From the IMG/VR virus record IMGVR_UViG_3300029733_000185: 64,000 nucleotides of DNA. The stretch is one strand, 5' to 3'. Made by a program: the position numbers and the translations under genes. This document shows positions 1-64,000 of this stretch, piece after piece. Source of the DNA: a virus (taxonomy: Duplodnaviria > Heunggongvirae > Uroviricota > Caudoviricetes). The notes under the pieces are model-generated. The model was not told the origin of the DNA. It worked only from the letters and a program-made list of their open reading frames with translations, and made no database searches. Positions within the stretch are counted from its first letter, which is position 1, and each line of letters begins with the position of its first letter.

Positions 1-113
1 CCAAAGTTGTTTTGGATTGCCAGAATTGCTGGTAATAAAATCTTGTTCCAGACTTAGAAGTCGATTCGTTTTGCTTAAAATTGACGTGTTAAAACTCTGA
101 TTATTATTCATTT
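1..113 (-). CDS. partial CDS (N-terminal 37 aa, continues past window start)
   Basis: ATG at 113 preceded by AGGAGAG RBS; reading frame open to position 1. Confidence 0.35.
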
Positions 114-144
114 ATTTACTCTCCTCTTGCCATTGATTTTGCCT

Positions 145-696
145 TTATGATTGAATTTGAACATTGCCCAAGCCATCAATAATGGCTACAGTTTTGATAT
201 CGAAATCGTCTGACAATTGGAACTTATCGAGTCCATTTTCTGATGGAAAAACCAATGCCGTAGGAATCTTTGATTGCATTCCACCATAGTTTGTTTCGAT
301 CATTCTGGACTGAATATGCTCATCGTTTTCAGGGATATAGAACACAGAAAGATCTTCTGCATGATCGTTTTTCACACCGTAAAAGTATGCAATGCTCGGA
401 TATTTTGGCTGAAAATTACACCAGTTAAAGCGATCACTTAGATTTACGAACAGCCAAATCGCCTTGTCTAAAGTAGGCGTAAGGTGTGAATAACTGTAAC
501 CTTTTGTTGATGTCAAATACTTTTTCGTTGAGTCAAAATAAGCATCTCGACGAATGGAAAGCGTGCGTAAAACATTCTGTGCAGTTTGAGCATCGACATG
601 ATTGACATCGAACATTCGTTCTAATTGCTCTGTGCGCACAATTGATGCAGCGTCAACTAGGGACGCTGCACGTTGATAGATTTCATTAAACTTCAT
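145..696 (-). CDS. hypothetical protein in conjugation module
   Basis: 183-aa ORF, GGAGG RBS 8 nt upstream of ATG; no recognisable motif. Confidence 0.55.
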   Translation of the reverse strand: MKFNEIYQRAASLVDAASIVRTEQLERMFDVNHVDAQTAQNVLRTLSIRRDAYFDSTKKYLTSTKGYSYSHLTPTLDKAIWLFVNLSDRFNWCNFQPKYPSIAYFYGVKNDHAEDLSVFYIPENDEHIQSRMIETNYGGMQSKIPTALVFPSENGLDKFQLSDDFDIKTVAIIDGLGNVQIQS

Positions 697-810
697 AAAT
701 TTACCTCCTGTTGTCTATTAAAAACAAGTTCCTAATTTACAGATAACACAGGCATAATTCTCTTCTTATTCTCCTTCCCTTGTACCTGAAAATTATCTGA
801 AAATTATAAA

Positions 811-3342
811 TTATGCTGCCAAATCAGCAGCGGAAATTTCTTCACCGTTTTGAATTTTTTTCAACAATGCACGATCCGTCGTTACCAAAAGCGTTTCATA
901 TTTTGATGCTTTATAGTCAATGGCAAACGTGTTTGAATTTGATTTGACAAGAATCTGTCCGCGACCGAATGCCATGATTGTGTCCTTTTCGCCATCAGAT
1001 AGATCGAAAATTCTTTGAATTGTGTCAGCCTCTTTCTTCTCCAATCGAAGCAGCAGCTTGATTTTGGAGTTGTTAATGATTGATTCGCCGTATGCGCCAT
1101 TATCAAGTGCAAAGAAATCCTTGATGTCCTGCGTTGCCGCGATAGCTGCACCACCATATCCACGGATTGTTTTGAAGATTTTCTTGATGAATTTTGCTGT
1201 TAATTCATTCTCGCTGATTAGCTTCCAAGCCTCATCAATGGCAATAATCTTCTTTTGCGTTTTGTCTTCACGAACCTTGTCCCAGATGTATTCCAAAGCC
1301 ACATACATTCCGACGGGTTTTAATTCATCGCTCAAATCCGTCACGTCCATAACGATGTATTTGTTGTCCAAATCCACATTTGTTTGTCCGTTAAAGACTG
1401 ATGCAGAGCCATGCACGTACCGATTAAGGATGTTTGCAAGTCTGGTTGTCCGCTCGTTTTTGATCAGCTCATTGTAGAGATCTTCAAGAATGGGCATCTC
1501 TTTAAACACCGGATATCTGGTTTCTTTTCCGTCAATCATACGCGTCTCATAGTGATCCAAAAGGCTCTTATTATCCTTTGTAATCCCTTTTAAGGCATAC
1601 GTGTTAATGATGGCCTCGTCCAAAAGCTGACGCTCTTCAAGGGACATATCTGACAAAATCAGAGAGAAGAATGTGGATAAGTTTTCAATCTTTTGATTAA
1701 GCAATACAACCGGGCGGCGGCGTCCTCTGAACATATAAGCGCTCAAATCATCATTCTCTTCAATTATCTCATCAGCCTCTTCGAAGTTAATTGTTGGACG
1801 AATTTCCATAACATTAATTGTGTTAACAGAACCGCTGGAAATGTTGATGTATGATCCTCCAAGTGCAACAGTTGAGGAAAGAAACTCTTCTCCCTTTTCC
1901 GGAATAATTGAGAAGACCTGTACACCTTTTAATCTGTATCGCATACAAATTGTTTGAAGTGTAAATGTCTTACCTGCACCGCAAGTGCCAAGAAGCACCA
2001 TATTTGCATTTGCATATTTCTTTGTATTGAAATTATCAGAAACAACCATGGAGTTGTTGTCTTGGCTAATGCCAAGTAGTATGCCGTCATCATCAGATAC
2101 CTCAAAGGAAGTAAATGGATAGATGGAAGCAAACCCGGTTGTTGTCATATTACGCTTTGCTTTTTTCCAAAGTTTTTCAGGTAATGTACCGGCGATCATC
2201 GTCGATTGCAAGCACTCTTCAACACGATACGGCATCTCCATAGCGGCAATATCGATTGTGCTTAACTTCTCACGAAGCTGCCCCTGCTTGTACAACAAAA
2301 CATCCGGATTTTCGTCAGAAATAGTAATCAGCGTACCGACGTAGAAAAACTCCTCTCCCCCGCTCAAAGCGTTCTTTATGAAATTTGAAGCTTGAATTGA
2401 GTTCACAAGTTCGTCTTTGTTGTCTCCTTCAGCGTTGCTATGGTTGAGTCGAGCAGTGTTGATGCGAGCCTTTTGCCGAACTCTAGACTTCATTGTCGTA
2501 GTTGGCTTTTTTTCAACGAATACATCAACATCTACACCCTCACAGAAATTGAACAGGAAGTCCATCCAGGCGCCGGAAACATACTCCGGGTAATCGGATC
2601 CTGGAATAAGTAAAAACGTGTAATAAACACCGTCTACGACCGCATAATCGCGATGAATTTCGATATCTTTTGGCGAGCAAATATCGTTGTAATATCCTTT
2701 TGCCTCTACCATTTTTTCTTCGTCGTTATTGTAATACTTAAGAACACCGGGTTTACTTTCGTGAATACGATACCACATTTCTCCCAGGTCTCCGTTGCGA
2801 TTAGCAATGCGATAAACGGTCTCTACGACCCATTCCGCCTCGTTTTCGTGGCGAACTGTTTCGTTACCGCATCCACGCAGATACTGCGTTGCTGTCTGTC
2901 TGGCACGACGTAGATAGTCAACAATATCGTATTCATTATTAACCGGCATGTTTTCAGTCTCAGTAAACTCGAGAATTAAGTAGAAATGTCTTTCAATTCC
3001 CTCTCTGTTCCCCAAGTTGCGGACCAGGTTAACATACTCTTTTTGATACTCTCCGATATACTTGTTGTCCGCTTCATTTTGGAACTCCTTTTGTAGATTT
3101 GCGATGTAATGATCTACATTAGCGCGTCTTGATGTCACCTTAATGCGAAAGCGCACAGGAAGGATCTTTGAGTATGCGGCAAAAGCGCGAATGATTTTTC
3201 TCTTTTCATCGACGCTTTTGTACGAGAAGTTGATCGGGTCGATTTCGAGAATGGTCAAATATCTATTGTCTGTTGTAACGATTACTTCATCGAGCATCTT
3301 ATAAATATTGATGAAGTCATTTGTTGCTGTAATGATAAACAC
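811..3342 (-). CDS. VirB4/TrsE/TcpF-like conjugative T4SS ATPase
   Basis: 843 aa; Walker A GTCGAGKT and Walker B-like DEAWKL; size and position typical of Tn916 Orf16/TcpF family. Confidence 0.85.
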   Translation of the reverse strand: MFIITATNDFINIYKMLDEVIVTTDNRYLTILEIDPINFSYKSVDEKRKIIRAFAAYSKILPVRFRIKVTSRRANVDHYIANLQKEFQNEADNKYIGEYQKEYVNLVRNLGNREGIERHFYLILEFTETENMPVNNEYDIVDYLRRARQTATQYLRGCGNETVRHENEAEWVVETVYRIANRNGDLGEMWYRIHESKPGVLKYYNNDEEKMVEAKGYYNDICSPKDIEIHRDYAVVDGVYYTFLLIPGSDYPEYVSGAWMDFLFNFCEGVDVDVFVEKKPTTTMKSRVRQKARINTARLNHSNAEGDNKDELVNSIQASNFIKNALSGGEEFFYVGTLITISDENPDVLLYKQGQLREKLSTIDIAAMEMPYRVEECLQSTMIAGTLPEKLWKKAKRNMTTTGFASIYPFTSFEVSDDDGILLGISQDNNSMVVSDNFNTKKYANANMVLLGTCGAGKTFTLQTICMRYRLKGVQVFSIIPEKGEEFLSSTVALGGSYINISSGSVNTINVMEIRPTINFEEADEIIEENDDLSAYMFRGRRRPVVLLNQKIENLSTFFSLILSDMSLEERQLLDEAIINTYALKGITKDNKSLLDHYETRMIDGKETRYPVFKEMPILEDLYNELIKNERTTRLANILNRYVHGSASVFNGQTNVDLDNKYIVMDVTDLSDELKPVGMYVALEYIWDKVREDKTQKKIIAIDEAWKLISENELTAKFIKKIFKTIRGYGGAAIAATQDIKDFFALDNGAYGESIINNSKIKLLLRLEKKEADTIQRIFDLSDGEKDTIMAFGRGQILVKSNSNTFAIDYKASKYETLLVTTDRALLKKIQNGEEISAADLAA

Positions 3343-3347
3343 CCCCT

Positions 3348-3386
3348 ACTAAAAAAGGCAGCACGCGCAAAAGCTCGTACTGCCGA
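3348..3386 (-). terminator. hairpin + U-tract immediately upstream of VirB4 RBS
   Basis: GGCAG..CTGCC stem (3357-3384), U-run, then AGGGGGTG RBS. Confidence 0.5.
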
Positions 3387-3422
3387 ATCAGGATAACCTT
3401 TTGCGAATTTAACCTATGGGCG

Positions 3423-3608
3423 TCAATGAATTGCGCCTTGAACAACGAAATTAGCAATTGTCAGTGCGAGCATTACAACAAACGCAATACCAATCCAACG
3501 TGTACGCTTGTCTTGCCAAAATTCTTTAAACTTCTCTTTGGTAAATCCGTTTTCGCCATTTTGACGAGTGTTGTTCTTGTCTTTGTCATCAATTTTCATA
3601 ATCATACC
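3423..3608 (-). CDS. small membrane protein (conjugation-associated, unknown)
   Basis: single C-terminal TM helix; start chosen at MIMKIDD with AGAGAGG RBS. Confidence 0.45.
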   Translation of the reverse strand, partial: GMIMKIDDKDKNNTRQNGENGFTKEKFKEFWQDKRTRWIGIAFVVMLALTIANFVVQGAIH

Positions 3609-3612
3609 TCTC

Positions 3613-3996
3613 TTATTCTTGATTTGTTTGTTTTGTTTGTTGAGCATCAGAAAGTACATGTCTCATGCTGGCTTCGAGTTCGTCTTCGTCAATGAAGAGC
3701 TCTTCTCGTTTGTATTCTTTTGGCTGCGACTTAAAGTGCAACCATAGAAGCACATATTCTGTAACTGAGCACTTATGAATTCCAAAGAACCCAAAAAATG
3801 CAGCCGGGCCTCCGAAAAGGATAATCAAGACGATTCTCGCCTTGACAGAGATCGGCAAAAAGCCAAAAATCAATACGAAAATCGCAAAGAAAATAACGGC
3901 TTCGACTACGTTGCGCATGCTGCGACCCGAGCCGGTGATCATATTATCTTCGTAATTTTTAGGAATAAAATATCCGTCTTCCATATGTTCCATCAC
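3613..3996 (-). CDS. TcpE/Orf17-like two-TM membrane protein (VirB3 analogue)
   Basis: 127 aa, two hydrophobic helices, lies immediately upstream of VirB4-like gene as in Tn916/pCW3. Confidence 0.5.
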   Translation of the reverse strand: MMEHMEDGYFIPKNYEDNMITGSGRSMRNVVEAVIFFAIFVLIFGFLPISVKARIVLIILFGGPAAFFGFFGIHKCSVTEYVLLWLHFKSQPKEYKREELFIDEDELEASMRHVLSDAQQTKQTNQE

Positions 3997-4003
3997 TCCT
4001 TTG

Positions 4004-4045
4004 AAAAAAAAATAAAAAGAGAACTATCAGATGATAGTTCTCCTT
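4004..4045 (-). terminator. intrinsic terminator-like hairpin
   Basis: perfect stem GAGAACTATCA/TGATAGTTCTC plus long U-run; lies between TGTTATAAT motif (4209-4222) and gene start 3996. Confidence 0.6.
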
Positions 4046-4290
4046 AAATTGCACATTTGCCTATCTGTGCATCTATTCAGTTCATATTTTCAAAAAAAAT
4101 CCAAGAAAAGATATAACTTACGCATATCCATCACTCCGATGGATTCTTTGAGTGTGATTCAATTTACGTAGGCATTCTTTTTAAGGACTTCTTTGATTTC
4201 ATCTTCTCAATAATTATAACATAGTCAAAAAAACAGGTCAATAACACCGAAGCATTATTGACCTGGTAATATCGGGAAATTCAGGAAATA

Positions 4291-7200
4291 TTATCCATTA
4301 CCCCAAGAAAGAATTTGCAGGGTTCCGTCCTCTCTGCCGATCCGGTAGCACTCTGAGTGTCCGCCTGGTGTGAAAATATCAATGCGTCCACGATTGTTGC
4401 CTGTGGGGGCAATATCAAAATCACTACCGCCTCTGTCTGCCACTGTATACACGGTTGTCTTATTGCCAATCTTGACGCTAATTTTTGTCCCTAAAGGTAG
4501 CCAGTTGCAAGCAATGTAATGCGGATCCGACATACCATTTCGTATCTTTTTACCACTGGCCGTCGTTCCGGTTCCGCCCGTTCCGTTGCAAATAGCACAA
4601 GCGCAATAGTGTGTTGCGGTAATCTTGTATGATGTTCCGGGAGAATAAGTGCGGCCTTTGTAAGTGTGTTTTACAGTTGTAGTAAAGAGTTTTGATGGGT
4701 CTTTGTACGAACCATTCACCAAATAGCCAAAATGCAAGTGAGGACCAGTTGAGTTACCTGTATTACCAGAGTACCCGATAAGTTGCCCCCTTGTAACCTT
4801 TTGGCCTTTTTTTGCAATTCTTTTGGATAGATGGCAATATTGTGTCGTTACATTTCCGCTTCGAATATAAATATGTTCACCGAAGCTTCTATATGCCTGA
4901 CCATTTGGCGCTTTCAAGCCGTTTCCTGCAGAACCGCCTGATGTTGTATATGTTGACTCAGCAACAACGCCATCAGCTGCAGCAAACACCTTTGTGCCCA
5001 CGGGAACGGCAAAATCAACGCCATTATGGTTTGCGTAACCGTAGAATCCGGTTGTAATCTTATGGCTCTTTGTAGGCCATCCAAGCACACCAGACGTGCT
5101 ATATGTATCAATGCTTGAGGACATGGACTCCAATTGCTCTTGATACGCAGTATTGTAAGCATCAACAAATGACTGATAGTCAGGTTGCGCATATCCGGTT
5201 ACAGAGTACAAATGATAATAGTGTGATAAAGTCTTATCGATAGGCGTTACGGTTCCGGTTTTGGCATCAATTCGCACATTTGTCACGGTAAAGTTTGATC
5301 CGCGAATATTTCTCGTTACGGACCAATCTTTGTAGTCTTTATAATCCGTCAGATTTGCTTTGAATGGCTCATCGTCATAATTATAAATAGCCACATTGAT
5401 TGTTTTGTTTGTCAAATTAACACCTGTTACAATGCCAACCTGATATGCCCAGTTGTGATTGCTATATTTGGCAAAGGCTGCGTCGTAATTTTTATTATTC
5501 TTTTGCCCGAACAGAGACGCCATTGCGATGTTTGGATAATTCTTAAGTTTTTCTCCAAGCTCATTTCCCTGTTCTCCAGCTGTCCAATAGAATGCCGCAT
5601 TCATAAACAGCATATCGCCTTGCTTGATGTGCGTACTACTGTTTTTGTTAAATGCGTTTTTCCAACCTTCTTTATACGGCTTTGATTCTTTAATCAATGC
5701 ATGGTAACTGTTTTTTACTTTGGCCTGGACTGCCTTATCTTTGGAGAGATTGTGTCTGTAATATTCATAATACTCCTCTCCGGCAATCATCTTGAAATTC
5801 TGATTTGTTTTTCCGTTCTTTGTGCTATACTGTCCAGGAAACAGATACTCTCTCAGCTTTACTTTAGAATTGGATAAAGCCTTTTGGTAGATGCACGTTA
5901 CAAATAAACCATCTTCGCCTTTGGCCAACTCGCCTTTTGTAAAGGTCTCTTCGTTGTATTTAATTACATTTCCGGCAGAGTCTTTTGTGGCATAAATGCT
6001 CTTTACGCTGCCATTCATCATGTTTTCGAACATATCGTCAGTGACGAATACGCCCTTTCGGTTAGATAGCGTCGGATTACCGACATAGCTTTTTGCCATA
6101 ACTGCTACATAACGTCGTGCAGTTGCTTCGGTCAGGTTTCCGGTAAGAAGTCCATCGCCTTCTAATTGACTCAATAAACTCTCGCCGCCACAAAGCTGTA
6201 TATAAACCGTGTGTGCTGGTGTCATTTTACAATACGGATCGTATTTCTCATCGCCTTTTTCATATTCGGGCGTGTTTGTTGCTGCTTCTATAATGGCATC
6301 AGAAATAAGAGTTTTTCCGGCCACTTCTTCCATTTCTTTATCAGTCAAGTCGAAGATCTTTTGAACAAAGCGAGAACTCGTGGTACCGTCAGCATTCTTC
6401 AGCTGCTCATTTTTATTATCGTCGTTTGCAAATACCGATACATTAACAATAATGCGTTTAATGGAGTGGTAATTCGTATCTCCCTCTGTCGTATCGCTCA
6501 AATATGCTTTGTCAATATTGGAAATCAAATTTCTGCCAACATTTATCTTGTCGCTTCCCACTTGGTAGGAATAATCATACATTTTATCTGCCACGTCCGA
6601 CTGATGCATGTAGTAATAAAGCGCAGATGTGTCTGTAAGACCCCAACTGGCCATATTGGCATCCACGCTTTCAAGATCGGATTCCATTTTTGCAAAATTA
6701 TCTGCAACTTGAGTCATATTGAATCTTGACGCCGTGCTATTCCCAACCTTGCTCACGACCCTGCCGACATCGATAAAAACAGATTTTCCACCTGTTTTTA
6801 TGTATCGCTTTACAGCATCTAATCCCTCAGTGAATACAGACACAACGCCATTTTCTTCAATCAGCTTCTCGCGGTATTTAACAAACGCGTTAATAATCTC
6901 TGAGTAGGTGTAGTCATATGTTGAAGATCCGCTTCCGGAATAAGCGTTTTTATAAACGACTTCTACACAGTTGTTGTCAGGATCTACATAACGAAATACT
7001 GCATCGTTTAAATTCGCTCCCGTATAGCCGTCCATGTCTACTCCAATACTAAACTCTCCACCGTCATCAATTTGATAGGCGTATCCGGATCCACCGAAGT
7101 GTTCTTCGTCATAATATGAATTACACAGAGTGTCAAAATTTGGAATAACCTTGCTATTGCCTAAATCTTTCTTCATGTGATTAACAGTGCTCCAGGCTGC

Positions 7201-7986
7201 ATCGGATACAGCATCGTCTATGGCTACTGTTGCCTGCTTTAAGGTCCAATCAGAATAGCTTTTGTTAATATTATTCCAAATCATCGCCGGAGTGCTTAAA
7301 AATAGCACAATCATAGCACAAAGAAGAAATAAAATCGGCAAAACGATTCTAAGAATTGCAGGTATAATGCGAACTCCGTCTTTAACAGCGCCTGCATAGT
7401 CGTCTGCCATGGCTTTCGCAGCAACCTTACCGGCACCAATAGCAACATCCTTTATGTCTCCGGCTGTATTTTCAATGTCGCTTTTACCATTATCTTGATA
7501 GAGATGTGCAGTGTCTTGAGCAGCTCCGCGTGCAGCATTGGCAATCCCGACTGCATCTGCAGCACCACCAGCACCACCGGAACCACCTGAGCCCGCGTCA
7601 CCACTCTTTGCATTTTCTGCCGCTTTTCGATTGTCTTTTTGCTGCTCGTTTTTAGAGTCTGATGCATTGGACGGATTTGAATCTTGTGACTTATTTTGAT
7701 TGTCAAAAGGTTGCCTGGTTGGGTCTCCGTTTGGTTGGCGATTTTTATCACTGTTGTTTTGTGTACTTCCGGAGAACGCACTTGAAGCTGACTTCATTTT
7801 ATCAGCTGCGCCTTTGAGATCCGGTCCAGTGGCGTTAGCCGATGGGGACGGCATACTCCCCACCGGCTGATTTGTAGATTGTTTGTCTTGTTTGCTGTCA
7901 GCGGAATAGGAATTGTTTTGTTCTATTCCTGTTTCATTGCCAAGATTAGTGCTTTGCTGATTGGTTTCAAATTCTTCGTTTGCCAA
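4291..7986 (-). CDS. conjugation-associated peptidoglycan hydrolase: M23 peptidase + C-terminal 3D domain
   Basis: 1231 aa; TTG start with GGGAGG RBS; N-terminal low-complexity region then TM; M23 motif GNTGNSTGPHLHFG; C-terminal IACNWLPLGTKI...VADRGG...IDIF matches 3D (MltA-like) domain. Confidence 0.8.
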   Translation of the reverse strand: MANEEFETNQQSTNLGNETGIEQNNSYSADSKQDKQSTNQPVGSMPSPSANATGPDLKGAADKMKSASSAFSGSTQNNSDKNRQPNGDPTRQPFDNQNKSQDSNPSNASDSKNEQQKDNRKAAENAKSGDAGSGGSGGAGGAADAVGIANAARGAAQDTAHLYQDNGKSDIENTAGDIKDVAIGAGKVAAKAMADDYAGAVKDGVRIIPAILRIVLPILFLLCAMIVLFLSTPAMIWNNINKSYSDWTLKQATVAIDDAVSDAAWSTVNHMKKDLGNSKVIPNFDTLCNSYYDEEHFGGSGYAYQIDDGGEFSIGVDMDGYTGANLNDAVFRYVDPDNNCVEVVYKNAYSGSGSSTYDYTYSEIINAFVKYREKLIEENGVVSVFTEGLDAVKRYIKTGGKSVFIDVGRVVSKVGNSTASRFNMTQVADNFAKMESDLESVDANMASWGLTDTSALYYYMHQSDVADKMYDYSYQVGSDKINVGRNLISNIDKAYLSDTTEGDTNYHSIKRIIVNVSVFANDDNKNEQLKNADGTTSSRFVQKIFDLTDKEMEEVAGKTLISDAIIEAATNTPEYEKGDEKYDPYCKMTPAHTVYIQLCGGESLLSQLEGDGLLTGNLTEATARRYVAVMAKSYVGNPTLSNRKGVFVTDDMFENMMNGSVKSIYATKDSAGNVIKYNEETFTKGELAKGEDGLFVTCIYQKALSNSKVKLREYLFPGQYSTKNGKTNQNFKMIAGEEYYEYYRHNLSKDKAVQAKVKNSYHALIKESKPYKEGWKNAFNKNSSTHIKQGDMLFMNAAFYWTAGEQGNELGEKLKNYPNIAMASLFGQKNNKNYDAAFAKYSNHNWAYQVGIVTGVNLTNKTINVAIYNYDDEPFKANLTDYKDYKDWSVTRNIRGSNFTVTNVRIDAKTGTVTPIDKTLSHYYHLYSVTGYAQPDYQSFVDAYNTAYQEQLESMSSSIDTYSTSGVLGWPTKSHKITTGFYGYANHNGVDFAVPVGTKVFAAADGVVAESTYTTSGGSAGNGLKAPNGQAYRSFGEHIYIRSGNVTTQYCHLSKRIAKKGQKVTRGQLIGYSGNTGNSTGPHLHFGYLVNGSYKDPSKLFTTTVKHTYKGRTYSPGTSYKITATHYCACAICNGTGGTGTTASGKKIRNGMSDPHYIACNWLPLGTKISVKIGNKTTVYTVADRGGSDFDIAPTGNNRGRIDIFTPGGHSECYRIGREDGTLQILSWGNG

Positions 7987-8022
7987 TTCCTAAACCTCCC
8001 TTCTTCTGCCTAGTTTGGCTTA

Positions 8023-9831
8023 TTACTCATTTTCTTCGTATTGTCCTCTTGACGAGAATCCAGGATCAACAAACTTTGAACCTTTGCGATTCAAGTCGTC
8101 TGCTGTCATGCTACGGAATGAGTAAGAGCCAACAGCTCCTGCAGAATTGTAAGCCGTATTCATACTAGTGAGCACAACACCATTTTCTTTCGCATAAGTC
8201 GTTGCAGCCTTTGTTGCGTCCGCTGCAGTATTCCCTGTAAATGTAAATGTTCCGACGTTTGGATTATCGCCCTTTTGTAAACCACCGTGTGTTCTATTGT
8301 AGTTAACAGCCACAGCTTCTGGTGAGATTGCACCTGATGCACGATGACCGTCCACTTTCGCAATAACTGGTCTACCACTATTGAAGCCAACAACCGCATT
8401 TCCCTTTTTGAGTGTCTTTTGTACATCACTCATAACGCCGGATGCTTGAGCTGGCGTGATGCGTCCATTGTTAGACAGAGCATCCATAACCTGAGATGCA
8501 TCGATAGAGCCATCTTTGTCTGTTTCGTAGTTTGGAAGTCCGGCCAGGGAACCATCCATATTGCGGTCAAATTTATTTTTGTCGAGCATGCCAAGTGTAT
8601 TTTCTCCAAGTTTAACCCCTTGTTTAATTGGTGCATCTGCATTAATTGTGTTGTTTTTCTTGCCTGCAACCGGCGTGTCTGAAGCACCAGAAATGCCACT
8701 TAAAGGATTTGCATTTGAACCTGATGGCGTTTCGCCAGTTGAAGCTCCACCAGATGCTGATTTACCAGCACCGCCGCCTCTATTGAATGGGGCAGTAACA
8801 AGGCTATGCAGACCTTTTCCAGTAAGTAGCTTTGAGCCAGTCTCTAAACTCTTCATTACGCCAAGACTGCTCATCAGGAAACTTCTGTTTTGGATCGGAT
8901 TAACCTTAAACACGATTTGTGCCAATAGCTGATCTAACCGTTGAGCCATCTTGCTGATAGCAATAAGAGAAATCAGAGACAAGATTTTTGTACCAGCATC
9001 TGTTGACAAGTCGCCTGTAGAGCGTCCCCATGCAGAAAAGCAGTTGCTGAACGCAAGCAGACACAACTTATAACCAACAAGGTTGAATATGATGGTTAAT
9101 ACATTTGAAATCATCAAATTGAACCAGTTTTTGAAAATTTGGATGCTTTTTTCAGATACGATAGTCGCTGACGCAAGTGGTGCGCTCAGCACCAATAAGT
9201 TGATCGTGAAATACCGTTCTGCATTTTCAGCAACCAGCTTGAATAAGTTGATTGTTGCCGCTATAACGCAGATCAAAAATAGAAGCACTCCGAACAAAGC
9301 TTCAATCGACTTAAATGTGCCATTTGTAGAAATGACAAAATTAGAAAAAGAACCAAGAGTTCCATCTGTCAACTTATTTAACAAGTCAGTTCCGCTCACT
9401 TTTGATAGCGGGAGTTGAAGATTAAGCACCTTGTTAAAGAAAGATTGAGCAAATGGAAAAATATAGTCTGTGATTGCGGTTGCTAACCAGTAGTTACAAA
9501 AAATAGCAATAATAAACTTACCAACCAATGCATAAGGGTTCGGAATATCGTCATTTAATCTTCCGCTATACACGCGCAATAGGCCGAAAATTAAAAGCAA
9601 AATAGAAATAGATAAACCAGCCGTTGTAATGATAGTGTTGAGCTGATTCAGAAATGTTGCCCCGAACATAGACACAAACATATTGGTAGAAAAGTTAAAT
9701 GGTTTCATAAAAAATTCGCCCATTGTGTTTAACAGTGAGAGAACAAGCTGCAGCAGACCAGACAACAATGCCCAGATTACATCGCTAAGTATGCTTGTGA
9801 TTAGACTACTTCCAACCATTTGTGTATTCAC
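8023..9831 (-). CDS. VirB6/TrbL/TcpH-like polytopic membrane protein
   Basis: 602 aa, multiple N-terminal TM helices, Gly/Ser-rich soluble C-terminus; true start may be the ATG at 9819 (GGAGG RBS). Confidence 0.6.
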   Translation of the reverse strand: MNTQMVGSSLITSILSDVIWALLSGLLQLVLSLLNTMGEFFMKPFNFSTNMFVSMFGATFLNQLNTIITTAGLSISILLLIFGLLRVYSGRLNDDIPNPYALVGKFIIAIFCNYWLATAITDYIFPFAQSFFNKVLNLQLPLSKVSGTDLLNKLTDGTLGSFSNFVISTNGTFKSIEALFGVLLFLICVIAATINLFKLVAENAERYFTINLLVLSAPLASATIVSEKSIQIFKNWFNLMISNVLTIIFNLVGYKLCLLAFSNCFSAWGRSTGDLSTDAGTKILSLISLIAISKMAQRLDQLLAQIVFKVNPIQNRSFLMSSLGVMKSLETGSKLLTGKGLHSLVTAPFNRGGGAGKSASGGASTGETPSGSNANPLSGISGASDTPVAGKKNNTINADAPIKQGVKLGENTLGMLDKNKFDRNMDGSLAGLPNYETDKDGSIDASQVMDALSNNGRITPAQASGVMSDVQKTLKKGNAVVGFNSGRPVIAKVDGHRASGAISPEAVAVNYNRTHGGLQKGDNPNVGTFTFTGNTAADATKAATTYAKENGVVLTSMNTAYNSAGAVGSYSFRSMTADDLNRKGSKFVDPGFSSRGQYEENE

Positions 9832-9840
9832 CTCCGTTTC

Positions 9841-9876
9841 TAAAAAATAAGGGGCTTAAATGAATTAAGCCCCTTG
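9841..9876 (-). terminator. intrinsic terminator after pilin gene
   Basis: AAGGGGCTTAA..TTAAGCCCCTT stem plus U-run; directly precedes VirB6 RBS. Confidence 0.65.
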
Positions 9877-9897
9877 ATGAATTAACTCTTTAATGGT

Positions 9898-10314
9898 TTA
9901 GAATAATTGAGCAAAACTCATAATGTCTGCTGCTTTAGCCGCACCGAAATCGTATTGTGTTCCGGCGAACAAGCTGACACCATATGTCAAGATAGAGCCA
10001 AGCAGGAAAAACACGACAAAGCATCCAACAGCGCGTTTAGCCCAGCTAATGCCTTCATCTGCAGACTTGGAAGACTTGCCAATCATGATCGTCACGATTG
10101 AGATACCAAGCACCAGAACACAAAGTGGTGTAAACACTGTGTTTAGCAATGTACCAAGGCTCTTGATGACATTCAAAATTGCATCGCTTAAGCCGGTAGC
10201 TGCAAACGCTTGAACTGCCATTGCACTTGTTACAGCAAAAGCAGCCATAGCGGAGATGCAATTGCTTAGCTTTTTGCTGTTTTGGTTTTGACGCGTATTC
10301 TTTTTTGTCAACAT
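9898..10314 (-). CDS. VirB2/TrbC-like T4SS pilin candidate
   Basis: 138 aa; basic N-terminus, signal-like helix ending AVQAFAA, second hydrophobic helix; followed by intrinsic terminator. Confidence 0.5.
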   Translation of the reverse strand: MLTKKNTRQNQNSKKLSNCISAMAAFAVTSAMAVQAFAATGLSDAILNVIKSLGTLLNTVFTPLCVLVLGISIVTIMIGKSSKSADEGISWAKRAVGCFVVFFLLGSILTYGVSLFAGTQYDFGAAKAADIMSFAQLF

Positions 10315-10401
10315 AATACGTAATCCCCCTTTCGTAGTGTTTTGTAAGTATTTTGTTGATTATTATGAAGCGGATATATTCCGCATCTTTGCTTATTTAG
10401 T

Positions 10402-10818
10402 TTACCCATCTTTGAACAAGCCACTGCTGAAACCGCCAATACTCGGATCTTTGGCATTTGAATAGGTATAGGAGTGATTTGGCACAGCCTGACCGACAAA
10501 CTGAATGATAGCTCCGGATAAGTTGAAAATTACAAATACAGCAATAATTGTTGTTATAAATTTCAAAGCACCGGATACGACCTTTTGATCTCGACTTACC
10601 ATCACTTGAATAAGTGAGAATCCTGTCGCAAGCACACATAGTGAATTAAACCAAGGAGAGATTTGGCCAATAATGTTTTTTACTGCAGCCATACCTGCGG
10701 CTTGTGTTACTGACGGTGCTTTGGCAGCGTATGCCATGCTCGGGAAACAAAGGAAAATTCCAAGGAACATCAGAGAAAAGATTGTTCCTAAGAGAATATT
10801 TTTCGATTTTTGTGTCAC
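10402..10818 (-). CDS. VirB2/TrbC-like T4SS pilin candidate (paralogue)
   Basis: 138 aa, same architecture (signal helix ending SMAYAA, second TM); tandem with previous gene. Confidence 0.5.
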   Translation of the reverse strand: MTQKSKNILLGTIFSLMFLGIFLCFPSMAYAAKAPSVTQAAGMAAVKNIIGQISPWFNSLCVLATGFSLIQVMVSRDQKVVSGALKFITTIIAVFVIFNLSGAIIQFVGQAVPNHSYTYSNAKDPSIGGFSSGLFKDG

Positions 10819-10838
10819 AAATTCATCACCCCTTTCTA

Positions 10839-10884
10839 AGAAAAAAAGCGGGAAGGCACATCTGATAACTGTACCACTCCCGCC
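10839..10884 (-). terminator. intrinsic terminator between SpoVG-like and pilin genes
   Basis: GCGGGAG..CTCCCGC stem plus U7. Confidence 0.55.
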
Positions 10885-10909
10885 GTGTTGTTCGATTTCT
10901 TAATTTTTA

Positions 10910-11302
10910 TTACGCAGCCTGCGGAATCGTAGAGATGCGCTCATCTGTATCTTTTTGACAAGCAATCTTGTACGCTTGCATAATACCCCGATTCAATTCT
11001 TTTGAAGCTTCAGGGCTATTTGGAAAAGCAACGCTTACAAATACGTCTTTACCATTACGCTTGCTCAGTCTCTTTGATGGATATACAATCGTAATTCTAC
11101 CAAATCGCTGAAGAATACAAATGTCATTGATTACAATGTGTCCATAAGTCACCTTCGCAAATGCCTTCAGCTCCTTCCCATTAAACAAACGAATGTCTAC
11201 CTGATACGGAATGCACATATTACCATGTGAGTCTTTCTTGAGAAGGTCGCTTACATTGATCATCATTTCCGGTGAACTGTATTCGTTTTTGTGTTCCGGC
11301 AT
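10910..11302 (-). CDS. SpoVG-family protein
   Basis: start at MPEHK with AAGGAGGA RBS; core VDIRLFNGKELKAFAKVTYGHIVINDICILQ...IVYPSKRLSKRNGKDVFVSVAFP parallels SpoVG consensus. Confidence 0.6.
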   Translation of the reverse strand: MPEHKNEYSSPEMMINVSDLLKKDSHGNMCIPYQVDIRLFNGKELKAFAKVTYGHIVINDICILQRFGRITIVYPSKRLSKRNGKDVFVSVAFPNSPEASKELNRGIMQAYKIACQKDTDERISTIPQAA

Positions 11303-11365
11303 CGAAATCCTCCTTTCATCGTATTGGATTGTTTTAAGTGTCTCGTGTATTTTTGTTCTGTGAAC

Positions 11366-11425
11366 ACAAGACACAAAAAATAAAAAGAAGGAGAACGCAT
11401 TTCGTGCCAGTTATGGCAGCTGCAT
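11366..11425 (-). promoter_or_regulatory. structured leader (terminator-like hairpin + U-tract, then second 10-bp hairpin) upstream of SpoVG-like gene
   Basis: GGAGAAUGCAGCUGCCAUAACUGGCACGAAAUGCGUUCUCC followed by UUCUUUUUAUUUUUU, then GUGUCUUGUG..CACGAGACAC. Confidence 0.5.
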
Positions 11426-11440
11426 TCTCCTTGTTAAAAT

Positions 11441-11452
11441 AATTATAACACT
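11441..11452 (-). promoter_or_regulatory. extended -10 promoter (TGTTATAAT)
   Basis: TRTGnTATAAT motif on minus strand. Confidence 0.5.
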
Positions 11453-11482
11453 TTTGTGAATTTCGGACAAATTTTATTAGTG

Positions 11483-11516
11483 AACAGAAAAAAAGGCGAC
11501 AGATTTCTCTGTCACC
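11483..11516 (-). terminator. intrinsic terminator after vWA gene
   Basis: GGTGACAG..CTGTCGCC stem flanked by T/A runs (bidirectional). Confidence 0.6.
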
Positions 11517-11523
11517 TTTTTTG

Positions 11524-13734
11524 TTATAAAAGTTTTTTGATTTTCGCCAGCAAAATTCTCGCTATTTCTGTCGGCAGTTTTTGTAGATCTCGGCCATCTA
11601 CAAGTTCTTTGCCATAAATGGCTTGCAGATTATAAAAATCGTCGCCAATAGCGATAGGAATAATTGCAATATGTGATTTTTTACATATTTTATTCAAATA
11701 TTCCATATCGTGGACCATTTGTGTATGACCGTAACCGGTGCCATTCGGACGCCCATCTGACAATACGAATAAAAACTTTTGTGTTTCTGGCCGCTTAACT
11801 AGCTTAGAAATGCCAAAACGAAGTCCATAGCCATCATGATTACAAGCATTATGTGCTTTCATAGACACAAGTTTTGAAGCATTGATGTTGTTCTTGATGT
11901 CATCCATCTTCAGATACTCGTTAATCATAACACTTCCGTACTCACAGTGACCGTAAACTCCAAATGGAATTTTAAGCTCTCTGCAAAACGCTTCCAGACA
12001 CATTGCTGCTAGTCTTGCTGCTTTCTCACGATCTCCGTCCATACTGCCAGATTCATCAACCATGATTTCGACAGCACACAGCGGACGTTTTGTCGGTGCA
12101 GTGATATCCATAAATACTCTCTCTGAACCGGACGCATACGCATTGACATCCAACATAATGCCCTCATCTTGTTCATAGTAGATATTCCCTTTTCGACGTT
12201 CCTTGAGAACTTTAAGGACTTTTTTGGCCAACGTTTTCGCAATTGCCTTCTCTTTTGATGTGAAAATTGCATTATAAGCATTTACATCAGTCTCAAAATC
12301 TCTGCGAATACTGTGTGACAGATTTGCTACTCTGCCATCTTTGATAAATCTACCGAATTCCTGGTTTTCATATTGTCGATTTAGATCTTTCAGGTTTTGT
12401 TCGGCAAAGATCTTATTCAAAACTGATTCAGAAGATTTGTTTGCTTCGTTTTCGGCTTTTGCAAAAATATCCTGCAGTGCTTTGCTGAAAGCAGGATCAA
12501 TAGGCGCTTGTTTGCTTTTATCTGTTTCTTCATTCTGTTGGCTCTGGCCGTCTGCCTTCTGATTTTTATTTTCAGAACTTTTTTGTTGCTTGTTTTGGGA
12601 ACCAACGGCATTTTTGCCATTAGTATCATTTTCACCAGATTCATCATTTGGAGAGCCAGCAGAAGCGTTTTCAGCGCCGTTTTCTTTGTTTTGCGAGTCC
12701 GTGCTAGACTGTTCAACTTTACTGCCTTCCGAGTCATTCTGAGAGCCTTCAGAGCCACTCTGATTGTCCTTGCTTGAATTGTCAGAAGAAGATTGGCTTG
12801 ACTGAGCACTCTGTCTCTGATTGGCTTGACCAACCATTGTAGAACGCGATTGTCCTTGTCCATCCTCTTGCTCATTCATCTCACTCTGGTCATCAGAGAT
12901 TGCATTGTCATCTGCAAATTGAGACAGCATATTGAGTGCCTGTTGGATTCTATCAGCTTGTTCAAAGTACTCACTAAAATACTTCCACAAGATCTGCATA
13001 ATTTTTCCAACAACGTGAAGACGATCCTCATAATTTGGCATCGACTCCACAGCAAACAAAGGCTGCGTATCCTTTAATTCCGGATACAACTTCAGACTTT
13101 CATCCGCAAAGCAACCTCTTGCCTGGCAAAGAAGCAAATTAAGCAATGCATTAATATCTTTGCTTTGAGGCGTTTCTGCTGAAATATGTTGCCGTAGACG
13201 TTCTGTCAAAGCATCAACATAGCAAGCAAATCCAGGGTACTTTTGTACAGCAAGGTACTCAATTACCGGGTCCTCAACAATGTTCGCAATTTTAAAAAAT
13301 AGCTTATCAAATAACTCTTTCGAAATTCCGTAAGCCTTCTCTACTTCATCGGTTTGCTGAAAGCCGTCAAAATATTCACCATATGGGAATACTTTTTTCT
13401 CCTGCAACTCTGCAGCTCTGGCAAAATTCGTATGCAGTCCATGACCAAAAACCTCGTGAGTCAGCTTACCAAGCGCAAGTTTTTTTCGCTCCACAAAGTT
13501 CAGACCTTTATCCAGCACAGAGTCCAAATTGATGTAGCACTCTTTGTCGGAAATCCAGGCAATCTTTCCGTCAGGGGCAAAATCTGTACGAATCGGTACA
13601 GACTTGAAACTATAATAGTTTAAACTGGAATTGGCCAGCCCTTGTAGGACTGACCGAAAACCAGATGCCTCAACTATTTCCTTGAGAGAAGTGTTTTCTT
13701 TCACAAACTCTCGAAGTTGTTTTTTATCCATCAT
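11524..13734 (-). CDS. vWA-domain protein with N-terminal HExxH zincin-like motif and Q/S/N-rich linker
   Basis: 736 aa; HEVFGHGLH near N-terminus; about 200-aa low-complexity acidic/polar region; C-terminal MIDAS DESGSMDGD; 6 nt downstream of the AAA ATPase gene. Confidence 0.7.
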   Translation of the reverse strand: MMDKKQLREFVKENTSLKEIVEASGFRSVLQGLANSSLNYYSFKSVPIRTDFAPDGKIAWISDKECYINLDSVLDKGLNFVERKKLALGKLTHEVFGHGLHTNFARAAELQEKKVFPYGEYFDGFQQTDEVEKAYGISKELFDKLFFKIANIVEDPVIEYLAVQKYPGFACYVDALTERLRQHISAETPQSKDINALLNLLLCQARGCFADESLKLYPELKDTQPLFAVESMPNYEDRLHVVGKIMQILWKYFSEYFEQADRIQQALNMLSQFADDNAISDDQSEMNEQEDGQGQSRSTMVGQANQRQSAQSSQSSSDNSSKDNQSGSEGSQNDSEGSKVEQSSTDSQNKENGAENASAGSPNDESGENDTNGKNAVGSQNKQQKSSENKNQKADGQSQQNEETDKSKQAPIDPAFSKALQDIFAKAENEANKSSESVLNKIFAEQNLKDLNRQYENQEFGRFIKDGRVANLSHSIRRDFETDVNAYNAIFTSKEKAIAKTLAKKVLKVLKERRKGNIYYEQDEGIMLDVNAYASGSERVFMDITAPTKRPLCAVEIMVDESGSMDGDREKAARLAAMCLEAFCRELKIPFGVYGHCEYGSVMINEYLKMDDIKNNINASKLVSMKAHNACNHDGYGLRFGISKLVKRPETQKFLFVLSDGRPNGTGYGHTQMVHDMEYLNKICKKSHIAIIPIAIGDDFYNLQAIYGKELVDGRDLQKLPTEIARILLAKIKKLL

Positions 13735-13740
13735 TTCTCC

Positions 13741-15282
13741 TTAATTGAGACCCAAAATAGAGTCAAGTTTATCGCTGATAATTTCAGCATAACCATCCTC
13801 CAAAGAGGTCTTGTTTTCAATTGTCAGGGCAGCAGACTGTCGTAAAGTCCCACCATTAAACTGGTAATCATTGATACAATCAATTGCCCCACGAATATCA
13901 GCAATGCCCTGCGTAATGCTTTGATCGCGGATGATTTCCTGCAACTCGCCAATGGCGTGAATGACCTTGGCCACATCTTCCCTATCGCCCTGATATCCAG
14001 TAACAGACATCACACGGTCAATCTGTTCAGAAACTGTCGGTGCATCGATCTTCTTGACATAAGCGACACGGGACAGCAGGGACAGGTTAAAGGGATTGCA
14101 TCCTTCGTAATCCACATTCGTTGTAAAAATGAATGTGGTGTTCGGATGAATGGGCACCTGCGCACCATTCGGCAAGATCAAAGTGCGATTGGAGTCCAAT
14201 ACACAATTTAAAAAGCCAAGCGTACCGGCGTTGATAATCAGTGAGGGCTCCTGGATTTCAATTATCCAGCCGTAACGACAAGCCAATACCAGTTCCGTTA
14301 AGGAATACTGAATCTCATCGTTATCGATGCCAGTCACATCAACATCCTTTTTCCAAAGGCTTTTAACTGCGCGCTGAAAGAACTTAACAAGTGCTCCGTT
14401 AGAAGCAATTTTGTTAGGCTTACCACGCAGATCACTTTCGTTTGTCATTGCAGAACAACAAATGAAAGTATACGGGATTCCGGTCATCTTGCTGAAATAT
14501 TTACCCATTTCAGACTTACCAGTTCCGGCAGGTCCATAAAAGAAGAAAGCAGGTGCCTTCCCCATCTTTTGGATGCCATTATACAGACGAGACACAAACA
14601 GTTTATCGTTGTTTGTAGGAACATAACCTTCGACAAGCTGATTGGAAGCAATACGCTCCTTCTCAAACTTGTTGTAGGAATTTTCCTGTCTGATAGTCCA
14701 ATCTCGTTCGTTAAATGTGGGTACTGAATTGACAGTTTGCTTCGCATCCATCGGAAACACCTTTGCGGAGATGCCAAGACCGCTCACAGCATGCGGATAC
14801 GGAACTCCATTGGCACACAAAGTCACAAGAGGCGTTAAGTTGTTCAAAAACGCCGGCAAAATCGGGCCGCTTAATGAGAACGGACGCCAAGGAACTATCC
14901 TGGAATTGCCATCTTCAAGATTAACAATCCTTTGCTCAATTTTTTCCTTGTCGCGTGCAGATGAAGCTTCCGTCATACAAGACGCAATGACAATAAACAT
15001 TGCATCAACTGCTGACTCGCCACTAACAGTCCGTCTATCAAAATAGACTTCCCCATGATACCAACATCCGGCAACCACCCGAGACTTATAGGTGTACTGA
15101 AGTTCGACGGCCACAGCGCCTTGGTCAGATTCAGCAATAATAACACTAAGTTTTTTATCGCTGATCAAATTGAAAAAGTAATTAATCAATTTGGCAATAT
15201 TGTTTGCCCCATCGATGTTATTAGGAACCTCATTTGCTGCAGTCAATGCCGTTCGATTCCATTTCGTTCTGTTGCTTGCCAT
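13741..15282 (-). CDS. AAA_5 (MoxR/CbbQ/McrB-like) ATPase with unknown N-terminal domain
   Basis: start MASNRTKW with AAGGAGG RBS; Walker A GPAGTGKSE; C-terminal AAA lid-like region. Confidence 0.7.
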   Translation of the reverse strand: MASNRTKWNRTALTAANEVPNNIDGANNIAKLINYFFNLISDKKLSVIIAESDQGAVAVELQYTYKSRVVAGCWYHGEVYFDRRTVSGESAVDAMFIVIASCMTEASSARDKEKIEQRIVNLEDGNSRIVPWRPFSLSGPILPAFLNNLTPLVTLCANGVPYPHAVSGLGISAKVFPMDAKQTVNSVPTFNERDWTIRQENSYNKFEKERIASNQLVEGYVPTNNDKLFVSRLYNGIQKMGKAPAFFFYGPAGTGKSEMGKYFSKMTGIPYTFICCSAMTNESDLRGKPNKIASNGALVKFFQRAVKSLWKKDVDVTGIDNDEIQYSLTELVLACRYGWIIEIQEPSLIINAGTLGFLNCVLDSNRTLILPNGAQVPIHPNTTFIFTTNVDYEGCNPFNLSLLSRVAYVKKIDAPTVSEQIDRVMSVTGYQGDREDVAKVIHAIGELQEIIRDQSITQGIADIRGAIDCINDYQFNGGTLRQSAALTIENKTSLEDGYAEIISDKLDSILGLN

Positions 15283-15305
15283 AATAAATTTCCTCCTTAA
15301 TAAAA

Positions 15306-15345
15306 AAAGAGCCATCAGCAAAGAACTGACGACTCTTTTTATTTT
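15306..15345 (-). promoter_or_regulatory. terminator-like hairpin + U7 immediately upstream of AAA-ATPase RBS
   Basis: imperfect stem AGAGUCGUCAG..CUGAUGGCUCU then UUUUUUU then AAGGAGG. Confidence 0.5.
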
Positions 15346-15407
15346 TTAATGTTTATTTTTTTATAACTATAACTTCTGTGCAAATGCGCAGAATATAATT
15401 AACACCA

Positions 15408-15421
15408 TAATTATAACACAA
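15408..15421 (-). promoter_or_regulatory. extended -10 promoter (TGTGTTATAATT)
   Basis: motif on minus strand between SSB terminator and ATPase leader hairpin. Confidence 0.5.
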
Positions 15422-15430
15422 AACGAAATC

Positions 15431-15462
15431 AAAACAAAAAAAGAGACGCATAAGCGTCTCTT
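15431..15462 (-). terminator. intrinsic terminator after ssb
   Basis: AGAGACGC..GCGTCTCT perfect stem with flanking T/A runs. Confidence 0.7.
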
Positions 15463-15473
15463 TTTGTTACAGT

Positions 15474-15884
15474 TTAGAAGGGCAGATCGTCGTCCTCGTC
15501 CACCTCTTCACCAACATCTTCGGATGCAGGCTCAGGCTTAGCAGCGGGCTTGGAAGTACCACCGCCGTTCTGACCACCAAACGCAGTCAAACCGTTGACC
15601 AGCACACGGAAGTTCCGGCGCTGATGGCCCTCTTTGTCCGTAAATTCACTGAAATCAGGAGTACCGGTTACAGTGACTGACATGCCCTTTTTCAACCAAC
15701 CCAGAGCACCGCTCTGCATACAGTCGAAGAAGTTTGCCTTTTCCTTGTTATAGGTCTGACAGGCGACCGTATAAGTCACAAACTCCTTGCCGGACTTACT
15801 GGTGCGAACTTCTGCGTCTGCCACCAGTCTGCCTGTGATCATAATACTTGCAAGATCTCTGCCTCGATTTTCTTTATTTGCCAT
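15474..15884 (-). CDS. ssb: single-stranded DNA-binding protein
   Basis: OB-fold-like core, Gly-rich linker, acidic tail ending DDDLPF; start MANKENRG with AAAGGAGA RBS. Confidence 0.85.
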   Translation of the reverse strand: MANKENRGRDLASIMITGRLVADAEVRTSKSGKEFVTYTVACQTYNKEKANFFDCMQSGALGWLKKGMSVTVTGTPDFSEFTDKEGHQRRNFRVLVNGLTAFGGQNGGGTSKPAAKPEPASEDVGEEVDEDDDLPF

Positions 15885-15914
15885 AATTATTCTCCTTTCT
15901 GGCAATTCAATATA

Positions 15915-16364
15915 TTAAGAAACACCTAAATAATAATCCCTGTCATATTTCGGTGCAAACTCAAATTTTTTAAACTTTTCATTCAGTTTTTCAAATGAGT
16001 TAAATCGCACTTTGTTGTTTGGGAAATTCAAGGTGTATTCTTCTGTCAGGGGTAGATACAAGAACATGTATTTGTTTTTAATACCTTCGTTGTCCTTGTA
16101 TTTGATGCGTTGAACAATCTGATATGGATCTTCATGCTCAACGACTTTTGCCTTCAGCTGCTTGTCACGATATGTCAGCACGATCTTTGCCAACACAACA
16201 TCGTACTGTGATGGTGCATCTTTCAGCATAATGTCATCCTTATAGGACAAGACAACATACCGATCAAAGCCATCAGATAAACACTGACTAACATAAGAAT
16301 CAAGCAGAGGCCAATATTGCTCTCTCAATTCTTCGATTGGTTTGGTGAATTTTCTTAATGCCAT
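15915..16364 (-). CDS. hypothetical protein
   Basis: start MALRKF with AGGAGATAAA RBS; no motif recognised. Confidence 0.5.
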   Translation of the reverse strand: MALRKFTKPIEELREQYWPLLDSYVSQCLSDGFDRYVVLSYKDDIMLKDAPSQYDVVLAKIVLTYRDKQLKAKVVEHEDPYQIVQRIKYKDNEGIKNKYMFLYLPLTEEYTLNFPNNKVRFNSFEKLNEKFKKFEFAPKYDRDYYLGVS

Positions 16365-16485
16365 TTTATCTCCTACAATAATATGAAAAGACGGACACCA
16401 CAAGGATGACCGTCTTAAAAGCAATTTATTTTTTGTTATAACTTATAACGTCATAATTATAACACATTTTTGTAAACGAGACAAA

Positions 16486-16911
16486 TTATGCAACATTTAA
16501 GTGTTTATTGGGCAGGCTTTCCAGCCAATCAACAAAGTCCCTATCGTACACATACCGAATGTTGTCAAGCATAAAAGCACCGGGTATAACATCCATAATT
16601 TTCTCGGCCTTAGGTCTCCCTACGCTGAAAATGTCCATAATATCCTCAACCGTGTACATTGCAGGGCGTATTTTAATGACTTTTGTGTCAACGCCCTCCC
16701 CCAAGTGCGAATAGTACATTGCTTCACTTACCAGATAGCCATTTGTAAAGTAATCACTCGCCAGAATATAGCGACGGGAATTGATGTAAAAATAATCATA
16801 TTTTTTCATTTTACAATAGGCTTGAGAATATGTGCAGCCTTCGATTCTTTGAATATCAACAGCACTGATTACATACATTTGGAATTTGCCATCATTTCTT
16901 TTAATACGCAT
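16486..16911 (-). CDS. hypothetical protein, possible HTH/excisionase-like DNA-binding protein
   Basis: 141 aa; segment YTVEDIMDIFSVGRPKAEKIMDVIP resembles a short HTH. Confidence 0.45.
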   Translation of the reverse strand: MRIKRNDGKFQMYVISAVDIQRIEGCTYSQAYCKMKKYDYFYINSRRYILASDYFTNGYLVSEAMYYSHLGEGVDTKVIKIRPAMYTVEDIMDIFSVGRPKAEKIMDVIPGAFMLDNIRYVYDRDFVDWLESLPNKHLNVA

Positions 16912-16980
16912 AACTTATCTCTCCTTGATTTTTTTTTGCAAAACAAAGGAAGCCTCAAATGAGACTTCTTTATTTAATTT

Positions 16981-17253
16981 TTAAGCGTCCTTTAGAAAAC
17001 GATTGGCGGTATCACCAACCATAACTACGCAATTGATTTTACCAAACAAATCGCGAGAATTGCGAATGGACGAAATGTCCCCGTTATAGGCAAATCGTGC
17101 GCAGTCTAAAAGAATTTGATCGGTAATTCTGGCTTTATCAATAACAACAGGCAGATGTGTCTGTGTATGAAAATAGATAAATTTGCCATCGTCTTTATAA
17201 GACCTATTAATTCCGATCAGATAACTATCCAGCTTTAAGCTGTTTGTGATCAT
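16981..17253 (-). CDS. hypothetical protein
   Basis: start MITNSLKL with AAGGGGGAA RBS; overlaps primase 3' end by 29 nt. Confidence 0.4.
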   Translation of the reverse strand: MITNSLKLDSYLIGINRSYKDDGKFIYFHTQTHLPVVIDKARITDQILLDCARFAYNGDISSIRNSRDLFGKINCVVMVGDTANRFLKDA

Positions 17254-18274
17254 TTGTTTCCCCCTTTTGTTCAACGACATACTTGAGCTCGTCGTTGATG
17301 TCTTTCCCGTGTTCGGCACGTACATCAACAATTTTTCCATCCCAATGCATATCACTCAACATCTTCTTTGTGTGCGTTCTTGCATTTTCTCCGGCCTTGT
17401 CATTATCCAAGGCAAGATAAATGGTTTCGATAGACGGGTCCTTTTCCAGCCAATACTTGATGCACTTGTATTTTGAGCACCCGGTAAGTGCCAGGTAGTT
17501 GAATTTGGCGAAATCATCACCATTTAGATCAAACAAGGACATATACGCCATTGCGTCAATCACAGCTTCCGTAACAACCATTTTATTTGAATGATTGTTA
17601 ATGTAGAAGGCATGATCTACATCGCTGCCGGTCACACCGTAAGTAATACGCTCGTTCCAGTTGGTATCTCGAACACAACCAAATACAGGAACACCGTCTT
17701 CATTGTAAGACACATATATGCACTTACCGGTAAGGTCCTGATACATATAATTGTTATCAATAAAGTAGTCGTAAACATGCGGTGTAATCTTTCGAAACCC
17801 TACCAGATATGCAAACAGCCGTTTATAACCGGTGTGCGGATCATCGCAAGGATGACGCAGAGGCAGTTTAAACTCTCTGCTAACATTACGCAATGAACTT
17901 TGTCTTTTGGATTTTGCAGCAGCGGCAAATTCATTCCGATCTGGAATGCCTGCCAAAAAGCGATTTCCGTAATCGATTAAGATCTTTACCGCCTGACTGA
18001 AATCCACGTCTTCCGTATTCATGATAAAATCGATGATGCTTCCGTGCGGATTTCTACCCTTACCTGAGTTACGCCAAAAGCAATTGGCTTGCAGGTCAAT
18101 TACAAGGGACGACATGTCATTCGAGTCCGGAGCTGCAAACTCAATCTTGGGTGTTACATAAGAACGCCCAACTTGCTTCCACTCCGTAATCCCGACCATA
18201 TCCTCGGCGTATGTCTGGATAGACACATTCTGCTTGAGATATTCGATGTCTTCTTTGTTATCCTTGAACTGCAT
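17225..18274 (-). CDS. conjugative-element primase (Toprim domain, DnaG-like)
   Basis: 349 aa; C-terminal Toprim signature ALDNDKAGE; N-terminal domain as in DUF3991-Toprim primases of Gram-positive conjugative elements. Confidence 0.7.
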   Translation of the reverse strand: MQFKDNKEDIEYLKQNVSIQTYAEDMVGITEWKQVGRSYVTPKIEFAAPDSNDMSSLVIDLQANCFWRNSGKGRNPHGSIIDFIMNTEDVDFSQAVKILIDYGNRFLAGIPDRNEFAAAAKSKRQSSLRNVSREFKLPLRHPCDDPHTGYKRLFAYLVGFRKITPHVYDYFIDNNYMYQDLTGKCIYVSYNEDGVPVFGCVRDTNWNERITYGVTGSDVDHAFYINNHSNKMVVTEAVIDAMAYMSLFDLNGDDFAKFNYLALTGCSKYKCIKYWLEKDPSIETIYLALDNDKAGENARTHTKKMLSDMHWDGKIVDVRAEHGKDINDELKYVVEQKGETNDHKQLKAG

Positions 18275-18312
18275 AAGCTCATTTCCTCCTTTCTTAATTT
18301 TCGAACGCTTTC

Positions 18313-19248
18313 TTAAATGGAGCGCATTCTCTTGATTGTGTCAAGAATAGTCGCTCGATCATCAGGTGTCGGGTCATCAAGATAACGACACAGCGTTGCA
18401 ATCAGCTCATTCAGGGTCAAATCATCGCTGACCAAGTTGTTCTTGTAGTCTCTGCCTTTCATTTTCTTAACGAAAGTGATGAAGCCAGGGTTGTCGATAA
18501 CATCGATAACATTTTGCCCTCTAAACGAGCCATAAGGAAAGTTTGCCATCAGACACTTCTCAAGGTGTTTTTCGTCATCAGACAAAATAACATTCGTTGT
18601 GTCGGGCTCGCTTTCATCATCCTCTACCACAGGCGGAAACAGATGTTCCGGCTGTGCCTCATCGATTACAGGTACTTCTTGAACTTCCTCTTCTTTGGAT
18701 TTTTTTGTTTTCTTCTTTCTCGAAGTTTTTGGTTTTGCATCATCAGTTACATCAGAATCAGCTTTTACCGCACTCCGACGGTCAATGAGAGGCCCGTCAA
18801 CGGGCTTTTCTCCCTCATCAAACATCTGCTCCTCCCGAATGGAAAACCCTGCAGAACCCAAGCAGCGGGCCTTTGCAATGGTCTCACATCTTTCCAAAGC
18901 AGACGGGTCAGAGTCCTGGCAAGCACTTGCCTGCCCTGTCGCTACGGGAAACGTCATCTGATTTTCTGTTCCGGGGAACAATACCTCCGTCAAAGTGGCC
19001 TTCTGAATAATCATGTTGTTACTGAACTTTTGCAGTTCCGTTGTCAATGACATGACTTTCTTTGTTTCCTCTACATAGAGATTAAACCACAGCTGACGCG
19101 CCCAGGCCGGAAGATACTTTACCTTTTTGGTAATTTCCCGGCCAAACTCGTCTGTCACGATTTGGGTGCCTGTCTCGAGATAGTCAACCGGGTTGAAATC
19201 AGAGACTTTTCTTGTCAGCACCAATTGTTCCGTCTTCTTTTTTGCCAT
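18313..19248 (-). CDS. hypothetical protein (acidic central region)
   Basis: 311 aa, Lys/Glu-rich central linker; no motif recognised. Confidence 0.55.
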   Translation of the reverse strand: MAKKKTEQLVLTRKVSDFNPVDYLETGTQIVTDEFGREITKKVKYLPAWARQLWFNLYVEETKKVMSLTTELQKFSNNMIIQKATLTEVLFPGTENQMTFPVATGQASACQDSDPSALERCETIAKARCLGSAGFSIREEQMFDEGEKPVDGPLIDRRSAVKADSDVTDDAKPKTSRKKKTKKSKEEEVQEVPVIDEAQPEHLFPPVVEDDESEPDTTNVILSDDEKHLEKCLMANFPYGSFRGQNVIDVIDNPGFITFVKKMKGRDYKNNLVSDDLTLNELIATLCRYLDDPTPDDRATILDTIKRMRSI

Positions 19249-19389
19249 ATTTGTTTCTCCTTACTAAAAAAATAAATCATATACAAAATAAAAAAACCGG
19301 CCCTTCAAATGCAAAAAAATAACATAAGAAGAGTCGGTGACTCAATTTCATATATAACTTTATATTTAAGTTATACCACAGCAAAACAG

Positions 19390-20220
19390 TTATGTCAAGC
19401 GCGCAATTTTGCGTTTAATATGCTTTTTTGTTTTGTTTACTTCACCAATCATAATTGGAGAAGAAACGATACAATTAGTATGCTTGCCAACAAACTTATT
19501 GCCGCCTACGAAGCAGTATTGACACATTCCCTTGCAAGTATTTGGCAAACCCATATCAAAAACATCAATGTTTGCATCCTTTGAAACACCACAGTGACAC
19601 AGAATACTGCGCATAAGCTTTACAACTGAATTTTTTGTGCCTTTCGCGTAAACTGTAATTTGATATTTTTGTGCTATTTCTTGCATTTTAGAAAGCATTT
19701 TTGTTTTTGCGCCCATATCAACAACAGCAGAATACAGGCAAGCATGTATCGGTTGCTCAAAAGGTTCAACAAATTCAACGATGCACGCCCTAACCGCACC
19801 GGATAGCTTTTGACACAAACTATCGAATTTCTTGAGATGATATTTCTCGCTATATTCATTATTGATGATAATCGGAGAATACTTCCAGACGACACGGTGC
19901 GGATATTTCTTACCCAGTAATACCAGATCTTCTAAAACTTGTTTCTTATTAAGCCCCGGTTCCACATCTGCCTTATATGGCGTCAACGTAACCATCGCTA
20001 CAGATTGATATCCAAGCCTATCCAGATACTCAAAATCTTCAAAGAGATTATGCGGATCTTTAGTTTGAAAAACAACCAATTCAAAATTTTTGGGACTCAA
20101 TTCGTAGATATTGTTTAATTTCTCTGTTTCAACCGCAAAATAGCCATCGTCAAACCTTTTTTGCAACCAGCCGTTGTAAAAACGAACTAAATCAGTATTG
20201 TTACTTATATTTAAAATCAT
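19390..20220 (-). CDS. hypothetical protein with C-terminal CX3CX2C cysteine cluster (possible Fe-S)
   Basis: start MILNISNN with GAGGT RBS; motif CKGMCQYC near C-terminus. Confidence 0.5.
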   Translation of the reverse strand: MILNISNNTDLVRFYNGWLQKRFDDGYFAVETEKLNNIYELSPKNFELVVFQTKDPHNLFEDFEYLDRLGYQSVAMVTLTPYKADVEPGLNKKQVLEDLVLLGKKYPHRVVWKYSPIIINNEYSEKYHLKKFDSLCQKLSGAVRACIVEFVEPFEQPIHACLYSAVVDMGAKTKMLSKMQEIAQKYQITVYAKGTKNSVVKLMRSILCHCGVSKDANIDVFDMGLPNTCKGMCQYCFVGGNKFVGKHTNCIVSSPIMIGEVNKTKKHIKRKIARLT

Positions 20221-20396
20221 AAACAACCTCAAAATGAACTGGGACAAAGACATTGCCCTGTCCCAGGAAAACAGGAACGCATTCATAGATAAATAGTGTG
20301 TAGACAGATAACTTATGGTTGCCACTTTAAGAACATAATCTCTTTCATAGCTGACAATCCCCGCTGTGGCAAAACGGTTCTTTATGAATGCCTCGG

Positions 20397-20795
20397 TTAA
20401 TAAGCAACAGCCGAATATTGCTCATTGCCGACCTGATAGTGAACATACAATCGGTACTTCCCCGCAATATCAATAACGGGCTTTTTCTCGATTGAAAGAC
20501 TCGTTCCGGTTCCAGTCGCGGTCCAGTCACGCTTTGTAACGTAAGTTGTACCCTCTTTCTTCTGCAAATACATATTAATTGTAATTTTGCATCTCGATTT
20601 GGCGCTGACGCTTGCGAAACATGTGGCGGTAATGCCGGATTTATCTAACGACTCAGCGTGTGAGCTGATGTGTACAAAGCGCTGTTCAATGTCTGAATTA
20701 TCAACAGCTCCAGATTCTCCGGCGTATGCCGTTAGATTTACCACGCTTGTTAACATAATGAACAATGCAACTAAAAAAGAAACGATTTTTTTCAC
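20397..20795 (-). CDS. small secreted protein
   Basis: 132 aa; signal peptide MKKIVSFLVALFIMLTSVVNLTAYA. Confidence 0.5.
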   Translation of the reverse strand: MKKIVSFLVALFIMLTSVVNLTAYAGESGAVDNSDIEQRFVHISSHAESLDKSGITATCFASVSAKSRCKITINMYLQKKEGTTYVTKRDWTATGTGTSLSIEKKPVIDIAGKYRLYVHYQVGNEQYSAVAY

Positions 20796-20850
20796 TTCAA
20801 ATCCTCCGTTTTCATAATATAATATCTGTTATTTTGTAATGATTGTGAAA

Positions 20851-21498
20851 TTATTGAACACCATCAGCAATCTTGCACATTATATTCTGATCTATATGAG
20901 CGCTAACTGTACCGGTAATAATGTAGATATAATCATTTTTATACTCTACAATTCGCATAGTTTGTGGTTGCGTTGTGCTTTCTAAAACAATACGTGACCC
21001 TGTGTTCTCAATTTCTTTATATCCTTCTAAATCAATAGAAACATTTACTCTTTTACGGCATTTTTCAACCTGGAACCATTCATCGTTATCATAAACATAA
21101 TGTCTGCTGATCATTGACGACGTGTTTGTTTTATGGTCGCATACAAATCCATTGGGCGCATATTCTATCTGAATTTCGCCAACACTGTCGCCTTTTGTAT
21201 CTGAACTAAAAATTAGAATGTTTGACAAGGTGCTGCGCGTAATAAGATTTTTGCCTTCAGGAACGAACGCGATACAAGAAACAAACGCTCCTACAATTAG
21301 GATGATAGCAATTGCAATAGCAACGATGCGTTTTGTAACAAAATGTTTTTTTACACTATTTGGCTTTGTTTGGTTGAAAATAGCCTTATGCAAATGTTCA
21401 TATGTTCCATATGGAATTGGCTTTTCTGATTGTTTTTGGTGCTTAACTTCATCATATTGTGCGATGATTGCAGACTTCCGAACATCTTCATCTTTCAA
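20851..21498 (-). CDS. membrane-anchored anti-sigma-factor candidate
   Basis: 215 aa; cytoplasmic N-terminus, single TM (IVAIAIAIILIVGAFVSCIAFV), extracytoplasmic domain; start overlaps stop of sigma gene by 4 nt. Confidence 0.5.
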   Translation of the reverse strand: MKDEDVRKSAIIAQYDEVKHQKQSEKPIPYGTYEHLHKAIFNQTKPNSVKKHFVTKRIVAIAIAIILIVGAFVSCIAFVPEGKNLITRSTLSNILIFSSDTKGDSVGEIQIEYAPNGFVCDHKTNTSSMISRHYVYDNDEWFQVEKCRKRVNVSIDLEGYKEIENTGSRIVLESTTQPQTMRIVEYKNDYIYIITGTVSAHIDQNIMCKIADGVQ

Positions 21499-22010
21499 TG
21501 CTTTAACTCCTCTCTCATATTCTTTTTTGCAATTTGTAATCTTTTGCGTACATAACTACTCTTCAGTCCATACATCGCTCCGATTTCTTTACTTGTATAA
21601 CCGTAAATGTAAGACAGATATACGAAAACGCGATCTAATTCCGGTAAGCGTTTGATAATATCACTTAGTTCGCCACCATTCTCGTTTGGCATTTCCGCAA
21701 TCTCTGCACATACATCCAGTGAGATATTTTGGCTACTTTGTCTACTTACTCGATGATAGTATGTAATTGCGAACCCGTTTGCAACAGTCGCTACATAATT
21801 TTTGGTTGATTCCGACTCAACAGATTCCAGGGCGTCAATATGTTTGATAAGATACAGAAATATATCTTGCAGACAATCCTCGACATCTTCCCTGCCATTA
21901 ATTCGTCGCGTAACCACCGAGTAGATCAGACGCATGTATTTGTTGTATAAAGCGTCGAACAATTGTTCGTTTGTGCTCTCAACTTTGTTTTTGTCCACTA
22001 TATCACCCAA
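21495..22010 (-). CDS. sigma-70 family (ECF-like) RNA polymerase sigma factor
   Basis: 171 aa; region-2-like DIFLYLIKH and region-4 HTH YGYTSKEIGAMYGLKSSYVRKRL. Confidence 0.7.
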   Translation of the reverse strand: MGDIVDKNKVESTNEQLFDALYNKYMRLIYSVVTRRINGREDVEDCLQDIFLYLIKHIDALESVESESTKNYVATVANGFAITYYHRVSRQSSQNISLDVCAEIAEMPNENGGELSDIIKRLPELDRVFVYLSYIYGYTSKEIGAMYGLKSSYVRKRLQIAKKNMREELKH

Positions 22011-22030
22011 CTATTAATACCCCAATTTTT

Positions 22031-22071
22031 AGAAAAAAGAAAAAAGTCAGCATCCAAAATGGACGCTGACT
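22031..22071 (-). terminator. intrinsic terminator after helicase gene
   Basis: GTCAGC..GCTGAC stem plus U-run. Confidence 0.65.
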
Positions 22072-22078
22072 TCTATTA

Positions 22079-24247
22079 TCATGCACAAAACTCTTTTCTT
22101 ATTCTCTGCATTAGCAATCCATTCCTTTTGGATGTACGATTGTTTGCAATAGTTTTAGAAATTTGTTCAGGATCACCGACAAGATACATTTTCTTTCTCG
22201 CTCTTGTTACTGCAGTGTAAAACAAATTACGTCGTAGCATGCTTTGATTTTCCTGCGACACCGGCATAATCACAGTCTGAAATTCACTACCCTGTGATTT
22301 ATGTACAGTAATACAATACGCAAGCCCAATTCCAAGATCGATGGCATCATCCACAGTGAAATGCTCCTCACCCGTTTCAAAATCACACACCAAAGTGTTG
22401 TTGCGCGATTCCGTTACGATTCCAATATCTCCATTTCGAACCGTCTTTGTGTTCTTAGAACAAATCACTTTGTCTCCGCGCTTGAAGACAAATCCGTTTG
22501 CTCGAAAGCAACCGGCAGAATTTCCGGGATTTAATTTGTCTTGAACGATCTTATTCAGCTGATTCGTGGCCAACTCTCCCTTAATGCGCATTGGGCAGAT
22601 ACACTGAACCTCTAAAATGTTGCCTACCTTGCGAACTTCCATTTGGTAAATACCAGCGACCAGCTTGGCAATTTTTTCCGTTTCTGTCTCTTGAACAATG
22701 AAGAAGTCTTCACCGGTACTTAAATTCTGACGTCCGTGAAGAATGCGATCAGCATTCATTATAATATTAGAGTCTTTAGCCTGTCTGTAAATAAATTTTA
22801 ATTTCACAACGGGCACACAGTAGGACTCAATCATATCTGAAAGTACATTACCGGAGCCGACGCTTTCCAGCTGGTTTGGGTCTCCAATAAAGTACAGACG
22901 ACAGGACGGTTTGAGCTTCTGCAGCAGTCTATAAATAATGCTAATGTCGCACATGGATGTTTCATCAATAAACACAGCGTCTGCATCTATTTTTTCATCA
23001 TCCATATAAACATCGACAGCTTCAGTGTCCTCATCTTCAATTCCAAGGTGCAGCAGTGAGTGTAATGTTGAAGCCTCTCTTGATGTAGCTTCTGACATTC
23101 GTCTTGCCGCACGACCAGTAGGAGCTGCAAGAACAATCTTTGAACGGCCCAAATGTTCCAGTGTCTGAATTGTTGCGTTCAACACCGTTGTTTTACCTGT
23201 ACCGGCAGAGCCCGTAATAATGGCTACTGGGTTATTCACAACTGTTTCAACGGCAAGCCTTTGGCTATCTGCCAGTTTGAACGCCGAATTGGAATCGAAA
23301 AGGTCGAGTTCAGCCTGGATTTTTTCCAGACTGATTTTCTTAAAATTGCTTACAAGTTTGCGATGCAGTTCTTCGGCAATGAACTTCTCACAATCGTAAT
23401 AAAAAGCATCGTAGATCCTCAATTCATCTTTGCCTTTTTCGGCCTTGATCTTATGCTTCTTATTAAGTAAGTTCATATATCCTTTTATACACGCAGCGTC
23501 CACTAAGTAAGCATCGTCTACCACGCCATCATTGAGTGTCGCAATTGACTTTTCAAGCAGCACGTGCGCATTCACATAGGTGTGACCCCTTGAGAGCAGC
23601 TGTTGCAGCGTATACTCGACGCCATAAAACATTCTATCGTCAAGATTGAGCAACTCCGGTTTATCTGATTGCATCTGCAGCACAATCGAATTACATACTC
23701 TAAAGGGTAAATTGATTCCGGCTGTATAAATGGCCGCAAATGGATTGGAAAAGAACTCACATTCGTCAAAAGCCGAAGCGATCTTGTGAATTTTGGCCTT
23801 TTTAATTACGCCAAAACCTGCAAGTCGTTTAATAAATGCACCTTTACCATCCGCTGTTTGTTGTTTGTTGGCTATCTCGACGATTTCTGCTGCGTGAGAA
23901 GCGGAGTATCTTTGCATTATCCCTAAATCAGAAAAAACGCCATAATCTGCCCCGTATTCAGCCAGGATTTTTAACGCTTTAATTTTTCCAATTCCTGGAA
24001 ATGTGCGCGCATAAGAAACGAACACATCGTCTTGTGCCAATCTCTCATACGTCCAAGACAACACATTGAAGCCCTTACGATCCTCTGTGTATGACCCAAT
24101 AGCGTTAATTGCTACGCCCTGCGTATCTGGTAAATCACCGAATAGATACACGCGCTCTTTTAACTTAAGCGTTGTTCCGATAACCACATTTTTTCTTTTA
24201 TTGATGTATTCAATCAAGAATGTGGCAGAAACCTCTTTAGACCCCAC
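22079..24247 (-). CDS. RecD/TraA-like SF1 DNA helicase
   Basis: 722 aa; Walker A ITGSAGTGKTT, Walker B FIDETSM, C-terminal TVHKSQGSEF motif. Confidence 0.8.
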   Translation of the reverse strand: MGSKEVSATFLIEYINKRKNVVIGTTLKLKERVYLFGDLPDTQGVAINAIGSYTEDRKGFNVLSWTYERLAQDDVFVSYARTFPGIGKIKALKILAEYGADYGVFSDLGIMQRYSASHAAEIVEIANKQQTADGKGAFIKRLAGFGVIKKAKIHKIASAFDECEFFSNPFAAIYTAGINLPFRVCNSIVLQMQSDKPELLNLDDRMFYGVEYTLQQLLSRGHTYVNAHVLLEKSIATLNDGVVDDAYLVDAACIKGYMNLLNKKHKIKAEKGKDELRIYDAFYYDCEKFIAEELHRKLVSNFKKISLEKIQAELDLFDSNSAFKLADSQRLAVETVVNNPVAIITGSAGTGKTTVLNATIQTLEHLGRSKIVLAAPTGRAARRMSEATSREASTLHSLLHLGIEDEDTEAVDVYMDDEKIDADAVFIDETSMCDISIIYRLLQKLKPSCRLYFIGDPNQLESVGSGNVLSDMIESYCVPVVKLKFIYRQAKDSNIIMNADRILHGRQNLSTGEDFFIVQETETEKIAKLVAGIYQMEVRKVGNILEVQCICPMRIKGELATNQLNKIVQDKLNPGNSAGCFRANGFVFKRGDKVICSKNTKTVRNGDIGIVTESRNNTLVCDFETGEEHFTVDDAIDLGIGLAYCITVHKSQGSEFQTVIMPVSQENQSMLRRNLFYTAVTRARKKMYLVGDPEQISKTIANNRTSKRNGLLMQRIRKEFCA

Positions 24248-24285
24248 AGCAACCTCCTTTCTTTGATGTTAAAACAAAAAACAGA

Positions 24286-24507
24286 TTATGCCATGAGTTC
24301 TCGGCTCATGCGCTCGACAATTTCCTGATACTGATAGTTATCAGCAATATTACAGTCGTGATTTTCCAGAAACTCATCTGCGACCTCTGCAGGGTCAATC
24401 TGATCCGCAACAGTATCGTCAGCATACTCCTCAATGGCGCGAACTGCGTCCTCTATTGCGAAATTCTTGCGTACCTTGTAGAAAATATCAAGTTCTTCGT
24501 TATTCAT
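24286..24507 (-). CDS. small acidic hypothetical protein
   Basis: 73 aa; AGGAGG RBS. Confidence 0.4.
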   Translation of the reverse strand: MNNEELDIFYKVRKNFAIEDAVRAIEEYADDTVADQIDPAEVADEFLENHDCNIADNYQYQEIVERMSRELMA

Positions 24508-24663
24508 AAAAATTTCCTCCTAAAAAAAATTAAGTTTATACTTTAATGACAAAAAAGCAGCCACCCCATCAAAGAGATAACTGCAAGAAATAAGTATAAC
24601 ACTATAATTATATCACGATTTTACCAAAAGAAAAAACGGCGCAACAATGCGCGCCGTTTTAAG

Positions 24664-25350
24664 CTATTTTTCGTCAAAGCAAGAGACATCATGCAAATCC
24701 TGGATATATTGTTTTGCCTCAGGAGAAATCTGATCAACATCAACCGGGAGAACAGAAATTAACGATGCGTTATTAAACACAACCGGACCGCTGTGACGAA
24801 AATGGAACATGGCTACACACGGCTGACCTTCGACGTATTTCATCGTGGCGTCTCGCGTCTTTTTGCTTAATGACCGCCATTTAAAATCGTAAGCAAACTG
24901 CAAATCAATTTTGTCGTTTGCGTTTTCACTGTCATTTTCCAACACAGTTTTTGTGAGCAGCACACACTCGTCTGGTACAGAGAGATTTGTGATTTTGAAT
25001 CGATAAATTCTGCTGTTTGTAATTCCGTATCCGATATGAGAACGTTTAGAGCCTAGACAAATCATTTCCGCATAGGCAATCTCGCTCTTTTTCATCGCCA
25101 AATGCAATGTTGCGAACTGCCAGATGCAATAAGCAACAGCAACGCCAAATAAAATCAAATAGTAATAGTTTTTGGTCGTTACCGAAATTACAATCCCCGA
25201 AATAGTGAGCAGGAAGGCACCACCCAAGTGCAACCAGCACCGCAATGCCAGACGTCCGTCAAAATCGTTTTTATTGTATTTCCCATGTAAGTTTTCAAAC
25301 TGAGATTGAATCGATTGCGTCTCTGAGGCGTTTTCTTTTTTACTGTGCAT
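24664..25350 (-). CDS. membrane protein, unknown
   Basis: 228 aa; two TM helices. Confidence 0.5.
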   Translation of the reverse strand: MHSKKENASETQSIQSQFENLHGKYNKNDFDGRLALRCWLHLGGAFLLTISGIVISVTTKNYYYLILFGVAVAYCIWQFATLHLAMKKSEIAYAEMICLGSKRSHIGYGITNSRIYRFKITNLSVPDECVLLTKTVLENDSENANDKIDLQFAYDFKWRSLSKKTRDATMKYVEGQPCVAMFHFRHSGPVVFNNASLISVLPVDVDQISPEAKQYIQDLHDVSCFDEK

Positions 25351-26194
25351 CTTGTGCCCCCTTACTCAACGGTGTAACACTCAACTCTCCGTTAATTCCT
25401 GTTTGATTGTAGATCAACCGATTGGTTGTAGAATATGCAACGGCATTCATATTGTCGTTTGTTCCGGTCAAATAGATAACGAATTGTTCCAAGATGGATT
25501 CGTCTTGTAAACTTACAGAACTTCTTACCGCACTTGTTTCTGTTTCATTATCTTCTCCATCTACATGATGATGCAGAATGTCGTCGATTTTTGCTGTAAC
25601 TTTGCCGTTTTCATCATAAGAAGTCAGCGACTTCTTGTTCATTGTAAGCACAACTAAATTATTCGGATCAATAGCACCAGAATCCACAAAAAAGGCATCT
25701 GTGAATTCCTGCTTATCTTTGATATTCAGCGCTTTAAATGCGTTATTCACGCCAACTGCAATATCGTATTTCCCTGTGAACACATCTCGACATCCGGTCG
25801 TGTAATATACGGTATAAGTGTAAGTGCCATCTTTATTGATGTCAAATGTTGTTACGGTTAAAGCTTCGTTTGTGTATGAATACGTGTTGAACTTATTGAG
25901 CGGCTTATGGTATTCTACCTTGATTTGACCGTAATCTGTATCACAATACATGCCATCGGATTTAATATAATAAAGATTTCCGTCCTTATCTTTTGTGGTG
26001 TATTCTTGACCAGGCTTTGCCGTCACCGTTGTATAAGTATCGTAGTCAATTTTGATGCTTTTATTATTGTTTGTCTTAATGAATAACGTTCCGAGGATCG
26101 CTACAATTAAAACACCAACGACAATGCCAATGATTACGACATTCTTATTGCCATTGTATTTGTTGCTTCGCTGTGATTGCTTGTCATTCGCCAT
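25340..26194 (-). CDS. N-terminally anchored extracytoplasmic protein, unknown
   Basis: 284 aa; single TM after basic N-terminus. Confidence 0.5.
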   Translation of the reverse strand: MANDKQSQRSNKYNGNKNVVIIGIVVGVLIVAILGTLFIKTNNNKSIKIDYDTYTTVTAKPGQEYTTKDKDGNLYYIKSDGMYCDTDYGQIKVEYHKPLNKFNTYSYTNEALTVTTFDINKDGTYTYTVYYTTGCRDVFTGKYDIAVGVNNAFKALNIKDKQEFTDAFFVDSGAIDPNNLVVLTMNKKSLTSYDENGKVTAKIDDILHHHVDGEDNETETSAVRSSVSLQDESILEQFVIYLTGTNDNMNAVAYSTTNRLIYNQTGINGELSVTPLSKGAQDAQ

Positions 26195-26212
26195 AAATAC
26201 CTCCCCCTTTTC

Positions 26213-26806
26213 TTAGAAAAACGAATTTTCAAATTTAACGGTAGCAATATCACCAAGATAGTGTACGGCGGACACGAAGTCTTGATTCTGAGATTGCTTG
26301 AAGTAGATCAAGAAATAAAAAGCACTATCATCAGCATTTTGAATTTTACCATTATAATATTCTGTTCCGCCTTTGAAGTAATGCTCATTATAATTACAAC
26401 TGACTGCATACAAGTTGTTCGTGTTGATTTTTTTTGGATTCAAACCCGCTTTCTTAATTGTATCTTCGCCAACCGCTTGTATTGCTTCTTGTCCGCGTTT
26501 AACAACATATTTACCCGTAAATTGATAGGTTGCGTCATTACCAACCAAAACATAGTCGCCTTGTTCTGTGAGAGACAAGATAAATCCATCACCATTGTAT
26601 TCACGATACAGTTTAGTTTGCTCAACCATTGGCTCACTTGAAGCGTCCAACTGCCCAACCGATACTTGCTTGTCTGATTTCGACGATAAATGCGACTCAC
26701 CGAATGATACGGCAAAAATTGCCAGGAAAACCAAGAGCACAATGATAACAACCGAAAGCGCCTTGCTTCCCTTTGATTTTTCTTCTGCAAATTTTGTCTT
26801 TTTCAA
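26213..26806 (-). CDS. N-terminally anchored extracytoplasmic protein, unknown
   Basis: 197 aa; single TM. Confidence 0.5.
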   Translation of the reverse strand: MKKTKFAEEKSKGSKALSVVIIVLLVFLAIFAVSFGESHLSSKSDKQVSVGQLDASSEPMVEQTKLYREYNGDGFILSLTEQGDYVLVGNDATYQFTGKYVVKRGQEAIQAVGEDTIKKAGLNPKKINTNNLYAVSCNYNEHYFKGGTEYYNGKIQNADDSAFYFLIYFKQSQNQDFVSAVHYLGDIATVKFENSFF

Positions 26807-26808
26807 AA

Positions 26809-28968
26809 CTACTCCTTCTTTCTATATTTGGTAGGCGGGAAGCTGGTCGTGTAATTGGGATACTTTCCGCTGTAATCTACATGAATGATAATAGAATACT
26901 CTTTTCCGGTTTTAGATTTACACTTGTTGAGTTGGACCTCGCCTTTTTTTAACAATGACTTGGCGGTAGATGCTGTGATTTTACGCCCAAACCTTGCAAA
27001 AAACTTATCCTCTTTGTAAATGTAAAACTCACAATCTTTATTTGAACATTGGAAAGACCTGTTGCGTTCGACTACATCACACCCACAACGAGGACATTTC
27101 CCCACAACTTTCGCATCATCCTGATTAACCGTAATTTGCACATTGGCAATACGCGAGAAAATCGCATCAAGTTCTTTTTTCATCTCACGCTTATTTTCGT
27201 CGAGCGTGTATGTACGATTGCCAATCGCAACAATCGTTTTGTTCATCTCAATGTTCTTTTCTTTGTAAAGGTTAATGCCAAAGGCATCCAGTAGTTGAAT
27301 GAGCGCCACGCCCTTTTCCTGGATAGAATAGCTTCTACCTTTGAGCGCAATATATCCATATTTTTGTGCGTTCTTGACTATCAACGCCGTTGTTGACTCG
27401 GTGCCAAGTGTAGCGCCCTCTTTTAGGAGTTTGTAATACTCCTCGTCGTCTTCTTTGTTTAATGTTTTAATCTCATCCGCATACGGGTTCTTTAAGAAAT
27501 CCAACAATGCAGGTGGCGTGATTTTTGGAGGCGGTGTGCTCTCTCGTTCGGCCACAGAGAAGGACATGTTTACCTTTTCACCGACAGAAAATGCCGGTAG
27601 CGGGTCTTTAATACTTCTCGGTTCAAATTCCATAAAGCCTTTATCAAGTAATTCATTACCGACAACATGAAATTGATATTCCCCTGCTTTTATATATAGA
27701 TGCGTTTCTCTAATCTTCGCGTTGTGAGAGAAATTACTCAGGGTTCGATTAAAAATTAACGCATAAGCCTTTTGCTCGTCCTCGTCCATTGCATCCAACT
27801 CTTCTTTTGTTGGAATTTGTTTGGTGATTGTCAGAGCGGTATGTCCCCCTACGCACTTGCTGTCATCAAAGACACTTTTCTTTTCGTGAAATTGCAGGTC
27901 ATAACCAGACGCAACGAGTTTAGCGATTATGAATTCCATCGCACGAATTTCTTTTGTGCTTAAGTATTCAACCGATGTTCTCGGATATGTTAAAAATCCA
28001 CGCTCATACAGCTTCTGAATCGTTTGCAAACCTTGGTCAAGTGTGTACCCGTATTTCTTAAAGAAATCGCTCTGAAAGGACGACAGACAGTATAGACGCT
28101 TTGGAGTTAAAGACTTCTCCTTTGTTTCTATCTTCTCAACAACTTTATCTGCAGCCGCCAGTTGTGTACATATTTTTTCAACAATTGTCTTCTGGTCCTC
28201 TGGCATAGAGATGGCTGGTTTTGATGTTGTAATCTTGACCTTCCAGTCACCTTTTTTAAGAAGCGCATCTATGCCATAACTTTTGGTTGATTTAAAGTTC
28301 TGGATGGCTAAATCTCTGTCATAAACACACTTTACAATTGGGACTAAAACACGACCAGCCGGAAAATTCATTCCTGCTTTTTTAGTCAGAAATCTTGAAA
28401 TGTTAATTCCCCAAGCAAAATCAAACTGTTGGCGAGCCATTGCTTGGTAGTACATACCAGTGTATTTCTTATCATCTTCTGCATTATAATAAGCTTCAGC
28501 GACCACATCTGGGACCATCGAATTGCACCAAAGTCTCTTTACGGGTTTGGCATATCCGAAATATGACAAAATTTCCCTGACAATCAATTCCCCTTCATTG
28601 TCCGGATCACCATAATGTATCACTTGCCCAATGTCTTTACGCTTTAATAGCTTCTCAATAATAGCAAATTGTGTTTTGCTCCAGTCATCGTCGCTGACTG
28701 TTTGTTCAAACTGATCTGGCACAAACGGCAAGCAATCATAATTTCGTGGACTTGCAGGCAAGCCTAGATATTCTTCAATGGTTTTGAGTCTTAAAATATG
28801 CCCACACGCATATGTTACAATCACATTGTCCGACTCAAAATAGCCAGCCTTACTCTTCGGCGGCTTGTATTTCTTTCCAGGCTCAACAAATTTAAAATTC
28901 TCTTTATAAAGTCCTTTTACAAGCGCTTTGGCAGCTTTTGTCTTTTCGGCAATTACTAATGTTTTGAT
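26809..28968 (-). CDS. topB: DNA topoisomerase III (type IA) with C-terminal zinc ribbon
   Basis: type IA active-site region LTYPRTSV, Toprim N-terminus, C-terminal CPRCGC...C...C. The ORF track starts at GTG 28824, but the Toprim N-terminus (KTLVIAEK...) continues in frame upstream to an AGGAGG RBS at 28976-28981, implying a non-ATG (ATC) start near 28968. Confidence 0.75.
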   Translation of the reverse strand: MKTLVIAEKTKAAKALVKGLYKENFKFVEPGKKYKPPKSKAGYFESDNVIVTYACGHILRLKTIEEYLGLPASPRNYDCLPFVPDQFEQTVSDDDWSKTQFAIIEKLLKRKDIGQVIHYGDPDNEGELIVREILSYFGYAKPVKRLWCNSMVPDVVAEAYYNAEDDKKYTGMYYQAMARQQFDFAWGINISRFLTKKAGMNFPAGRVLVPIVKCVYDRDLAIQNFKSTKSYGIDALLKKGDWKVKITTSKPAISMPEDQKTIVEKICTQLAAADKVVEKIETKEKSLTPKRLYCLSSFQSDFFKKYGYTLDQGLQTIQKLYERGFLTYPRTSVEYLSTKEIRAMEFIIAKLVASGYDLQFHEKKSVFDDSKCVGGHTALTITKQIPTKEELDAMDEDEQKAYALIFNRTLSNFSHNAKIRETHLYIKAGEYQFHVVGNELLDKGFMEFEPRSIKDPLPAFSVGEKVNMSFSVAERESTPPPKITPPALLDFLKNPYADEIKTLNKEDDEEYYKLLKEGATLGTESTTALIVKNAQKYGYIALKGRSYSIQEKGVALIQLLDAFGINLYKEKNIEMNKTIVAIGNRTYTLDENKREMKKELDAIFSRIANVQITVNQDDAKVVGKCPRCGCDVVERNRSFQCSNKDCEFYIYKEDKFFARFGRKITASTAKSLLKKGEVQLNKCKSKTGKEYSIIIHVDYSGKYPNYTTSFPPTKYRKKE

Positions 28969-29057
28969 ACTAAAACCTCCTATACGGAAAAAGAGAGGAC
29001 AAAAGTCCTCTCTTCCTAAATTAAATTACATTATAATTATGCCATACTTGCTTAAAA

Positions 29058-29633
29058 TTAAGAAATCGACATTTGGTAATAAGATCTGGTGCTCATTTCT
29101 TCCAATGAATATCCATCCATACCATCGGATACACCCATGAAGATGCGATTTTCAATGTTCTTTCCAGTCTCATCTTTAAGATTGGACAACTGCAAATAAA
29201 CGACATGTGTCGTGTCTTTTGCCAATTGCGCGTCTACCATGGAATCCACTGCTTCTTTAACTGTTTTGATGTCGCTATAAGACAGTCCATCTGTGGATTT
29301 GTTCTCTTTATACAGCTTGGCAATGTCGTCACCCGTGTATACTGCATACACCCCTGTTACCTTATTAGTTGAATAGGTTGCGTCATCTGCATATGCAACT
29401 GAGCCATCATCGGAAAAAGTAAGATAAATGTCAGATCCTTCTGTGCCCTTTTGTGGCTTCATCACAAATGATTTGTTACTAAGCAGGGTTTGCTGCTTTT
29501 CCGGTGTACCATGCACGCCTCCGGTCACGCCGTAATAAATACCGCCAGCTACAGATGCAAGGACGATTGCAACAACTAAAATAATTGAAACGATTTTCTT
29601 CTGAGTTAATTTCAAAACAAACCTCCGGCTCAT
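29058..29633 (-). CDS. N-terminally anchored extracytoplasmic protein, unknown
   Basis: 191 aa; single TM; GGAGG RBS. Confidence 0.5.
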   Translation of the reverse strand: MSRRFVLKLTQKKIVSIILVVAIVLASVAGGIYYGVTGGVHGTPEKQQTLLSNKSFVMKPQKGTEGSDIYLTFSDDGSVAYADDATYSTNKVTGVYAVYTGDDIAKLYKENKSTDGLSYSDIKTVKEAVDSMVDAQLAKDTTHVVYLQLSNLKDETGKNIENRIFMGVSDGMDGYSLEEMSTRSYYQMSIS

Positions 29634-29641
29634 GAAAAAAT

Positions 29642-29717
29642 TGGTGGAAGCAGAGGGACTCGAACCCTCGACCTTCTGCTTGCAAAGCAGATGCTCTCCC
29701 AGTTGAGCTATGCCCCC
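29642..29717 (-). tRNA. tRNA-Ala(TGC)
   Basis: cloverleaf on minus strand; G3:U70 pair; anticodon loop CTTTGCAAG; CCA encoded. Confidence 0.8.
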
Positions 29718-29737
29718 AAATGAGAATCTTACCGAAA

Positions 29738-29813
29738 TGGTGGGAATAGTAGGTCTCGAACCTACGACCTCCTGCTTGTAAGGCAGGCGCTCTCCCAGCT
29801 GAGCTATATTCCC
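29738..29813 (-). tRNA. tRNA-Val(TAC)
   Basis: anticodon loop CCTTACAAG; T-loop TTCGAGA. Confidence 0.75.
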
Positions 29814-29816
29814 AAA

Positions 29817-29892
29817 TGGTGCCGGATCTCGGACTTGAACCGAACACCTCTGCGTTACGAAGGCAGCGCTCTACCAGATGAGCTAATCCAGC
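29817..29892 (-). tRNA. tRNA-Thr(CGT)
   Basis: anticodon loop TTCGTAA; C31-C39 mismatch. Confidence 0.6.
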
Positions 29893-29900
29893 GAAATGAG

Positions 29901-29976
29901 TGGTGCCACAGGCTGGAGTCGAACCAGCGACGCTCGGTTCTTCAGACCGACGCTCTACCTGCTGAGCTACCGTGGC
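29901..29976 (-). tRNA. tRNA-Phe(GAA)
   Basis: anticodon loop CTGAAGA. Confidence 0.8.
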
Positions 29977-29979
29977 ATA

Positions 29980-30055
29980 TGGTGCGAAATGCAGGACTTG
30001 AACCTACAACCTACGGCTTATCGAGCCGTTGCTCTGCCAATTGAGCTAATTTCGC
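29980..30055 (-). tRNA. tRNA-Ile(GAT)
   Basis: anticodon loop CTCGATAA. Confidence 0.75.
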
Positions 30056-30056
30056 A

Positions 30057-30132
30057 TGGTGATCGCAGTGGGATTCGAACCCACGATACAGGTTAGAAAG
30101 ACCTGCGGCTTAGACCGCTTGCCGATGCGACC
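30057..30132 (-). tRNA. tRNA-Glu(TTC)
   Basis: Glu-type D-loop AAGCGGTCTAAG; anticodon loop CTTTCTA with unusual U37. Confidence 0.55.
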
Positions 30133-30137
30133 GAAAA

Positions 30138-30214
30138 TGGTGAACGCACTGAGATTCGAACTCAGACTCTGCGGTTAGAGAGACCGCCATGTTAGCCTAT
30201 TACACTATGCGTCC
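30138..30214 (-). tRNA. tRNA-Glu(CTC)-like, isotype uncertain
   Basis: D-stem GTGT/ACAT; anticodon loop CTCTCTA (CTC with U37; alternative register would give TCT). Confidence 0.45.
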
Positions 30215-30217
30215 AAA

Positions 30218-30293
30218 TGGAGCAGGTGATCAGATTCGAACTGATGAATAATGGGTTTGCAGCCCACACCGTTAGCCTCTTCGGCACACCCGC
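30218..30293 (-). tRNA. tRNA-Cys(GCA)
   Basis: anticodon loop CTGCAAA; discriminator U73. Confidence 0.75.
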
Positions 30294-30300
30294 AAAAATA

Positions 30301-30376
30301 TGGCTCCCACGGCCAGACTTGAACTGACAACTTCCTGATTAACAGTCAGGCGCTCTACCGATTGAACTACGTGGGA
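30301..30376 (-). tRNA. tRNA-Asn(GTT)
   Basis: anticodon loop CTGTTAA; discriminator G73. Confidence 0.75.
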
Positions 30377-30380
30377 ATGT

Positions 30381-30457
30381 TGGCAGGGGCGGAGCGACTT
30401 GAACACTCGTGCCATGGTTTTGGAGACCAGGCGATTTCCTGTTATCTTTACGCCCCT
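30381..30457 (-). tRNA. tRNA-Trp(CCA), atypical D-arm
   Basis: acceptor AGGGGCG/CGCCCCT, anticodon loop CTCCAAA as in Bacillus tRNA-Trp; D-arm has an extra nucleotide. Confidence 0.55.
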
Positions 30458-30464
30458 GTATGTT

Positions 30465-30539
30465 TGGGTGGAATCCCGGGAGTCGAACCCAGATTACTTG
30501 TACCACAAACAAGCGTGCTACCGTTACACCAGAAACCAC
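30465..30539 (-). tRNA. tRNA-His(GTG)-like, possibly degenerate
   Basis: G-1:C73 feature and anticodon loop TTGTGGT, but two U-U mismatches in acceptor stem. Confidence 0.45.
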
Positions 30540-30617
30540 AAATGAGAAAGCGTATGTTTTGATTTTGCAACTATAATATAGAGCTGGGCTAAACATACAA
30601 AACAACTTCTACCCTTA

Positions 30618-30712
30618 TGGTGGTCGGAGATGAGGGAATCGAACCCACTCGAATGCCTAAGCACACCAGTTTTACAGACTGGGGTATCTACCTTAATACT
30701 TTAACCTCCGAT
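30618..30712 (-). tRNA. tRNA-Tyr(GTA)-like, long variable arm, irregular acceptor
   Basis: anticodon loop CTGTAAA, discriminator A73, long variable arm; A1-C72 mismatch. Confidence 0.45.
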
Positions 30713-30771
30713 TTATTAAATTGTCGCAGAATACCACGCCTGAACAACGGTTCAGACGTGGATAAATACAA

Positions 30772-32115
30772 CTATGCCGCGTTGTAAATTGTTTTTGCGT
30801 ATTTAAATGGTTGTAATTGCTTAACGCTTACAATTTTTTTGAATTCGTTATTTTTGATAGACACGTAAGTACCGCGGTTTTGTGTGCCAACCACTTCAAA
30901 TGTTCTGTTACGCCAAAGCACCGTATCATGTGGTTGGTACGGATATCGTTGTCTTCTGATAGATACTCTACCTTTGGAAATCTTTTGCTGTCTGTATGGA
31001 TGCAAGTTCTCACCATTCAGGTTTTTGTTACGAGTTGTTCTACCGCTAAATAATTCTTTACCGGTAGCCTTTTGACCCGTCCTTGCATCCACATATTTGG
31101 CATCGTGAAACTTTGCAAGACAACGATTATTTTTACGTTTCTCTTGCCAGAACACCGGTTCACACCGGTGCTTTGGCTGTTTGTCGCCGACACAATACGC
31201 ATCGTTGTAATGCGTTTTGTCTAACTGCAAATCTATCCGTTTGGATTTTGTCAAATAGCCAAAAGTCTCTACAACCGGAATCGTGTATTCATCACGCAGC
31301 TGTGTGATCAGCATTCGTCTGACCGTAGACATAAATGTCTCCGGTTTGAAAGACTTTTGCTTTGGTTGCAGACCATACAAAATCTGCCCCTTTTGATGAT
31401 TACGTGACGTATGACACTTGCTACACAGCGTTAATGTATTTGCAGGCGTATTTGAATGATCGTTTTTCCAATATCCGATATGATGCATGCGAAGCACTGC
31501 ACCATCTCGGAAAGCATTTTTACCACAGATCTGGCAAGTGTATCCGTCTCTGTAGAAAGTGTGCTCACGCAAATTTCGGAAGTCGTACATCTCGCCCTTT
31601 TGATATCCCTCACCGGAGATATCCGGGGTCTTTAATGCTTGAATATCGAAATTTGCGGTCTCTACATAGATCTTTGTAATCGGCAGAAGGCGCATCAACT
31701 TTCGAATGACCTTTTTGTGGCTGTCCAGCTTATGCTGAATGCTGGGTGCCAACCATTGGTCCGGTCTTCTGCGATTATCAAATCTTGGCTTGCGATGTCT
31801 CAAACGATTGCGACGCTTGCGACGATACGCTCGCCGGTCGTCTAATCGTTTGGACTGGTTTTCTAAAAGTTTTAATTCACCGGAAAACAACTCTTTGTTA
31901 TCAGTACAAGCAGAAATGCCAATATGCTGATAACCAGCATCGATTTTCAGATTAATGTCTTGTGTATTGTTTTCCGTCTCATAAAGCCATTGGATTGTAA
32001 ACGGATTGCCACTTACGACTTGAGCTTTATTGCTCTTCAACAGTTTGCGTACATAGCCACATCTTTCTGTTGGCATCAGTGGCTGGCCGTTTACATCTAA
32101 GACATACACCATCAT
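30772..32115 (-). CDS. iscB: IscB RNA-guided nuclease (PLMP, split RuvC, bridge helix, HNH, TI domains)
   Basis: 447 aa; N-terminus MVYVLDVNGQPLMPTERCGYVRKLLK (PLMP domain); RuvC-I LKIDAGYQHIGIS; Arg-rich bridge helix RRAYRRKRRNRLRHRK; HNH CQICG..HHI..N..CSKCH; RuvC-III HYNDAYCVG. Confidence 0.9.
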   Translation of the reverse strand: MMVYVLDVNGQPLMPTERCGYVRKLLKSNKAQVVSGNPFTIQWLYETENNTQDINLKIDAGYQHIGISACTDNKELFSGELKLLENQSKRLDDRRAYRRKRRNRLRHRKPRFDNRRRPDQWLAPSIQHKLDSHKKVIRKLMRLLPITKIYVETANFDIQALKTPDISGEGYQKGEMYDFRNLREHTFYRDGYTCQICGKNAFRDGAVLRMHHIGYWKNDHSNTPANTLTLCSKCHTSRNHQKGQILYGLQPKQKSFKPETFMSTVRRMLITQLRDEYTIPVVETFGYLTKSKRIDLQLDKTHYNDAYCVGDKQPKHRCEPVFWQEKRKNNRCLAKFHDAKYVDARTGQKATGKELFSGRTTRNKNLNGENLHPYRQQKISKGRVSIRRQRYPYQPHDTVLWRNRTFEVVGTQNRGTYVSIKNNEFKKIVSVKQLQPFKYAKTIYNAA

Positions 32116-32474
32116 AAGATATGGCTCCTTTCAATAAATTTGGTCTGGAATGACCAGCGCACAGACGGAGCCAAAGGCCCGGTCTGTGGTAAACCCACAT
32201 CGTCAATGTTATGAATTGTTTGTTGTGTACTGCACGTCTCCGACCCCATCAGAGATTTTTAACAACACACCGTAGTGCAAGGGGCTTGTGGAGCACCCCT
32301 TGGTACCTATTTGGCAGCCGAAGCTGCCATTAAAACATAACGTAGCACTCGAAGTGCTTAGACTAATCAACTATGGGCTTGTGATTTCTTACAAGCCCCA
32401 ACTGACTGTTTCACGGTTAGTCTGGGGTAATTGACAGTCAGGACCGCTACCGTTACGGAATATCGACGCATATA
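32116..32474 (-). ncRNA. omega-RNA of IscB (scaffold plus 5' guide region)
   Basis: about 360 nt non-coding region immediately upstream of iscB on the same strand; several stable stem-loops (GGGCTTGTGATTTCTTACAAGCCC, AAGGGGCTTGTGGAGCACCCCTT, CTGACTGT..ACAGTCAG). Confidence 0.65.
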
Positions 32475-32564
32475 CTGGTGCTGATAGTGGGAGTCGAACC
32501 CACACGGTGTTGCCACCATCGGGGCTTAAACCCGATGCGTGCTGCCAATTTCGCCATATCAGCA
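32475..32564 (-). tRNA. tRNA-Leu(TAA)
   Basis: 90 nt incl. CCA; anticodon loop TTTAAGC, long variable arm. Confidence 0.75.
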
Positions 32565-32629
32565 CATATAAATAGCCACACCTGATAGCCATACACACCA
32601 TTCAGTGTGGCTTTTTGCATTTATCGTTA

Positions 32630-33124
32630 TTATTTGGTAATCCGATCCGCAATTGTACTGGCCACAAAGGAATTTGGCTTGGTTTCAACATCGTAGCCGC
32701 AAGAGCGGATCCAACTTACCAACCCTGGGATAAGATCCTTTGTTTTCCCGTTAACCGAATTGCCCGCATCAATATGAATTGACAATGGATATTCTGCAAA
32801 CATCTCTCTATATATTGCATTACCCTCAAACATGTCTACCAGTTCCCCAGCCAAAGTTAACCTGGCAGCAGTTTCAGTTTGCAATTTGAGTTTTACATTT
32901 TGGATTAAGTCCTCACGAGAAACTTCGTAAAAGAAGATACCTCCATGTCCATGGGCAACAACCGCAATAACAGATACCATTTTTGTATTATTGAAATTTT
33001 GACTATCTGTGCCGACGATGATACTGATTTGATCTGTTTGTGCTTTATTACGCCGGTAATAAGCCAAGATAGCATCTGGAATTTCTGTAAGCTGTATTGA
33101 ATTCCCTGAACCGGTACAAAACAT
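32630..33124 (-). CDS. hypothetical protein embedded in tRNA array (possible RNase H-like fold)
   Basis: 164 aa, AAGGAGGG RBS; no secure motif; weak resemblance to YkuK/DUF458-like proteins. Confidence 0.45.
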   Translation of the reverse strand: MFCTGSGNSIQLTEIPDAILAYYRRNKAQTDQISIIVGTDSQNFNNTKMVSVIAVVAHGHGGIFFYEVSREDLIQNVKLKLQTETAARLTLAGELVDMFEGNAIYREMFAEYPLSIHIDAGNSVNGKTKDLIPGLVSWIRSCGYDVETKPNSFVASTIADRITK

Positions 33125-33148
33125 TGGACATACCCTCCTTGTAATTTT

Positions 33149-33236
33149 TGGCGGCGATGGAAGGATTCGAACCTTCGAGCCTTTTACAGCTAACGCGTTA
33201 GCAGTGCGCCGGTTTCAACCACTCACCCACATCGCC
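33149..33236 (-). tRNA. tRNA-Ser(GCT)
   Basis: 88 nt, long variable arm, anticodon loop CTGCTAA. Confidence 0.65.
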
Positions 33237-33240
33237 AAAA

Positions 33241-33316
33241 TGGTGCGCCGTTTGGGGTTCGAACCCAAGACCTCCAGATTAAGAGTCTGTTGCTCTACCG
33301 ACTGAGCTAACGGCGC
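33241..33316 (-). tRNA. tRNA-Lys(CTT)
   Basis: anticodon loop CTCTTAA. Confidence 0.7.
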
Positions 33317-33320
33317 ATAA

Positions 33321-33397
33321 TGGTCTGGACAACAGGATTCGAACCTGCGGTCTCCGGATCCCAAATCCGGCGCTTTACCAAACTAAGCTACGTCCAG
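33321..33397 (-). tRNA. tRNA-Pro(TGG)
   Basis: anticodon loop TTTGGGA. Confidence 0.75.
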
Positions 33398-33484
33398 ATA
33401 ACCAAATACATGCAGACAGATCAGATTTGCCGTGAAATATGTGCTCGACCACAGCAAGAATTCGATCTGATTTTGTCTGCATAT

Positions 33485-33559
33485 TGGCACCGCCTGCAGG
33501 ATTTGAACCCGCATTACAAGGTCCGTAGCCCTGTGTTCTGTCCTTTGAACTAAAGCGGT
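33485..33559 (-). tRNA. tRNA-Arg(ACG)
   Basis: anticodon loop CTACGGA. Confidence 0.75.
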
Positions 33560-33564
33560 GTATA

Positions 33565-33641
33565 TGGTGCCCCTACGAAGATTTGAACTCCGAATTGGGG
33601 ATTAGAAGTCCCCTGTTTTATCCAGATTAGACTATGGGGGC
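33565..33641 (-). tRNA. tRNA-Arg(TCT)
   Basis: anticodon loop CTTCTAA. Confidence 0.75.
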
Positions 33642-33644
33642 ATA

Positions 33645-33719
33645 TGGAAGCGATGCCGGGGATCGAACCCAGAATGCAAGAGTCAAAGTCTCGTGTTTTG
33701 CCGATTAGACTACATCGCC
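33645..33719 (-). tRNA. tRNA-Gln(TTG)
   Basis: anticodon loop CTTTGAC. Confidence 0.7.
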
Positions 33720-33838
33720 ATATAAGAGCAGGTTTTTCATTGACTGGGACACACACCAAAAATCTGGTGGAGGTGCGCAACGCTTCTCGTACTGCTATCT
33801 CGGCAATACCGAACGAGGCGAGTCCGGAACTCGCAAAT

Positions 33839-33924
33839 TGGTACTGGATAAGGGACTTGAACCCTTACGATCTAAATCAACGGATTTTGAATCCGTCGCG
33901 TCTGCCAAATTCCGCCAATCCAGT
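33839..33924 (-). tRNA. tRNA-Leu(CAA)
   Basis: 86 nt, long variable arm, anticodon loop TTCAAAA. Confidence 0.75.
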
Positions 33925-33939
33925 ATTTACATGAAAAAG

Positions 33940-34026
33940 TGGCGGGGCGTCAGGGACTCGAACCCTGAAGGCTGTTACACCCAACGGTTTTCAAGACCGC
34001 ACGACTACCAATTATCACAACGCCCC
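33940..34026 (-). tRNA. tRNA-Ser(TGA)
   Basis: 87 nt, long variable arm, anticodon loop CTTGAAA. Confidence 0.6.
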
Positions 34027-34120
34027 ACATATGCGGCAGACCGATATCGATCTGTTATAAGAACATTGGGAGAGGTGAATCACCCCTCTTATGCAGGAAC
34101 TCCTAAGTTACCTTGTTACA

Positions 34121-34197
34121 TGGCGACTCCGACCAGGCTCGAACTGGCAACCTCCAGCGTGACAGGCTGGCGCTCTACTCTTTTGAACTACGGAGCC
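34121..34197 (-). tRNA. tRNA-Asp(GTC)
   Basis: anticodon loop CTGTCAC. Confidence 0.8.
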
Positions 34198-34200
34198 ATA

Positions 34201-34286
34201 TGGTGCTCGATAAGAGATTCGAACTCTTACATCTTTCGATACCAGATCCTAAATCTGGCGCGTCTGCCAAATTCCGCCAATCGAGC
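34201..34286 (-). tRNA. tRNA-Leu(TAG)
   Basis: 86 nt, long variable arm, anticodon loop TTTAGGA. Confidence 0.75.
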
Positions 34287-34299
34287 AAATGAATAATAA

Positions 34300-34375
34300 T
34301 GGTGCGCCGTCAGAGAATTGAACTCTGGACCTTTAGATTATGAGTCTACTGCTCTAACCACTAAGCTAACGGCAC
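34300..34375 (-). tRNA. tRNA-Met or tRNA-Ile2 (CAT), elongator type
   Basis: anticodon loop CTCATAA; no initiator features. Confidence 0.65.
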
Positions 34376-34388
34376 AAACAACACAAAA

Positions 34389-34464
34389 TGGTGCGCGCAC
34401 GGGGACTCGAACCCCGGACCAATGGATTAAAAGCCCACTGCTCTACCAACTGAGCTATGCGCAC
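34389..34464 (-). tRNA. tRNA-Lys(TTT)
   Basis: anticodon loop CTTTTAA. Confidence 0.75.
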
Positions 34465-34477
34465 ATATTGGTTACAT

Positions 34478-34494
34478 CTATTAATACCACAAAT
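34478..34494 (-). promoter_or_regulatory. extended -10 promoter (TGTGGTATTAATA) driving tRNA sub-operon
   Basis: same TRTGnTATTAAT motif recurs at 22011-22026, 35941-35956, 38032-38046, 61755-61772. Confidence 0.45.
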
Positions 34495-34581
34495 TACAAA
34501 AAAACAAAAAAATGACCGGCTCAACAACGAAAGTTTTGATCGCGTTGAAACCGGCCAAGGTGCAATGAAAAAAATCCAAAG

Positions 34582-34658
34582 TGGAGCAGATAAGGGGATT
34601 TGAACCCCCACCACCGGTTTGGAAGACCGGGATGCTGACCATTGAACACCATATCTGC
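34582..34658 (-). tRNA. tRNA-Gly(TCC)
   Basis: anticodon loop CTTCCAA. Confidence 0.8.
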
Positions 34659-34663
34659 ATAAG

Positions 34664-34739
34664 TGGTGCTGGATATCTGACTCGAACAGATTACCTTCGG
34701 GTTACAAAGCCGACGTTCTACCAGGTGAACTAATCCAGC
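34664..34739 (-). tRNA. tRNA-Thr(TGT)
   Basis: anticodon loop TTTGTAA; C31-C39 mismatch as in the other Thr gene. Confidence 0.65.
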
Positions 34740-34768
34740 ATTTATGCGCCTTTGAAGGCGCTTGGATT

Positions 34769-35086
34769 TCAGGGCAAAATACACTCCAAAAAATGATGCA
34801 AATCAGGCATCGGAATGTATTCCCGCCGCACCTCAGCAATGTCCTTGCCGTCGCGATCATGCGGCAAGGCGTTATATTCTTTGACATAATTTTGCACAAG
34901 AGTATTGAGCAATTCTTGCTTCTTTTCTACCAGCTGCTTGCACTGGCGCAGAGACTCAACCGCAGAGACAATCTCATTTTCCTTTTCTCTGCGAACGTTT
35001 TCTCTGTCCTGTAAAGCGTTCTCAGCTGTTTTTAGCTGCTCTTCAGTGTCATATAGTTCTTTAGTCAATTCTGAAAAATATTTCAT
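34769..35086 (-). CDS. coiled-coil hypothetical protein
   Basis: 105 aa, heptad-rich, charged. Confidence 0.45.
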   Translation of the reverse strand: MKYFSELTKELYDTEEQLKTAENALQDRENVRREKENEIVSAVESLRQCKQLVEKKQELLNTLVQNYVKEYNALPHDRDGKDIAEVRREYIPMPDLHHFLECILP

Positions 35087-35253
35087 ATTTGTACCTCTCT
35101 TAAAAATAATTCAAACCTTTGAGTATTACGATAGCAGTTATCAGTAAAATGATAATCCTACTTAGCCATAAAACCCACTGTCTACTCGAAACACGCAGTG
35201 CATAAACGCACACAGATGTTGTTAGCGTAATGGCTATAAGCCAAATGAGACGA

Positions 35254-35409
35254 TTAGTCTCCAAACCACATCGTGCACCACTTCAAGATGCCCTCAACGT
35301 CTGGATCTACATGCTCTTTATTCTTGCAGGCGTTAACGATTAAATCAAACGCCTTTGCCTTATCGGCTGGCTTCATTTCAGTCAATGTTTCAAAATCTTT
35401 TTCAATCAA
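35254..35409 (-). CDS. small protein candidate (51 aa, TTG start) not in ORF track
   Basis: GAGGT RBS 8 nt upstream of TTG; balanced composition; coordinates +/-1. Confidence 0.25.
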   Translation of the reverse strand: MIEKDFETLTEMKPADKAKAFDLIVNACKNKEHVDPDVEGILKWCTMWFGD

Positions 35410-35462
35410 TGTTTATTACCTCTTTTGACAAATATTGTTGCACATTTGCCCGTGCCAGGCTT

Positions 35463-35538
35463 TGGGCCCGGGAGTGGGATTCGAACCCACGACTGTTGGC
35501 GTATGAGGCCAACCTGCTAACCGCTGCATTATCCCGGT
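35463..35538 (-). tRNA. tRNA-Met(CAT)-like, A1-G72 mismatch
   Basis: anticodon loop CTCATAC, T-loop TTCGAAT; mismatched first acceptor pair; not initiator-like (no GGG/CCC anticodon stem). Confidence 0.5.
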
Positions 35539-35562
35539 ATATAAGCCGCAGAAGCGGCTGTA

Positions 35563-35925
35563 TTAAAGTTTTCTATCCATATTGAGTTCTCTATCGATCT
35601 CTTGCTTAATCGTTACCATACGAGACAGAGTGTCGTATCGTAATTTAACGGCACTGACAATCTTGTCGATAACATAAATTTTATCAATGGCGTCTTCCTT
35701 TCTTTGTTTGTCACCGTCTCTTGCACAAAGACGCTTTTGAACAGTCGCAAGCGCAGACAGTTGCATCAAAAAGGAATACTGGTTTGTAGTCGTTGAGAGA
35801 TAAGTCGCAACCAACGACAAATCGTCCGGACTTTCTACCCCGAAGGGAACGTCATACACAAAGTCTTTTTCAAGTTCTTCCAAAAGACGTTCAGGGGCCA
35901 ATTCAAGATATTCTCTGCAGTTCAA
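35563..35925 (-). CDS. hypothetical protein
   Basis: 120 aa; TTG start 7 nt after GAGGTGG RBS. Confidence 0.5.
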   Translation of the reverse strand: MNCREYLELAPERLLEELEKDFVYDVPFGVESPDDLSLVATYLSTTTNQYSFLMQLSALATVQKRLCARDGDKQRKEDAIDKIYVIDKIVSAVKLRYDTLSRMVTIKQEIDRELNMDRKL

Positions 35926-35967
35926 TTAACCACCTCACATCTATTAATACCACACATTTCAAAAATA

Positions 35968-36537
35968 CTAAAAAATTAAGGAAAAAAGACAAAAAAGAAT
36001 AAGACTTAATGTACCAAAACGCAAGAAATGCCGGACTATCCAAAGCCACTGCACTTTTCCAATCCACCCAGCAATTGAATACGCACCACTACTCGTTCCC
36101 TTACGCGAATTACAAGTTCGACAAGCTGCAGCTAAATTCTTTTCGCAGTTGATGTTTTCAATCCCGGCCCTTTTAAGCAACCATTGTTTAAATTTGCTGC
36201 TTTTTACAGGCGCAATGGGAACAATATGATCTACTGTTACTTGGGCTTTTGGCAAAAGACGTCCACAGTACGCACAGAAGTAATGTCCGTCTATGCCTTT
36301 ATTGCATGAAAAAAAGGTTCGTCTATAAGATGAACCTCTTGTGAATGCTTGATTAACTAAACTATATCGCAAATGATGGCGCTTACAGTATTTTTCAACC
36401 TGTCGCTCCATCGACTCATCAAGCCCGTCAATAGATGTACATCTTTTTTGTTCATTTAAGAAGGGCTTAAACTCGTGTAAATCATTTCTGACGTATCTTT
36501 TCGTTGACCAGATGTCAACCACATAACTGTCTCCCAT
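35968..36537 (-). CDS. HNH endonuclease
   Basis: 189 aa; CAYCG...DHIVP...N..C..CNSRKG motif. Confidence 0.65.
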   Translation of the reverse strand: MGDSYVVDIWSTKRYVRNDLHEFKPFLNEQKRCTSIDGLDESMERQVEKYCKRHHLRYSLVNQAFTRGSSYRRTFFSCNKGIDGHYFCAYCGRLLPKAQVTVDHIVPIAPVKSSKFKQWLLKRAGIENINCEKNLAAACRTCNSRKGTSSGAYSIAGWIGKVQWLWIVRHFLRFGTLSLILFCLFSLIF

Positions 36538-36540
36538 AGA

Positions 36541-36771
36541 TTAACTCAAGAAAAACAAGCCCTGCATATATGCTGTCGCTTTCGTACCGGTAACGGATGT
36601 AATAGAATCACGCAATGCACGAATGATCTCGTTAAGCCACTGCACGAACAGATCAATACCAACTTTACAGAAGTCGATAATATACTGCCACATATCAGTT
36701 GCAGAAACGCCAATAATGAGACCTGCAAGCACCAAAACAATAATTGCAAAGAGCCACGGATGTTTTCCCAC
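36541..36771 (-). CDS. small membrane protein
   Basis: 76 aa; GTG start after AAGGGGG RBS; one TM. Confidence 0.45.
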   Translation of the reverse strand: MGKHPWLFAIIVLVLAGLIIGVSATDMWQYIIDFCKVGIDLFVQWLNEIIRALRDSITSVTGTKATAYMQGLFFLS

Positions 36772-36841
36772 GAGACTGCCCCCTTTCGTTAAATTTGTTA
36801 CAAAATAATTATAACATACTCAACGAAATGAACAAAATTGA

Positions 36842-37120
36842 TTATGCTTCAGGCTCGTCTTTAAGCAACTCTTCCGCTACCTCTTCAGGCTTAAACTTGT
36901 CTTCATCATCAGCTAAAAGTGAATTAAGCAAATTACAGAATTCGCCCACACTCACAGAAGAATCTTTATTCATTTGATACCTCTCCACATCGTCCTCTGT
37001 GATGACGTTTTTATTTAAAATTTCACTAACCTCAGCGTGCAAATTCTCACTGTTTGTCATGTCAAAGACTGCATCATCGAGTACCGGCACACCGGAATTG
37101 TTTTCTGCCATTACAACCAA
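36842..37120 (-). CDS. small acidic hypothetical protein
   Basis: 92 aa. Confidence 0.4.
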   Translation of the reverse strand: MVVMAENNSGVPVLDDAVFDMTNSENLHAEVSEILNKNVITEDDVERYQMNKDSSVSVGEFCNLLNSLLADDEDKFKPEEVAEELLKDEPEA

Positions 37121-37205
37121 CCTTTACTATAGAATTCGGTCAAAAACCGTTATTAAAATTATACCATTTTTGCATTTGTGAGTGAAGTTTTGTTCAATGT
37201 GAAAC

Positions 37206-37937
37206 TTACAGCTTCTTGAAGCCTGCCGTTACATCACAAAAAACCTTTCCAACGATCTTCTCCTTGACAACATAATGATTGGCCCAGTAGCGAGAATCCA
37301 AGCTGTTGTTTCGGTTATCGCCCATGCAGAAGTAGCAATCAGCCTTCACATAGTAGTCGTTGTCCTTCTTTTCACAATAGGTTTCCAGAAAACCAGGCTC
37401 TCCGCCGTCCAACATTTTGTCTGCATCATACTGCTTAACCGTCTCTACATCACCGACACAATAGATACCAATGTAGCACTGACCGCTAATCCAATTCCCC
37501 TCTTTGTCTTTTTCACCGTCAACAATCCGAACTTTATCCCCGGCTTTGGGTACATAGTAAGGACCACAAGTGCTGGAATGATCGTTTACAACATAGGACT
37601 CTGTTTTTGCCTTTCCATTCACATATAAAGTCCCGTTAATTTCAGAAATGACTTCCCCGGGCATACCAACTACACGCTTGGTGAACTTTTTCTTTTCATT
37701 GTCCGGATAACGAAAAATGATAATATCATTGCGCTTTACATTCTTGTCGCCGGAATAGGCGATACGATTTGCAATCAGGCGATCACCGACCTTAATAGTC
37801 GGATCCATCGATCCAGACGGAACGCTTACATTGGCCAGAAAACAGCCAAACAAAATAGCGGTCAATACAATCGTAGTAACAAACACACGAATAACGGAAC
37901 CATTTTCGTTAATTTTCTGAATGAATTTTTCTTTCAT
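37206..37937 (-). CDS. signal peptidase I
   Basis: 243 aa; N-terminal TM; box B SGSMDPT (Ser), box D KRVVGMPGE (Lys), box E GDNRNNSLDSR. Confidence 0.8.
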   Translation of the reverse strand: MKEKFIQKINENGSVIRVFVTTIVLTAILFGCFLANVSVPSGSMDPTIKVGDRLIANRIAYSGDKNVKRNDIIIFRYPDNEKKKFTKRVVGMPGEVISEINGTLYVNGKAKTESYVVNDHSSTCGPYYVPKAGDKVRIVDGEKDKEGNWISGQCYIGIYCVGDVETVKQYDADKMLDGGEPGFLETYCEKKDNDYYVKADCYFCMGDNRNNSLDSRYWANHYVVKEKIVGKVFCDVTAGFKKL

Positions 37938-38071
37938 AGCCTTTTGTTAAATACTCGTTTGCGCTGTTTTTTGATTAGAAAATACAGCGAAAAAAGATAT
38001 TTTTTAACCTCGATTCTCTAATGTTTTTTCTAATTATTAATACCTCAAAAACAAAAAAAGACAAAAAATCT

Positions 38072-38386
38072 TTAAGAAACATCAAAAAAAATATACTCAT
38101 CTGGGTAGCAATAGCCATCTTCATACGCCTTTTGTTCTGCAAAGTCTTTAATTTCTTTTTTGGAATATTCAGCATATTTTTGCTCTTCTTTGAGCGCTTG
38201 TTCATATCTTACTGACTCGGTGTTATAGTTTTTAGATAGGCTAACCAGTTTTGGTAGTCCGGACGCAATGGAAACCAGCGCAAAAATCAAAGAACACAAC
38301 GCTCCAATCCACATAATCCGGATTGCATAGTCAAGCGGTGTCTTTTTCTTTGTCTGTGATAAATGTTGAATATTATTCTTTCTCAT
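38072..38386 (-). CDS. small membrane protein
   Basis: 104 aa, one TM. Confidence 0.45.
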   Translation of the reverse strand: MRKNNIQHLSQTKKKTPLDYAIRIMWIGALCSLIFALVSIASGLPKLVSLSKNYNTESVRYEQALKEEQKYAEYSKKEIKDFAEQKAYEDGYCYPDEYIFFDVS

Positions 38387-38430
38387 AGCATAAAAAAAAG
38401 GAGCGCCAAAATGACGCTCCTCAACCCTTC

Positions 38431-39351
38431 TTACTTCTTAATCGTCTCCACAACACCTTCCGCTAAACCAGCCATACCCTGAATTTCGGAAGGAATAATA
38501 ATTTTTGTCGCCTGGCCATCTGCTGCTTTTGCAAATGCTTCCAAGGCTTTAAGTTTCAGCACCGCATCGTTTGCATTTGCTTCGTTTAACAGACGAATTG
38601 CATCTGCAGATGCCTTTTGCACGGTCTCGATTGCAGCAGCCTCACCTTCAGCTTCTCTGATCTTCGCCTCTTTAACAGCCTCTGCATGAAGAATAGCGGA
38701 CTGTTTGTCAGCCTCCGCCTCCAAAATCTTTGATTCTTTGTGTCCTTCTGCAACCAAAATCTTACTTTGTTTTTCGCCTTCTGCGCGAAGAATAGACTCA
38801 CGACGCTCACGTTCTGCCTTCATCTGCTTTTCCATCGCGTTTTGAATTTCTCTTGGTGGAATAATGTTCTTAAGCTCTACGCGGTTCACCTTGATTCCCC
38901 AGGCATCAGTAGCCTCATCCAAGATAACTCTGATTTTAGCATTGATTGTGTCTCTGGATGTTAAGGTGTTATCCAGTTCCAACTCGCCGATGATGTTTCT
39001 CAATGTCGTAGCTGACAGATTCTCAATAGCAACAATCGGATTTTCTACGCCGTAGGTGTACAGTTTCGGATCGGTGATTTGATAAAATACCACTGTGTCA
39101 ATCTGAATGGTTACGTTATCCTTTGTGATGACAGCCTGTGGTTCAAAATCCACTACCTGCTCTTTCAAAGAGATTTTCTTAGCAACCCGTTCGATAAACG
39201 GAATCTTAATGTGCAACCCAGTCTGCCAGGTTGTACTGTATACACCCAGCCGTTCAATCACATAAGCAAACGACTGTGGGACAATTCGAATGTTTTTAGC
39301 AATAGCAATGGCAATCAACGCCACCACAACAATAGTAATAGCAATTTTCAT
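38431..39351 (-). CDS. SPFH/Band-7 (stomatin/flotillin-like) membrane protein
   Basis: 306 aa; N-terminal TM; SPFH core and E/A/K-rich coiled-coil tail. Confidence 0.8.
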   Translation of the reverse strand: MKIAITIVVVALIAIAIAKNIRIVPQSFAYVIERLGVYSTTWQTGLHIKIPFIERVAKKISLKEQVVDFEPQAVITKDNVTIQIDTVVFYQITDPKLYTYGVENPIVAIENLSATTLRNIIGELELDNTLTSRDTINAKIRVILDEATDAWGIKVNRVELKNIIPPREIQNAMEKQMKAERERRESILRAEGEKQSKILVAEGHKESKILEAEADKQSAILHAEAVKEAKIREAEGEAAAIETVQKASADAIRLLNEANANDAVLKLKALEAFAKAADGQATKIIIPSEIQGMAGLAEGVVETIKK

Positions 39352-39355
39352 GTTT

Positions 39356-39793
39356 TTACTCCTTCTCAGTAATTTTAATGACAGCCTTAACGCCTTCTAT
39401 TGATACGACCTCAATAGGCGTCCCGGCCCTGATGTATTTGACCTCCGGATCTTCCGGTTTCGCACTCCAGATCTCTCCCAGAACTTTAATTTGTCCTATT
39501 CCATCGTTTGCAACAATGTCTTCAGACACAATACCGGATTCTCCGATGATACGATTTGCGTTTAGGTTTTGCGTTCGCTTCTTAATGGATTTCGCTATTG
39601 GTGGGTATATGAACGCCAAACAAAGACCTGATACAGCCACAAACAAAATGATTTGTACCGATGACTGTATGCCACACCAACTGGCAATTAATGCTACAGC
39701 CGCTCCAACACAAAACCAAATGCTGATTAGCTGAACAGTGACAATTTCGATTAGCAACGAAAACAGCAAAACGCATAACCAAACCTTGTCCAA
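39356..39793 (-). CDS. NfeD-like membrane protein (partner of SPFH protein)
   Basis: 145 aa; N-terminal TM helices plus C-terminal OB-like domain; immediately upstream of SPFH gene. Confidence 0.7.
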   Translation of the reverse strand: MDKVWLCVLLFSLLIEIVTVQLISIWFCVGAAVALIASWCGIQSSVQIILFVAVSGLCLAFIYPPIAKSIKKRTQNLNANRIIGESGIVSEDIVANDGIGQIKVLGEIWSAKPEDPEVKYIRAGTPIEVVSIEGVKAVIKITEKE

Positions 39794-39889
39794 AACTTAC
39801 ATCACTCCTATAAAGAAATAAATCTCCCGCACGCATTGGTGCGATACTAAAAATATACCACACTTTTGCATACGAGAGAAATTTTTGGA

Positions 39890-41242
39890 TTATTTTGTTT
39901 TTACACTCTTCGTTGAAGACCAAACGCTATAATAGTTTTTTCCTCCAGCCTTCTTGTACGATCTAACACGCACATAGTATTTTTTCTTTGCTGAAAGACC
40001 GGTTACTTTCCCGGAAACAGTTGAGCAACCACTGTATGTTTTTGTCTTTGCATCTTTGAAATCGCTGCGTAGTGCATACTGAAGTTGATAGCCCGTAACC
40101 TGCACTGCCTTCTTTGCCCATTTTGCTGTAAAGCCCTTACTTGCAGCGGTCACAGAACTTAAAGATGTTCCAATCGGATTAATGACAAATGTTGTTGATT
40201 TTGTACCGCTATATGGCGACTTAAATGTAACCTTGACTGTGTAAGTCCCAACATTCATTCTGCCCGACGGCATCGTTACTTTATAATATGAAGATGATAC
40301 GGTATTGCCGAAGTTGTCCTTAACCGATACGGATGGATTCTTTGTTTTGCCACTATAGCCGAATACCGTCTGGCTAAGCATAATTTTATCCGCACGTGGC
40401 AGCACCTTAAATGTACAGTTAATGTCGCTGGTCTTCTTAGTCGTTTTGTGATCGTTACCGGTATATTTCGCATATGGCCGCTTAAAGCTTACTGTTGCTA
40501 AATAGTTGCCAACTTTAGTTCTTCCCGCAGAATATTTTATCGTGTAGTAATTTGAACTCACGACAGCCCCTCTGTTGTCCTTAACAACGACTTTTGGCGT
40601 TTTTGCTTTTCCGTCATAAACATATTGTGTCGTTGAGCAATAGGCTTGTGCAATTTTACCGTAGCTCTTGACGTAATCACAGCCAGCCGCCGCACAAGTC
40701 TCATTGATACTTCGTCCGTCAGAGGACTCATTGTACATAAAAACATGCTGATGAGCTGCAATGTTTAATGTGTGTTGAACAGTAGACGCCTTGGGTTCAA
40801 CCTTGTAATCATACACAGAACTGATGCAGTAAACATAGTAGTTCTTGGCTGCCGAAAGTTCATAACTTAGATACGCAGCGCAGTTAGCACCATTACTTGA
40901 GATATTGGAGCCAATCGCTTCTGAAGCAGGCTGTCCATTCTTTTCTTCAAAGATTACCAAGGACAAAGTTCTGTTCGTGTTTGTTGTTGAAAGGCGAAGA
41001 CTGTACCACCCGGATTTAGCGGGTTTAAATTTAAACCACTTTTCCGAGTCCGTGAAGTAATTGCCCTTTCTGTCATTGCCACGGCACATAATATAGCTGT
41101 ATGTAGCCGGAGCCTTGATTTCGATTGCCGTGTCTGCAGCGTTCTCATGTGGAAAAATAACTCCGGCAAATGCCGGTGTTGTACTCAAAAGCACACAAAG
41201 AACAGCGAACATTGCAACAATCGTCTGTACTTGTTTTCGCAT
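39890..41242 (-). CDS. secreted protein with two tandem ~50-aa beta repeats and Fn3-like C-terminus
   Basis: start MRKQVQ with AAGGGGGAT RBS; signal peptide ..TPAFA; internal repeats KVVVKDNRGAVVSSNYY / VSVKDNFGNTVSSSYY. Confidence 0.6.
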   Translation of the reverse strand: MRKQVQTIVAMFAVLCVLLSTTPAFAGVIFPHENAADTAIEIKAPATYSYIMCRGNDRKGNYFTDSEKWFKFKPAKSGWYSLRLSTTNTNRTLSLVIFEEKNGQPASEAIGSNISSNGANCAAYLSYELSAAKNYYVYCISSVYDYKVEPKASTVQHTLNIAAHQHVFMYNESSDGRSINETCAAAGCDYVKSYGKIAQAYCSTTQYVYDGKAKTPKVVVKDNRGAVVSSNYYTIKYSAGRTKVGNYLATVSFKRPYAKYTGNDHKTTKKTSDINCTFKVLPRADKIMLSQTVFGYSGKTKNPSVSVKDNFGNTVSSSYYKVTMPSGRMNVGTYTVKVTFKSPYSGTKSTTFVINPIGTSLSSVTAASKGFTAKWAKKAVQVTGYQLQYALRSDFKDAKTKTYSGCSTVSGKVTGLSAKKKYYVRVRSYKKAGGKNYYSVWSSTKSVKTK

Positions 41243-41256
41243 ATATATATCCCCCT

Positions 41257-41871
41257 TTACCAAACAAAGTTTTGTTCGTGTGACCAAAACCCGACTTGAT
41301 TGTTTTGTGCTTGTTGTTTAATAAGTTCGAAAGACAAGGCATATTTGACATTCGGCTCAATTTCCATTGTATTTGCGAACCCTTTTGCCAACAACATTGC
41401 GTTGAACATATGACTGCTCAACTCGTTAAGTGATGTTGTGTTCGTCGAATTGTCAAGCCACACATAAGCAAGCGTTCTGCCGTATTTGTCTGTTCGTCCT
41501 GCATCATATTCCAGATACACCGTCTTCCCCGGCGTCAGTACGGATTTCGTATAAGCCAAAGCTTCTCTCCCCTCAGCACAATTTTTTGATTCACTGTTGC
41601 TTACGGACTCCGGCGTGTTAACGCCAATGAGTCTAACCTTTTGCTCTTGGCCTGAAGTGTTACTGGTCACCAGTGTGTCTCCATCCACCACGCGCACAAC
41701 TGTAGCTTTTTCTGTTTGTGCAGAATTCTGTGATGTTTGCTGTGAAACAGTCGCGGTGACAGTGGTTGATTCCACAGGTTTGGATTCGTGTAAATTTCTA
41801 CACGCAAGACCAATTCCAACAATTAAAGCCACACATAGCAAAAATGTCAATACTCTTTTCAAGATAACCAC
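41257..41871 (-). CDS. secreted SNase-like (thermonuclease family) nuclease
   Basis: 204 aa; N-terminal TM/signal; VDGDT, RLIGVNTPE, DKYGRTLAYV motifs. Confidence 0.7.
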   Translation of the reverse strand: MVILKRVLTFLLCVALIVGIGLACRNLHESKPVESTTVTATVSQQTSQNSAQTEKATVVRVVDGDTLVTSNTSGQEQKVRLIGVNTPESVSNSESKNCAEGREALAYTKSVLTPGKTVYLEYDAGRTDKYGRTLAYVWLDNSTNTTSLNELSSHMFNAMLLAKGFANTMEIEPNVKYALSFELIKQQAQNNQVGFWSHEQNFVW

Positions 41872-41886
41872 ATCCTTCCGATATAG

Positions 41887-42477
41887 TTATACCATACTGA
41901 GCACCAGCGCGAAAAGAGTACCAATCGAAATAAACGGAACGAACGCCGCCATTTTTAGTTTTTCTTTCTTTCTGATTCGATAAATAAGCGCGTGCAGAAG
42001 ATACGAAACGCAGGTTCCGATTAGCATGTATGGCAAATATGTAAACCCTGTCACTAAAGACACAGCAGCGAATACCCAAATATCAGCGCCACCGATTGCA
42101 TTCTTGCCCTTGATTTTAATCATAGCCAAAGCCAGAATAAAGACAAAGACAATCAAACCCGTCAATCCGTGATTGATTAAATATTGCTTCCACGGGATCT
42201 CTGCAGCGTGAACGGAACGCAAATACGTATTTTCAGCTAAAGCACATAATACCACATTCACAATTGCAAGTGGATACAAACACCCCGTCTGCCAATATTC
42301 AAGCTGATGCTTCTTGATGTCAACAACTGATAAATATGTCAGATATCCTAAAAGTCCGAGAGTCAGAATGAAATAAATCACTCCAACCGCGCCGGTATGA
42401 AACATGACTGTCAAAATTAAATTCCTCCTATTTTTAGTTTCCCTGGTCAGCATACCCGCCAGTGTTTCCAGATACAT
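41887..42477 (-). CDS. A24-family prepilin peptidase-like membrane protein (TadV/CpaA-like)
   Basis: polytopic; candidate catalytic Asp in SVVDIKK and in AIGGADIW (GGGD-like); start uncertain (42477 or 42531). Confidence 0.5.
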   Translation of the reverse strand: MYLETLAGMLTRETKNRRNLILTVMFHTGAVGVIYFILTLGLLGYLTYLSVVDIKKHQLEYWQTGCLYPLAIVNVVLCALAENTYLRSVHAAEIPWKQYLINHGLTGLIVFVFILALAMIKIKGKNAIGGADIWVFAAVSLVTGFTYLPYMLIGTCVSYLLHALIYRIRKKEKLKMAAFVPFISIGTLFALVLSMV

Positions 42478-43030
42478 TATTGGAATCTTCTCCAACATTC
42501 TGTACAAATTCGTAACTGGAAGTAAAATCAATTTTTCCGGTTGAAATTTTTGTTGGCTTATCGGCCAATGCCAATTTAGTTGTGTATGAGATCTTTGCTG
42601 TTACAGTGAAGTCAACCTTAAAGCTGTGATCTGTTGAATCTTTTGTAACGGACTTGATGTTAATGTCATCAAGACTAATTGTGAACCCGTTGCCAACAAG
42701 CTGATTGTTCTCTTCATCCGTTTTAAAGTTCGGGTTCTTCTCGAGAAAATACAGATATTTGTTTTTAAGGGTTGTCCCCTGCTCTTCCAGCTTTGCCTCA
42801 AGATCGCCCTGATACGACCCGCTCTGGAAATCAGAGAGTGAGTCATATGTTTCTCTTTGCAGTGTCGTTTCTAACATTGTAAGAGAATGTTCAAATGCGC
42901 GCGTCACAGTATAATGCGTGTTAAGCATATATACAACTTGAATCATTGTAAATGCCACGAGAATGATCATAACGCAAATTGCGCTTCCGCCAATAATGGA
43001 TGCACGCTTGTTTTTTAGAGTAGATTGCAT
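42434..43030 (-). CDS. TadE/TadG-like N-terminally anchored protein
   Basis: 198 aa; basic N-terminus then TM; beta-rich remainder. Confidence 0.4.
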   Translation of the reverse strand: MQSTLKNKRASIIGGSAICVMIILVAFTMIQVVYMLNTHYTVTRAFEHSLTMLETTLQRETYDSLSDFQSGSYQGDLEAKLEEQGTTLKNKYLYFLEKNPNFKTDEENNQLVGNGFTISLDDINIKSVTKDSTDHSFKVDFTVTAKISYTTKLALADKPTKISTGKIDFTSSYEFVQNVGEDSNNVSGNTGGYADQGN

Positions 43031-43042
43031 AATACAGCCCCC

Positions 43043-43537
43043 TTACTCCGACTTGAAGTAAACTTCACCAACGCCGGAAGAAGTGGCCGACAGCGTTGTT
43101 TTTACGGCCTTGCCGCCCACATGGAACAAGACCACCTGTGCTGAAGTGTGTACAGTAAATTCATCACCCAGGTTCACACCATATTGCCCGGCTTTGGAGT
43201 CACTTGTTAGCAGTAAGTCATCATAATGATAATAACTTGTATTCTCAGACTCTGTGTGAAAGCGAATCTCCAGCGAACCCGTCTCAATCCGTTTTCCAAG
43301 CTGTTTTGCCGCAGTGTCATAAATTTCTTCGCTTTTTGCATTATCGATTTCGCCACACACCGACACAGTTCTGGCAACATTATTTGCCACGATGTTCATG
43401 GTGTAAATGGAGAACACGTTGATAGTTAATTCAATGAGAATAACCACCAAGATAACTGCAATCGAGAAGAAAATTATAAAATCCGTTGATTGAGCAAAAG
43501 CCCTTTTCTCTTTTAGCTTCTGCTTGATTTGTGTCAA
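43043..43537 (-). CDS. TadE/TadG-like N-terminally anchored protein
   Basis: 164 aa; same architecture. Confidence 0.4.
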   Translation of the reverse strand: MTQIKQKLKEKRAFAQSTDFIIFFSIAVILVVILIELTINVFSIYTMNIVANNVARTVSVCGEIDNAKSEEIYDTAAKQLGKRIETGSLEIRFHTESENTSYYHYDDLLLTSDSKAGQYGVNLGDEFTVHTSAQVVLFHVGGKAVKTTLSATSSGVGEVYFKSE

Positions 43538-43556
43538 TATAGTAAACCACCTCTTT

Positions 43557-44267
43557 CTAAGCTACTTGCAAACAAATATTTGTATCGGCATTGTCTGTGT
43601 CGTAGTAATAATCTGTAAAGAAAGTTGGGCTCTTTTTTTTGAACGCCTGAACAACTTTTTCAATACGCGTTCTCACTTGCTTTTCAGACAACCCGTATTT
43701 TACGCCGACGGCTTTATCTGATTTCACTTTATCCGGATCTGAAAACTTATATAACAGCAGCTCCCCATCATCAATAGCAGCCACATCATGCAGCAAAGTC
43801 TTATTCATTATTTCCTGTTCTGTTTCGTTATGGTCTTTGCTCTTTCGACCCAGCACATAGTTCTGAACGGTGACTGATTTCATCTCATCGCGTCGTTCTT
43901 TTGGAATGTTACCCGTCACTTTTAAAAAGCCGGATTTTTTTTCATTCTTAAATGCGATATCCAGGGCTTTATTTAAATAATTCAAAAACGGACCATCCGG
44001 CTCACGATAATTGCTCACACATTTCTGTATTGTTACAAAATATAGAGAATTAAAATCATCCACCGAACAGTATGGCAAATATGCATTCTTCATTGCTACT
44101 TGAATTTTGCTTTTCACTTTACACTGTCGATAACACACCGCAATCAACTCTTGTGAGGCTTTGCCGACTTCGTGATCACGAGCAGCCATCGCCGTCACGT
44201 CAACGCTTTTTGCGGACGTATATGCCTTTGTATTGACCACATTTGCCAAATTGTATCCGTTTACCAT
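43557..44267 (-). CDS. hypothetical protein, possible sigma-factor-like regulator
   Basis: 236 aa; C-terminal segment YGLSEKQVRTRIEKVVQAFKK resembles sigma region 4 HTH. Confidence 0.4.
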   Translation of the reverse strand: MVNGYNLANVVNTKAYTSAKSVDVTAMAARDHEVGKASQELIAVCYRQCKVKSKIQVAMKNAYLPYCSVDDFNSLYFVTIQKCVSNYREPDGPFLNYLNKALDIAFKNEKKSGFLKVTGNIPKERRDEMKSVTVQNYVLGRKSKDHNETEQEIMNKTLLHDVAAIDDGELLLYKFSDPDKVKSDKAVGVKYGLSEKQVRTRIEKVVQAFKKKSPTFFTDYYYDTDNADTNICLQVA

Positions 44268-44346
44268 AAAATTTTACCTACCTTTGAAAAAATAAAGGAG
44301 AACCGTGCAGACGGTCCTCCTGATTGACTACTTGTGAATATTACTG

Positions 44347-44706
44347 CTACTTTGCGTAACGCTCAATAGCTTCCTGGGTTGGCTCCAAGGTACCAACGAT
44401 GTATTTCCTCATTGCCTCCTCAAAATAATGCTTAAAGACAACATATTGATTGGAGTCGCATTTCATTAATATACAGTACGTTCTTTTCGCATAGCTTTTC
44501 TTTGTGACCTCTGAAATATCCAAAATATTGATATTTTTCAGCCTGTTGTCCTTCATCTTTGCGAACATAATCATTGGTTTTACATTTACTTCCTGATTAT
44601 CTTTCAAGCAGTAATAAATCGTTAGATTATGTGGTTTGGTATCTTGCAGTGACTTCGGCAGTTGTTTGCTCGGCCCCTTGCTTCTCATGGTTATTTTTTG
44701 TTTCAA
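44347..44706 (-). CDS. hypothetical protein
   Basis: 119 aa. Confidence 0.5.
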   Translation of the reverse strand: MKQKITMRSKGPSKQLPKSLQDTKPHNLTIYYCLKDNQEVNVKPMIMFAKMKDNRLKNINILDISEVTKKSYAKRTYCILMKCDSNQYVVFKHYFEEAMRKYIVGTLEPTQEAIERYAK

Positions 44707-45623
44707 GCTTTTCCCTCCTGTTTTTGTTTTGGTGCTTCGTTTGCACTATTTGTTGCATCAACTTTGGCGCTCTTTGCTGTCTTCCTAGTCTTGATCAACT
44801 GTACAATTGTGTTAATCAGGTTCCATGTGTAAGTTACGATAAAATAGAAACTAATCACGATTGGCGTATTAAACACAATCGTTGCAGTCAACGCCAAAAA
44901 TGCCGTGTTCAAAATTGGCTGCGTTAACATCATAGCCTTACCCGCTGGTTTGAGTTTCTTAAAGCTTAATCGCATTTTTTCAATGCTCTGCCACAACCCA
45001 ATAATGTATTGTAAAACATACAAAACCATAGCCAATGTGGGGATAGACATCAACTGAGGATTATCCTTTACCGGTGGCACCAAATAGGTTTTTAATGAGC
45101 CCAAAGAAAAAGAGTCTCTTAAATCATAAAGCTTTTGAATGTCCGCTTTAGACACTCCGCCCTTTTCAAAGTCCGACTCATACTTTTCCAGATCCTTTAA
45201 CACACGGATTTCCGTGTATGGTGTGGACTTCTCTTCTTTGTCCATATATATTTGTGTAATGGTAGTTGCCGTGTCCTTTTCAACCACATGAAAATTAGAA
45301 ATGGGCTTAAATGTTGTAACCATTACTGCCACAATAGCAAAGTCAATAATGATTAATGCCGCTTTGGATAGAAATGTTAAATATGGATTGTAATTGGATT
45401 CCTTGTAGTATTCGTAAATCTTATCAGAGAGCACATCTCTGTCCCCGCCTGCTTCTTTTTGAAGCTGTGCGATTTTTTCGTCTCTAACAGCCTTTTCTTC
45501 ACTTTGCTTTTTGCTGTATTTATTCAAGAATATACGAATGATTTTAGTCACCAAACAAAGACCGATGATAAAAGCGGGATAACAAGTAATGGGAATGCCT
45601 AAAAGCCGAACTGTGGCTAACAT
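44703..45623 (-). CDS. polytopic membrane protein, possibly YidC/Oxa1-like insertase
   Basis: 306 aa; first TM followed by K/E-rich amphipathic segment ending ESNYNPY, reminiscent of YidC C1 loop. Confidence 0.45.
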   Translation of the reverse strand: MLATVRLLGIPITCYPAFIIGLCLVTKIIRIFLNKYSKKQSEEKAVRDEKIAQLQKEAGGDRDVLSDKIYEYYKESNYNPYLTFLSKAALIIIDFAIVAVMVTTFKPISNFHVVEKDTATTITQIYMDKEEKSTPYTEIRVLKDLEKYESDFEKGGVSKADIQKLYDLRDSFSLGSLKTYLVPPVKDNPQLMSIPTLAMVLYVLQYIIGLWQSIEKMRLSFKKLKPAGKAMMLTQPILNTAFLALTATIVFNTPIVISFYFIVTYTWNLINTIVQLIKTRKTAKSAKVDATNSANEAPKQKQEGKA

Positions 45624-45821
45624 AAAAAACCTCCTGACAAAAGAAAAAAGGAATACTCGCGTACTCCTTTCAAAAATATTAAGTTAAATGAAAGCAGTCA
45701 CTGACCGCCATTGTTGACCTATGGATAATTATAACACAAAAAGAAAAACTTGCCAAACCACGTTCATTTTAAGCAGAATAAAACTTTTTGATTCCAAAGT
45801 TACTGAAAGGGAAAATTAATT

Positions 45822-45962
45822 ATGGGATTATTCAACAACAAAAATCCAAATGAAATTACATATGGATCTGGTAAAAAGCGTTTTACCGATGTAATTAAAA
45901 AGCAAATAAAGGCATCCTTTGCTGGTGCTTTTCCTTTATTTCTAAAAATATGTTATAATTAA
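45822..45962 (+). CDS. small protein candidate (46 aa)
   Basis: AAGGGA RBS; followed by plus-strand intrinsic terminator at 45983-46024. Confidence 0.3.
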   Translation: MGLFNNKNPNEITYGSGKKRFTDVIKKQIKASFAGAFPLFLKICYN

Positions 45963-45982
45963 ATTAATAAGTTAATGCAAAC

Positions 45983-46024
45983 GAGGCAGTTATTCGTGTA
46001 GGCGGGTATCTGCCTCTTTTTTGT
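45983..46024 (+). terminator. rho-independent terminator
   Basis: GAGGCAG..CTGCCTC stem followed by TTTTTTG. Confidence 0.6.
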
Positions 46025-46086
46025 TAATTCAAAAAATATAAAGATAAAAAGCCCTCGTTATTGCGAGGCGGAAAGGAAACAAAACA

Positions 46087-46395
46087 ATGAAAGAAAAATT
46101 CATGAATGCACATATTAGCGGTTTAAAATGTGATAACCCCAACTGCAATTGGGCGGACCCTTCGATCCAACTGAACGAATACCCTGATTGGGTTGGAAGA
46201 GGATGTCCACTTTGCGGCGAAGTTGTTCTTACAAATGAGGCTTGGCAAACAGTACAAAAAATCATTTGTATTGAAAACGCTGTGAATAGATTTTCAGGAT
46301 TGTTAAAGCCTTCATCAAAAAATGGGCAAGCTAAGGTCGGAGTAAGACTCACTCTTGATAAAAAAGGAAAAATTCATTTTAAAGGAGAAAAATAA
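46087..46395 (+). CDS. small zinc-ribbon protein (CxxC..CxxC)
   Basis: 102 aa; CDNPNC...CPLCG; RBS GGAAAGGAAA. Confidence 0.5.
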   Translation: MKEKFMNAHISGLKCDNPNCNWADPSIQLNEYPDWVGRGCPLCGEVVLTNEAWQTVQKIICIENAVNRFSGLLKPSSKNGQAKVGVRLTLDKKGKIHFKGEK

Positions 46396-46749
46396 AGATG
46401 GCAAGCCTTTGAAATATAAAGAATTTTGTAAAAACTTTATTTTAAATAAGAAAAAAGCACTCTTATAGGGTACTTTTTCTTTTTTTGCTAAAGATGGCAT
46501 TAATAAATAAGAATATTCAAAGAGGCGTGATTGTGATTAGTTTTAAATGTGGTCTGACAAAATTCTAATTTGTCACAATTGGCATATTTCACACGAAAAC
46601 AGGCATCGACCTATACGGCGACGATTAACGCTTAAATAGCAAAGTGGAGTATCTTGTTCTTCATTGGATCTCAACCGCCCTTCTTGAGGCATCTCCGTCA
46701 ATAATTATAACATAATTGTCAGTGTCTCTAAAATATAGTTTACATTACA

Positions 46750-46792
46750 AAGAAAGCCGCCGATGCAGATTGCAAAGGCGGCTTTTGTATTG
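46750..46792. terminator. bidirectional intrinsic terminator
   Basis: AAAGCCGCC..GGCGGCTTT hairpin flanked by T-runs on both strands. Confidence 0.55.
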
Positions 46793-46817
46793 ACAACACG
46801 GAATGCGTGTTCTAAAA
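46789..46817 (+). promoter_or_regulatory. sigma-A promoter (TTGACA-17-TAAAAT) with operator-like palindrome AACACGgaatgCGTGTT in spacer
   Basis: consensus -35, 17-nt spacer, -10; drives 46866..47051. Confidence 0.6.
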
Positions 46818-46865
46818 TGCTATTGGACGAAAGTCCCCAGAGACGCTCCGGAAAGGAGCGTTCGA

Positions 46866-47051
46866 ATGATTGACAATTCAACTTTGTTGCGGTTAGTTAA
46901 GGCCGTTATCGCCTTGCTGCTTGTAGCTAGTGGAGTTGTGTTCGTCGTACTCGGTGTGCTCAAAGTGTGCACAAAGAGAGAAAGCAAAGCCTTGCTTAGT
47001 CTCGGTTTGCTTTTCTTGGAGTGTGGGCTACAGGCGTACTTCGATGATTGA
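46866..47051 (+). CDS. small membrane protein
   Basis: start MIDNSTLL with AAGGAG RBS; single TM. Confidence 0.45.
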   Translation: MIDNSTLLRLVKAVIALLLVASGVVFVVLGVLKVCTKRESKALLSLGLLFLECGLQAYFDD

Positions 47052-47224
47052 CGTAGCATCCGACGCTTCATTGGAATCTTCTAACTCCCTAAATGGTTTA
47101 TAATTTCAAACAACAAAGGAGCGTCTCTGTGTATGAAAATTATAGCACATTTGCTTTCCACGGCAAAATATAATATACTGCAAAACAAACTAAAAAGGAC
47201 TGTCCTCTCGGACAGCCTTTTTTT

Positions 47225-47518
47225 CTACTTTAACGTTACGCCTCGTAATTCGTGATCCGGATATTTAGCCGTATCTTCGGTGTAGTTATTTGCAGTATAT
47301 TCTTCACTCCAACCGGACGCTTCCGGTTGAGTAGTTAAATCGACATCAGAGTCAGATTTATGTGCAAACAAAATGCCCAAAATAACGGATACGATACAGA
47401 TCACGATAATCACAACGACGATGATTTTATTCTTCCGTTTATCGCCTTTCGGCTGATCCACAACATCATCCGCGTCTGCGTCAATGATGCTGCGGTCTTT
47501 TTTCTCTTTTTGTTTCAT
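47225..47518 (-). CDS. small membrane protein
   Basis: start MKQKEKKD with GGAGGG RBS; acidic N-terminus, one TM. Confidence 0.45.
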   Translation of the reverse strand: MKQKEKKDRSIIDADADDVVDQPKGDKRKNKIIVVVIIVICIVSVILGILFAHKSDSDVDLTTQPEASGWSEEYTANNYTEDTAKYPDHELRGVTLK

Positions 47519-47561
47519 AATACCCTCCACAGGGGCGCTAAATGCGCCCCTGTCTTTGTTT

Positions 47562-50500
47562 TTACCACGGAGAAGTCTCACGTGTCTTGAAGTCGTCAAA
47601 CAGGCTTCCGTTGATCTTTACGGCGTTTGAATCACCAACATAGCTTAACATACCACTTGGCGTCCAGCAATCAGCAACACGAACCTGGATCTTGTAGTCC
47701 GTATCGTTTGGATACCATACCGGGACATGGTGCAGTGAACGTGCGCTGCTGTCCTCATCCTCATATTCCATAAACTTAAACCAATATGGGTTTTCGTTCG
47801 TGTTGGCACCAGTAGGACGCAATGATGCATAAGGTCCAAAATACTTTCTGTCAGTTGGAACCGATTTGAGTCCATACATCGCATACAACGCCGAGTATTT
47901 ACCATTGATTGTCTGGTAATTGTACTCTGGATAATATGCCAATGCAGATTGCGCGTTTACGCAACTATCATCTGGTAAAACAGGATCCGTCTTACGCTGT
48001 GGCGTTAAGTCCGCTGTTACTCGACTCTCAAGACTGTAACCGCTTTTGGTTTCCCAGTAATTCTCGTCGTTATTGTTTTCGACTTTTTTGCTTGGGTTCT
48101 GAGCACTGCCTGCACCGGTAGATGCCAGAGGTTTTAACAGATTCTCTTGGAAGCCAAGTCTTGCTGTGTAAGTATGCAGTTTAAACACTCCATTTTCGCA
48201 GGTGTATTCCTGCCATGAAGTCGTGTTCGCATACGGCTTGTCATTTGTCGGGTCTTTATAAGAATATCCATCTCCACCATTCAGGTTATAACCTTCATAA
48301 TTTGTGAAACTGGTATCGTCAAGATCGTTTAGCTGCACAAGGTTTTTGTCTTGCAGCCCTGAGTCGCAATACACAAACTGTCCATTCCCCTCGTCATTAT
48401 AACGTACCTGAACCCACGGTACGACACCATAGAACTTGTATCCCAATGATTCATAAGAGTCGTCAATTGAACTAACAGCAGGCGTTCTAACAGTATAATA
48501 AATCAGATTGTTCTTTGCAGCCGGTACTACAGCGGTTCTGGCGGCGTACTGACAGTTGTATCGACCAATCAATTTCTTATCGTATTTGACTTCCACATTT
48601 TCAATGGCTTCATACTGCCACTCTCCTGTGTTTAAATTATACAATTTGGCATACAGACCACCGGTCGCATTCAAAGCATTTTGATCGGTAAAGTTTTTCG
48701 TGCTGTGGTTATCCACTATAAAGGACGTTACAACATCCGTGCCATATGAATACTTTGCATTTGGATATTGGAATTTAACATCCACGGGCAGATACTTTTC
48801 ATTGACATAACAACCGACATTGTAAGTAGCACCTTTACTTCCGTCTGTCGGAACACCGCCAAACAAACCGATGTGCTTTTTTTCTGAATCTTTATGTCCT
48901 GGTGCTTCATAGCACAATTGATACTTTAAATTTGCTGTACCACTTGGTCCACACCCGAACCACATTGTTGATGGCTCTGAATAATACGCTGTCATAGAAT
49001 CCAAAAGCTCTTTCGGGAAGTAATAGCTAAATACAAACGGGAAATCTTCTTTGTTATAGTAAGAAGAAAGCTTTGTGTTTGCTTGTACTCCGCTTGAAAT
49101 AGCAAATCCCATATTTTCAATTTGCTCTTCTGGACTTAATGCAAAGACCTCTCCAAACTGCGCTGCCCAAGAGTTTTCATCGATCGTATCGCGATTTGTT
49201 TCCGGTCCGTACAGCATTTTCGCAAACTCTAATTCCGTCATAGTGTCGGAGCTAACATTTTTCTCTTTTACAGCACTGTCTGGGATTGCATACGGCAATA
49301 GATCCACCTGTCTCTTTAATGGGTCAATCGGATCCGTAGAGCCACCAGCGGCTTCATATGCTTCTTTTGACAGATAGGTGTTGACGACTATGCCAGCCGT
49401 ACACTCAACGTCAAATGAATGGTCTGCAGTAATATTTTCAAAGGTATAGCTACCACCACTCCAGTACTTATAAACGTCGCTGACTGTCTTTTCAGTGTCG
49501 AGTCCTTTATCAATCACAATCTTATTTACCATAAATCCGTCATTTGGCGTAAACTCAATGGTTTTTGTTTCGCCATACTGTATTTCGGTAATTGTATCTG
49601 TAATTGTGCCGTTTGTAATACTGGTAGTAATTGTAAACGCAGGCACACAAACCACCTCAATAGACTTATCACCTACAAGCATTTGCAATAAGTCAACACG
49701 ATATTCTTGCTTATTTGCATCCCAATTCCAAATCAACGGACGAGTTGGGGTAGCCTTGCCACCTTGTGTAACCTTCTTTCCGTCAATCAAGACGGTATCA
49801 ACACGATAGCCTGGATCTGGTTTGAACGTAACAATACCATATGCCTTTGCTTGACTATAGTTACCATAGCGCAATCCCGTTACCGTATCAGAAATCGTTC
49901 CGTGTTGAATGCTGGTCGTGATTTTACAAGTATTCAAATCCATTTCAGCAGTATAATGTTCAGTTCCCTCATATTGCAACAATGGAGCTCCTTGTATATC
50001 GCTTTTGAATTTAAATACCAGGTTTGCAGTTGCATTACCTACATTCCCATTATAATTGGTTGACGTTTTTCTGCCATACAAACCAAACAAACGACGCTCA
50101 TCTTCTTGAATCGAAGATTCAATACTTGACAATATCCGCACGCTCATTTTATAAGGGTGCGTGCTTACAGGATAACGAGAGTCAGAACCATCATTTTTTT
50201 CAATTTTATAACCAGTATAGAAAAAATTCGATTTTCCAAACCCTTCGTTTGTTCCAGCAGCGCCACCACACCAAGTATAGGAATAACCGTCATTGTCTTT
50301 TAATACATCTCCATTTTCAAGTGTAATAGGTGTCGTGTAATTTGGACGTGCATCCCACTGATTTAACCTTGTTAATGGAAGCTCAGTATCATCATTTGAC
50401 TCCCCAAGCGTATGAAGCGTATTGCCTAATGTAACCTTATTTCCTTTGTTTGCACCGGCTGTGACAACCGTATTCTGTAATTTGTTAATATTATCGACTT

Positions 50501-53500
50501 TTTGCTTTAACCGGTCAGATTGGAATTCGTATGCGCTTATACCAACAAAATCGCTTGGGCGAACACCGGTTTTAGTAAGCATTTCAAATGGATTTACAAC
50601 AATGTCTGGATTTTCTTTTAAGCTGTTTTTGATATTATACTTTGTTGCGGCATCAGTTGCGTATATATCAATCGTTGTTGTAGAACAAAGCACCTTCAGA
50701 ATAACAATAAATGAACCATCGCGAGGCAGATTGTGCAACTTAAAATCACTTAACATATTATATAACGCATCAGAAGATATAGTAGTATCCGAATTTCCAA
50801 AGTAAAAGACTTCTGAATTCTCGTAATCAATATCCTTACCCCGGTATGTCACATCATCCGGAGACTGCGGATAAAGAGACTTTAAAGCGGTATATTTAAT
50901 AAAAGCGTCATCGTCATCCTCGTGAATAGCGTTATATGCATTATCTGGTATATTTCCTAATGGATAATACTCCAAGGCGAAGCCATATGCGTTCAAGCCT
51001 TCCATACCTTGTTGTAATTGATTCACATAATCTTTATCATCAAAGCTTGTCACTGTACACGATTGACCGAGCGAAAGGTACTTGGCAGACTTCTTAACCG
51101 CAGTACCGTCTACGCTAATTGGCAAACCATTCGACGTTACTGCGTAGAATTCACCGTATACTGATGATGCATCCACGAAGTTCAGCAAAATATTATTTCC
51201 GTTTTTAAAAGGCATTTTAGACACATCAGACAAGCTTTCAAAGGCTGCACTGCTTTCTCGTCCTATTTCTGCCTTTAAATCAGAAACGGGTGTATAGCCA
51301 GACAAAGATTTTACAGTAGCGCTCAAATCTTCGTTGTCAGATTTTGAAAAATCGTCGCACAAAACATTGTAATACAAGTCTTCGCTTGATTTTACAGTTA
51401 CAGAAATCCGATATTTTTTAATCAACTTAAAGTTTGATTTAGCTTTGCTGAACGCAGTTGTGTAAAAGCTGATACCCTTTGTTAACAAGCCGGCATTGTC
51501 ATCAGAATTCAAATTCCAGCCGTTGGCAAATTCTGTGACCTGCATAGCATTGTTGGACTCTTTTTCAGCTTTATAATCATCATAGCTAACAGAAAAATCA
51601 AACTCCGACTTCGTTTTTTCATCACGATATTGATAAGTCTTATTGTAATTTAATACTCTTGGAAGATCAGCTGCCGTTGGCTTGGTGTCGCGGCCATTGA
51701 TTAACATTTCGACAGCATTTGCCGTATCTGCCATAAGATTTGTGTCTGCCGTCTTGCCGACATCTCTCAGATTCACAGAAGTGTAAGGAGTGAATTTTCC
51801 GGAATTATTTTTTGTATAAAATCGAATGGTTGGCTCTGCATTTTTAAAAAACGAAAGCCCATCGTAAGACTTCATATCAATGGCGTCAAAATACATTGTA
51901 ATGGTTTGTTCATGCAATTTATCTGACTTCAGATAATAATCGGCCTTTGCATATTTTCCTGTATATGTAACCTTTTGAGACGGCTCATCAAACCATACGG
52001 AGCTTTTTTTGTTTTCCCAAACATTGACTGCTTTCCCATTTTGAATAAATGAAAAATCAAAACGATAGTTGCCAGGTTCCTTAGGATAGTACGCATAATT
52101 AAAATACACAGAACCATCATTTCCTAAAGACATATCTTTACTAACATCGATTTCTTTATCCAATTCTACAGCCTGATATTCACCTGTTTCGTCCTGCTTA
52201 TACACACTCAGCGACAATTTCTCGATCGGCGAATTACCATCTTCATCCGGATTTAAATTCATGGAATTAAGATGCGTATGCACACGCAAATCCACATAAG
52301 CCGCACTGTACAAATCAACTTCTGTTAGATAATTTTTCCCGATAACCGATTTTTGACCTGTAACCTTCGCGCCTGCAAAAGCCTTCAAAGATGAAACAAC
52401 CGTCTTTTCCTCGACCGTCTCAAAAGGCTTACCAACCTGTGCGTCAGCGTTATTAACGGCATCGTATGAGTAATAACTTAGTTTAACAGATTGATAATCC
52501 TGAATATTCTTATCGTCTTGTCCCACTCTAAAATCATGATCAGGAAGAATCAAAAATTTATAAGAATCAGCATCACCTTTAAACTCGACCATTCCGTTTT
52601 CATCGGTCTTGTACACCTTTACGTCTGGATCAGAATTTGGCTCACCGCAAACAGAACAATACAAGTCAGAATATTTGTTGTAGACGTAAAATGTACTCGC
52701 ATGGTTGAATATATTGTTTTCATCTAACCAGTCCAGTACCTCACCACATGCCGGGCATTTGATTGCACCCAAAGAACAATGTTCACCGCAAACGCTACAC
52801 TCACGATAAGAACACCCAGCGCAAACCCATTTTAAATCTTCCGGGTTTTCTGATTTTGCAAAGTCATCAAACTTATCGTTTGAAAGTACCAAAATTGAAG
52901 CGTTTTGTGCGGGCTTGCGTGTGCCGTCTGAAGAATCATAAATAACCAACCGGTTAAATTGGTCTCCGACATAACACTCTGCATCATATTCTCTTACTTG
53001 TCCTGTATATCGTATGCCACCGCCGGTCACTTCATCTTGATAATAATATCGATCAGTTGTGTTGTCACGAATAACAAAGTAATAGTAATAACCGACTTGC
53101 AGTTCGCTACTTTCCAGTCTCACCTGTGCATAAGACGGATAAAGTACAGTAGAGCACTGCGTTGTGCCTGGTGCTTGTAAGGTGCCACACTCATAGCACT
53201 GCCATCTCTTTGCTTGATCTTTGCACAGCCACTTCGTGCTGTTTCCGATTTTTACTTCATAAAATGTTTTTACAATCAGATCTTCTGGCGCTACTTCTAC
53301 AGAAGAACTACATAGATTGATAGGCATCGCAGATAAAAAGCCGTCACTGCTCATTTGATATGGAGTCGTTTTGTGAATAATTTTGTTGCTTTTTTGTAAC
53401 GCTTCAACATTATTTCCTTCAACCCAGTGACCGCCCGGGCAATATACAAAGGATTTTGATTTACCAGTGTATTCATAGCCAGCAACACCATACTGCTTAC

Positions 53501-56500
53501 CAGTGCATCTCTCCGGGTATTGAGGATTATTGAGTGTGTTTGGCGTTGCGGTCGTCAATTTATCGGTTACATCCTTTACGTACTCCACATCATACATTGA
53601 ACCTTGACAAGTCAGCGTAGAGTTAGAATGGCCACAGGTAGAGCACTTCCAAGTCTTGGACGAAGCCGTTTGTTGCATATAGGTATTTGTGCATGTTTCT
53701 CCATCGCATTCAAAACCACTATTTGTAGTTCCGCACTTTGAACATTGCCATGCTTCCGGAACAACCCAAAACTCAGGGACACTTCCCTGGTCGTCGATAG
53801 ATTTACCGCAGTCTGGACAAATAGAAGCATTCTCTACGATACTACCGCATGAGCACTTCCAAGCATAGTCGTTTTGAGCCGTCAAATAATCAGTGAAATT
53901 TGAACCACACTTTTCATTGATGTTGTTGAACAATTCATCCGCATTGACCGGCAGCGAAGAAAGTGACTTGGATCGATACAAAAGCAGCTGAGAACCGGTT
54001 TTAAGCAGATTTAAAGCCCCAACAGCTTCGTCTCCGCGAGCAAACAAATTATACTCAATACCGCCTTCACCATCGCCCTTAGGCATATAATACAGATACA
54101 CATTCAGAGTGCCGTGCATTTCATCAACAGTAAAATCAGGCTCCGCTGCTACTTCTTTATGTTGGTAGTTACCAAACACATCTATGTAACCATAAGCACC
54201 AACATAATCGCATGTGCTTCCACCATATTCTACAGATTCTTTGAAATATGGAACGTTTTCTGTAGTCGTTGTTGTATTGCCGTCAGCGTCCGTCTGTTCA
54301 ACGGTATCTTCATAATAACCGCCTTTAAATGTAAACGCTTTAGCTGCGTCCCAATCCAGAACCTTCGATGACACAATAGCGTTGTCTTCATAGATAGAAG
54401 AACTATTGTAATCAAAGCTGTCTGTCAATGCCACATAGTTCAGAATGACTTTAGAATCACTGACCGGAGCAAATGTAACATGGATATCAGAAGCCTTCAA
54501 AGATGCAACATTCGTGTTGAAGGACATTTTATAGAACTGCTCACTGTTTTGTGGATAAAGTGTTCTGGAACCAACAGGGCTGCCGTCTTTATTTACTGCA
54601 CCATCGTCTACAACAATGCTCACAATCTTAAAGCCAGTTGATTTTGGAATCGAAACCGTAACTACCTTGCCCAATGAGTTATTGTCCGTTACATACATAT
54701 CTGTTTCCACAGAATTTTCGTATTCAGTTGAAGCTCCGGCCTGCCCGGAAGGCTTAATCGCCTTGTTGCTCCCCTCTTGAAGCGTCCAGTTATCTGATAC
54801 GCTTACCCATTTGGAGATTTTCTTTTGTGCCTCATCTGCAGCTTCTTTTGCATCAGCCGCAGCTGCCACCGCCTGATCATCACTTGGATCAATTGTTACA
54901 TCTTTATAATTGGACTCATAATAATTGATGGCATTTAGCAAATCATCAATTCCGGACAAAGAACCGGCTGCTGAAATATTGTTTTGCAGCTGCCACTGCG
55001 CATAATAGGTTACTTCACCTTCAGCAGGCGTCTTGATCGTCGTTACCTGATCTTTAGCATAATCATAGTTATCTGCCGTAGCGCCCCAGCCCTTGAATGT
55101 CCTGTTCAGATCTTCCAAATCGCCGTTCAGCCCGGCTATTGCAGCTGTGCCCGTACAATCATGCCCCTTTACTGAAGGCGCATTGATCGTCTGTCCAACG
55201 TTAGCAGTTGTTGAACTGATCGTTGCACCACACAGCGCACAAGCGAAGTTTACCGTAGACTGCAGCGTGAATGTGTACTTTGCATAATACACTGTCACTT
55301 TAGCACTTGGCATTGTAATGTCATTGCCGACAGTCAATGAAGCATTATCCGACTTATCATTCACCGTATAATCAGGATTTGTTCCCCAATAGCTGAATGC
55401 AATTTTATAATCACTCAGCGGATGACCTTTGTATTGCAAATTACTTAAATTGCTGGAGTCATTATGAGACTCGCCTGCAGGCACAGGACCCTGTGTTGAG
55501 CCTGGTGCACCACGCAGCAGCGCAATCTCATTTTCATCAATGGAACACTTAAATAAAACTTTGTTTTCATTCGTCAACTTGAGGGTGTACTTTGCATAAT
55601 ACTTTTGCGTGCTGCTTGGCACAGTTGTTTGAGAACCGGCCTTATGGTTGCTCAACACGCTCAAGCTATCGTTCAGTGTGCCGGTAGCCAGCTTATCATT
55701 TGCATTGCTGTCTTGCCCCCAACCTTGGAATGTGATTGAATAATCTCCAACATCAATGGTCTTGCCATTGTATGTAATCTTTCCACCGTTGACAGAGCAC
55801 ACATGTTTTGAACCGGTTGGGATAGTGTACTTTTCTCCGGCGTAATGTTCTCTGTCATTTTTACTGGTTGAAGTATCATACAGTTGTGCTCCGCACAAAC
55901 CGCAGTAATACACTGCTCTGCCCTTTGCGTTCTCTTTCTTATCCAGGCACATCCAGAATGTGGTATCGCCATAAATCTTTTTCTGACTTGGCGTCGGATT
56001 GGTCATTTTTGAGCCATTCTTTGACGCGCTCCAATGTTTATAGCTATAAGTATATTTGTAGTTGTTGTGCTTTTGAGGATGCGTCTTTTCTTGGTCGTTG
56101 AAGTAGCTTCCGGAAACTGTCTCACCATGTGCCACAGCAATCATCTTTAAGGTCGCTCCATCTTCAGAACATTTTAAATAAGCCTTATGTGCCACGGTCT
56201 TTAGATTAAACAGCACACGCACGGTATCATAACGACCACCACAGATATAGCCCTTAACACCGGCAGTTTTATCTTTGCCCTGGAAATACGTTGCTTTGTT
56301 ATAAATATCAGGTGCATTCATATGCCAAGCCAAATTGACAGACACATTGGACCGGCGGGATGTGTAGAATGTCAGCTTATTACCGCTCACTTCTACCTTC
56401 ATAAACGGTTCTGCAGGTTTTGTTTTCAGCTTAGCGGAGCTTACTGGAACATAGCCATAATAGCTGCTATCCTTTTTTTGCTTGTTACCAAAATACACGC

Positions 56501-57713
56501 AATAATATTTACCGTTTCTTGTCTTTCCAAGAATTGTAACTCCAGATTTCTGTCCATTTTTGGTAGTTACCAAGCCAGGGCGCACTGCGCTGTTCACATC
56601 ACAAATCACCTTAGACTGTGTAGTTGCTTGCGAATAGACTTTAACATCACCGGTAAAAGTGGTGGTAAATACTGAGCCATCACTGTTTCGAATAGGAAGC
56701 ACAATCTTATTTGGATCATACTTGCCATACTCAGTACCCAAAAACTTTTTGGAAACATAGTAAGTAGATTCATAACGCTTTTTGCTGTCATTCCATGCCA
56801 TCTGTGTATAATCATTACTACCCAGATCGCTGAAGTTACGCCATTGACTTCCACTCTTATACTGGAACTGCTGCCCATTCATCTGCATCTCGGCAGCTTC
56901 CAAAATTTCGTTATAGTAATCAGGACAATCTTTTACATTATTGAAATACTTATTCTTTACAGTGTAATAGAAGTCATGCCAATAATAACGATAAGAAGCG
57001 TCAATGCTCTTGCTGTAAGATCCTACGATATCCTGACTGCGCTCTTTATGCTTAGCATTAGCCTTATACGATTTAGAACGCACATCCGTCCACTTCGTAT
57101 CATTGCCAAAGCCAACACGCTTGCCCTCATCCAGCTCCCACAGAATACACTGTGTAGCAATAAAATACAGCTGCTCACGATAAAACTGATCACCGGAGTT
57201 AGTGGTGAATTGTTTAAAACCGTTGAGGAGGACATAATAAATTCTCCGCGCCCTCTTTTCTGGAAGTTTAATACCGTCACTTTTTGCAGCATTAATAAAA
57301 TCAGTAATCTTGTTTGGATCTACATTGATTGTCGTTACCGCACTGGCTCCGCTCTCATCACTGGTATAACCGTAAGATCTGGAAAGACGGAAAATCGGCA
57401 CTTCATCTTTTCCAGCATTCTTTTCACTGCCGGACAAATCTGATGAAACATACTTTCTCAGAAGATTGGTCGTACCAGCACCGGCTTTGTTCCCGGCAAT
57501 TTCTCTACTGTATTCCGGAATGCGAATTTTACCATTCTCATTCTTACCATAGTTGTAGTTCCAGGCAACTTTGTATTTCTTACCATTGGAAATGGTAATC
57601 TGCCCAGATGCTACGTTGGCAAATGCCTGAATGGCTCCGACCGGAAATGTTGTAAAGAACATTAGCAATGCCAAGAACACAGATAAAATTCTTTTTGGAA
57701 TAGATTTTTTCAT
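47562..57713 (-). CDS. giant secreted protein (3383 aa) with Listeria-Bacteroides-type repeats and multiple CxxC zinc-ribbon motifs
   Basis: signal peptide MKKSIPKRILSVFLALLMFFTTFPVGAIQAFA; repeats with FKGWG...YYAQW signature; at least 8 CxxC...CxxC clusters; no LPXTG. Confidence 0.85.
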   Translation of the reverse strand: MKKSIPKRILSVFLALLMFFTTFPVGAIQAFANVASGQITISNGKKYKVAWNYNYGKNENGKIRIPEYSREIAGNKAGAGTTNLLRKYVSSDLSGSEKNAGKDEVPIFRLSRSYGYTSDESGASAVTTINVDPNKITDFINAAKSDGIKLPEKRARRIYYVLLNGFKQFTTNSGDQFYREQLYFIATQCILWELDEGKRVGFGNDTKWTDVRSKSYKANAKHKERSQDIVGSYSKSIDASYRYYWHDFYYTVKNKYFNNVKDCPDYYNEILEAAEMQMNGQQFQYKSGSQWRNFSDLGSNDYTQMAWNDSKKRYESTYYVSKKFLGTEYGKYDPNKIVLPIRNSDGSVFTTTFTGDVKVYSQATTQSKVICDVNSAVRPGLVTTKNGQKSGVTILGKTRNGKYYCVYFGNKQKKDSSYYGYVPVSSAKLKTKPAEPFMKVEVSGNKLTFYTSRRSNVSVNLAWHMNAPDIYNKATYFQGKDKTAGVKGYICGGRYDTVRVLFNLKTVAHKAYLKCSEDGATLKMIAVAHGETVSGSYFNDQEKTHPQKHNNYKYTYSYKHWSASKNGSKMTNPTPSQKKIYGDTTFWMCLDKKENAKGRAVYYCGLCGAQLYDTSTSKNDREHYAGEKYTIPTGSKHVCSVNGGKITYNGKTIDVGDYSITFQGWGQDSNANDKLATGTLNDSLSVLSNHKAGSQTTVPSSTQKYYAKYTLKLTNENKVLFKCSIDENEIALLRGAPGSTQGPVPAGESHNDSSNLSNLQYKGHPLSDYKIAFSYWGTNPDYTVNDKSDNASLTVGNDITMPSAKVTVYYAKYTFTLQSTVNFACALCGATISSTTANVGQTINAPSVKGHDCTGTAAIAGLNGDLEDLNRTFKGWGATADNYDYAKDQVTTIKTPAEGEVTYYAQWQLQNNISAAGSLSGIDDLLNAINYYESNYKDVTIDPSDDQAVAAAADAKEAADEAQKKISKWVSVSDNWTLQEGSNKAIKPSGQAGASTEYENSVETDMYVTDNNSLGKVVTVSIPKSTGFKIVSIVVDDGAVNKDGSPVGSRTLYPQNSEQFYKMSFNTNVASLKASDIHVTFAPVSDSKVILNYVALTDSFDYNSSSIYEDNAIVSSKVLDWDAAKAFTFKGGYYEDTVEQTDADGNTTTTTENVPYFKESVEYGGSTCDYVGAYGYIDVFGNYQHKEVAAEPDFTVDEMHGTLNVYLYYMPKGDGEGGIEYNLFARGDEAVGALNLLKTGSQLLLYRSKSLSSLPVNADELFNNINEKCGSNFTDYLTAQNDYAWKCSCGSIVENASICPDCGKSIDDQGSVPEFWVVPEAWQCSKCGTTNSGFECDGETCTNTYMQQTASSKTWKCSTCGHSNSTLTCQGSMYDVEYVKDVTDKLTTATPNTLNNPQYPERCTGKQYGVAGYEYTGKSKSFVYCPGGHWVEGNNVEALQKSNKIIHKTTPYQMSSDGFLSAMPINLCSSSVEVAPEDLIVKTFYEVKIGNSTKWLCKDQAKRWQCYECGTLQAPGTTQCSTVLYPSYAQVRLESSELQVGYYYYFVIRDNTTDRYYYQDEVTGGGIRYTGQVREYDAECYVGDQFNRLVIYDSSDGTRKPAQNASILVLSNDKFDDFAKSENPEDLKWVCAGCSYRECSVCGEHCSLGAIKCPACGEVLDWLDENNIFNHASTFYVYNKYSDLYCSVCGEPNSDPDVKVYKTDENGMVEFKGDADSYKFLILPDHDFRVGQDDKNIQDYQSVKLSYYSYDAVNNADAQVGKPFETVEEKTVVSSLKAFAGAKVTGQKSVIGKNYLTEVDLYSAAYVDLRVHTHLNSMNLNPDEDGNSPIEKLSLSVYKQDETGEYQAVELDKEIDVSKDMSLGNDGSVYFNYAYYPKEPGNYRFDFSFIQNGKAVNVWENKKSSVWFDEPSQKVTYTGKYAKADYYLKSDKLHEQTITMYFDAIDMKSYDGLSFFKNAEPTIRFYTKNNSGKFTPYTSVNLRDVGKTADTNLMADTANAVEMLINGRDTKPTAADLPRVLNYNKTYQYRDEKTKSEFDFSVSYDDYKAEKESNNAMQVTEFANGWNLNSDDNAGLLTKGISFYTTAFSKAKSNFKLIKKYRISVTVKSSEDLYYNVLCDDFSKSDNEDLSATVKSLSGYTPVSDLKAEIGRESSAAFESLSDVSKMPFKNGNNILLNFVDASSVYGEFYAVTSNGLPISVDGTAVKKSAKYLSLGQSCTVTSFDDKDYVNQLQQGMEGLNAYGFALEYYPLGNIPDNAYNAIHEDDDDAFIKYTALKSLYPQSPDDVTYRGKDIDYENSEVFYFGNSDTTISSDALYNMLSDFKLHNLPRDGSFIVILKVLCSTTTIDIYATDAATKYNIKNSLKENPDIVVNPFEMLTKTGVRPSDFVGISAYEFQSDRLKQKVDNINKLQNTVVTAGANKGNKVTLGNTLHTLGESNDDTELPLTRLNQWDARPNYTTPITLENGDVLKDNDGYSYTWCGGAAGTNEGFGKSNFFYTGYKIEKNDGSDSRYPVSTHPYKMSVRILSSIESSIQEDERRLFGLYGRKTSTNYNGNVGNATANLVFKFKSDIQGAPLLQYEGTEHYTAEMDLNTCKITTSIQHGTISDTVTGLRYGNYSQAKAYGIVTFKPDPGYRVDTVLIDGKKVTQGGKATPTRPLIWNWDANKQEYRVDLLQMLVGDKSIEVVCVPAFTITTSITNGTITDTITEIQYGETKTIEFTPNDGFMVNKIVIDKGLDTEKTVSDVYKYWSGGSYTFENITADHSFDVECTAGIVVNTYLSKEAYEAAGGSTDPIDPLKRQVDLLPYAIPDSAVKEKNVSSDTMTELEFAKMLYGPETNRDTIDENSWAAQFGEVFALSPEEQIENMGFAISSGVQANTKLSSYYNKEDFPFVFSYYFPKELLDSMTAYYSEPSTMWFGCGPSGTANLKYQLCYEAPGHKDSEKKHIGLFGGVPTDGSKGATYNVGCYVNEKYLPVDVKFQYPNAKYSYGTDVVTSFIVDNHSTKNFTDQNALNATGGLYAKLYNLNTGEWQYEAIENVEVKYDKKLIGRYNCQYAARTAVVPAAKNNLIYYTVRTPAVSSIDDSYESLGYKFYGVVPWVQVRYNDEGNGQFVYCDSGLQDKNLVQLNDLDDTSFTNYEGYNLNGGDGYSYKDPTNDKPYANTTSWQEYTCENGVFKLHTYTARLGFQENLLKPLASTGAGSAQNPSKKVENNNDENYWETKSGYSLESRVTADLTPQRKTDPVLPDDSCVNAQSALAYYPEYNYQTINGKYSALYAMYGLKSVPTDRKYFGPYASLRPTGANTNENPYWFKFMEYEDEDSSARSLHHVPVWYPNDTDYKIQVRVADCWTPSGMLSYVGDSNAVKINGSLFDDFKTRETSPW

Positions 57714-57807
57714 TGGACTTCCCCCTTACGGATAAAAAATAGATTGAATGTGAAAAAAGAAAAGGAACACCCTTGGTGCTCCTTTCAAAAAAAAATTCAT
57801 ATATAGA

Positions 57808-57821
57808 GAATTATAACACAC
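57808..57821 (-). promoter_or_regulatory. extended -10 promoter upstream of giant gene
   Basis: TGTGTTATAATT on minus strand; followed by hairpin AAAGGAGCACC..GGTGTTCCTTTT plus U-run at 57740-57775. Confidence 0.5.
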
Positions 57822-58154
57822 TCTCCACAAAAAGGAAAACAGCGCAAGCATAATGCTTGCGCTGCAAGTTACTTAAAACAGCGTTGATTCTACATATGCA
57901 ACTCCGTGCTAATTAAGAAACACGCATTCAAACAATCTTAATACTTAATAAAAGCGCATCTCTGCAATGCATTTTTCAACCGCGGAAATTGATGCCGACC
58001 TTCTCTTTTCAAACATAAGCCTTTCTTTATACCCTTCTGTTGATAAGATATTTCTTTCACCTTTCCGAGGAGATAATTTGATTTTTTGATCAGTATATAC
58101 TCTCTTTTTGTTTACCATAATTACACCAAACATATTATTATTGTTAAGAAGAAA

Positions 58155-58946
58155 TTAGTTACTCTTTTTTTGCAAATGAAATGTCACGACATCACATAGT
58201 CGAAACTCAGATTGTCCTACGCTTTCAATTATACCAAAATCTAGAAATATACCAAGTGATGTTTCAGTAGTTGCCTTTGTGGTTGCTTTTGTCGTTGCTT
58301 TTGCATCATTATTTGTAGATAAGCTGCTTTCATCAAAGGTTTCCGCTGCTTCCACGGCCTCATCCGTTGAAAATGGTGACTGAACATATCCACGAGTAAT
58401 TATCCATCTTAACAATTTGCGATCGAACTCATTGAGTTTCTTGATACAAATATGATTCTCAAATAACAACAATATAATATCTATCACAAAAGCAGAGACA
58501 TTTAAAATTATTTTTTTGCTATCATCTTGAACATCTTGTAGAGCGAGTCTTAACACAACTGCTCTGGAAAATGCCGACAAACAGAACGAGGTTACATCGT
58601 TATCTGTATGGACCAGTCCACTTCCAACAACATATGCTCTGGCATATCGAGACTCTCCTGTCGTTGGTTGAGTGACAGAAATCGCATTTTTTAGTGCGGA
58701 TTTAATCACATTAGCGTTACTCTCTATTAGTTTATTGTTTTCTTCATTTTCATCATTTCTGAGATCCTGATAGATAAGCTCTACAATTTTTAGGACGTCA
58801 TCATTTGATGAGGCGCCTGCGGCTGTGGTATAACCGCTGAACTGCATTTGCCTGGCAATGCTTGCGCTTCGCTCGCGCCGAGCATCTTCAATTTGAATAT
58901 TTTTTAATCTGTTTTTATAAACTTCTCTTTCGTGTTTTTGTGCCAT
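58155..58946 (-). CDS. hypothetical protein
   Basis: start MAQKHERE with GGAGG RBS (ORF track extends to 59120 but would overlap upstream gene). Confidence 0.5.
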   Translation of the reverse strand: MAQKHEREVYKNRLKNIQIEDARRERSASIARQMQFSGYTTAAGASSNDDVLKIVELIYQDLRNDENEENNKLIESNANVIKSALKNAISVTQPTTGESRYARAYVVGSGLVHTDNDVTSFCLSAFSRAVVLRLALQDVQDDSKKIILNVSAFVIDIILLLFENHICIKKLNEFDRKLLRWIITRGYVQSPFSTDEAVEAAETFDESSLSTNNDAKATTKATTKATTETSLGIFLDFGIIESVGQSEFRLCDVVTFHLQKKSN

Positions 58947-58977
58947 AATACCTCCATTAAGATAGATAAGACTGCAT

Positions 58978-60486
58978 TTATTGGAATTTAGGATAAATAA
59001 CATCTCCTGAAGCTCCTTCGTTAGAGCATGTTGGAACATTGCCATCGTTAAATATTGCCTCTTTTTGACCGAGTAGCGCACAATATACATCCTGTTCCAT
59101 GTTGAAGGCCGTTGTATCAAGCAGCATTACACCACTAACTCTCTTTTCTTTAGTTAAGCGCTCTTTCGAAGTTAAACATTTATCCGAAATTTGAATGAGC
59201 CAAACCAACTTCGGTAATTCCATAGCAAGAACACAACTAGCATATGGATATGTATTAATATTTTTTCTCACGAATTCTTTATACGTGTTACTTGAAGCAA
59301 TTACAATCGAAATTTCAACCATCTCACAATCCAAGTCAAAGAATCCAATGTCGGCATTTTGTTCGCATAAATAAGATAGAGCGAATTGTTTAGCTGATAC
59401 ATAATTCAGCTTGATTTTTGAATATAATGGCGCTATAAAGCCACATATTTTTCCATAAGACACGTTTTTATCAGCATCCGATAAGTCAGAAATAGGTAAT
59501 TGTCCATATGCAAACTCTGAATCATCAAGAACAACAAGTGTATTAACTAGTGCTGATGTAAAAGCGACCCGAACCGGCTTTTCCTCTGAAACTTGCAAAT
59601 CTTGGTAAGCGACACACAATGGAGCAGAATCGTGTGTCAAACCATAGAACGCCATTCTTTGATATCCAACACAAAGTATTGCATGATTAAATTCCCCATC
59701 ATTCGTAAGAAGTATTACAGGAATTTTAGATTGGACGTAAGCAGACAATTCTTCAATCAAATCGAAATAAGAATAACAATCAGAAGCTGTCCACCTCAAA
59801 ACAGGCAAACAACCAGCACGTGTAAGCACTAAAGACATCTGTTTTTCGCTTATCCCATCGGTTACAGACAATGTGTTTTCAGGATCATCCATCACTTCTG
59901 CAAATCGCGTAGCTGCATAATCATGAAATTTTGGAAAATAATTCAAGATTCCCCAAAGAGAGTCGTGTCCGCAACACAAACCATATGGAAGTTGTTTTAT
60001 ACATGGGAAAGCATCTAACGTTAGTTCGTACCCCAAGTGATGAATTTTGCCCGGGTACGATATCACCGAATAATTATCATTCAGTAAAGCAGACGGATCA
60101 ATCGACACCCTTCCCAGCTTATACGGAGAATTTACTGGGAATAGCGTGCAAAATCCAAGAAATTTATAGTCATTTGGAAAGGAAGGCTCTTCTATTGATT
60201 TCGATTCTTGTTTTGAAAAAAATATAACACGGAGACAACGTTTGTCAATATTGGTGTATTTCATACCGTGCTTATAAACGCAACTCAAATATTCACGATC
60301 ATAATACGGGTATTCCATAACAACCAGGTCTGTTCTTTCTATTAATCCGGTCTGTCCGTTCATTCGGCATATCACTTCATCCGTGAAAAAAGAACGTATA
60401 ATTTGGTTGTCGATTATCTTGTCGTCTTGTAAAAAACCAAAGCTTGTTTCACCGCTGACATCAATACTTATGGTTTCTATCATCAT
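58978..60486 (-). CDS. hypothetical protein, possible Cys-peptidase-like fold
   Basis: 502 aa; conserved-looking Cys/His positions (NHAILCVGYQ); no secure assignment. Confidence 0.5.
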   Translation of the reverse strand: MMIETISIDVSGETSFGFLQDDKIIDNQIIRSFFTDEVICRMNGQTGLIERTDLVVMEYPYYDREYLSCVYKHGMKYTNIDKRCLRVIFFSKQESKSIEEPSFPNDYKFLGFCTLFPVNSPYKLGRVSIDPSALLNDNYSVISYPGKIHHLGYELTLDAFPCIKQLPYGLCCGHDSLWGILNYFPKFHDYAATRFAEVMDDPENTLSVTDGISEKQMSLVLTRAGCLPVLRWTASDCYSYFDLIEELSAYVQSKIPVILLTNDGEFNHAILCVGYQRMAFYGLTHDSAPLCVAYQDLQVSEEKPVRVAFTSALVNTLVVLDDSEFAYGQLPISDLSDADKNVSYGKICGFIAPLYSKIKLNYVSAKQFALSYLCEQNADIGFFDLDCEMVEISIVIASSNTYKEFVRKNINTYPYASCVLAMELPKLVWLIQISDKCLTSKERLTKEKRVSGVMLLDTTAFNMEQDVYCALLGQKEAIFNDGNVPTCSNEGASGDVIYPKFQ

Positions 60487-60997
60487 TTACTCCTCTTTTC
60501 TACCGACTTCTTGCCACAATGCGCTTGCTTCTAAAGAATCACGTCATTCTCTGTTCGGCAAACCTGCACATTGATGCCCATTTTCACTTCTCAGTTTCAT
60601 TTATAATATATGAGTAAATAGATTTTGTCAATATAAAAACTAAAATCATTTATAATTTTTTATATTTTTGACCTTCGAATATAAAATAATACCATTTATT
60701 TTAAGGTTCTAATGACATTGTAGCGCAAGCGCATTTGATATATAATATGGTATCTATCGCAGTGGGTTTGCCTGCGCATCATGCGTAAGAACAAGATTGA
60801 AGACCGAGCCTTGAATGTAAACACATTAATATTAATTAAGAAATGGGAGTTCCTAATGAAACTCCCATTTTTGCGTTGTGTTCAAATAACAACACAATAT
60901 CGATTTAACAATTTCAGCACCACAACACTTTGTTAAGCAGAGGTTATATTAAACATCAATAAGCCCCATGAACGCACCTCCTCAAGCAATAATATGT

Positions 60998-61291
60998 TTA
61001 ATAAAATCGAATATTACGCGCGCAATCTGCTGAAATTGATCGCTTACGTTCCTCTTCGCTAATCTGATTAAGATGCTTAATATAATTCTTATCAGAAAGA
61101 ATTGGGCCGGTACATCTCACCAAACTGCCGACATCAGGATTAGGCACGCTCGGCTTTTTCTTTGAATAGTTATCGTTCATTTTTTCACCTCTCATGGTTA
61201 TGCCCGCCATAACGAAAACGTTGCCAAGTACATATACAGGTGTGCCATTGATGGCAAGACTATTCACTACCAAACGCAGCGTATTGGTCAT
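60998..61291 (-). CDS. hypothetical protein
   Basis: 97 aa. Confidence 0.35.
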   Translation of the reverse strand: MTNTLRLVVNSLAINGTPVYVLGNVFVMAGITMRGEKMNDNYSKKKPSVPNPDVGSLVRCTGPILSDKNYIKHLNQISEEERKRSISADCARNIRFY

Positions 61292-61372
61292 CTTCGTTTG
61301 GCCACTTCAATTGACGGAGCAAACTATCTTTCAGCATCACTATCATGAATTTCTGCGTTGGAGATGGGATAA

Positions 61373-61645
61373 CTACAACGGAATGTGATTGCTTTCGTTG
61401 GAAATATTGGAGCAAAAGAATTGATATGCTGCTGATGCTGCTGATTCAATGTTTTTTGCCCACCCGTGACCACAATTGAGCAAAGCATTGTTTTCTTTTT
61501 TTAAAATGCACCAAAAGTAATGTTCAGTATTATTAAATGTTTCGCTTTCTAAATTAATTTGAATGGTATAAATATATATCACCTCACTCGAAAGAAGTAT
61601 GTACAATATGACAACTTTTACTTGATTGGCCATTTCCAATATCAA
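61373..61645 (-). CDS. hypothetical protein
   Basis: 90 aa; extended -10 promoter at 61755-61772. Confidence 0.35.
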   Translation of the reverse strand: MILEMANQVKVVILYILLSSEVIYIYTIQINLESETFNNTEHYFWCILKKENNALLNCGHGWAKNIESAASAAYQFFCSNISNESNHIPL

Positions 61646-61775
61646 AGTCTTTCATTGATTGAGCGTCTTGAAATGCTTGTGCATCAATTCTATCAATAGT
61701 ATCATACCAACTCATGTTATTTTATTTGTAACCTCTACTTTGCATTTATTCTTCAATATATTAATACCACACATG

Positions 61776-61818
61776 CAAAAAAGCAAAAAGCCTCCGAGCC
61801 AAAAGGACATCGGAGGGC
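61776..61818 (-). terminator. intrinsic terminator after SecB-like gene
   Basis: CCTCCG..CGGAGG stem plus U-run. Confidence 0.55.
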
Positions 61819-61856
61819 AAAATTGAATTTTCCATCAAGGTGAAGTCACACCACAA

Positions 61857-62309
61857 CTATTCGACATACGTGACTTCACAATTTTCTAATGTATTAGCAT
61901 GCAAATCCACCAGTGGCAAATAGTATGCCGGATATTTGCTTTGCCCTGTAATGGACGAAACAACTGGTCGCATATAAGATAGTAATGCAGCTGCTGTATC
62001 AATAGACAAAAAATGATTTAAAGTCTCCTTATCTACATCTTCCCATTCTACTGTGGTACACATTGTGAAATCAACACAAAAAGGAGACCCGTTTTTTGTA
62101 CCAATGACCCAACGCAGCGCAGCGAACGCCTGATGCTTCCTATTATTGATTTCCAATGATAATGAAAATGCGTTATTTAAGGTAACTTGTTTATCTGTAC
62201 ATTCAAAATTTTCGTTTTCTTTGAACACAAGCTCTTTAATGAACGGATTATGCATCGTCAACTTACTCTTAGCCATATTCATAGTTCCACCTTCTGTTAC
62301 TGAAATCAC
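61857..62309 (-). CDS. SecB-like chaperone-fold protein
   Basis: 150 aa; pattern IKELVFKENENFE...FAALRWVIGT...FCVDF..C..VEW...LNHFLSIDTAAALLSYMRPVVSS...PAYYLPLVDL parallels SecB fold. Confidence 0.45.
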   Translation of the reverse strand: MISVTEGGTMNMAKSKLTMHNPFIKELVFKENENFECTDKQVTLNNAFSLSLEINNRKHQAFAALRWVIGTKNGSPFCVDFTMCTTVEWEDVDKETLNHFLSIDTAAALLSYMRPVVSSITGQSKYPAYYLPLVDLHANTLENCEVTYVE

Positions 62310-62310
62310 G

Positions 62311-62862
62311 TTAAGTTTGCTTCATGGAATATTTTTTTGATTTGACATCAGCATCATATCCGCGCTTTTTATCAGGATATATTTGATGATTGGTATCAAT
62401 GAAAAGAGGAAAAATCACGCTATCATCAACTAAATAGAATACCAAACGAGCAGGTGCCTCACCACTTGCAAGTTGTACTTGATATATATTTTCGGCTGTT
62501 AATTCACGAACTCTCTCATCTCGAAACCCATAACCGCCTAAAATTTTCTTAACAAACTCAACCCGATTTTTGTCAATACTATGACAGTGTAGTGATCCAT
62601 CTCCCATAAACGCACTGAGACTTTTGTACTGCGATATATGTCTTAATTTTTCAAACCCACTGTCTAATACAAACACGCACTCTTCTGCATTCTTAAAATG
62701 GTTGTTAAAGCCTGATATGGTTATTGAGTGTTTTTGAAAATCTTTTAAGCTAATTGTCAGTCCGTTTGCACTTTTGGGAGACGGGTTGGCAATAAGTGAA
62801 GAATTATCCAAGTTGCCAGGACGAATTCGTCCATTTCCTTTGTTATTTTTATTCTTACTCAT
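62311..62862 (-). CDS. toxin candidate of Panacea-type TA module (unknown family)
   Basis: 183 aa; overlaps Panacea gene by 8 nt and SecB-like gene start by 1 nt. Confidence 0.45.
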   Translation of the reverse strand: MSKNKNNKGNGRIRPGNLDNSSLIANPSPKSANGLTISLKDFQKHSITISGFNNHFKNAEECVFVLDSGFEKLRHISQYKSLSAFMGDGSLHCHSIDKNRVEFVKKILGGYGFRDERVRELTAENIYQVQLASGEAPARLVFYLVDDSVIFPLFIDTNHQIYPDKKRGYDADVKSKKYSMKQT

Positions 62863-63412
62863 CTACAAGCTGATTGATATAGAAGCCACGAATAACATTC
62901 GGATCGATTTTTGCACTTGATGGAATATCATAATTGAGTCTTTTTCTTGCTTTGATCCACGGATCTTCACTGTGTGTTAAGCGTTCCAATTGGCCAGCAG
63001 TAAAGCTACCATAAGCATCCCAAACTTGATTTAAAACATCAAGCACGTCGCCGGGTAAAGAGATCTTCTGCTTGTAAAGTGGAATATCCTCCCACCCATA
63101 CTTTTTATATTTATAGTAGAGCTTTCTGCAAACGGGGCCATGAATCCACGCCTCAAACCCCTCGCGACAAATTTCGGTATCAATCTTATCGCAGTCTTCG
63201 TCCTCTGCATCTTCCAGCAATATAATGCACCAGCAGTAAGCATAATAACACAACTTTTGCAGTTTTTTATTCGACATGCTTTCTTTAGACAAAAACCAAT
63301 TAGCAATCTGAAAGATCAGATCCTGCGGTTCGTTATCGAACATAAGGGACGCAGTAGAATATCCACTCACCTTTGAGCAATCATAATTGTCATTAAATCC
63401 ACTTTGATTCAT
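62855..63412 (-). CDS. Panacea-domain (DUF4065, PanA/SocA-like) antitoxin
   Basis: KLQKLCYYAYCW...FEAWIHGPVCRKLYYKYKKYG matches Panacea core (KLQKLLYYAQGW...EAWxxGPV..VY..YK.YG). Confidence 0.7.
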   Translation of the reverse strand: MNQSGFNDNYDCSKVSGYSTASLMFDNEPQDLIFQIANWFLSKESMSNKKLQKLCYYAYCWCIILLEDAEDEDCDKIDTEICREGFEAWIHGPVCRKLYYKYKKYGWEDIPLYKQKISLPGDVLDVLNQVWDAYGSFTAGQLERLTHSEDPWIKARKRLNYDIPSSAKIDPNVIRGFYINQLVDE

Positions 63413-64000
63413 ATGTCACACCCCTCCGTATTCATAATATACCACACAAGACATATTAACTCAATAGCAAATTGCGCCTGTCATATTATTATATGGAAAT
63501 TATATCACACGCTACGAGCCGTAAAAATCAGACATTGACATCTCATATTTTTTAATCGTTGAAAGACAATGAAACTCTGTCTACAAATTAATACCGAAAA
63601 AAATATAAAACAAAAAGCCACACTTGGCACTCAGAATGATCTGCGCCCAGTTGTGGCAACCGATAAATATAAAGGGGTCGAATTGCTCCAACCCCTTAGG
63701 TATGAGTCCGCAAACACATACCCCGATTAATATAATTATACATCAAACAGGAAATAAAGACAAGACTTGTCAAAACAAGAGTGCAAAGCAAAAAAAAGCA
63801 GTGAAAGCGCCAACAACGACGCCTTCACTAGCTATTACTCCGCATATCCTATCCGGAGTTTTTGCCATGAGTTATCAAATTCAAATGGTGAAGTGCTTAT
63901 CGTAACACTCCGCCGAAAGCCTAACCGGTTTGAGCAATATGCTTGGTTAGGTCTGTTTTATTATATTATGCAGTTTTACTGTATTGATACACTTAAATGC

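What the first reader, a model, noticed from the sequence alone, without database searches (positions are those of the whole stretch)
29642..35538. 28-gene tRNA array decoding all 20 amino acids, carried next to T4SS and replication genes
By cloverleaf and anticodon reading on the minus strand there are 12 tRNAs at 29642-30712, tRNA-Leu(TAA) at 32475, 14 tRNAs at 33149-34739 and a Met(CAT)-like gene at 35463. Together they cover every amino acid. Leu, Ser, Lys, Arg, Thr, Glu and Met each appear twice or more. Arrays of this size are typical of megaphages, jumbo phages or megaplasmids rather than ordinary ICEs. Here the array sits beside VirB4-like, VirB6-like, VirB2-like, primase, SSB and topoisomerase III genes, which suggests a large self-transmissible replicon or phage-plasmid. 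The array carries its own extended -10 promoters, for example at 34478-34494.
Basis: seen in the sequence. Interest (0 to 1): 0.75.

Follow-up and report, generated by a model that had tools for sequence, protein, structure and literature searches.

The report
tRNA array on gut conjugative element
A real block of 28 transfer-RNA genes covering all 20 amino acids sits inside the transfer and replication backbone of a very large, uncultured conjugative DNA element from the human gut; this kind of cargo is known from plasmids and phages, but this element family appears undescribed, and one tRNA gene has been split by an RNA-guided nuclease gene that has a spare copy of the same tRNA beside it.

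Summary
ARAGORN finds 27 tRNA genes on the minus strand and Rfam finds 26 above threshold. The 28th, Trp(CCA) at 30381-30457, is just below threshold but folds as a cloverleaf, never varies, and has an above-threshold homologue in a relative. All 20 amino acids are covered.

The tRNAs look functional. They carry three times fewer polymorphisms than spacers or coding sequence, and their stems covary with those of relatives.

The array lies between an HNH gene and topoisomerase III, inside a backbone of T4SS, helicase, primase and SSB genes. More distant relatives keep this backbone without tRNAs. Relatives at 58-67% TopoIII identity carry arrays at the same place. The array is therefore cargo gained by one subclade, not a chromosomal island.

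The element is human-gut derived, about 40% GC, unnamed, and absent from plasmid and phage reference sets. It runs at least 148 kb without a boundary and lies on contigs up to 1.12 Mb. No phage genes were seen. Plasmid versus ICE is unresolved.

The gap in the array is an IscB-ωRNA cassette inserted in the anticodon loop of an older tRNA-Tyr, followed by a different, complete tRNA-Tyr.

Verdict: a new member of a known kind (tRNA array unit, or L-array, on a mobile element).

The parts
29642..29717 (-). tRNA-Ala(TGC), last gene of the array; the downstream ORF starts 8 nt after it
   Evidence: ARAGORN; Rfam 70.9 bits
29738..29813 (-). tRNA-Val(TAC)
   Evidence: 73.9 bits
29817..29892 (-). tRNA-Thr(CGT)
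   Evidence: 52.7 bits
29901..29976 (-). tRNA-Phe(GAA)
   Evidence: 67.2 bits
29980..30055 (-). tRNA-Ile(GAT)
   Evidence: 69.7 bits
30057..30132 (-). tRNA-Glu(TTC)
   Evidence: 56.3 bits
30138..30214 (-). tRNA-Glu(CTC)
   Evidence: 58.7 bits
30218..30293 (-). tRNA-Cys(GCA)
   Evidence: 56.1 bits
30301..30376 (-). tRNA-Asn(GTT)
   Evidence: 66.8 bits
30381..30457 (-). tRNA-Trp(CCA), the 28th gene; weak 3-bp D stem
   Evidence: Rfam 27.2 bits, threshold 29. Cloverleaf MFE fold, z = -2.6. Invariant in 9 copies. Homologue in L056 scores 33.1 bits. Not called by ARAGORN.
30465..30539 (-). tRNA-His(GTG) with encoded G-1 (30539) opposite C73; two U-U mismatches in the acceptor stem
   Evidence: 46.4 bits; sequence; fold
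30621..30710 (-). tRNA-Tyr(GTA) 'Tyr-B', a complete class II tRNA that follows the IscB cassette. It is only 63% identical to the Tyr gene of IscB-free alleles.
   Evidence: ARAGORN; Rfam only 38.8 bits on the tRNA-Sec model; cloverleaf fold; comparison
30734..30761 (-). 12-bp hairpin just after the iscB stop codon; candidate right-end hairpin of the IS, or a terminator
   Evidence: read from the sequence
30772..32115 (-). iscB (447 aa): RRXRR/RuvC-type N-terminal domain plus HNH
   Evidence: Pfam PF14239 E = 1.7e-60 and PF01844
32189..32435 (-). ωRNA scaffold (HEARO RNA) of IscB
   Evidence: Rfam RF02033, 129 bits, threshold 83, full length
32436..32469 (-). 5' half (positions 1-33) of a disrupted tRNA-Tyr(GTA), 'Tyr-A'. 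Its last 16 nt, GGTAGCGGTCCTGACT (32451-32436), sit where the ωRNA guide lies.
   Evidence: Alignment with the intact Tyr-A of IscB-free alleles L049, L051 and L053. The guide matches L049 Tyr-A exactly.
32476..32563 (-). tRNA-Leu(TAA); an allele that differs from the one in IscB-free haplotypes (83% identity patch)
   Evidence: (55.9 bits)
32630..33124 (-). ORF (164 aa) of the RNase H-like PF04308 (YkuK/DUF458) family inside the array; absent from the array of relative L056
   Evidence: Pfam E = 3.9e-35
33149..33236 (-). tRNA-Ser(GCT)
   Evidence: 56.2 bits
33241..33316 (-). tRNA-Lys(CTT)
   Evidence: 70.8 bits
33321..33397 (-). tRNA-Pro(TGG)
   Evidence: 69.9 bits
33485..33559 (-). tRNA-Arg(ACG)
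   Evidence: 56.6 bits
33565..33641 (-). tRNA-Arg(TCT)
   Evidence: 52.9 bits
33645..33719 (-). tRNA-Gln(TTG)
   Evidence: 54.3 bits
33839..33924 (-). tRNA-Leu(CAA)
   Evidence: 54.5 bits
33940..34026 (-). tRNA-Ser(TGA)
   Evidence: 48.2 bits
34121..34197 (-). tRNA-Asp(GTC)
   Evidence: 56.4 bits
34201..34286 (-). tRNA-Leu(TAG)
   Evidence: 54.9 bits
34300..34375 (-). tRNA with CAT anticodon: elongator Met or lysidine-type Ile2, not resolved
   Evidence: 65.7 bits; sequence
34389..34464 (-). tRNA-Lys(TTT)
   Evidence: 68.8 bits
34477..34491 (-). Extended -10-like motif, TGTGGTATTAATAGA, about 15 nt upstream of tRNA-Lys(TTT)
   Evidence: GTGGTATTAATAGA is invariant in the window, L049 and the 67% relative L056, within a spacer that has otherwise diverged. 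Not found by the generic two-hexamer scan.
34498..34556 (-). Terminator-like hairpin (GGCCGG...CCGGTC) plus T-run after tRNA-Gly; it splits the array into at least two transcription units
   Evidence: sequence; an equivalent hairpin plus T-run is present in L056
34582..34658 (-). tRNA-Gly(TCC)
   Evidence: 55.3 bits
34664..34739 (-). tRNA-Thr(TGT)
   Evidence: 59.5 bits
34769..35086 (-). Small coiled-coil-like ORF (105 aa) between the outlying CAT tRNA and the main array
35463..35538 (-). tRNA with CAT anticodon, an A1-G72 mismatch and three G:C pairs at the foot of the anticodon stem; initiator-like but atypical
   Evidence: 57.4 bits; fold
35968..36537 (-). HNH endonuclease ORF (189 aa); the backbone gene that bounds the array upstream
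   Evidence: Pfam; the same HNH lies upstream of TopoIII in array-free relative L040
26809..28824 (-). Topoisomerase III; the backbone gene that bounds the array downstream and the anchor used to find relatives
   Evidence: Pfam PF01131 E = 4.6e-70

Best explanation
The region is a horizontally carried tRNA array unit (an 'L-array'): 28 same-strand tRNA genes that give one near-minimal decoding set. Twelve anticodons start with U, eight with G in the two-codon NNY boxes, seven with C, and one is ACG.

A subclade of a family of very large Bacillota-type conjugative elements from the human gut gained the array, between an HNH gene and topoisomerase III of the backbone.

The tRNAs are probably transcribed along with the co-directional backbone genes, from at least one internal extended -10 promoter. 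Host RNase P and 3'-end processing enzymes would then cut them out; every gene already encodes its CCA end.

Most likely the array gives the AT-rich element (GC3 = 0.40) its own supply of tRNAs matched to its codon usage. Expression of its several hundred genes, including 1,200-3,400-residue surface proteins, would then depend less on the tRNA pool of whichever host it enters by conjugation.

Shown here: the genes are real, under purifying selection, covarying, inside the element, and clade-specific. Inferred: expression, aminoacylation and the benefit to the element.
For: Real genes:
- The tRNA calls and folds support all 28.

Selection:
- Across 9 population copies, 1.05% of tRNA sites vary, against 3.4% in spacers and 3.7% in coding sequence.
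- Against the array of a relative with 67% TopoIII identity, 138 stem pairs differ. Of these, 103 remain canonical pairs and 82 changed on both sides. Stems change at 32% of sites and loops at 15%.

Inside the element:
- T4SS and replication genes lie on both sides.
- The HNH ... TopoIII - three ORFs - RecD-like helicase - DUF1848 - primase - SSB - AAA_5/CobT backbone recurs in relatives with 40-54% TopoIII identity. Those carry no array there: most have no tRNA within 10 kb, L057 has one and L044 has two elsewhere.
- Relatives at 58%, 64% and 67% identity have arrays at the same spot.
- The order Leu(CAA)-Gln-Arg-Arg-Pro-Lys-Ser-Leu(TAA)-Tyr is shared with L056.

Codon match:
- The element prefers A-ending codons. 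RSCU is 1.64 for ACA, 1.77 for AGA, 1.40 for CCA and 1.14 for GGA. In an Acutalibacteraceae chromosome that co-occurs with it, these values are 0.2-0.6.
- The extra C-starting tRNAs, Lys(CTT), Leu(CAA) and Glu(CTC), read the three commonest G-ending codons: AAG, TTG and GAG.
- The amino acids with duplicated tRNAs include the three most used: Lys, Ser and Leu.

Expression signal:
- A conserved -10-like motif follows a terminator-like hairpin.

Precedent:
- tRNA arrays on plasmids, conjugative elements and phages are described in PMC4758250, PMC8421152, PMC12803027 and PMC12633466.
Against: - The host is not identified, so a codon mismatch between host and element is not shown. The Acutalibacteraceae comparison rests on one probably chimeric contig.
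- The set is close to minimal, not enriched for particular rare codons, so a match to A-ending codons would be expected of any minimal set.
- No expression or charging data exist.
- Under standard bacterial wobble rules the C-ending codons of the four-codon boxes and CGG are poorly covered. With only two CAT genes, one of initiator Met, elongator Met or Ile2 is missing. The set therefore cannot replace the host's tRNAs.
- L-arrays studied elsewhere are mostly silent (PMC8421152).
Confidence: 0.45

Rival explanations
1. Counter-defence. The array exists mainly to replace or outnumber host tRNAs that anticodon nucleases cleave or deplete when a foreign element enters (PrrC/RloC-type, VapC-type and other tRNA-targeting defences). 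Its sequence-divergent tRNAs would escape recognition and keep translation running after conjugative entry.
For: - The array covers every amino acid instead of a few rare codons, which suits insurance better than codon tuning.
- Its tRNAs are at most about 89% identical to any tRNA in reference plasmids.
- The element itself carries defence and counter-defence style genes: RloB plus an AAA_15 ATPase, a SocA/Panacea antitoxin, and a Thg1-like tRNA 5'-end repair enzyme.
- The same idea has been proposed for mycobacterial arrays, Enterobacteriaceae megaplasmids and T5-like phages (PMC12803027, PMC12633466).
Against: - The anticodon loops look ordinary. Lys(TTT) has the canonical CTTTTAA loop, which is the PrrC target.
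- There is one gene per anticodon, not the many divergent isodecoders seen in the megaplasmids.
- No tRNA ligase was seen in 148 kb.
- Neither the host nor its nucleases are known.
Confidence: 0.2
2. Cryptic, stress-induced reserve. Like the Anabaena L-array, the genes are normally silent and are induced only when translation is impaired. They would act as an alternative tRNA set for the host cell, not for the element.
For: - The architecture matches an L-array: long, non-periodic, one orientation, patchy among relatives, with a homing-endonuclease-type HNH gene beside it (PMC8421152).
- An internal promoter behind a terminator allows separate regulation.
Against: - tRNA-Ala ends 8 nt before the next backbone ORF, and tRNA-Thr(TGT) starts 5 nt after the hairpin of the preceding ORF. 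The genes therefore sit within co-directional operon-like runs and are not insulated.
- The direct-repeat operator described for Anabaena was not looked for.
Confidence: 0.1
3. Chromosomal housekeeping set. The window is part of the chromosome of a small-genome gut bacterium, and the array is that cell's main tRNA complement, which happens to lie next to a chromosomal T4SS.
For: - Contigs carrying these genes reach 1.12 Mb, with no modal size.
- The same DNA carries DnaE, DnaN, RecG-like, NrdD, sigma-70, YidC and signal peptidase.
- The anticodon set is close to a minimal complete set.
Against: - A scan of one genome for each of 185,579 species found only one relative, at 58% identity.
- IMG/VR files a 148-kb contig as viral.
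- Most ORFs have no Pfam match.
- DnaE and NrdD are interrupted by homing-endonuclease or intein insertions.
- Relatives keep the same backbone without the array, which is impossible for a sole tRNA set.
- There are only two CAT genes and no tRNA for CGG.
Confidence: 0.08
4. Selfish passenger. The array gives no benefit and persists because it is spread and reshuffled by the mobile nucleases linked to it (HNH, IscB, TnpB) and by recombination between co-resident elements.
For: - Nuclease genes sit in or next to the arrays of three diverged relatives: HNH and IscB here, and TnpA plus TnpB in L017.
- An 800-bp seven-tRNA block is 91% identical between elements whose TopoIII DNA is 66-68% identical.
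- The IscB haplotype arrived with a patch of diverged flanking sequence.
Against: The threefold lower polymorphism and the many compensatory stem changes show long-term selection for foldable tRNAs. That would not be expected of neutral cargo.
Confidence: 0.1

Closest known systems
tRNA array units / L-arrays (Tran et al. 2016, PMC4758250; Santamaria-Gomez et al. 2021, PMC8421152)
   Same: - It has at least 20 tRNA genes at more than 2 per kb, all in one orientation and non-periodic.
- It covers nearly all amino acids.
- Its distribution among close relatives is patchy.
- It sits on a mobile element, next to a homing-endonuclease-type HNH gene.
   Different: - It lies in an uncultured human-gut Bacillota-type conjugative element, not in Acidithiobacillus, cyanobacteria or mycobacteria.
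- It is interrupted by an IscB-ωRNA cassette and an RNase H-like ORF.
- Nothing is known of its expression.
tRNA arrays of mycobacterial plasmids and phages (PMC5966550, PMC12803027) and of Enterobacteriaceae megaplasmids pMEGA (PMC12633466)
   Same: - These are large conjugative or extrachromosomal replicons that carry blocks of tRNAs for all 20 amino acids.
- Codon compensation and counter-defence have been proposed as their roles.
- The replicons also hold replication, secretion and auxiliary genes.
   Different: - pMEGA carries 100-208 tRNAs with many divergent isodecoders, at 26-30% GC, in Gram-negative hosts. Here there is one gene per anticodon, about 40% GC, and a Gram-positive-type T4SS.
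- No sequence similarity to reference plasmids was found.
Hodor conjugative megaplasmids of gut Bacillota (PMC12934698, preprint 2026)
   Same: - Both come from the human gut and have been filed as viral or huge-phage sequence.
- Both carry VirB4 and VirD4, giant secreted surface proteins and their own protein-export genes.
- Both have an HD-domain protein plus a separately encoded helicase in place of a classical relaxase.
   Different: - Hodors are 211-389 kb at 44.6-47.1% GC and are defined by Rep_3, ParA/B/M, sortases, SecYEG and proteins of more than 7,300 aa. None of these was seen in the 148 kb examined.
- This element is about 40% GC and lies on contigs up to 1.12 Mb.
- The Hodor paper's main text does not mention tRNAs.
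IS200/IS605-family IscB-ωRNA (OMEGA) elements and HEARO RNA (RF02033)
   Same: - The IscB has an RRXRR/RuvC domain plus HNH.
- A full-length HEARO ωRNA lies directly upstream.
- The guide position is occupied by the DNA flanking the left end.
   Different: - No TnpA is present.
- The insertion is in the anticodon loop of a tRNA gene inside a tRNA array.
- A second, divergent, complete copy of the same tRNA species follows the element.
- Four IscB relatives at 38-43% identity are not next to tRNA-Tyr.

Membership tests
tRNA array unit (Tran et al. 2016) | At least 20 tRNA genes | tested here: met
   27 by ARAGORN plus Trp(CCA) gives 28
tRNA array unit (Tran et al. 2016) | Density of at least 2 tRNA genes per kb | tested here: met
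   28 genes in 5,897 bp is 4.7 per kb, even counting 2.4 kb of inserted ORFs
L-array (Santamaria-Gomez et al. 2021) | Long, same orientation, not periodic (not built by tandem duplication) | tested here: met
   All genes are on the minus strand. The most similar pair within the array is 78% identical.
L-array (Santamaria-Gomez et al. 2021) | Patchy distribution among related genomes, consistent with horizontal acquisition | tested here: met
   Present in relatives at 58-99% TopoIII identity. No array in about 55 loci at 54% identity or less (L057 has one tRNA, L044 two elsewhere).
L-array (Santamaria-Gomez et al. 2021) | Supernumerary to the host's own tRNA set | not testable with these tools
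   The host genome is not identified
Conjugative element with a Gram-positive-type T4SS | VirB4-family ATPase | tested here: met
   ORF 811-3342: TraG P-loop PF19044, E = 5.5e-25, plus AAA_10; TraC-like in the precomputed hits
Conjugative element with a Gram-positive-type T4SS | Type IV coupling protein | tested here: met
   A 695-aa T4SS-DNA_transf/TrwB/TraG-D_C protein lies 2 kb beyond the left end of the window on the same contigs
Conjugative element with a Gram-positive-type T4SS | Relaxase | tested here: inconclusive
   No classical relaxase domain was found in the ORFs scanned with Pfam across the window and flanks. An HD plus ExoX-like_C protein (L114:889-1725) and a RecD-like helicase are candidates for a MOBH-like pair.
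ICE (integrative) | Integrase or recombinase, and junctions with chromosomal DNA | tested here: not met
   None was seen in 148 kb, and GC stays at 33-43% throughout. The region examined does not cover the whole replicon, so this is not an exclusion.
Plasmid | Replication initiator, partition genes, circular closure | tested here: inconclusive
   No Rep or Par genes appeared in 148 kb. DnaN, DnaE, primase and SSB are present. Circularity cannot be tested with these tools.
Phage-plasmid or jumbo phage | Terminase, capsid and tail genes | tested here: not met
   No Pfam structural domains appeared in the ORFs scanned with Pfam. Ten unknown ORFs gave 0 PHROG hits.
Hodor megaplasmids | Rep_3, ParA/B/M, sortases, SecYEG plus trigger factor, proteins over 7,300 aa, GC 44.6-47.1% | tested here: not met
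   None of these was seen in the region examined, and GC is about 40%. Coverage of the replicon is incomplete, and no Hodor sequence was available for direct comparison.
IscB-ωRNA (OMEGA) system | IscB with RuvC-like (RRXRR) and HNH domains, plus an adjacent HEARO/ωRNA upstream on the same strand | tested here: met
   PF14239 E = 1.7e-60 and PF01844; RF02033 at 129 bits, model positions 1-211
IscB-ωRNA (OMEGA) system | Autonomous IS200/IS605 unit with a TnpA (Y1) transposase | tested here: not met
   No TnpA lies next to iscB in the window. The relative L017 has TnpA plus TnpB instead.

The most novel reading that the evidence does not exclude
The IscB cassette may be an RNA-guided homing unit specialised for this array. 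Its ωRNA guide is the D-loop and anticodon-stem sequence of the resident tRNA-Tyr gene. IscB could therefore cut the intact tRNA-Tyr of IscB-free copies of the element when two variants meet in one cell after conjugation. Repair from the IscB-bearing copy would then copy in the whole cassette. The cassette brings a divergent, guide-resistant, complete tRNA-Tyr (with a variant tRNA-Leu beside it), so the array never loses Tyr decoding. This would be a tRNA-for-tRNA swap that makes the selfish insertion harmless, much as self-splicing does for IStrons.
Probability: 0.25. Interest if true: 0.7.

Novelty: new member of a known kind. Interest (0 to 1): 0.5.

Why it matters
Large tRNA arrays on mobile elements are known, but their role is unsettled: codon tuning, counter-defence or stress reserve. 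This case adds a widespread human-gut example on a very large Gram-positive-type conjugative element that no reference collection holds.

It comes with natural comparison sets that make the role testable from existing metagenomes and metatranscriptomes. Close relatives exist with and without the array. Population haplotypes exist with and without the IscB insertion.

The IscB insertion in a tRNA anticodon loop, with a spare tRNA beside it, shows how RNA-guided transposon nucleases and tRNA arrays can evolve together.

Tried and rejected
- **Reference collections.** Near-identity DNA searches of the plasmid and phage collections matched only short tRNA pieces. The best plasmid TopoIII match is C. 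perfringens pCW3-like at 37%. The Vescimonas 861-kb plasmid hit was one unrelated tRNA.
- **Host from contig L010.** This contig joins the array to an Acutalibacteraceae chromosome. I rejected it as evidence of integration. The breakpoint lies in the middle of tRNA-Leu and in the middle of a small ORF. It is a single Logan contig, and ten long Acutalibacteraceae chromosome contigs have no element at that locus.
- **Species-representative genomes.** The scan gave one relative at 58% identity, in a Ca. Gastranaerophilaceae MAG. The binning may be wrong, because other relatives carry Gram-positive adhesin domains such as TED and SpaA.
- **Walking out from the window.** I then reached both ends of a 148-kb IMG/VR contig by other routes and found no integrase, Rep, Par or phage structural gene.
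- **Promoter scan.** The generic scan showed no enrichment: 11 sites against 13.5 expected.
- **tRNA orthology with L017.** Same-anticodon identities of 59-76% are no better than between different isoacceptors, so this was uninformative.
- **Missing Tyr-A half.** A search for its 3' half in the window found nothing.
- **IscB relatives in IMG/VR.** Four relatives at 38-43% identity are not next to tRNA-Tyr, so there is no evidence of a tRNA-targeting IscB family.
- **Guide-flank scan.** Searching IMG/VR with the guide-flank sequence returned only the contig already in hand.
- **The two CAT tRNAs.** I could not assign them to initiator Met, elongator Met or Ile2 with the tools available.
- **Literature.** Searches found no description of this element, or of IscB inserted in tRNA genes.

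Full report

Rfam finds 26 of them at 46-74 bits against a threshold of 29.

Tyr(GTA) at 30621-30710 is an ARAGORN-only call. With permissive settings Rfam gives it 38.8 bits, and only on the tRNA-Sec model. It folds as a class II cloverleaf.

Rfam scores it 27.2 bits and ARAGORN misses it. Several things support it:
- Its minimum-free-energy fold is a cloverleaf with a 7-bp acceptor stem, a TTCAAGT T-loop and CCA centred in a 7-nt anticodon loop.
- It ends in CCA like all the others.
- It does not vary across nine population copies.
- Its homologue in a diverged relative is 84% identical and passes the Rfam threshold at 33.1 bits.

Assume that U-starting anticodons read whole four-codon boxes. 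The set then reads 59 of the 61 sense codons, or 60 if one CAT gene is a lysidine-type Ile2. CGG has no reader. Two CAT genes cannot cover initiator Met, elongator Met and Ile2 all at once (my reading). The set is near-minimal but cannot replace the host's.

**2. Are the genes functional?**

- Nine independent metagenome copies are 98-99.9% identical over the region. In them, 1.05% of tRNA sites vary, against 3.4% of spacer sites and 3.7% of coding sites.
- I compared same-anticodon tRNAs with the array of L056, a relative whose topoisomerase III is 67% identical. They differ at 138 stem pairs. Of these, 103 are still canonical pairs and 82 changed on both sides. Stem positions changed at 32% and unpaired positions at 15%. 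This is the pattern expected of tRNAs under selection.

**3. What surrounds the array?**

Every sizeable ORF in the 64-kb window is on the minus strand.

Downstream of the array (lower coordinates) lie:
- topoisomerase III, three ORFs without domains, a RecD-like helicase, an ECF-type sigma factor and DUF1848;
- a DUF3991/Toprim primase, SSB, an AAA_5 plus CobT-like pair and SpoVG;
- small membrane proteins, and a 602-aa protein with at least 6 hydrophobic segments;
- a 1,231-aa M23 peptidase, a PrgI-like protein, a VirB4-like ATPase and DUF5697.

Upstream lie an HNH endonuclease, signal peptidase, SPFH/NfeD, a nuclease, a prepilin peptidase, DUF4320, YidC, a 3,383-aa secreted protein, and SecB- and SocA-like genes.

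This is a Gram-positive-type conjugation and replication backbone. The array lies inside it, not beside it.

**4. Where does the window come from, and how big is the element?**

- The window is 100% identical to a 73.9-kb Logan contig.
- The same genes occur at 96-99% identity in many ENA, Logan and JGI contigs labelled human gut. These reach 1,117,200 bp.
- A 147,778-bp contig is filed as viral in IMG/VR.
- No source names any of the proteins. The element is absent from the plasmid and phage reference sets.
- A scan of one genome per 185,579 species found a single relative, at 58% identity.

I walked the IMG/VR contig from end to end. Beyond the window it carries:
- the coupling protein, a RecG-like helicase, a Thg1-like protein and many ORFs with no family;
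- thymidine kinase, a decarboxylase, a radical-SAM enzyme and Tad-pilus genes;
- a second sigma factor, a 1,185-aa fn3 protein and DnaE broken up by LAGLIDADG ORFs;
- DnaN, a ribosome-hibernation-like protein, NrdD with Hint and HNH insertions, and an HD plus ExoX-like protein.

GC stays at 33-43% throughout. I saw no integrase, Rep, Par, terminase or capsid gene, and ten unknown ORFs gave no PHROG match.

The element is thus a very large conjugative element. No phage genes were found. Plasmid versus ICE cannot be decided here. Four large contigs all end 385-398 kb to the same side of one gene. This suggests a shared repeat and a replicon larger than 1.1 Mb, or else a host chromosome.

One contig (L010) joins the array to an Acutalibacteraceae chromosome. 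I think it is a chimera, for two reasons. The breakpoint is in the middle of tRNA-Leu and of a small ORF. Ten complete-length Acutalibacteraceae contigs show no element at that place.

**5. Is the array a stable part of the element?**

I used topoisomerase III as an anchor to collect relatives.

| TopoIII identity | Locus | tRNAs found near TopoIII |
|---|---|---|
| 95-99% | several | the same 27-28 genes |
| 67% | L056 | 29 by ARAGORN, with the order Leu(CAA)-Gln-Arg-Arg-Pro-Lys-Ser-Leu(TAA)-Tyr shared |
| 64% | L043 | contig starts within the array; same Ala(TGC)-ORF-TopoIII ending |
| 58% | L017 | at least 17; contig end cuts the array |
| 54% or less | about 55 loci | none at that position |

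- Several of the array-free loci keep the same backbone, including the HNH gene, signal peptidase, SPFH, helicase, DUF1848, primase, SSB and the AAA_5/CobT pair. L044 has two tRNAs elsewhere in its locus.
- The array is therefore an acquisition of one subclade, placed between the HNH gene and topoisomerase III.
- An 800-bp block of seven tRNAs is 91% identical between the window and L056, while the neighbouring topoisomerase DNA is 66-68% identical. Either this block is very strongly conserved, or array segments are exchanged between diverged elements.

**6. Transcription**

- After tRNA-Gly(TCC) there is a long hairpin followed by a T-run.
- Next comes TGTGGTATTAATAGA, about 15 nt before tRNA-Lys(TTT).
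- The 14-nt core GTGGTATTAATAGA is identical in L056, although the rest of that spacer has diverged and carries its own hairpin and T-run.
- The generic two-hexamer scan found no excess of promoter-like sites.
- tRNA-Ala ends 8 nt before the next ORF, so read-through into the backbone genes is likely. That step is inference.

**7. Why is the array split?**

The 2.4-kb gap holds an RNase H-like ORF of family PF04308, then tRNA-Leu(TAA), a full-length HEARO/ωRNA at 129 bits, and iscB.

Four contigs of the same element (L049, L051, L052, L053) lack IscB. They are 96-99% identical to the window on both sides. In them, Leu(TAA) is followed 6 nt later by an 87-nt tRNA-Tyr(GTA), which I call Tyr-A.

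In the window:
- The first 34 nt of Tyr-A, up to U33, are fused directly to the first base of the ωRNA scaffold.
- The 16-nt guide position therefore reads GGTAGCGGTCCTGACT, an exact match to intact Tyr-A.
- The 3' half of Tyr-A is gone.
- After the iscB stop codon and a 12-bp hairpin comes a complete but different tRNA-Tyr(GTA), Tyr-B, 63% identical to Tyr-A.
- tRNA-Leu(TAA) also differs in this haplotype. The patch is 83% identical, the acceptor stems are identical, and the inner stems differ.
- Identity returns to 99% right after the Tyr 3' end.

An ωRNA guide is the DNA that flanks the element, so a match to the empty site is expected for this transposon family. Two things are unusual: the target is a tRNA anticodon loop inside an array, and a spare copy of the same tRNA follows the insertion.

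Four IscB relatives at 38-43% identity are not next to tRNA-Tyr. I found no report of such an arrangement. Whether this is a homing cassette or an insertion later repaired by recombination remains open.

**8. Most likely function**

The element's genes have GC3 = 0.40 and prefer A-ending codons. The twelve U-starting anticodons read those codons directly.

Three of the extra C-starting tRNAs read the three commonest G-ending codons: AAG, TTG and GAG. The amino acids with duplicated tRNAs include the three most used.

I think the array most likely supplies tRNAs matched to the element's own codon usage. That would make expression of a very large AT-rich gene set less dependent on the recipient's tRNA pool. 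I give this 0.45. The weak points are that the host is unknown, any minimal set would fit A-ending codons, and there are no expression data.

The rivals are:
- counter-defence against tRNA-cleaving host systems (0.2);
- a silent stress reserve as in Anabaena (0.1);
- a selfish passenger spread by its nucleases (0.1);
- a chromosomal housekeeping set (0.08).

**9. Comparison with known systems**

- By the published definitions this is a tRNA array unit, with 28 genes at 4.7 per kb. It is also an L-array: one orientation, non-periodic, patchy among relatives, next to an HNH gene (PMC4758250, PMC8421152).
- Arrays on plasmids, conjugative elements and phages are established, including mycobacterial plasmids and Enterobacteriaceae megaplasmids (PMC12803027, PMC12633466).
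- The carrier resembles the recently described Hodor megaplasmids in habitat, in being mistaken for a virus, and in its T4SS, giant surface proteins and HD-plus-helicase pair. It differs in GC, contig size and every defining marker I could check. The main text of that paper does not mention tRNAs.

**10. Verdict**

- The finding is correct and well described.
- The array is a new member of a known kind, on an element family that appears to be undescribed.
- The IscB/tRNA-Tyr arrangement is the most unusual detail.
- Interest is moderate, 0.5.

Noticed in passing
window 30621-32563 (minus strand); IscB-free alleles L049:8029-8208, L051, L052, L053: An IscB-ωRNA cassette is inserted in the anticodon loop of a tRNA-Tyr gene. 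The 5' half of the old gene supplies the ωRNA guide, its 3' half is missing, and a different complete tRNA-Tyr (63% identical) follows the cassette. tRNA-Leu(TAA) also differs in this haplotype. Both haplotypes occur in human-gut metagenomes.
   Followed up: yes
L056:4690-5303: The tRNA array of a relative with 67% TopoIII identity contains a full-length ROOL RNA (RF03087, 260.8 bits) between tRNA genes. The window has no ROOL RNA.
   Followed up: no
L017:473-2362 and L017:4577-5029: In the relative at 58% TopoIII identity (a contig binned as Ca. Gastranaerophilaceae), an IS200/IS605 TnpA plus TnpB pair sits inside the array just upstream of tRNA-Leu(TAA). A YqeY-like ORF also lies among the tRNAs. 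This is a second case of a transposon-type RNA-guided nuclease next to Leu(TAA).
   Followed up: partly
L046:5401-10867 and L114:1824-5192 (same element, 20-45 kb beyond the right end of the window): The element's DnaE is split into three ORFs by two LAGLIDADG ORFs. Its anaerobic ribonucleotide reductase NrdD carries Hint (intein) and HNH insertions. DnaN and a ribosome-hibernation-factor-like ORF lie nearby.
   Followed up: partly
L036:16287-17204 (about 14 kb beyond the left end of the window): The element carries a Thg1-like ORF (PF04446), from a family that adds to or repairs tRNA 5' ends. The array's tRNA-His already encodes its G-1.
   Followed up: no
L010:1-8544: A single Logan contig joins Lys-Ser-RNase H-like ORF-first 52 nt of tRNA-Leu(TAA) to an Acutalibacteraceae chromosomal region (FG-GAP, two-component system, PrmC, ScpA/B). 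It is probably an assembly chimera, but it shows that the two co-occur in one sample.
   Followed up: partly
window 47562-57713: A 3,383-aa ORF with an N-terminal hydrophobic segment has no Pfam match in my scan (the precomputed hits list DUF8195). It is likely a giant secreted surface protein. A 1,231-aa M23 peptidase protein lies in the window, and a 1,185-aa fn3/Big_2 protein lies just beyond it.
   Followed up: no
window 41887-45623 and L038:6515-11878: A Tad/Flp-like pilus gene set lies on the same strand as the T4SS: prepilin peptidase, DUF4320, RcpC-like protein, AAA_31 ATPase, CpaF-type ATPase and two membrane proteins. YidC, signal peptidase and SecB-like genes accompany it.
   Followed up: no
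L028:6971-9041 and window 61857-63412: An AAA_15 ATPase plus RloB pair (AbiL-like defence) lies next to SocA/Panacea antitoxin-like and SecB-like genes. Gene content in this segment varies between otherwise near-identical contigs (L028-L033).
   Followed up: no
L051:5911-6666 and L052 (same position): Some copies of the array carry an extra insertion of about 750 bp with a small ORF, between tRNA-Ser(TGA) and tRNA-Leu(CAA).
   Followed up: no
window 33146-33946 versus L056:499-1275: A seven-tRNA block, spacers included, is 91% identical between two elements whose topoisomerase III DNA is only 66-68% identical. This suggests exchange of array segments or unusually strong conservation.
   Followed up: partly
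window 33398-33484, 33720-33838, 34027-34120, 30539-30620: The four long spacers in the array (82-119 nt) each contain an inverted repeat or hairpin. An example is ATGCAGACAAAATCAGATC...GATCTGTCTGCAT at 33398-33484. They could be processing or regulatory structures, or decayed tRNA genes.
   Followed up: no
contigs behind L013-L016: Four large contigs from different samples (732-1,117 kb) all end 385-398 kb to the same side of the DUF5697 gene. This points to a shared repeat that breaks assemblies, and to a replicon larger than 1.1 Mb.
   Followed up: no

What the first reader, a model, noticed from the sequence alone, without database searches (positions are those of the whole stretch)
30057..30712. 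Several non-canonical or possibly degenerate tRNAs in the array
The His(GTG)-like gene has G-1:C73 but two U-U mismatches in the acceptor stem. The Tyr(GTA)-like gene has an A1-C72 mismatch and extra nucleotides before the D-stem. The Trp(CCA) gene has an extra D-arm nucleotide. Both Glu-type genes have U at position 37. Both Thr genes have a C31-C39 mismatch. The Met(CAT)-like gene at 35463 has an A1-G72 mismatch. These could be pseudogenes, tRNAs that need editing, or deliberately altered tRNAs. Phage tRNAs sometimes evade host anticodon nucleases or act as decoys.
Basis: seen in the sequence. Interest (0 to 1): 0.5.

Follow-up and report, generated by a model that had tools for sequence, protein, structure and literature searches.

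The report
Conserved odd-shaped tRNAs in phage array
The odd tRNA genes in this phage's 28-gene tRNA cluster are not decaying copies: each oddity is a conserved trademark shared with tRNAs of many unrelated phages, so the changes look selected, possibly to escape host enzymes that attack tRNAs.

Summary
The window is part of a large uncultivated phage. Its minus strand carries 28 tRNA genes (29642-35538), all with encoded CCA, covering all 20 amino acids. Nearly all the reported oddities are real:
- His has G-1:C73 plus U4.U69 and U5.U68.
- Both Glu genes have U37.
- Both Thr genes have C31.C39.
- Trp has one extra A before the D stem.
- The outlying Met(CAU) has A1.G72.
- Tyr has two extra nucleotides before the D stem.

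The reported Tyr A1-C72 mismatch is a register error. The acceptor stem is a clean C1-G72 helix, and the real extra oddity is U50.U64 in the T stem.

None of these genes looks like a pseudogene. A 98.3%-identical relative keeps them with fewer changes than the flanking DNA. Every oddity recurs in independent phage lineages with compensatory changes around it. The Tyr type occurs in at least 112 viral contigs, with 51 distinct sequences all showing the 4-nt connector and A73. Tandem pyrimidine mismatches are enriched in phage His tRNAs, and 31.39 mismatches in phage Thr tRNAs. U37 Glu tRNAs occur in at least 120 viral contigs.

Synthetase identity elements are intact except A37 of Glu. Selection is well supported. 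Escape from host tRNA-targeting enzymes is inferred, not shown.

The parts
29642..35538 (-). Phage tRNA array: 28 tRNA genes covering all 20 amino acids, all with encoded CCA. It is interrupted by an IscB/HEARO element and a few small ORFs.
   Evidence: ARAGORN finds 27 genes at the default threshold and Trp at a lowered threshold. Rfam finds 26 above the gathering score.
30465..30539 (-). tRNA-His(GUG) with encoded G-1:C73 and a 2x2 internal loop (U4.U69, U5.U68) in the acceptor stem.
   Evidence: (46.4 bits). Mismatches at the same positions occur in L213, L235, L248, L239, L250 and L373, with covarying pairs 6-67 and 7-66.
30621..30710 (-). Class II tRNA-Tyr(GUA) with C1-G72 and A73. It has a 4-nt connector (UAAA) between the acceptor and D stems, D loop UAAGGUAG, U50.U64 in the T stem and a 4-bp variable arm.
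30381..30457 (-). tRNA-Trp(CCA) with one extra A between the acceptor and D stems, A10.G25 and C27.U43. It carries the complete bacterial Trp identity set.
   Evidence: (27.2 bits). Homologues with the same extra A are L377, L388 and L412.
30057..30132 (-). tRNA-Glu(UUC) with anticodon loop CUUUCUA (U37, A38) and G2.U71.
   Evidence: (56.3 bits); U37 Glu tRNAs in at least 120 viral contigs.
30138..30214 (-). tRNA-Glu(CUC) with anticodon loop CUCUCUA (U37, A38) and G2.U71. Its inner anticodon stem and loop match those of the UUC gene.
   Evidence: (58.7 bits).
29817..29892 (-). tRNA-Thr(CGU) with C31.C39.
   Evidence: (52.7 bits); statistics for the Thr mismatch.
34664..34739 (-). tRNA-Thr(UGU) with C31.C39.
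   Evidence: (59.5 bits); L145 has C31.C39, and L083, L084 and L036 have C31.U39.
35463..35538 (-). tRNA(CAU) with A1.G72, C73 and three G:C pairs at the base of the anticodon stem. It is probably an initiator-type tRNA.
   Evidence: (57.4 bits); relatives with the same anticodon arm have C1.U72, C1.C72 or U1.U72.

Best explanation
These are working phage tRNA genes, and their deviations from the textbook cloverleaf are kept by selection. The phage carries a full set of 28 tRNAs, one or more for each amino acid. They are presumably transcribed from the minus strand, trimmed by host RNase P and 3' nucleases, and need no CCA addition. Host synthetases would charge them, because the known identity elements are intact:
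- His: G-1:C73 and GUG.
- Tyr: A73, G34 and U35, and a long variable arm.
- Trp: G73, A1-U72, G2-C71 to G5-C68, A9 and CCA.
- Thr: G1-C72, C2-G71, G4-C69, G5-C68, G35 and U36.

The odd features sit outside these elements. Each is a family trademark shared with tRNAs of unrelated phages. The features are a two-nucleotide insertion after position 9 plus a pyrimidine 50.64 mismatch in Tyr, a tandem pyrimidine mismatch in the His acceptor stem, U37 in Glu, C31.Y39 in Thr, one extra A in Trp, and an unpaired 1.72 in a CAU tRNA. The last is the normal hallmark of bacterial initiator tRNA.

The most likely purpose is inferred, not shown. The set would keep phage translation running when host tRNAs are depleted or cut. 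The altered sites would make the phage copies poor substrates for host tRNA-targeting nucleases or modifying enzymes while leaving them usable by synthetases, EF-Tu and the ribosome.

My probabilities: about 0.85 that the genes are functional and the features selected; about 0.4 that the selective agent is host tRNA-targeting defence. The single confidence value of 0.55 is a compromise between those two.
For: Conservation in a close relative:
- L001 is 98.3% identical over 19.5 kb.
- The tRNAs show 15 differences in 2,200 nt, against 92 in 3,697 nt of non-tRNA array DNA (Fisher p = 1.4e-7).
- The eight odd genes show 3 differences in 623 nt (p = 5e-4).
- Two of those three changes turn G.U into Watson-Crick pairs, at His 50-64 and Thr 3-70.

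Tyr:
- The T-arm motif GAGTGGGTTCRATTCCCTC occurs in 112 IMG/VR contigs.
- It occurs in only 31 of 185,579 species genomes.
- 91 of 103 viral loci with this tRNA hold five or more tRNAs.
- Of 51 distinct sequences, 51 have A73 and 51 have a UA+NN connector.
- The three outer D-stem pairs form in 51/51 only in the 4-nt register, and in 0/51 in the canonical register.
- Each stem pair shows 3 to 6 canonical pair types.

His: 12 of 94 distinct phage His tRNAs have tandem internal acceptor mismatches, against 48 of 2,566 others (p = 6e-7).

Thr: 20 of 108 Thr(UGU/CGU) have a 31.39 mismatch, against 60 of 2,528 others (p = 1e-11).

Glu: 42 distinct, otherwise regular Glu tRNAs have the loop CUYUCUA. 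They came from a scan that hit its 120-contig limit.

Trp: three further lineages share UAAAGAUAA..GGA.AAUCG with different acceptor stems. Trp also completes the set of 20 amino acids.

Met: 13 of 51 CAU tRNAs in related arrays have a 1.72 mismatch.

Literature:
- Identity sets are taken from PMC9976931.
- Phage tRNAs with altered loops are predicted to resist anticodon nucleases (PMC10264068).
- T5 tRNA-Tyr rescues phage from retron-Eco7 (PMC11555353).
Against: - No expression, processing, charging or cleavage data exist for any of these genes.
- The host is unknown, so phage and host tRNAs cannot be compared at the altered positions.
- U37 removes A37, a strong GluRS determinant in E. coli (PMC9976931), so the Glu pair may be charged poorly or by a different rule.
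- U37 Glu is rare where it was not selected for: it appears only in this lineage among 89 Glu tRNAs.
- Most changes (His, Tyr, Trp) are not in the anticodon loop, where the documented evasion mutations lie.
- Five Blautia genomes carry the Tyr type next to ordinary chromosomal genes, so at least that form may be a host-lineage trait rather than a phage invention.
- The enrichment tests count distinct sequences that are related by descent, so the p-values overstate independence.
- Trp and Tyr fall below the curated Rfam thresholds.
Confidence: 0.55

Rival explanations
1. The features are tolerated, historically inherited quirks. The phage lineages copied tRNAs from hosts such as Clostridia or Lachnospiraceae whose own tRNAs have these shapes. 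The features are functional but carry no counter-defence meaning.
For: - Blautia genomes hold the U50.U64, 4-nt-connector Tyr gene beside an Arg(ACG) gene, among RelA/SpoT, hydrolase and GH43 genes.
- G50.U64 and U64 are common in other Tyr tRNAs.
- A 1.72 mismatch is simply the normal initiator feature (PMC9976931).
Against: - The exact Tyr T arm is found in only 31 of 185,579 species genomes, mostly inside dense tRNA arrays.
- The T arm, including the mismatch, is invariant while every stem around it has turned over. That indicates direct selection on the mismatch.
- The 50.64 pair stays pyrimidine-pyrimidine in L505 (C.C).
- The His and Thr mismatches recur in sequence-unrelated backbones.
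Confidence: 0.3
2. Some of the genes are not used for decoding. Trp, Tyr and the U37 Glu pair in particular might be decoys or sponges for host nucleases, or serve other RNA roles.
For: - Trp and Tyr score below the Rfam thresholds.
- The Glu genes lack the A37 determinant.
- The decoy idea is compatible with phage tRNA-rich regions that protect against tRNA-degrading defences (PMC11555353).
Against: - Anticodons, discriminator bases, identity pairs, T loops, G18G19 and CCA ends are all conserved.
- Without Trp and Tyr the set would not cover 20 amino acids.
- In the T5-like phage SP15, rescue from retron-Eco7 required an intact anticodon in the phage tRNA-Tyr (PMC11555353).
Confidence: 0.1
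3. The genes are pseudogenes or degenerating duplicates, or the oddities are sequencing or assembly errors, or they are repaired by RNA editing.
For: - Low model scores for Trp (27.2 bits) and Tyr (no tRNA-model match).
- Several stem mismatches.
Against: - An independent assembly (L001) has the same features, with zero differences in Trp, Tyr, both Glu genes and Met2.
- The same features occur in dozens to hundreds of other contigs.
- There is compensatory covariation.
- Each anticodon is single-copy in the array, so none of these genes is a redundant duplicate.
- Pyrimidine-pyrimidine mismatches are not correctable by known base editing.
Confidence: 0.04

Closest known systems
tRNA-rich regions of large virulent phages (T5 and T5-like phages, mycobacteriophage cluster C1) and the anticodon-nuclease-evasion hypothesis (van den Berg et al. 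2023, PMC10264068; Azam et al. 2024, PMC11555353; PARIS/T5 tRNA-Lys, PMC11464382)
   Same: Like those, this is a dense array of about 30 tRNA genes in a large phage. The tRNAs differ from textbook or host forms while keeping their anticodons. The Glu U37 and Thr 31.39 changes lie in the anticodon arm, like the changes described there.
   Different: The host and its nucleases are unknown here. Most deviations are structural and lie outside the anticodon loop: the His acceptor internal loop, the Tyr connector insertion and T-stem mismatch, and the Trp connector insertion. Those papers do not describe such changes.
Allo-tRNAs and tRNA-Sec-like tRNAs with 8/4, 9/3, 8/5 or 9/4 acceptor/T domains (Mukai et al. 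2017, PMC5389517; review PMC7609411)
   Same: The Tyr gene has a long variable arm and a longer D stem. Its best Rfam match is tRNA-Sec (38.8 bits), and its sequence can be drawn as 9/3.
   Different: Relatives with the same 4-nt connector have fully paired 5-bp T stems (U50-A64, C50-G64), and 9:64 does not covary. The fold is therefore 7/5 with two inserted nucleotides. It has A73 and a conserved GUA anticodon rather than G73 with scattered anticodons. The 2020 review never mentions phage, and its four mentions of tRNA-Tyr (one was displayed) gave no sign of this form.
Bacterial initiator tRNA-fMet
   Same: It has a CAU anticodon, an unpaired 1.72 and three consecutive G:C pairs next to the anticodon loop. 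Relatives with the same anticodon arm have C1.U72, C1.C72 or U1.U72 with A73.
   Different: The mismatch is A.G instead of C.A. The discriminator is C73, not A73. Pair 11-24 is U-A rather than A-U, and pair 31-39 is C-G rather than G-C.
Canonical bacterial tRNA-His with encoded G-1
   Same: It has G-1 opposite C73, a GUG anticodon and an 8-bp-long acceptor helix.
   Different: Positions 4-69 and 5-68 form a tandem pyrimidine-pyrimidine internal loop. That loop is conserved in a subset of phage His tRNAs.

Membership tests
tRNA (Rfam RF00005) | Covariance-model score at or above the gathering score of 29 bits | tested here: met
   His 46.4, Glu(UUC) 56.3, Glu(CUC) 58.7, Thr(CGU) 52.7, Thr(UGU) 59.5, Met2 57.4 bits.
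tRNA (Rfam RF00005) | The same threshold, applied to Trp and Tyr | tested here: not met
   Trp scores 27.2 bits. Tyr has no RF00005 match and is best matched by RF01852. Both are nonetheless tRNAs by ARAGORN, by family covariation and by RNAfold.
Bacterial tRNA-His | G-1 paired with C73; GUG anticodon | tested here: met
   G at 30539, C73 at 30468, anticodon GUG (identity set from PMC9976931).
Bacterial class II tRNA-Tyr | A73, G34 and U35, long variable arm | tested here: met
   The window gene and all 51 family members have A73, loop CUGUA(A/G)A and a 13-17 nt variable region.
Bacterial class II tRNA-Tyr | Canonical two-nucleotide connector (positions 8 and 9) between the acceptor and D stems | tested here: not met
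   The connector is 4 nt in 51/51 members, and the canonical register forms the D stem in 0/51.
tRNA-Sec (Rfam RF01852) | Score of at least 47 bits; UCA anticodon; 13-bp acceptor/T domain | tested here: not met
   The score is 38.8 bits. The anticodon is GUA, and the domain is 7+5 bp.
Allo-tRNA (8/4 or 9/3) | Acceptor stem lengthened at the expense of the T stem | tested here: not met
   Relatives with the same connector keep 5-bp T stems: L575 and L558 have U50-A64, and L584 has C50-G64. Those bases would mismatch A9 in a 9/3 fold.
Bacterial initiator tRNA | Unpaired 1.72 | tested here: met
   A1.G72.
Bacterial initiator tRNA | Three consecutive G:C pairs closing the anticodon stem | tested here: inconclusive
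   G29-C41 and G30-C40 are present, but pair 31-39 is C-G rather than G-C.
Bacterial initiator tRNA | A11:U24 and A73 | tested here: not met
   The gene has U11-A24 and C73.
E. coli-type tRNA-Glu identity set | U34 U35 C36 A37, G1-C72, U2-A71 | tested here: not met
   Both genes have U37 and G2.U71, while G1-C72 and U35 C36 are present (identity set from PMC9976931).
Nuclease-resistant phage tRNAs | The tRNA differs from the host tRNA at a nuclease recognition or cleavage site and resists cleavage | not testable with these tools
   The host and its nucleases are unknown, and no biochemical data exist.

The most novel reading that the evidence does not exclude
Large phages carry a set of redesigned tRNA families that has not been catalogued. 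They include a tRNA-Tyr with two inserted nucleotides after position 9 and a fixed pyrimidine 50.64 mismatch, a tRNA-His with a tandem pyrimidine internal loop in the acceptor stem, Glu and Asp tRNAs with U37, and Thr tRNAs with an opened 31.39 pair. On this reading, the altered positions mark where still-unknown host tRNA-targeting defences or modification enzymes grip their substrates. That would include sites outside the anticodon loop.
Probability: 0.3. Interest if true: 0.75.

Novelty: new variant of a known kind. Interest (0 to 1): 0.5.

Why it matters
Why phages carry tRNAs is an old question. The current idea is that they replace host tRNAs destroyed by defence nucleases, and it rests mainly on anticodon-loop changes in a few cultured phages. 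This window, with the families traced from it, gives concrete conserved structural variants that can be synthesised and tested. Possible tests are charging, ribosome use and resistance to tRNA-cutting defences. The variants also expose blind spots of standard tRNA finders: the Tyr and Trp genes are missed or fall below threshold. A tRNA-Tyr with an insertion in the core that still keeps its identity elements may interest people who engineer tRNAs. If the features turn out to be host-lineage quirks, the result is ordinary.

Tried and rejected
- **Megablast of the array against cultured phages:** only a 43-nt chance-sized match.
- **Blastn of the Tyr gene against cultured phages:** nothing at E <= 1e-3. 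A family consensus found only distant Tyr tRNAs with G50.U64, in T4-like, Bixzunavirus and Kolpuevirus phages.
- **Synteny route through the adjacent topoisomerase gene**: it gave only the near-identical L001, one truncated contig (L079), and relatives without arrays next to the gene.
- **A 9/3 allo-tRNA-like fold for Tyr:** rejected.
- **An alternative T arm pairing G47-C65 and A48-U64 with a bulge:** position 47 varies without compensation, so it is not supported.
- **The Met2 pattern (15 nt):** too short, so most hits were coding sequence and only about six were tRNAs.
- **A blast search for U37 Glu tRNAs in cultured phages:** uninformative.
- **Promoter and terminator consensus scan of the array:** 11 promoter-like sites against 13.5 expected, and 13 terminator-like sites against 7.3 +/- 3.0 expected. 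No transcription units could be defined.
- **Pfam scan of neighbouring ORFs:** no tRNA repair or modification enzyme and no synthetase was found.
Full report
**What the window is**

The window has about 40% G+C, and almost all long ORFs are on the minus strand. Profile matches point to a large tailed phage. They include a terminase large subunit, a tape-measure or lysin-like protein, a RecD/Dda-like helicase and a type IA topoisomerase. No cultured phage resembles it at the DNA level. IMG/VR contig 3300029365_000474 (147.8 kb, locus L001) is 98.3% identical over 19.5 kb.

**The array**

ARAGORN finds 27 tRNA genes on the minus strand between 29642 and 35538. Rfam finds 26 of them above its gathering score. 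A 28th gene, Trp(CCA) at 30381-30457, appears only at a lowered ARAGORN threshold and at 27.2 bits in Rfam, where the gathering score is 29. With Trp, the set covers all 20 amino acids, and every gene encodes its CCA end.

**Checking the observation**

Hand reading of the sequence and the ARAGORN cloverleafs confirm the following:
- His has G-1:C73 with U4.U69 and U5.U68.
- Both Glu genes have U37 (loops CUUUCUA and CUCUCUA).
- Both Thr genes have C31.C39.
- The outlying CAU gene has A1.G72.
- Trp has an extra nucleotide before the D stem (UAAA, then GAU...AUC). It also has A10.G25 and C27.U43.
- Tyr has four nucleotides instead of two between the acceptor and D stems.

The reported Tyr A1-C72 mismatch is not real. 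It comes from starting the gene two bases too early, at 30712. With the A73-CCA end that all other genes use, the acceptor stem is C1-G72 followed by six further pairs. The genuine further irregularity is U50.U64 in the T stem.

The Rfam tRNA model misses the Tyr gene. Its best match is tRNA-Sec at 38.8 bits, below that family's threshold of 47.

RNAfold alone gives the cloverleaf as the minimum-energy fold for five genes: His (with its internal loop), Tyr (with the 4-nt connector), Trp, Glu(CUC) and Met2. For Glu(UUC) and the two Thr genes, the unconstrained fold differs in the D or anticodon arm.

**Are the genes decaying?**

They are not. Between the window and L001 the 28 tRNAs differ at 15 of 2,200 positions. 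The non-tRNA part of the array differs at 92 of 3,697 positions (p = 1.4e-7). The eight odd genes differ at 3 of 623 positions (p = 5e-4). Trp, Tyr, both Glu genes and Met2 are identical in the two phages. Two of the three changes convert G.U to Watson-Crick pairs, at His 50-64 and Thr(CGU) 3-70.

**The Tyr family**

An exact search with the anticodon arm found two other phages, L083 and L084. Their 90-nt Tyr genes have the same architecture, with compensatory changes in the acceptor stem, D stem and variable arm.

- **Distribution in viral contigs.** The shared T arm, GAGTGGGTTCRATTCCCTC, occurs in 112 IMG/VR contigs. In almost all of them it belongs to a Tyr(GUA) tRNA. Of 103 such viral loci, 91 hold five or more tRNAs.
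- **Distribution in cellular genomes.** The motif occurs in only 31 of 185,579 species-representative genomes. Most of those hits lie in dense tRNA arrays on MAG contigs. Five Blautia genomes are an exception: there it is a Tyr-Arg gene pair among ordinary chromosomal genes.
- **Conserved architecture.** Among 51 distinct sequences, A73 is invariant and the connector is always UA plus two variable bases. The D loop is UAAGG(N)1-2(A/U)G or a close variant. The three outer D-stem pairs form in all 51 sequences in the 4-nt register only. Each acceptor, D-stem and anticodon-stem pair shows 3 to 6 canonical pair types with almost no mismatches. C1-G72 (26 sequences) and G1-C72 (24) are both common.
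- **Testing the 9/3 fold.** The sequence can also be drawn as a 9/3 allo-tRNA-like fold, with A9-U64 and U8.C65. I tested this with a metagenome scan that did not constrain the T stem. Relatives with the same connector have U50-A64 (L575, L558), C50-G64 (L584), G50.U64 (L513) or C50.C64 (L505). The fold is therefore 7/5 with two inserted nucleotides. In the main family, position 50.64 is a fixed pyrimidine-pyrimidine mismatch.
- **Comparison with cultured phages and the literature.** Tyr tRNAs from a T4-like phage, a Bixzunavirus and a Kolpuevirus have G50.U64. The T4-like gene also shows the UAUC-CCG connector. A 2020 review of non-canonical tRNAs never mentions phage, and its few mentions of tRNA-Tyr gave no sign of this form.

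**The His family**

A search on the D arm and anticodon loop, together with the arrays already held, gave further His tRNAs with mismatches at the same two positions:

| Locus | Position 4-69 | Position 5-68 |
|---|---|---|
| L213 | U.U | C.C |
| L235 | U.U | C.U |
| L248 | U.U | U.U |
| L239, L250, L373 | U.U | C.U |

Another group has U.U/U.U one step further down the stem. Pairs 6-67 and 7-66 covary. Tandem internal acceptor mismatches occur in 12 of 94 distinct His tRNAs, against 48 of 2,566 tRNAs of other types (p = 6e-7).

**Glu**

A pattern for CUYUCUA at the right distance from a T loop hit the 120-contig limit of the viral scan. It yielded 42 distinct, otherwise regular Glu tRNAs with very different backbones. 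In arrays not selected for this feature, U37 Glu occurs only in this phage lineage, among 89 Glu tRNAs. U37 is common in Asp(GUC), at 19 of 62.

A37 is a strong GluRS determinant in E. coli (PMC9976931), so charging of these two genes is the least certain. For a eukaryotic tRNA-Glu anticodon nuclease, U34-U35-C36-A37-C38 is required for optimal cutting (PMC2275089). That shows positions 37 and 38 can decide nuclease sensitivity. No bacterial counterpart was identified here.

**Thr**

A 31.39 mismatch (C.C, C.U, A.C or U.U) is present in 20 of 108 distinct Thr(UGU/CGU) tRNAs. It is present in 60 of 2,528 other tRNAs (p = 1e-11) and in none of 22 Thr(GGU).

**Trp**

Three further viral contigs (L377, L388, L412) share the D arm UAAAGAUAA..GGA.AAUCG with the extra A, but have different acceptor stems. 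Close relatives (L421, L397, L399, L406) have UAAGAU, without the extra A. The window gene carries the full bacterial Trp identity set: G73, A1-U72, G2-C71 to G5-C68, A9 and CCA.

**Met2**

An unpaired 1.72 is the main formylation determinant of bacterial initiator tRNA (PMC9976931).
- In related arrays, 13 of 51 CAU tRNAs have such a mismatch.
- tRNAs with the same anticodon arm have C1.U72, C1.C72 or U1.U72 with A73.
- One of them, L471, has G1-C72 with C73.
- The window gene has three G:C pairs at the base of the anticodon stem, but it has U11-A24 and C73.

Its assignment as an initiator is therefore probable, not firm.

**How it most likely works**

Shown:
- The gene set is complete and each gene ends in CCA.
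- The odd features are conserved, and their surroundings covary.
- Identity elements are intact for His, Tyr, Trp and Thr.

Inferred:
- Transcription, processing and charging by host enzymes, and use in phage translation.
- The reason for the changes.

The best available frame is that phage tRNAs replace host tRNAs depleted by defence nucleases and carry changes that blunt those nucleases (PMC10264068; PMC11555353). This fits the Glu and Thr changes directly. For the acceptor, connector and T-stem changes of His, Trp and Tyr, it fits only by extension. I give about 0.85 to 'functional and selected' and about 0.4 to 'selected by host tRNA-targeting enzymes'. The main rival is that the features are lineage traits inherited from hosts such as Blautia-like Clostridia.

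**Limits**

- The host is unknown and there are no RNA data.
- The family counts use distinct sequences that share ancestry.
- The literature search was limited to the open-access library. 'Not described' therefore means not found in the papers read.

**Verdict**

The pseudogene and editing readings are not supported, and the 'altered on purpose' reading is supported as selection. The window adds a member to several conserved non-canonical phage tRNA families. At least the Tyr, His and Trp forms appear undescribed. This is a new variant of a known kind, of moderate interest.

Noticed in passing
window 30772-32435 (-): An IscB-type gene lies inside the tRNA array, between Leu(UAA) and Tyr. It is a 447-aa ORF at 30772-32115 with Pfam RRXRR and HNH domains. 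Its HEARO/omega RNA lies directly upstream at 32189-32435 (129 bits against a gathering score of 83). The 98.3% relative L001 spans the same region. I saw no transposase gene next to it.
   Followed up: partly
window 32630-33124 (-): A 164-aa ORF inside the array, between Ser(GCU) and Leu(UAA), matches Pfam RNaseH_like PF04308 (E = 4e-35). Its role next to the tRNAs is unknown.
   Followed up: no
window 35968-36537 (-): A small HNH endonuclease ORF (189 aa) sits just upstream of the array. It may be a homing endonuclease.
   Followed up: no
Arg(UCU) has C6.A67 and a D-stem mismatch, and in L001 its G1 is A, giving A1.C72. Ser(GCU) has A31.C39. Lys(CUU) has A27.G43 and the first Met(CAU) has G27.A43.
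   Followed up: partly
related loci (L083-L620): A pyrimidine at position 37 recurs in other phage tRNAs. Asp(GUC) has U37 in 19 of 62 distinct sequences, and Leu(CAG) has C37 in 8 of 12. A Trp(CCA) group (the L086 type) has U37, and L084 has a Glu(UUC) with C33.
   Followed up: partly
L195, L208, L214, L216, L220 (Blautia genomes): The non-canonical Tyr(GUA) gene (4-nt connector, U50.U64, no encoded CCA) sits next to Arg(ACG). The pair lies among RelA/SpoT-like, hydrolase and GH43 genes, which is not an obvious prophage context. This may point to the host lineage or to the origin of the family.
   Followed up: partly
L205, L215 and other related arrays: Several related phage arrays include a tRNA with anticodon CUA, which ARAGORN labels 'Pyl'. 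This suggests amber-suppressor tRNAs and possibly stop-codon reassignment in those phages. No such tRNA is present in this window.
   Followed up: no
window 47562-57713 (-): A single ORF of 3,383 aa. It was not examined.
   Followed up: no
window about 19284-19287 versus L001 19542-21138: The close relative L001 has about 1.6 kb that the window lacks at this point, so there is an insertion or deletion difference between the two phages.
   Followed up: no

Follow-up and report, generated by a model that had tools for sequence, protein, structure and literature searches.

We focus here on a short segment of a 64,000-nt stretch of DNA (IMG/VR record IMGVR_UViG_3300029733_000185; hereafter the window), in which the gene of a putative RNA-guided nuclease and a structured RNA lie within an array of co-oriented tRNA genes. 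The features on which the discussion relies are the following.

30621-30710, minus strand: Tyr1, a complete tRNA-Tyr(GTA) given by ARAGORN, adjoining the left-end side of the unit
30712-30716, plus strand: predicted TAM, TTTAT (ATAAA in guide orientation), abutting the left end on its 5' side
30717-32435, top strand plus, genes on the minus strand: core IS200/IS605-type (ISC) OMEGA element, as delimited by the comparison of copies
30734-30761, plus strand: left-end imperfect hairpin CCACGCCTGAAC-AACG-GTTCAGACGTGG, an inverted repeat
30772-32115, minus strand: iscB, an open reading frame of 447 aa, assigned from family models, motifs and predicted fold
32116-32188, minus strand: linker that joins the HEARO match to the start codon, with two hairpins and a ribosome-binding site (AAAGGAG)
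32189-32435, minus strand: omega-RNA scaffold, a covariance-model match to Rfam HEARO (RF02033)
32436-32452, minus strand: predicted omega-RNA guide, CGGTAGCGGTCCTGACT, 16-17 nt of flank DNA at the right end
32436-32469, minus strand: 5' half (positions 1-33) of a second tRNA-Tyr, Tyr2, aligned to the intact tRNA-Tyr of L059 and L060
32476-32563, minus strand: tRNA-Leu(TAA), the next gene upstream among the co-oriented tRNA genes, given by ARAGORN and Rfam

Products of the window include VirB4/TraG-like, M23, topoisomerase III, SSB, sigma factor and DUF4320 proteins; a clear capsid or portal protein was not found. IMG/VR lists a relative as viral; given this gene content, the reading of the replicon as a phage is not established. 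When positions 29000-36000 were searched at near identity against GenBank phages and PLSDB plasmids, only tRNA-sized matches were returned.

Judged from its sequence, the protein encoded at 30772-32115 is IscB, the putative RNA-guided nuclease of an OMEGA system. A preliminary description of this DNA, made from the letters alone, had credited it with the full IscB domain order and proposed an alignment to IscB profiles; the NCBIfam equivalog model NF040563 (guided_IscB) indeed matches it with 330.4 bits for a cutoff of 175, and Pfam RRXRR (PF14239) with 204 bits. All the motifs listed in that description are present, namely the PLMP motif (GQPLMPT, aa 10-16), which aligns with the PLMP region of the solved IscBs, the RuvC motifs LKIDAGYQ (aa 56-63) and HYNDAYCVG (aa 302-310), the Arg-rich stretch of the bridge helix (aa 94-118), and the HNH motifs CQICG (aa 194-198), MHHIG (aa 210-214) and CSKCH (aa 231-235). 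The HNH domain (Pfam PF01844, aa 194-240, 29.6 bits against 21.4) is inserted within RuvC, which sets the protein apart from IsrB. The predicted catalytic RuvC residues are D59, E152, H302 and D305, and the conserved HNH residues are H211/H212, N226 and H235; D59, E152, H211, H302 and D305 align with D61, E193, H247, H340 and D343 of OgeuIscB, whose catalytic residues were taken from PMC9640706. The sequence family models reach only aa 310, and the C-terminal part was judged from an AF2 model (pLDDT 78.8), which Foldseek aligns over its full length to the IscB complexes 8csz, 9liq and 7xht (E 5e-28 to 3e-22, TM 0.53-0.57). According to this model, the predicted WED and TAM-interacting domains are present, and family models and fold agree. 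The architecture is that of OgeuIscB (7xht, 8csz) and of the ISGst5 IscB of Geobacillus stearothermophilus (PLMP, split RuvC with Arg-rich bridge helix, HNH, WED/TI), but identity to the solved IscBs is only 20-24%, and a scan of GTDB genomes with the window protein gave only relatives of about 40% identity. When compared with a protein-only homing endonuclease of the SegB kind (GIY-YIG or similar), the protein falls with IscB. No tandem or spaced repeats of a CRISPR array were found in 26000-38000, which separates the locus from Cas9 loci. The dN/dS of iscB against the other copies is 0.07-0.18, the value of 0.18 being that obtained against L068, an allele at the same site; this argues that its function has been retained, same-site alleles included.

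The omega-RNA scaffold lies upstream of iscB, in the same orientation, and ends 73 nt before the start codon. About 360 nt of highly structured sequence had been reported there, and this non-coding stretch does fold far better than its shuffled versions (-123.5 kcal/mol, z = -3.9). The covariance-model search that had been suggested for it finds HEARO at full length (model positions 1-211 of 211), with 129 bits against a gathering score of 83 and E = 2e-26; HEARO is the omega-RNA of IscB (PMC13565253). HEARO matches are also found at the equal relative position in L001, L003, L026 and L040-L043. The linker, which contains a terminator-like hairpin at 32156-32141, may form the 3' part of the omega-RNA. 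In terms of transcription, promoter-like sequences that could serve the omega-RNA occur no more often than chance would give, and the 40 nt that separate tRNA-Leu from the scaffold contain none; the likely source of transcription would be read-through from tRNA-Leu(TAA) into the omega-RNA.

Together with a left end (LE) and a right end (RE), iscB and the omega-RNA form a unit of 1.72 kb, whose limits can be read from its copies. DNA similarity to L001, L002, L003, L004, L005 and L069 amounts to 81-95%, extends from 32435 to 30711-30713, and breaks off abruptly at either end. The copies of L001, L003, L005 and L069 lie at unrelated sites and have identical boundaries and unrelated 5' flanks. 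Near-identical copies with equal sharp ends at unrelated sites indicate that the unit is mobile. The arms of the LE hairpin (12 nt, 92% complementary) are kept in all copies, and TTTAT is found 16-17 nt before this hairpin in the window, in L003 and in a TnpA-linked end in L001. In L001, L005 and L069 the inner motif is a degenerate GTTAT; these loci have the outer TTTAT in common, and their flanks diverge beyond it. It is from such junctions, and not from an assay, that we infer the TAM TTTAT/ATAAA. This motif is present at the left end only, the right-end flanks being unrelated among copies, and the RE terminates with TTGAC at 32435. The unit has no terminal inverted repeats and no target-site duplication, as seen both from the copies and from the comparison of a second occupied allele (state C, see below) with the empty site, and it is present in a single copy within the window. 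A tnpA gene (Y1/HUH) would find no room in 1.72 kb, and a Pfam scan of 20 window ORFs revealed none, so that the unit is non-autonomous and its current mobility would depend on an unseen partner. Most ISC elements are non-autonomous (PMC13565253). A family of TnpA partners does exist, since an end with matching hairpin and TAM adjoins a Y1_Tnp gene in L001. Thus, the copies and the ORF scan uphold the earlier view of an IscB and omega-RNA unit without tnpA, that is, of a mobile, non-autonomous OMEGA element as far as sequence comparison can tell. The extent then given to it, 30716-32474, encloses the right locus and has to be redrawn at its ends, the actual unit being 30717-32435 with its TAM at 30712-30716; beyond the unit, the 40 nt that lead to 32475 belong to the flank, 34 of them as the remnant of a tRNA-Tyr gene.

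This remnant changes the reading of the insertion site. The unit had been placed exactly between two tRNA genes, and a comparison with relatives lacking the insertion had been advised in order to recover target and TAM. Such relatives are L059 and L060, which share flanking genes and tRNAs with the window, have flanks 94-96% identical to it, and carry at the site, without the unit, one intact tRNA-Tyr(GTA); they provide the target, and the copies at unrelated sites provide the TAM. The right end of the unit joins this tRNA-Tyr exactly between U33 and G34. The first base of the scaffold is the anticodon base G34, located 3' of TTTAC on the antisense (transposon top) strand; this TTTAC is the TAM TTTAT with one mismatch, and the junction follows the sole TAM-like pentamer in the 87-nt tRNA-Tyr gene. 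The Tyr2 5' half also aligns with the tRNA-Tyr genes of L046, L048, L051 and L055, and its 3' half (T-arm and TCGACGC acceptor strand) was sought in the window and not found. The place of this severed half is occupied by Tyr1, 2 nt from the left end. Judging by these alignments, the unit interrupts a tRNA-Tyr gene, and Tyr1 is a different gene that stands in place of the lost 3' half. The cloverleaf of Tyr1 is kept by compensatory changes relative to L082, L083 and L055 (8/21 pairs); it is probably a functional tRNA, within the limit set by its score, which in the window is below the Rfam tRNA gathering score, with a match to tRNA-Sec at 38.8 bits. Since the complete Tyr1 has replaced the severed half, the array probably still supplies tRNA-Tyr. 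Linkage to tRNA genes is not a habit of the family, as 0/19 other IscB/HEARO loci are joined to a tRNA. Concerning the origin of the window state, a tandem Tyr2-Tyr1 ancestor and a capture of Tyr1 both fit the data. A rooting attempt with three-taxon informative sites grouped L059 with L060 in the left flank and the window with L059 in the right flank; the lineages are thus mosaic, and neither one nor two tRNA-Tyr genes is favoured as the ancestral state.

In OgeuIscB, about 17 nt located 5' of the scaffold act as guide (PMC9640706). The copies of the unit resemble one another from scaffold base 1 onwards, whereas each has its own sequence in the 16 nt before it. As IscB takes as its guide whatever flank adjoins the right end, the predicted 17-nt guide of the window corresponds to tRNA-Tyr positions 17-33. 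It is thus at the tRNA-Leu-proximal end, where the preliminary description had expected it, and at 32436-32452 in the Tyr2 5' half rather than around 32440-32474. This guide matches the intact tRNA-Tyr of L059 at 17/17 positions and four unrelated large IMG/VR contigs at 16/16 TAM-proximal positions. In the intact allele, the match is followed by GTAAA, one base off the cognate ATAAA, and in the window the pentamer after the guide-encoding DNA is GTCAA, which departs from ATAAA at two positions. Tyr1 differs from the 17-nt guide by 11 mismatches, and no other match with two mismatches or fewer was found within the window; since the substitute Tyr1 is unmatched, the window replicon probably escapes its own nuclease. 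It is uncertain that the intact allele would be cut, because its TAM is GTAAA and not ATAAA, and single-base TAM changes abolished cleavage by GstIscB (10.1101/2023.03.14.532601).

The unit is found at the tRNA-Tyr site in more than 15 independent assemblies, and a second occupied state, state C (L019 and L021, from two samples), keeps the old Tyr2 3' half after the unit. State C corresponds to the empty site plus a clean insertion, without duplication. Its unit is 99.94% identical to that of the window, whereas the flanks are 96-98% identical, and this near identity despite diverged flanks, as seen in L019, indicates recent movement. From G34 to about +750 nt, state C carries the haplotype of the empty lineage at 7/8 informative sites, and the switch of haplotype is located inside a 7-nt identity (CTGTAAA) in the anticodon loop, which is the guide target. 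On this comparison, state C is a mosaic with its recombination junction at the guide target. A reading of the L019 left flank as a co-conversion tract from a window-like donor was not upheld, as most sites at which L019 equals L059 are window-specific changes, and the tRNA-Leu allele is common to all occupied lineages.

The explanation that best accounts for the locus, to which we assign a probability of about 0.8, is that of a non-autonomous IS200/IS605-family OMEGA element inside tRNA-Tyr(GUA), in the tRNA array of a large mobile replicon. Its nuclease activity and homing would be those established for IscB and TnpB elements, following a model in which the TAM is common to TnpA and IscB and homing takes place at donor joints (10.1101/2023.03.14.532601). 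The omega-RNA and iscB would be transcribed along with the tRNA operon, and the IscB-omega-RNA complex would cut DNA bearing the 17-mer followed by the TAM. One target would be the joint left after TnpA, acting in trans, excises the unit (guide followed by ATAAAT); a second one, possibly, would be found in sister replicons whose tRNA-Tyr allele is not interrupted (guide followed by GTAAAT). Repair of the break from an occupied copy would lead the unit to be retained or spread (restorative homing), and the state C mosaic of L019 and L021 is the kind of product that would be expected from such a break. State C can also be obtained without IscB, if an extended unit is moved by TnpA, with excision at the TTTAC of Tyr1 and insertion at that of Tyr2.

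One can also see in this locus a natural cleave-and-rescue weapon or drive, in which the replicon would keep IscB and its omega-RNA in order to destroy or convert competing sister replicons with the common Tyr2-type tRNA-Tyr, with other elements perhaps among the targets, and the closely linked Tyr1 would be the guide-resistant rescue; transposition would no longer be the point, and state C would be the fossil of an RNA-guided break repaired at the 7-nt microhomology. We hold this to be unlikely, even though many observations accord with it: the unit is fixed at the site in those >15 independent assemblies with no tnpA found in the window, iscB is under purifying selection there (window against L068, dN/dS 0.18), the guide fits the tRNA-Tyr of L059 (17/17) and the four unrelated IMG/VR contigs (16/16 TAM-proximal), Tyr1 with its 11 guide mismatches is 2 nt from the left end, and the state C recombinant is joined at the target site. 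T4 SegB, which in the account cited in PMC13565253 cuts the tRNA region of co-infecting phages, offers a precedent. However, all of these observations are equally expected of an ordinary IS with its flank as guide, and the near-identical copies elsewhere show that the lineage is still an active transposon. The TAM of the intact allele is, moreover, one base off (GTAAA against ATAAA). A tRNA gene is probably dispensable when it is carried by an accessory replicon, and its rescue may then count for little in selection; state C, furthermore, is without a functional tRNA-Tyr, so that the drive would not always come with its rescue copy.

Less probable still is an inert relic, that is, a stranded and nonfunctional IscB copy that persists by descent. 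The lack of a nearby tnpA, the single copy in the window and the fixed position in the lineage would suit such a relic, but the ORF is intact with all its catalytic residues and evolves at a dN/dS of 0.07-0.18, the omega-RNA match spans the whole model with a score clearly above the cutoff, neither the ends nor the TAM are damaged, and the L019 unit, nearly identical despite diverged flanks, points to recent movement. The least probable of all is an intergenic insertion between an intact tRNA-Leu and an intact tRNA-Tyr, which would disrupt no gene and take its guide from the spacer 32440-32474. It is true that ARAGORN gives a complete tRNA-Leu and a complete tRNA-Tyr flanking the unit, with nothing between these genes and the unit, but the 34 nt at 32469-32436 correspond to positions 1-33 of the tRNA-Tyr found intact in L059 and L060 and of tRNA-Tyr genes in four other arrays, the scaffold starts at G34, and state C keeps the matching 3' half after the unit. 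The empty-site and state C comparisons refute this reading.

An OMEGA element within tRNA-Tyr can be set against several known systems. Like other IscB OMEGA elements, it has a HEARO-type omega-RNA upstream of iscB and on the same strand, a guide from the flank at the transposon end, a TAM that abuts the left end, a sub-terminal hairpin and no target duplication. Unlike them, its site is a tRNA anticodon loop in the tRNA array of a large mobile replicon, and its guide is tRNA-gene sequence. Integrative elements that enter tRNA genes and restore them rely on integrases of the tyrosine or serine type, and the 3' part of the tRNA that they enter becomes duplicated. The window element shares with these the tRNA gene as target and, probably, the persistence of a functional tRNA of the same identity after insertion; it differs in that an element of the Y1-transposase type splits the anticodon loop, and a whole different tRNA-Tyr stands in. 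A further parallel is T4 SegB, cited in PMC13565253, a homing endonuclease whose free-standing gene lies among the T4 tRNA genes. In both cases, as far as that citation goes, a nuclease gene lies in the tRNA cluster of a mobile replicon and its target is, or in the window would be, tRNA-gene sequence of related genomes; SegB cutting favours the inheritance of its own tRNA region. The likeness is in mechanism and not in family membership, since SegB, according to the same source, depends on protein alone for DNA recognition and does not travel with a transposon, whereas recognition by the window IscB would be RNA-guided. Finally, as in the homing precedent (2023; PMC11870625), the guide matches a transposon-free site, the break would be repaired from the occupied copy, and the setting is possibly a multicopy mobile replicon with recombining relatives; in contrast to that precedent, the present case consists of comparative sequence only (the mosaic state C), and the TAM of the vacant allele is near-cognate.

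The element itself is an ordinary OMEGA, and it is the site that is unusual and informative. IscB and omega-RNA are textbook OMEGA components, already recognised by standard annotation models; the value of the locus lies in the natural series that it offers, where tRNA-Tyr is uninterrupted in one allele and occupied in two different ones, and where independent copies of the unit exist at other sites. Together these fix the element ends, the TAM and the guide to the base. In this series, a Y1-type transposon uses the anticodon loop of tRNA-Tyr (GTAAA/TTTAC) as a near-cognate target. It also provides a field case in which possible omega-RNA-guided homing between diverged genomes could be examined, as the guide fits the vacant allele perfectly and a recombinant joined at the site is present. 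Should GTAAA be accepted by the nuclease, the locus would provide direct natural evidence that IscB homes between genomes, and evidence as well for an arrangement that associates a nuclease with a resistant allele.

The unit carrying iscB was at first taken to lie exactly between two tRNA genes, but it interrupts a tRNA-Tyr(GTA) gene, which we call Tyr2, between U33 and G34. The comparison with relatives lacking the insertion, which the preliminary description had proposed, locates this target. Anchoring on the neighbouring RNaseH-like gene led to two empty-site sisters, L059 and L060, which in their flanks share 94-96% identity with the window, with the same tRNA-Leu(TAA) and the same downstream genes, and in which neither IscB nor HEARO (the Rfam family of IscB omega-RNA) was found. 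After the tRNA-Leu, each of them has a single, intact Tyr2 of 87 nt, GCGTCGATATCCCGTAACCGGTAGCGGTCCTGACT + GTAAATCAGG...GCGCACCA, and the window scaffold starts exactly between GCGTCGATATCCCGTAACCGGTAGCGGTCCTGACT and GTAAATCAGG. The apparent spacer at 32469-32436 aligns to positions 1-33 of such a tRNA-Tyr, and the 16 nt adjoining the scaffold, GGTAGCGGTCCTGACT, recur in IMG/VR within annotated tRNA-Tyr(GTA) genes on four further large contigs, where GTAAATCAGG comes next in each case. Read on the antisense strand, the insertion point in this anticodon loop is 3' of TTTAC, the sole pentamer of the Tyr2 gene within one mismatch of TTTAT, where a random junction would fall with a chance of about 1/86. 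Association with tRNAs is not seen as a habit of IscB (0 of 19 other loci). The adjacent tRNA-Leu(TAA) (32476-32563, minus strand) is one allele common to the occupied lineages (the window, L068 and L019), differing at about 24 sites from the empty-site allele (L059 2073-2159, L060 1241-1327); hitch-hiking with the unit or common ancestry could account for this sharing.

The limits of the unit can be read from its copies. DNA similarity to the window begins sharply at 32435, which is base 1 of HEARO (GTCAATTACCCC...), and stops at the other end at ...CAATTTAATAA (30713). Taking the window plus strand as the transposon top strand, following Meers et al. (10.1101/2023.03.14.532601), the order is TTTAT, left end, iscB and omega-RNA on the minus strand, right end ...TTGAC (32435) and guide flank, with these features:

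30712-30716, plus strand: transposon-adjacent motif (TAM) TTTAT, abutting the left end; in guide orientation ATAAA, 3' of the target
30734-30761: imperfect hairpin of the left end, from an inverted-repeat search
30772-32115, minus strand: iscB open reading frame, 447 aa
32452-32436, minus strand: predicted guide, 17 nt, tRNA-Tyr positions 17-33

TTTAT lies 16-17 nt outside the left-end hairpin in the window, in L003 and at another end in L001, which adjoins a gene for a Y1 transposase. The TAM is known to abut the left end of such insertion sequences and to be read by both TnpA and IscB (Meers et al., 10.1101/2023.03.14.532601). In the copies of L001, L005 and L069, the inner motif is a degenerate GTTAT; the shared sequence runs on for 35 nt to an outer TTTAT, and the flanks diverge beyond it. 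This extension (L001 7404-7438, L005 1480-1514, L069 3903-3937), found at different sites and containing AAGGAGG and a TTG start, looks like flank DNA co-mobilised through the outer TAM. The unit and its ends occur once in the window. The unit is non-autonomous, in agreement with the first reading: it leaves no space for tnpA, and a Pfam scan of 20 window ORFs detected no such gene.

A covariance-model search places a full-length HEARO at 32189-32435 (minus strand; 129 bits vs 83), upstream of iscB and on the same strand; this family is now recognised as that of the IscB omega-RNA (PMC13565253). The structured character ascribed to the non-coding stretch is borne out, all 361 nt folding 3.9 standard deviations better than shuffles. 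No CRISPR-like array was found. On the scaffold side, each copy has a flank of its own, unrelated to the others, as a guide drawn from the flank would require. The guide had been placed at the tRNA-Leu-proximal end, which stands, at about 32440-32474, which has to be trimmed to the 17 nt of 32452-32436. It matches the intact tRNA-Tyr of L059 at 17/17 positions, that of L060 at 16/17, and those of four unrelated arrays at 16/17, the 16 TAM-proximal bases being exact. No promoter-like site was found in the 40-nt flank before the scaffold, and such matches are at chance level across the region. Eight assemblies (L011-L014, L021-L024) end inside the omega-RNA region (window 32189-32347), which suggests several IscB/HEARO copies or alleles in those samples.

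The protein is an IscB, as first proposed, and all the motifs quoted for it are present (aa 10-16, 56-63, 94-118, 194-198, 210-214, 231-235 and 302-310). Family models recognise it: Pfam RRXRR (204 bits) and HNH, and, with 330 bits against a cutoff of 175, the NCBIfam equivalog 'RNA-guided endonuclease IscB'. The solved structures that it matches best in sequence are IscBs (E about 1e-43). Its RuvC (D59, E152, H302, D305) and HNH (H211/H212, N226, H235) catalytic residues align with those of solved IscBs; in OgeuIscB, the equivalents are D61, E193, H340, D343 and H247 (PMC9640706). The C-terminal 137 aa are outside the reach of sequence models; an AlphaFold model built from 35 homologues (pLDDT 78.8) can be aligned along the whole chain with the IscB-omega-RNA-DNA complexes 8csz, 9liq and 7xht (E 5e-28 to 3e-22). 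There are more than 6,000 homologues, the closest being 82-96% identical and in unrelated neighbourhoods. The iscB gene is intact and is under purifying selection, with dN/dS values of 0.07-0.18 between copies, including 0.18 between two alleles at the tRNA-Tyr site itself.

At the left end, the arrangement is of two kinds. In state W, that of most assemblies (the window, L006-L010, L016-L018, L020, L022-L026, L039, L058 and L068), AT and a complete, different tRNA-Tyr, Tyr1 (30710-30621), come after the unit, and from there empty-site homology resumes at CACCATAAGGG. Tyr1 has 11 mismatches to the guide; its stems are preserved through compensatory changes (8/21 pairs), and related genes belong to the normal complement of other large arrays (L082, L083). 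Against Rfam, the window copy does not reach the tRNA threshold, whereas 35 bits are obtained for its relative in L082 and 34 bits for Tyr2 of L059. Tyr1-type genes (window 30621-30710, minus strand; L082 2338-2427; L083 9231-9320) begin the acceptor stem with a C1-G72 pair and carry A73, where G1-C72 is the usual pair in bacterial tRNA-Tyr. In state C (L019 and L021, two assemblies from different samples), unit and AT are followed by Tyr1 positions 1-33 and the intact 3' half of Tyr2, which amounts to the empty site plus a clean insertion, without duplication or deletion; the resulting tRNA is a chimera, with acceptor-stem strands that cannot pair.

The L019 unit differs from that of the window at 1 of 1,723 positions, with flanks 98.0% (left) and 96.3% (right) identical, and L068, which is in state W, shows a divergence from the window of about 2% in unit and flanks alike. 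State W is thus older than state C, which derives most simply from a genome of W type. The empty-lineage haplotype occupies L019 from G34 to about +750 nt (7/8 informative sites); elsewhere L019 groups with the occupied lineages. Its left switch lies inside CTGTAAA, the sole Tyr1/Tyr2 identity there. Ordinary homologous recombination does not leave its junction within 7 nt of identity; this one is explained equally well by a broken end at the guide target, resolved by microhomology, and by TnpA cuts 3' of TTTAC in the two anticodon loops. As for state W, a tandem Tyr2-Tyr1 ancestor could have undergone a deletion adjoining the right end, or Tyr1 could have been captured as left-end flank, by analogy with the 35-nt extension; the lineages are too mosaic for the ancestral state to be rooted. 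Array content is itself polymorphic among close relatives, as L019 and L021, compared with the window, lack about 82 nt and one tRNA downstream of tRNA-His (window about 30103-30137; right flank +434 to +515), and L060 lacks the Asn, Cys and two Glu tRNAs.

The replicon, which may be a phage or a conjugative element, is fairly described as a mobile element. Contigs with the identical array reach 622 kb, a 148-kb relative is listed as viral in IMG/VR, and the window genes, almost all on one strand, encode VirB4/TraG-like, M23 peptidase, RecD-like, topoisomerase III, primase, SSB, sigma-factor and DUF4320 proteins. The RNaseH-like/YkuK gene inside the tRNA array (32630-33124, minus strand; Pfam PF04308, 121 bits) seems to be conserved as a member of such arrays, since its homologues (L027-L029; 49-51% identity) lie within those of distant 90-394-kb IMG/VR contigs without IscB. 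The same gene, identical, and tRNA-Ser are found in L015 (Logan ERR11474252_50353), where positions 1-787 correspond to window 33298-32512; midway through tRNA-Leu(TAA), this contig passes into genes of chromosomal appearance (two-component system, DUF1385, PrmC), either through chimeric assembly at a shared tRNA or at an integration junction from which the host might be identified. Just upstream of the array is a free-standing HNH endonuclease ORF (35968-36537, minus strand, 189 aa; PHROG HNH families, best E = 1e-12), and a 3,383-aa ORF (47562-57713, minus strand) has no PHROG match at E <= 1e-5. Arrays of related large viral contigs hold a tRNA with anticodon TTA, which reads the UAA stop codon (L028 7399-7470), and a tmRNA gene with tag ANNYALAA (L055 5810-6083).

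The components of a working system are in place: intact iscB, full-length omega-RNA, intact ends with TAM, and a guide equal to tRNA-Tyr 17-33, for which a perfect match is available in sister replicons. The unit would be transcribed through the co-oriented tRNA array, its ribonucleoprotein would cut DNA bearing guide match and TAM, and the break would be repaired from the occupied copy. Self-protection of the replicon comes from the GTCAA that follows the guide-encoding DNA (two differences from ATAAA) and from a resident tRNA-Tyr unmatched to the guide. Excision of the core unit by TnpA would leave the joint CGGTAGCGGTCCTGACT + ATAAAT, a cognate target, and it is through cutting of such joints that IscB and TnpB have been described as securing retention (10.1101/2023.03.14.532601). 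Cutting of the uninterrupted allele (GTAAAT) hinges on tolerance at the first TAM position and is uncertain, because single-base TAM changes abolished cleavage by GstIscB (10.1101/2023.03.14.532601).

By every testable criterion, the unit belongs to the IscB/HEARO OMEGA family, in the non-autonomous ISC branch of IS200/IS605; tnpA is the single defining feature of these elements that it lacks, and it is commonly absent from ISC-type units (PMC13565253). By analogy, it would work like the retention and homing systems of Meers et al. (10.1101/2023.03.14.532601), and it resembles, at the level of biology, the unrelated SegB of T4, which cuts tRNA regions of co-infecting phages (PMC13565253). The novelty is one of natural history and not of a new type of system: a tRNA anticodon loop as insertion site, a guide derived from a tRNA gene, at the left end a replacement tRNA-Tyr that is resistant to the guide, and a recombinant joined at the guide target.
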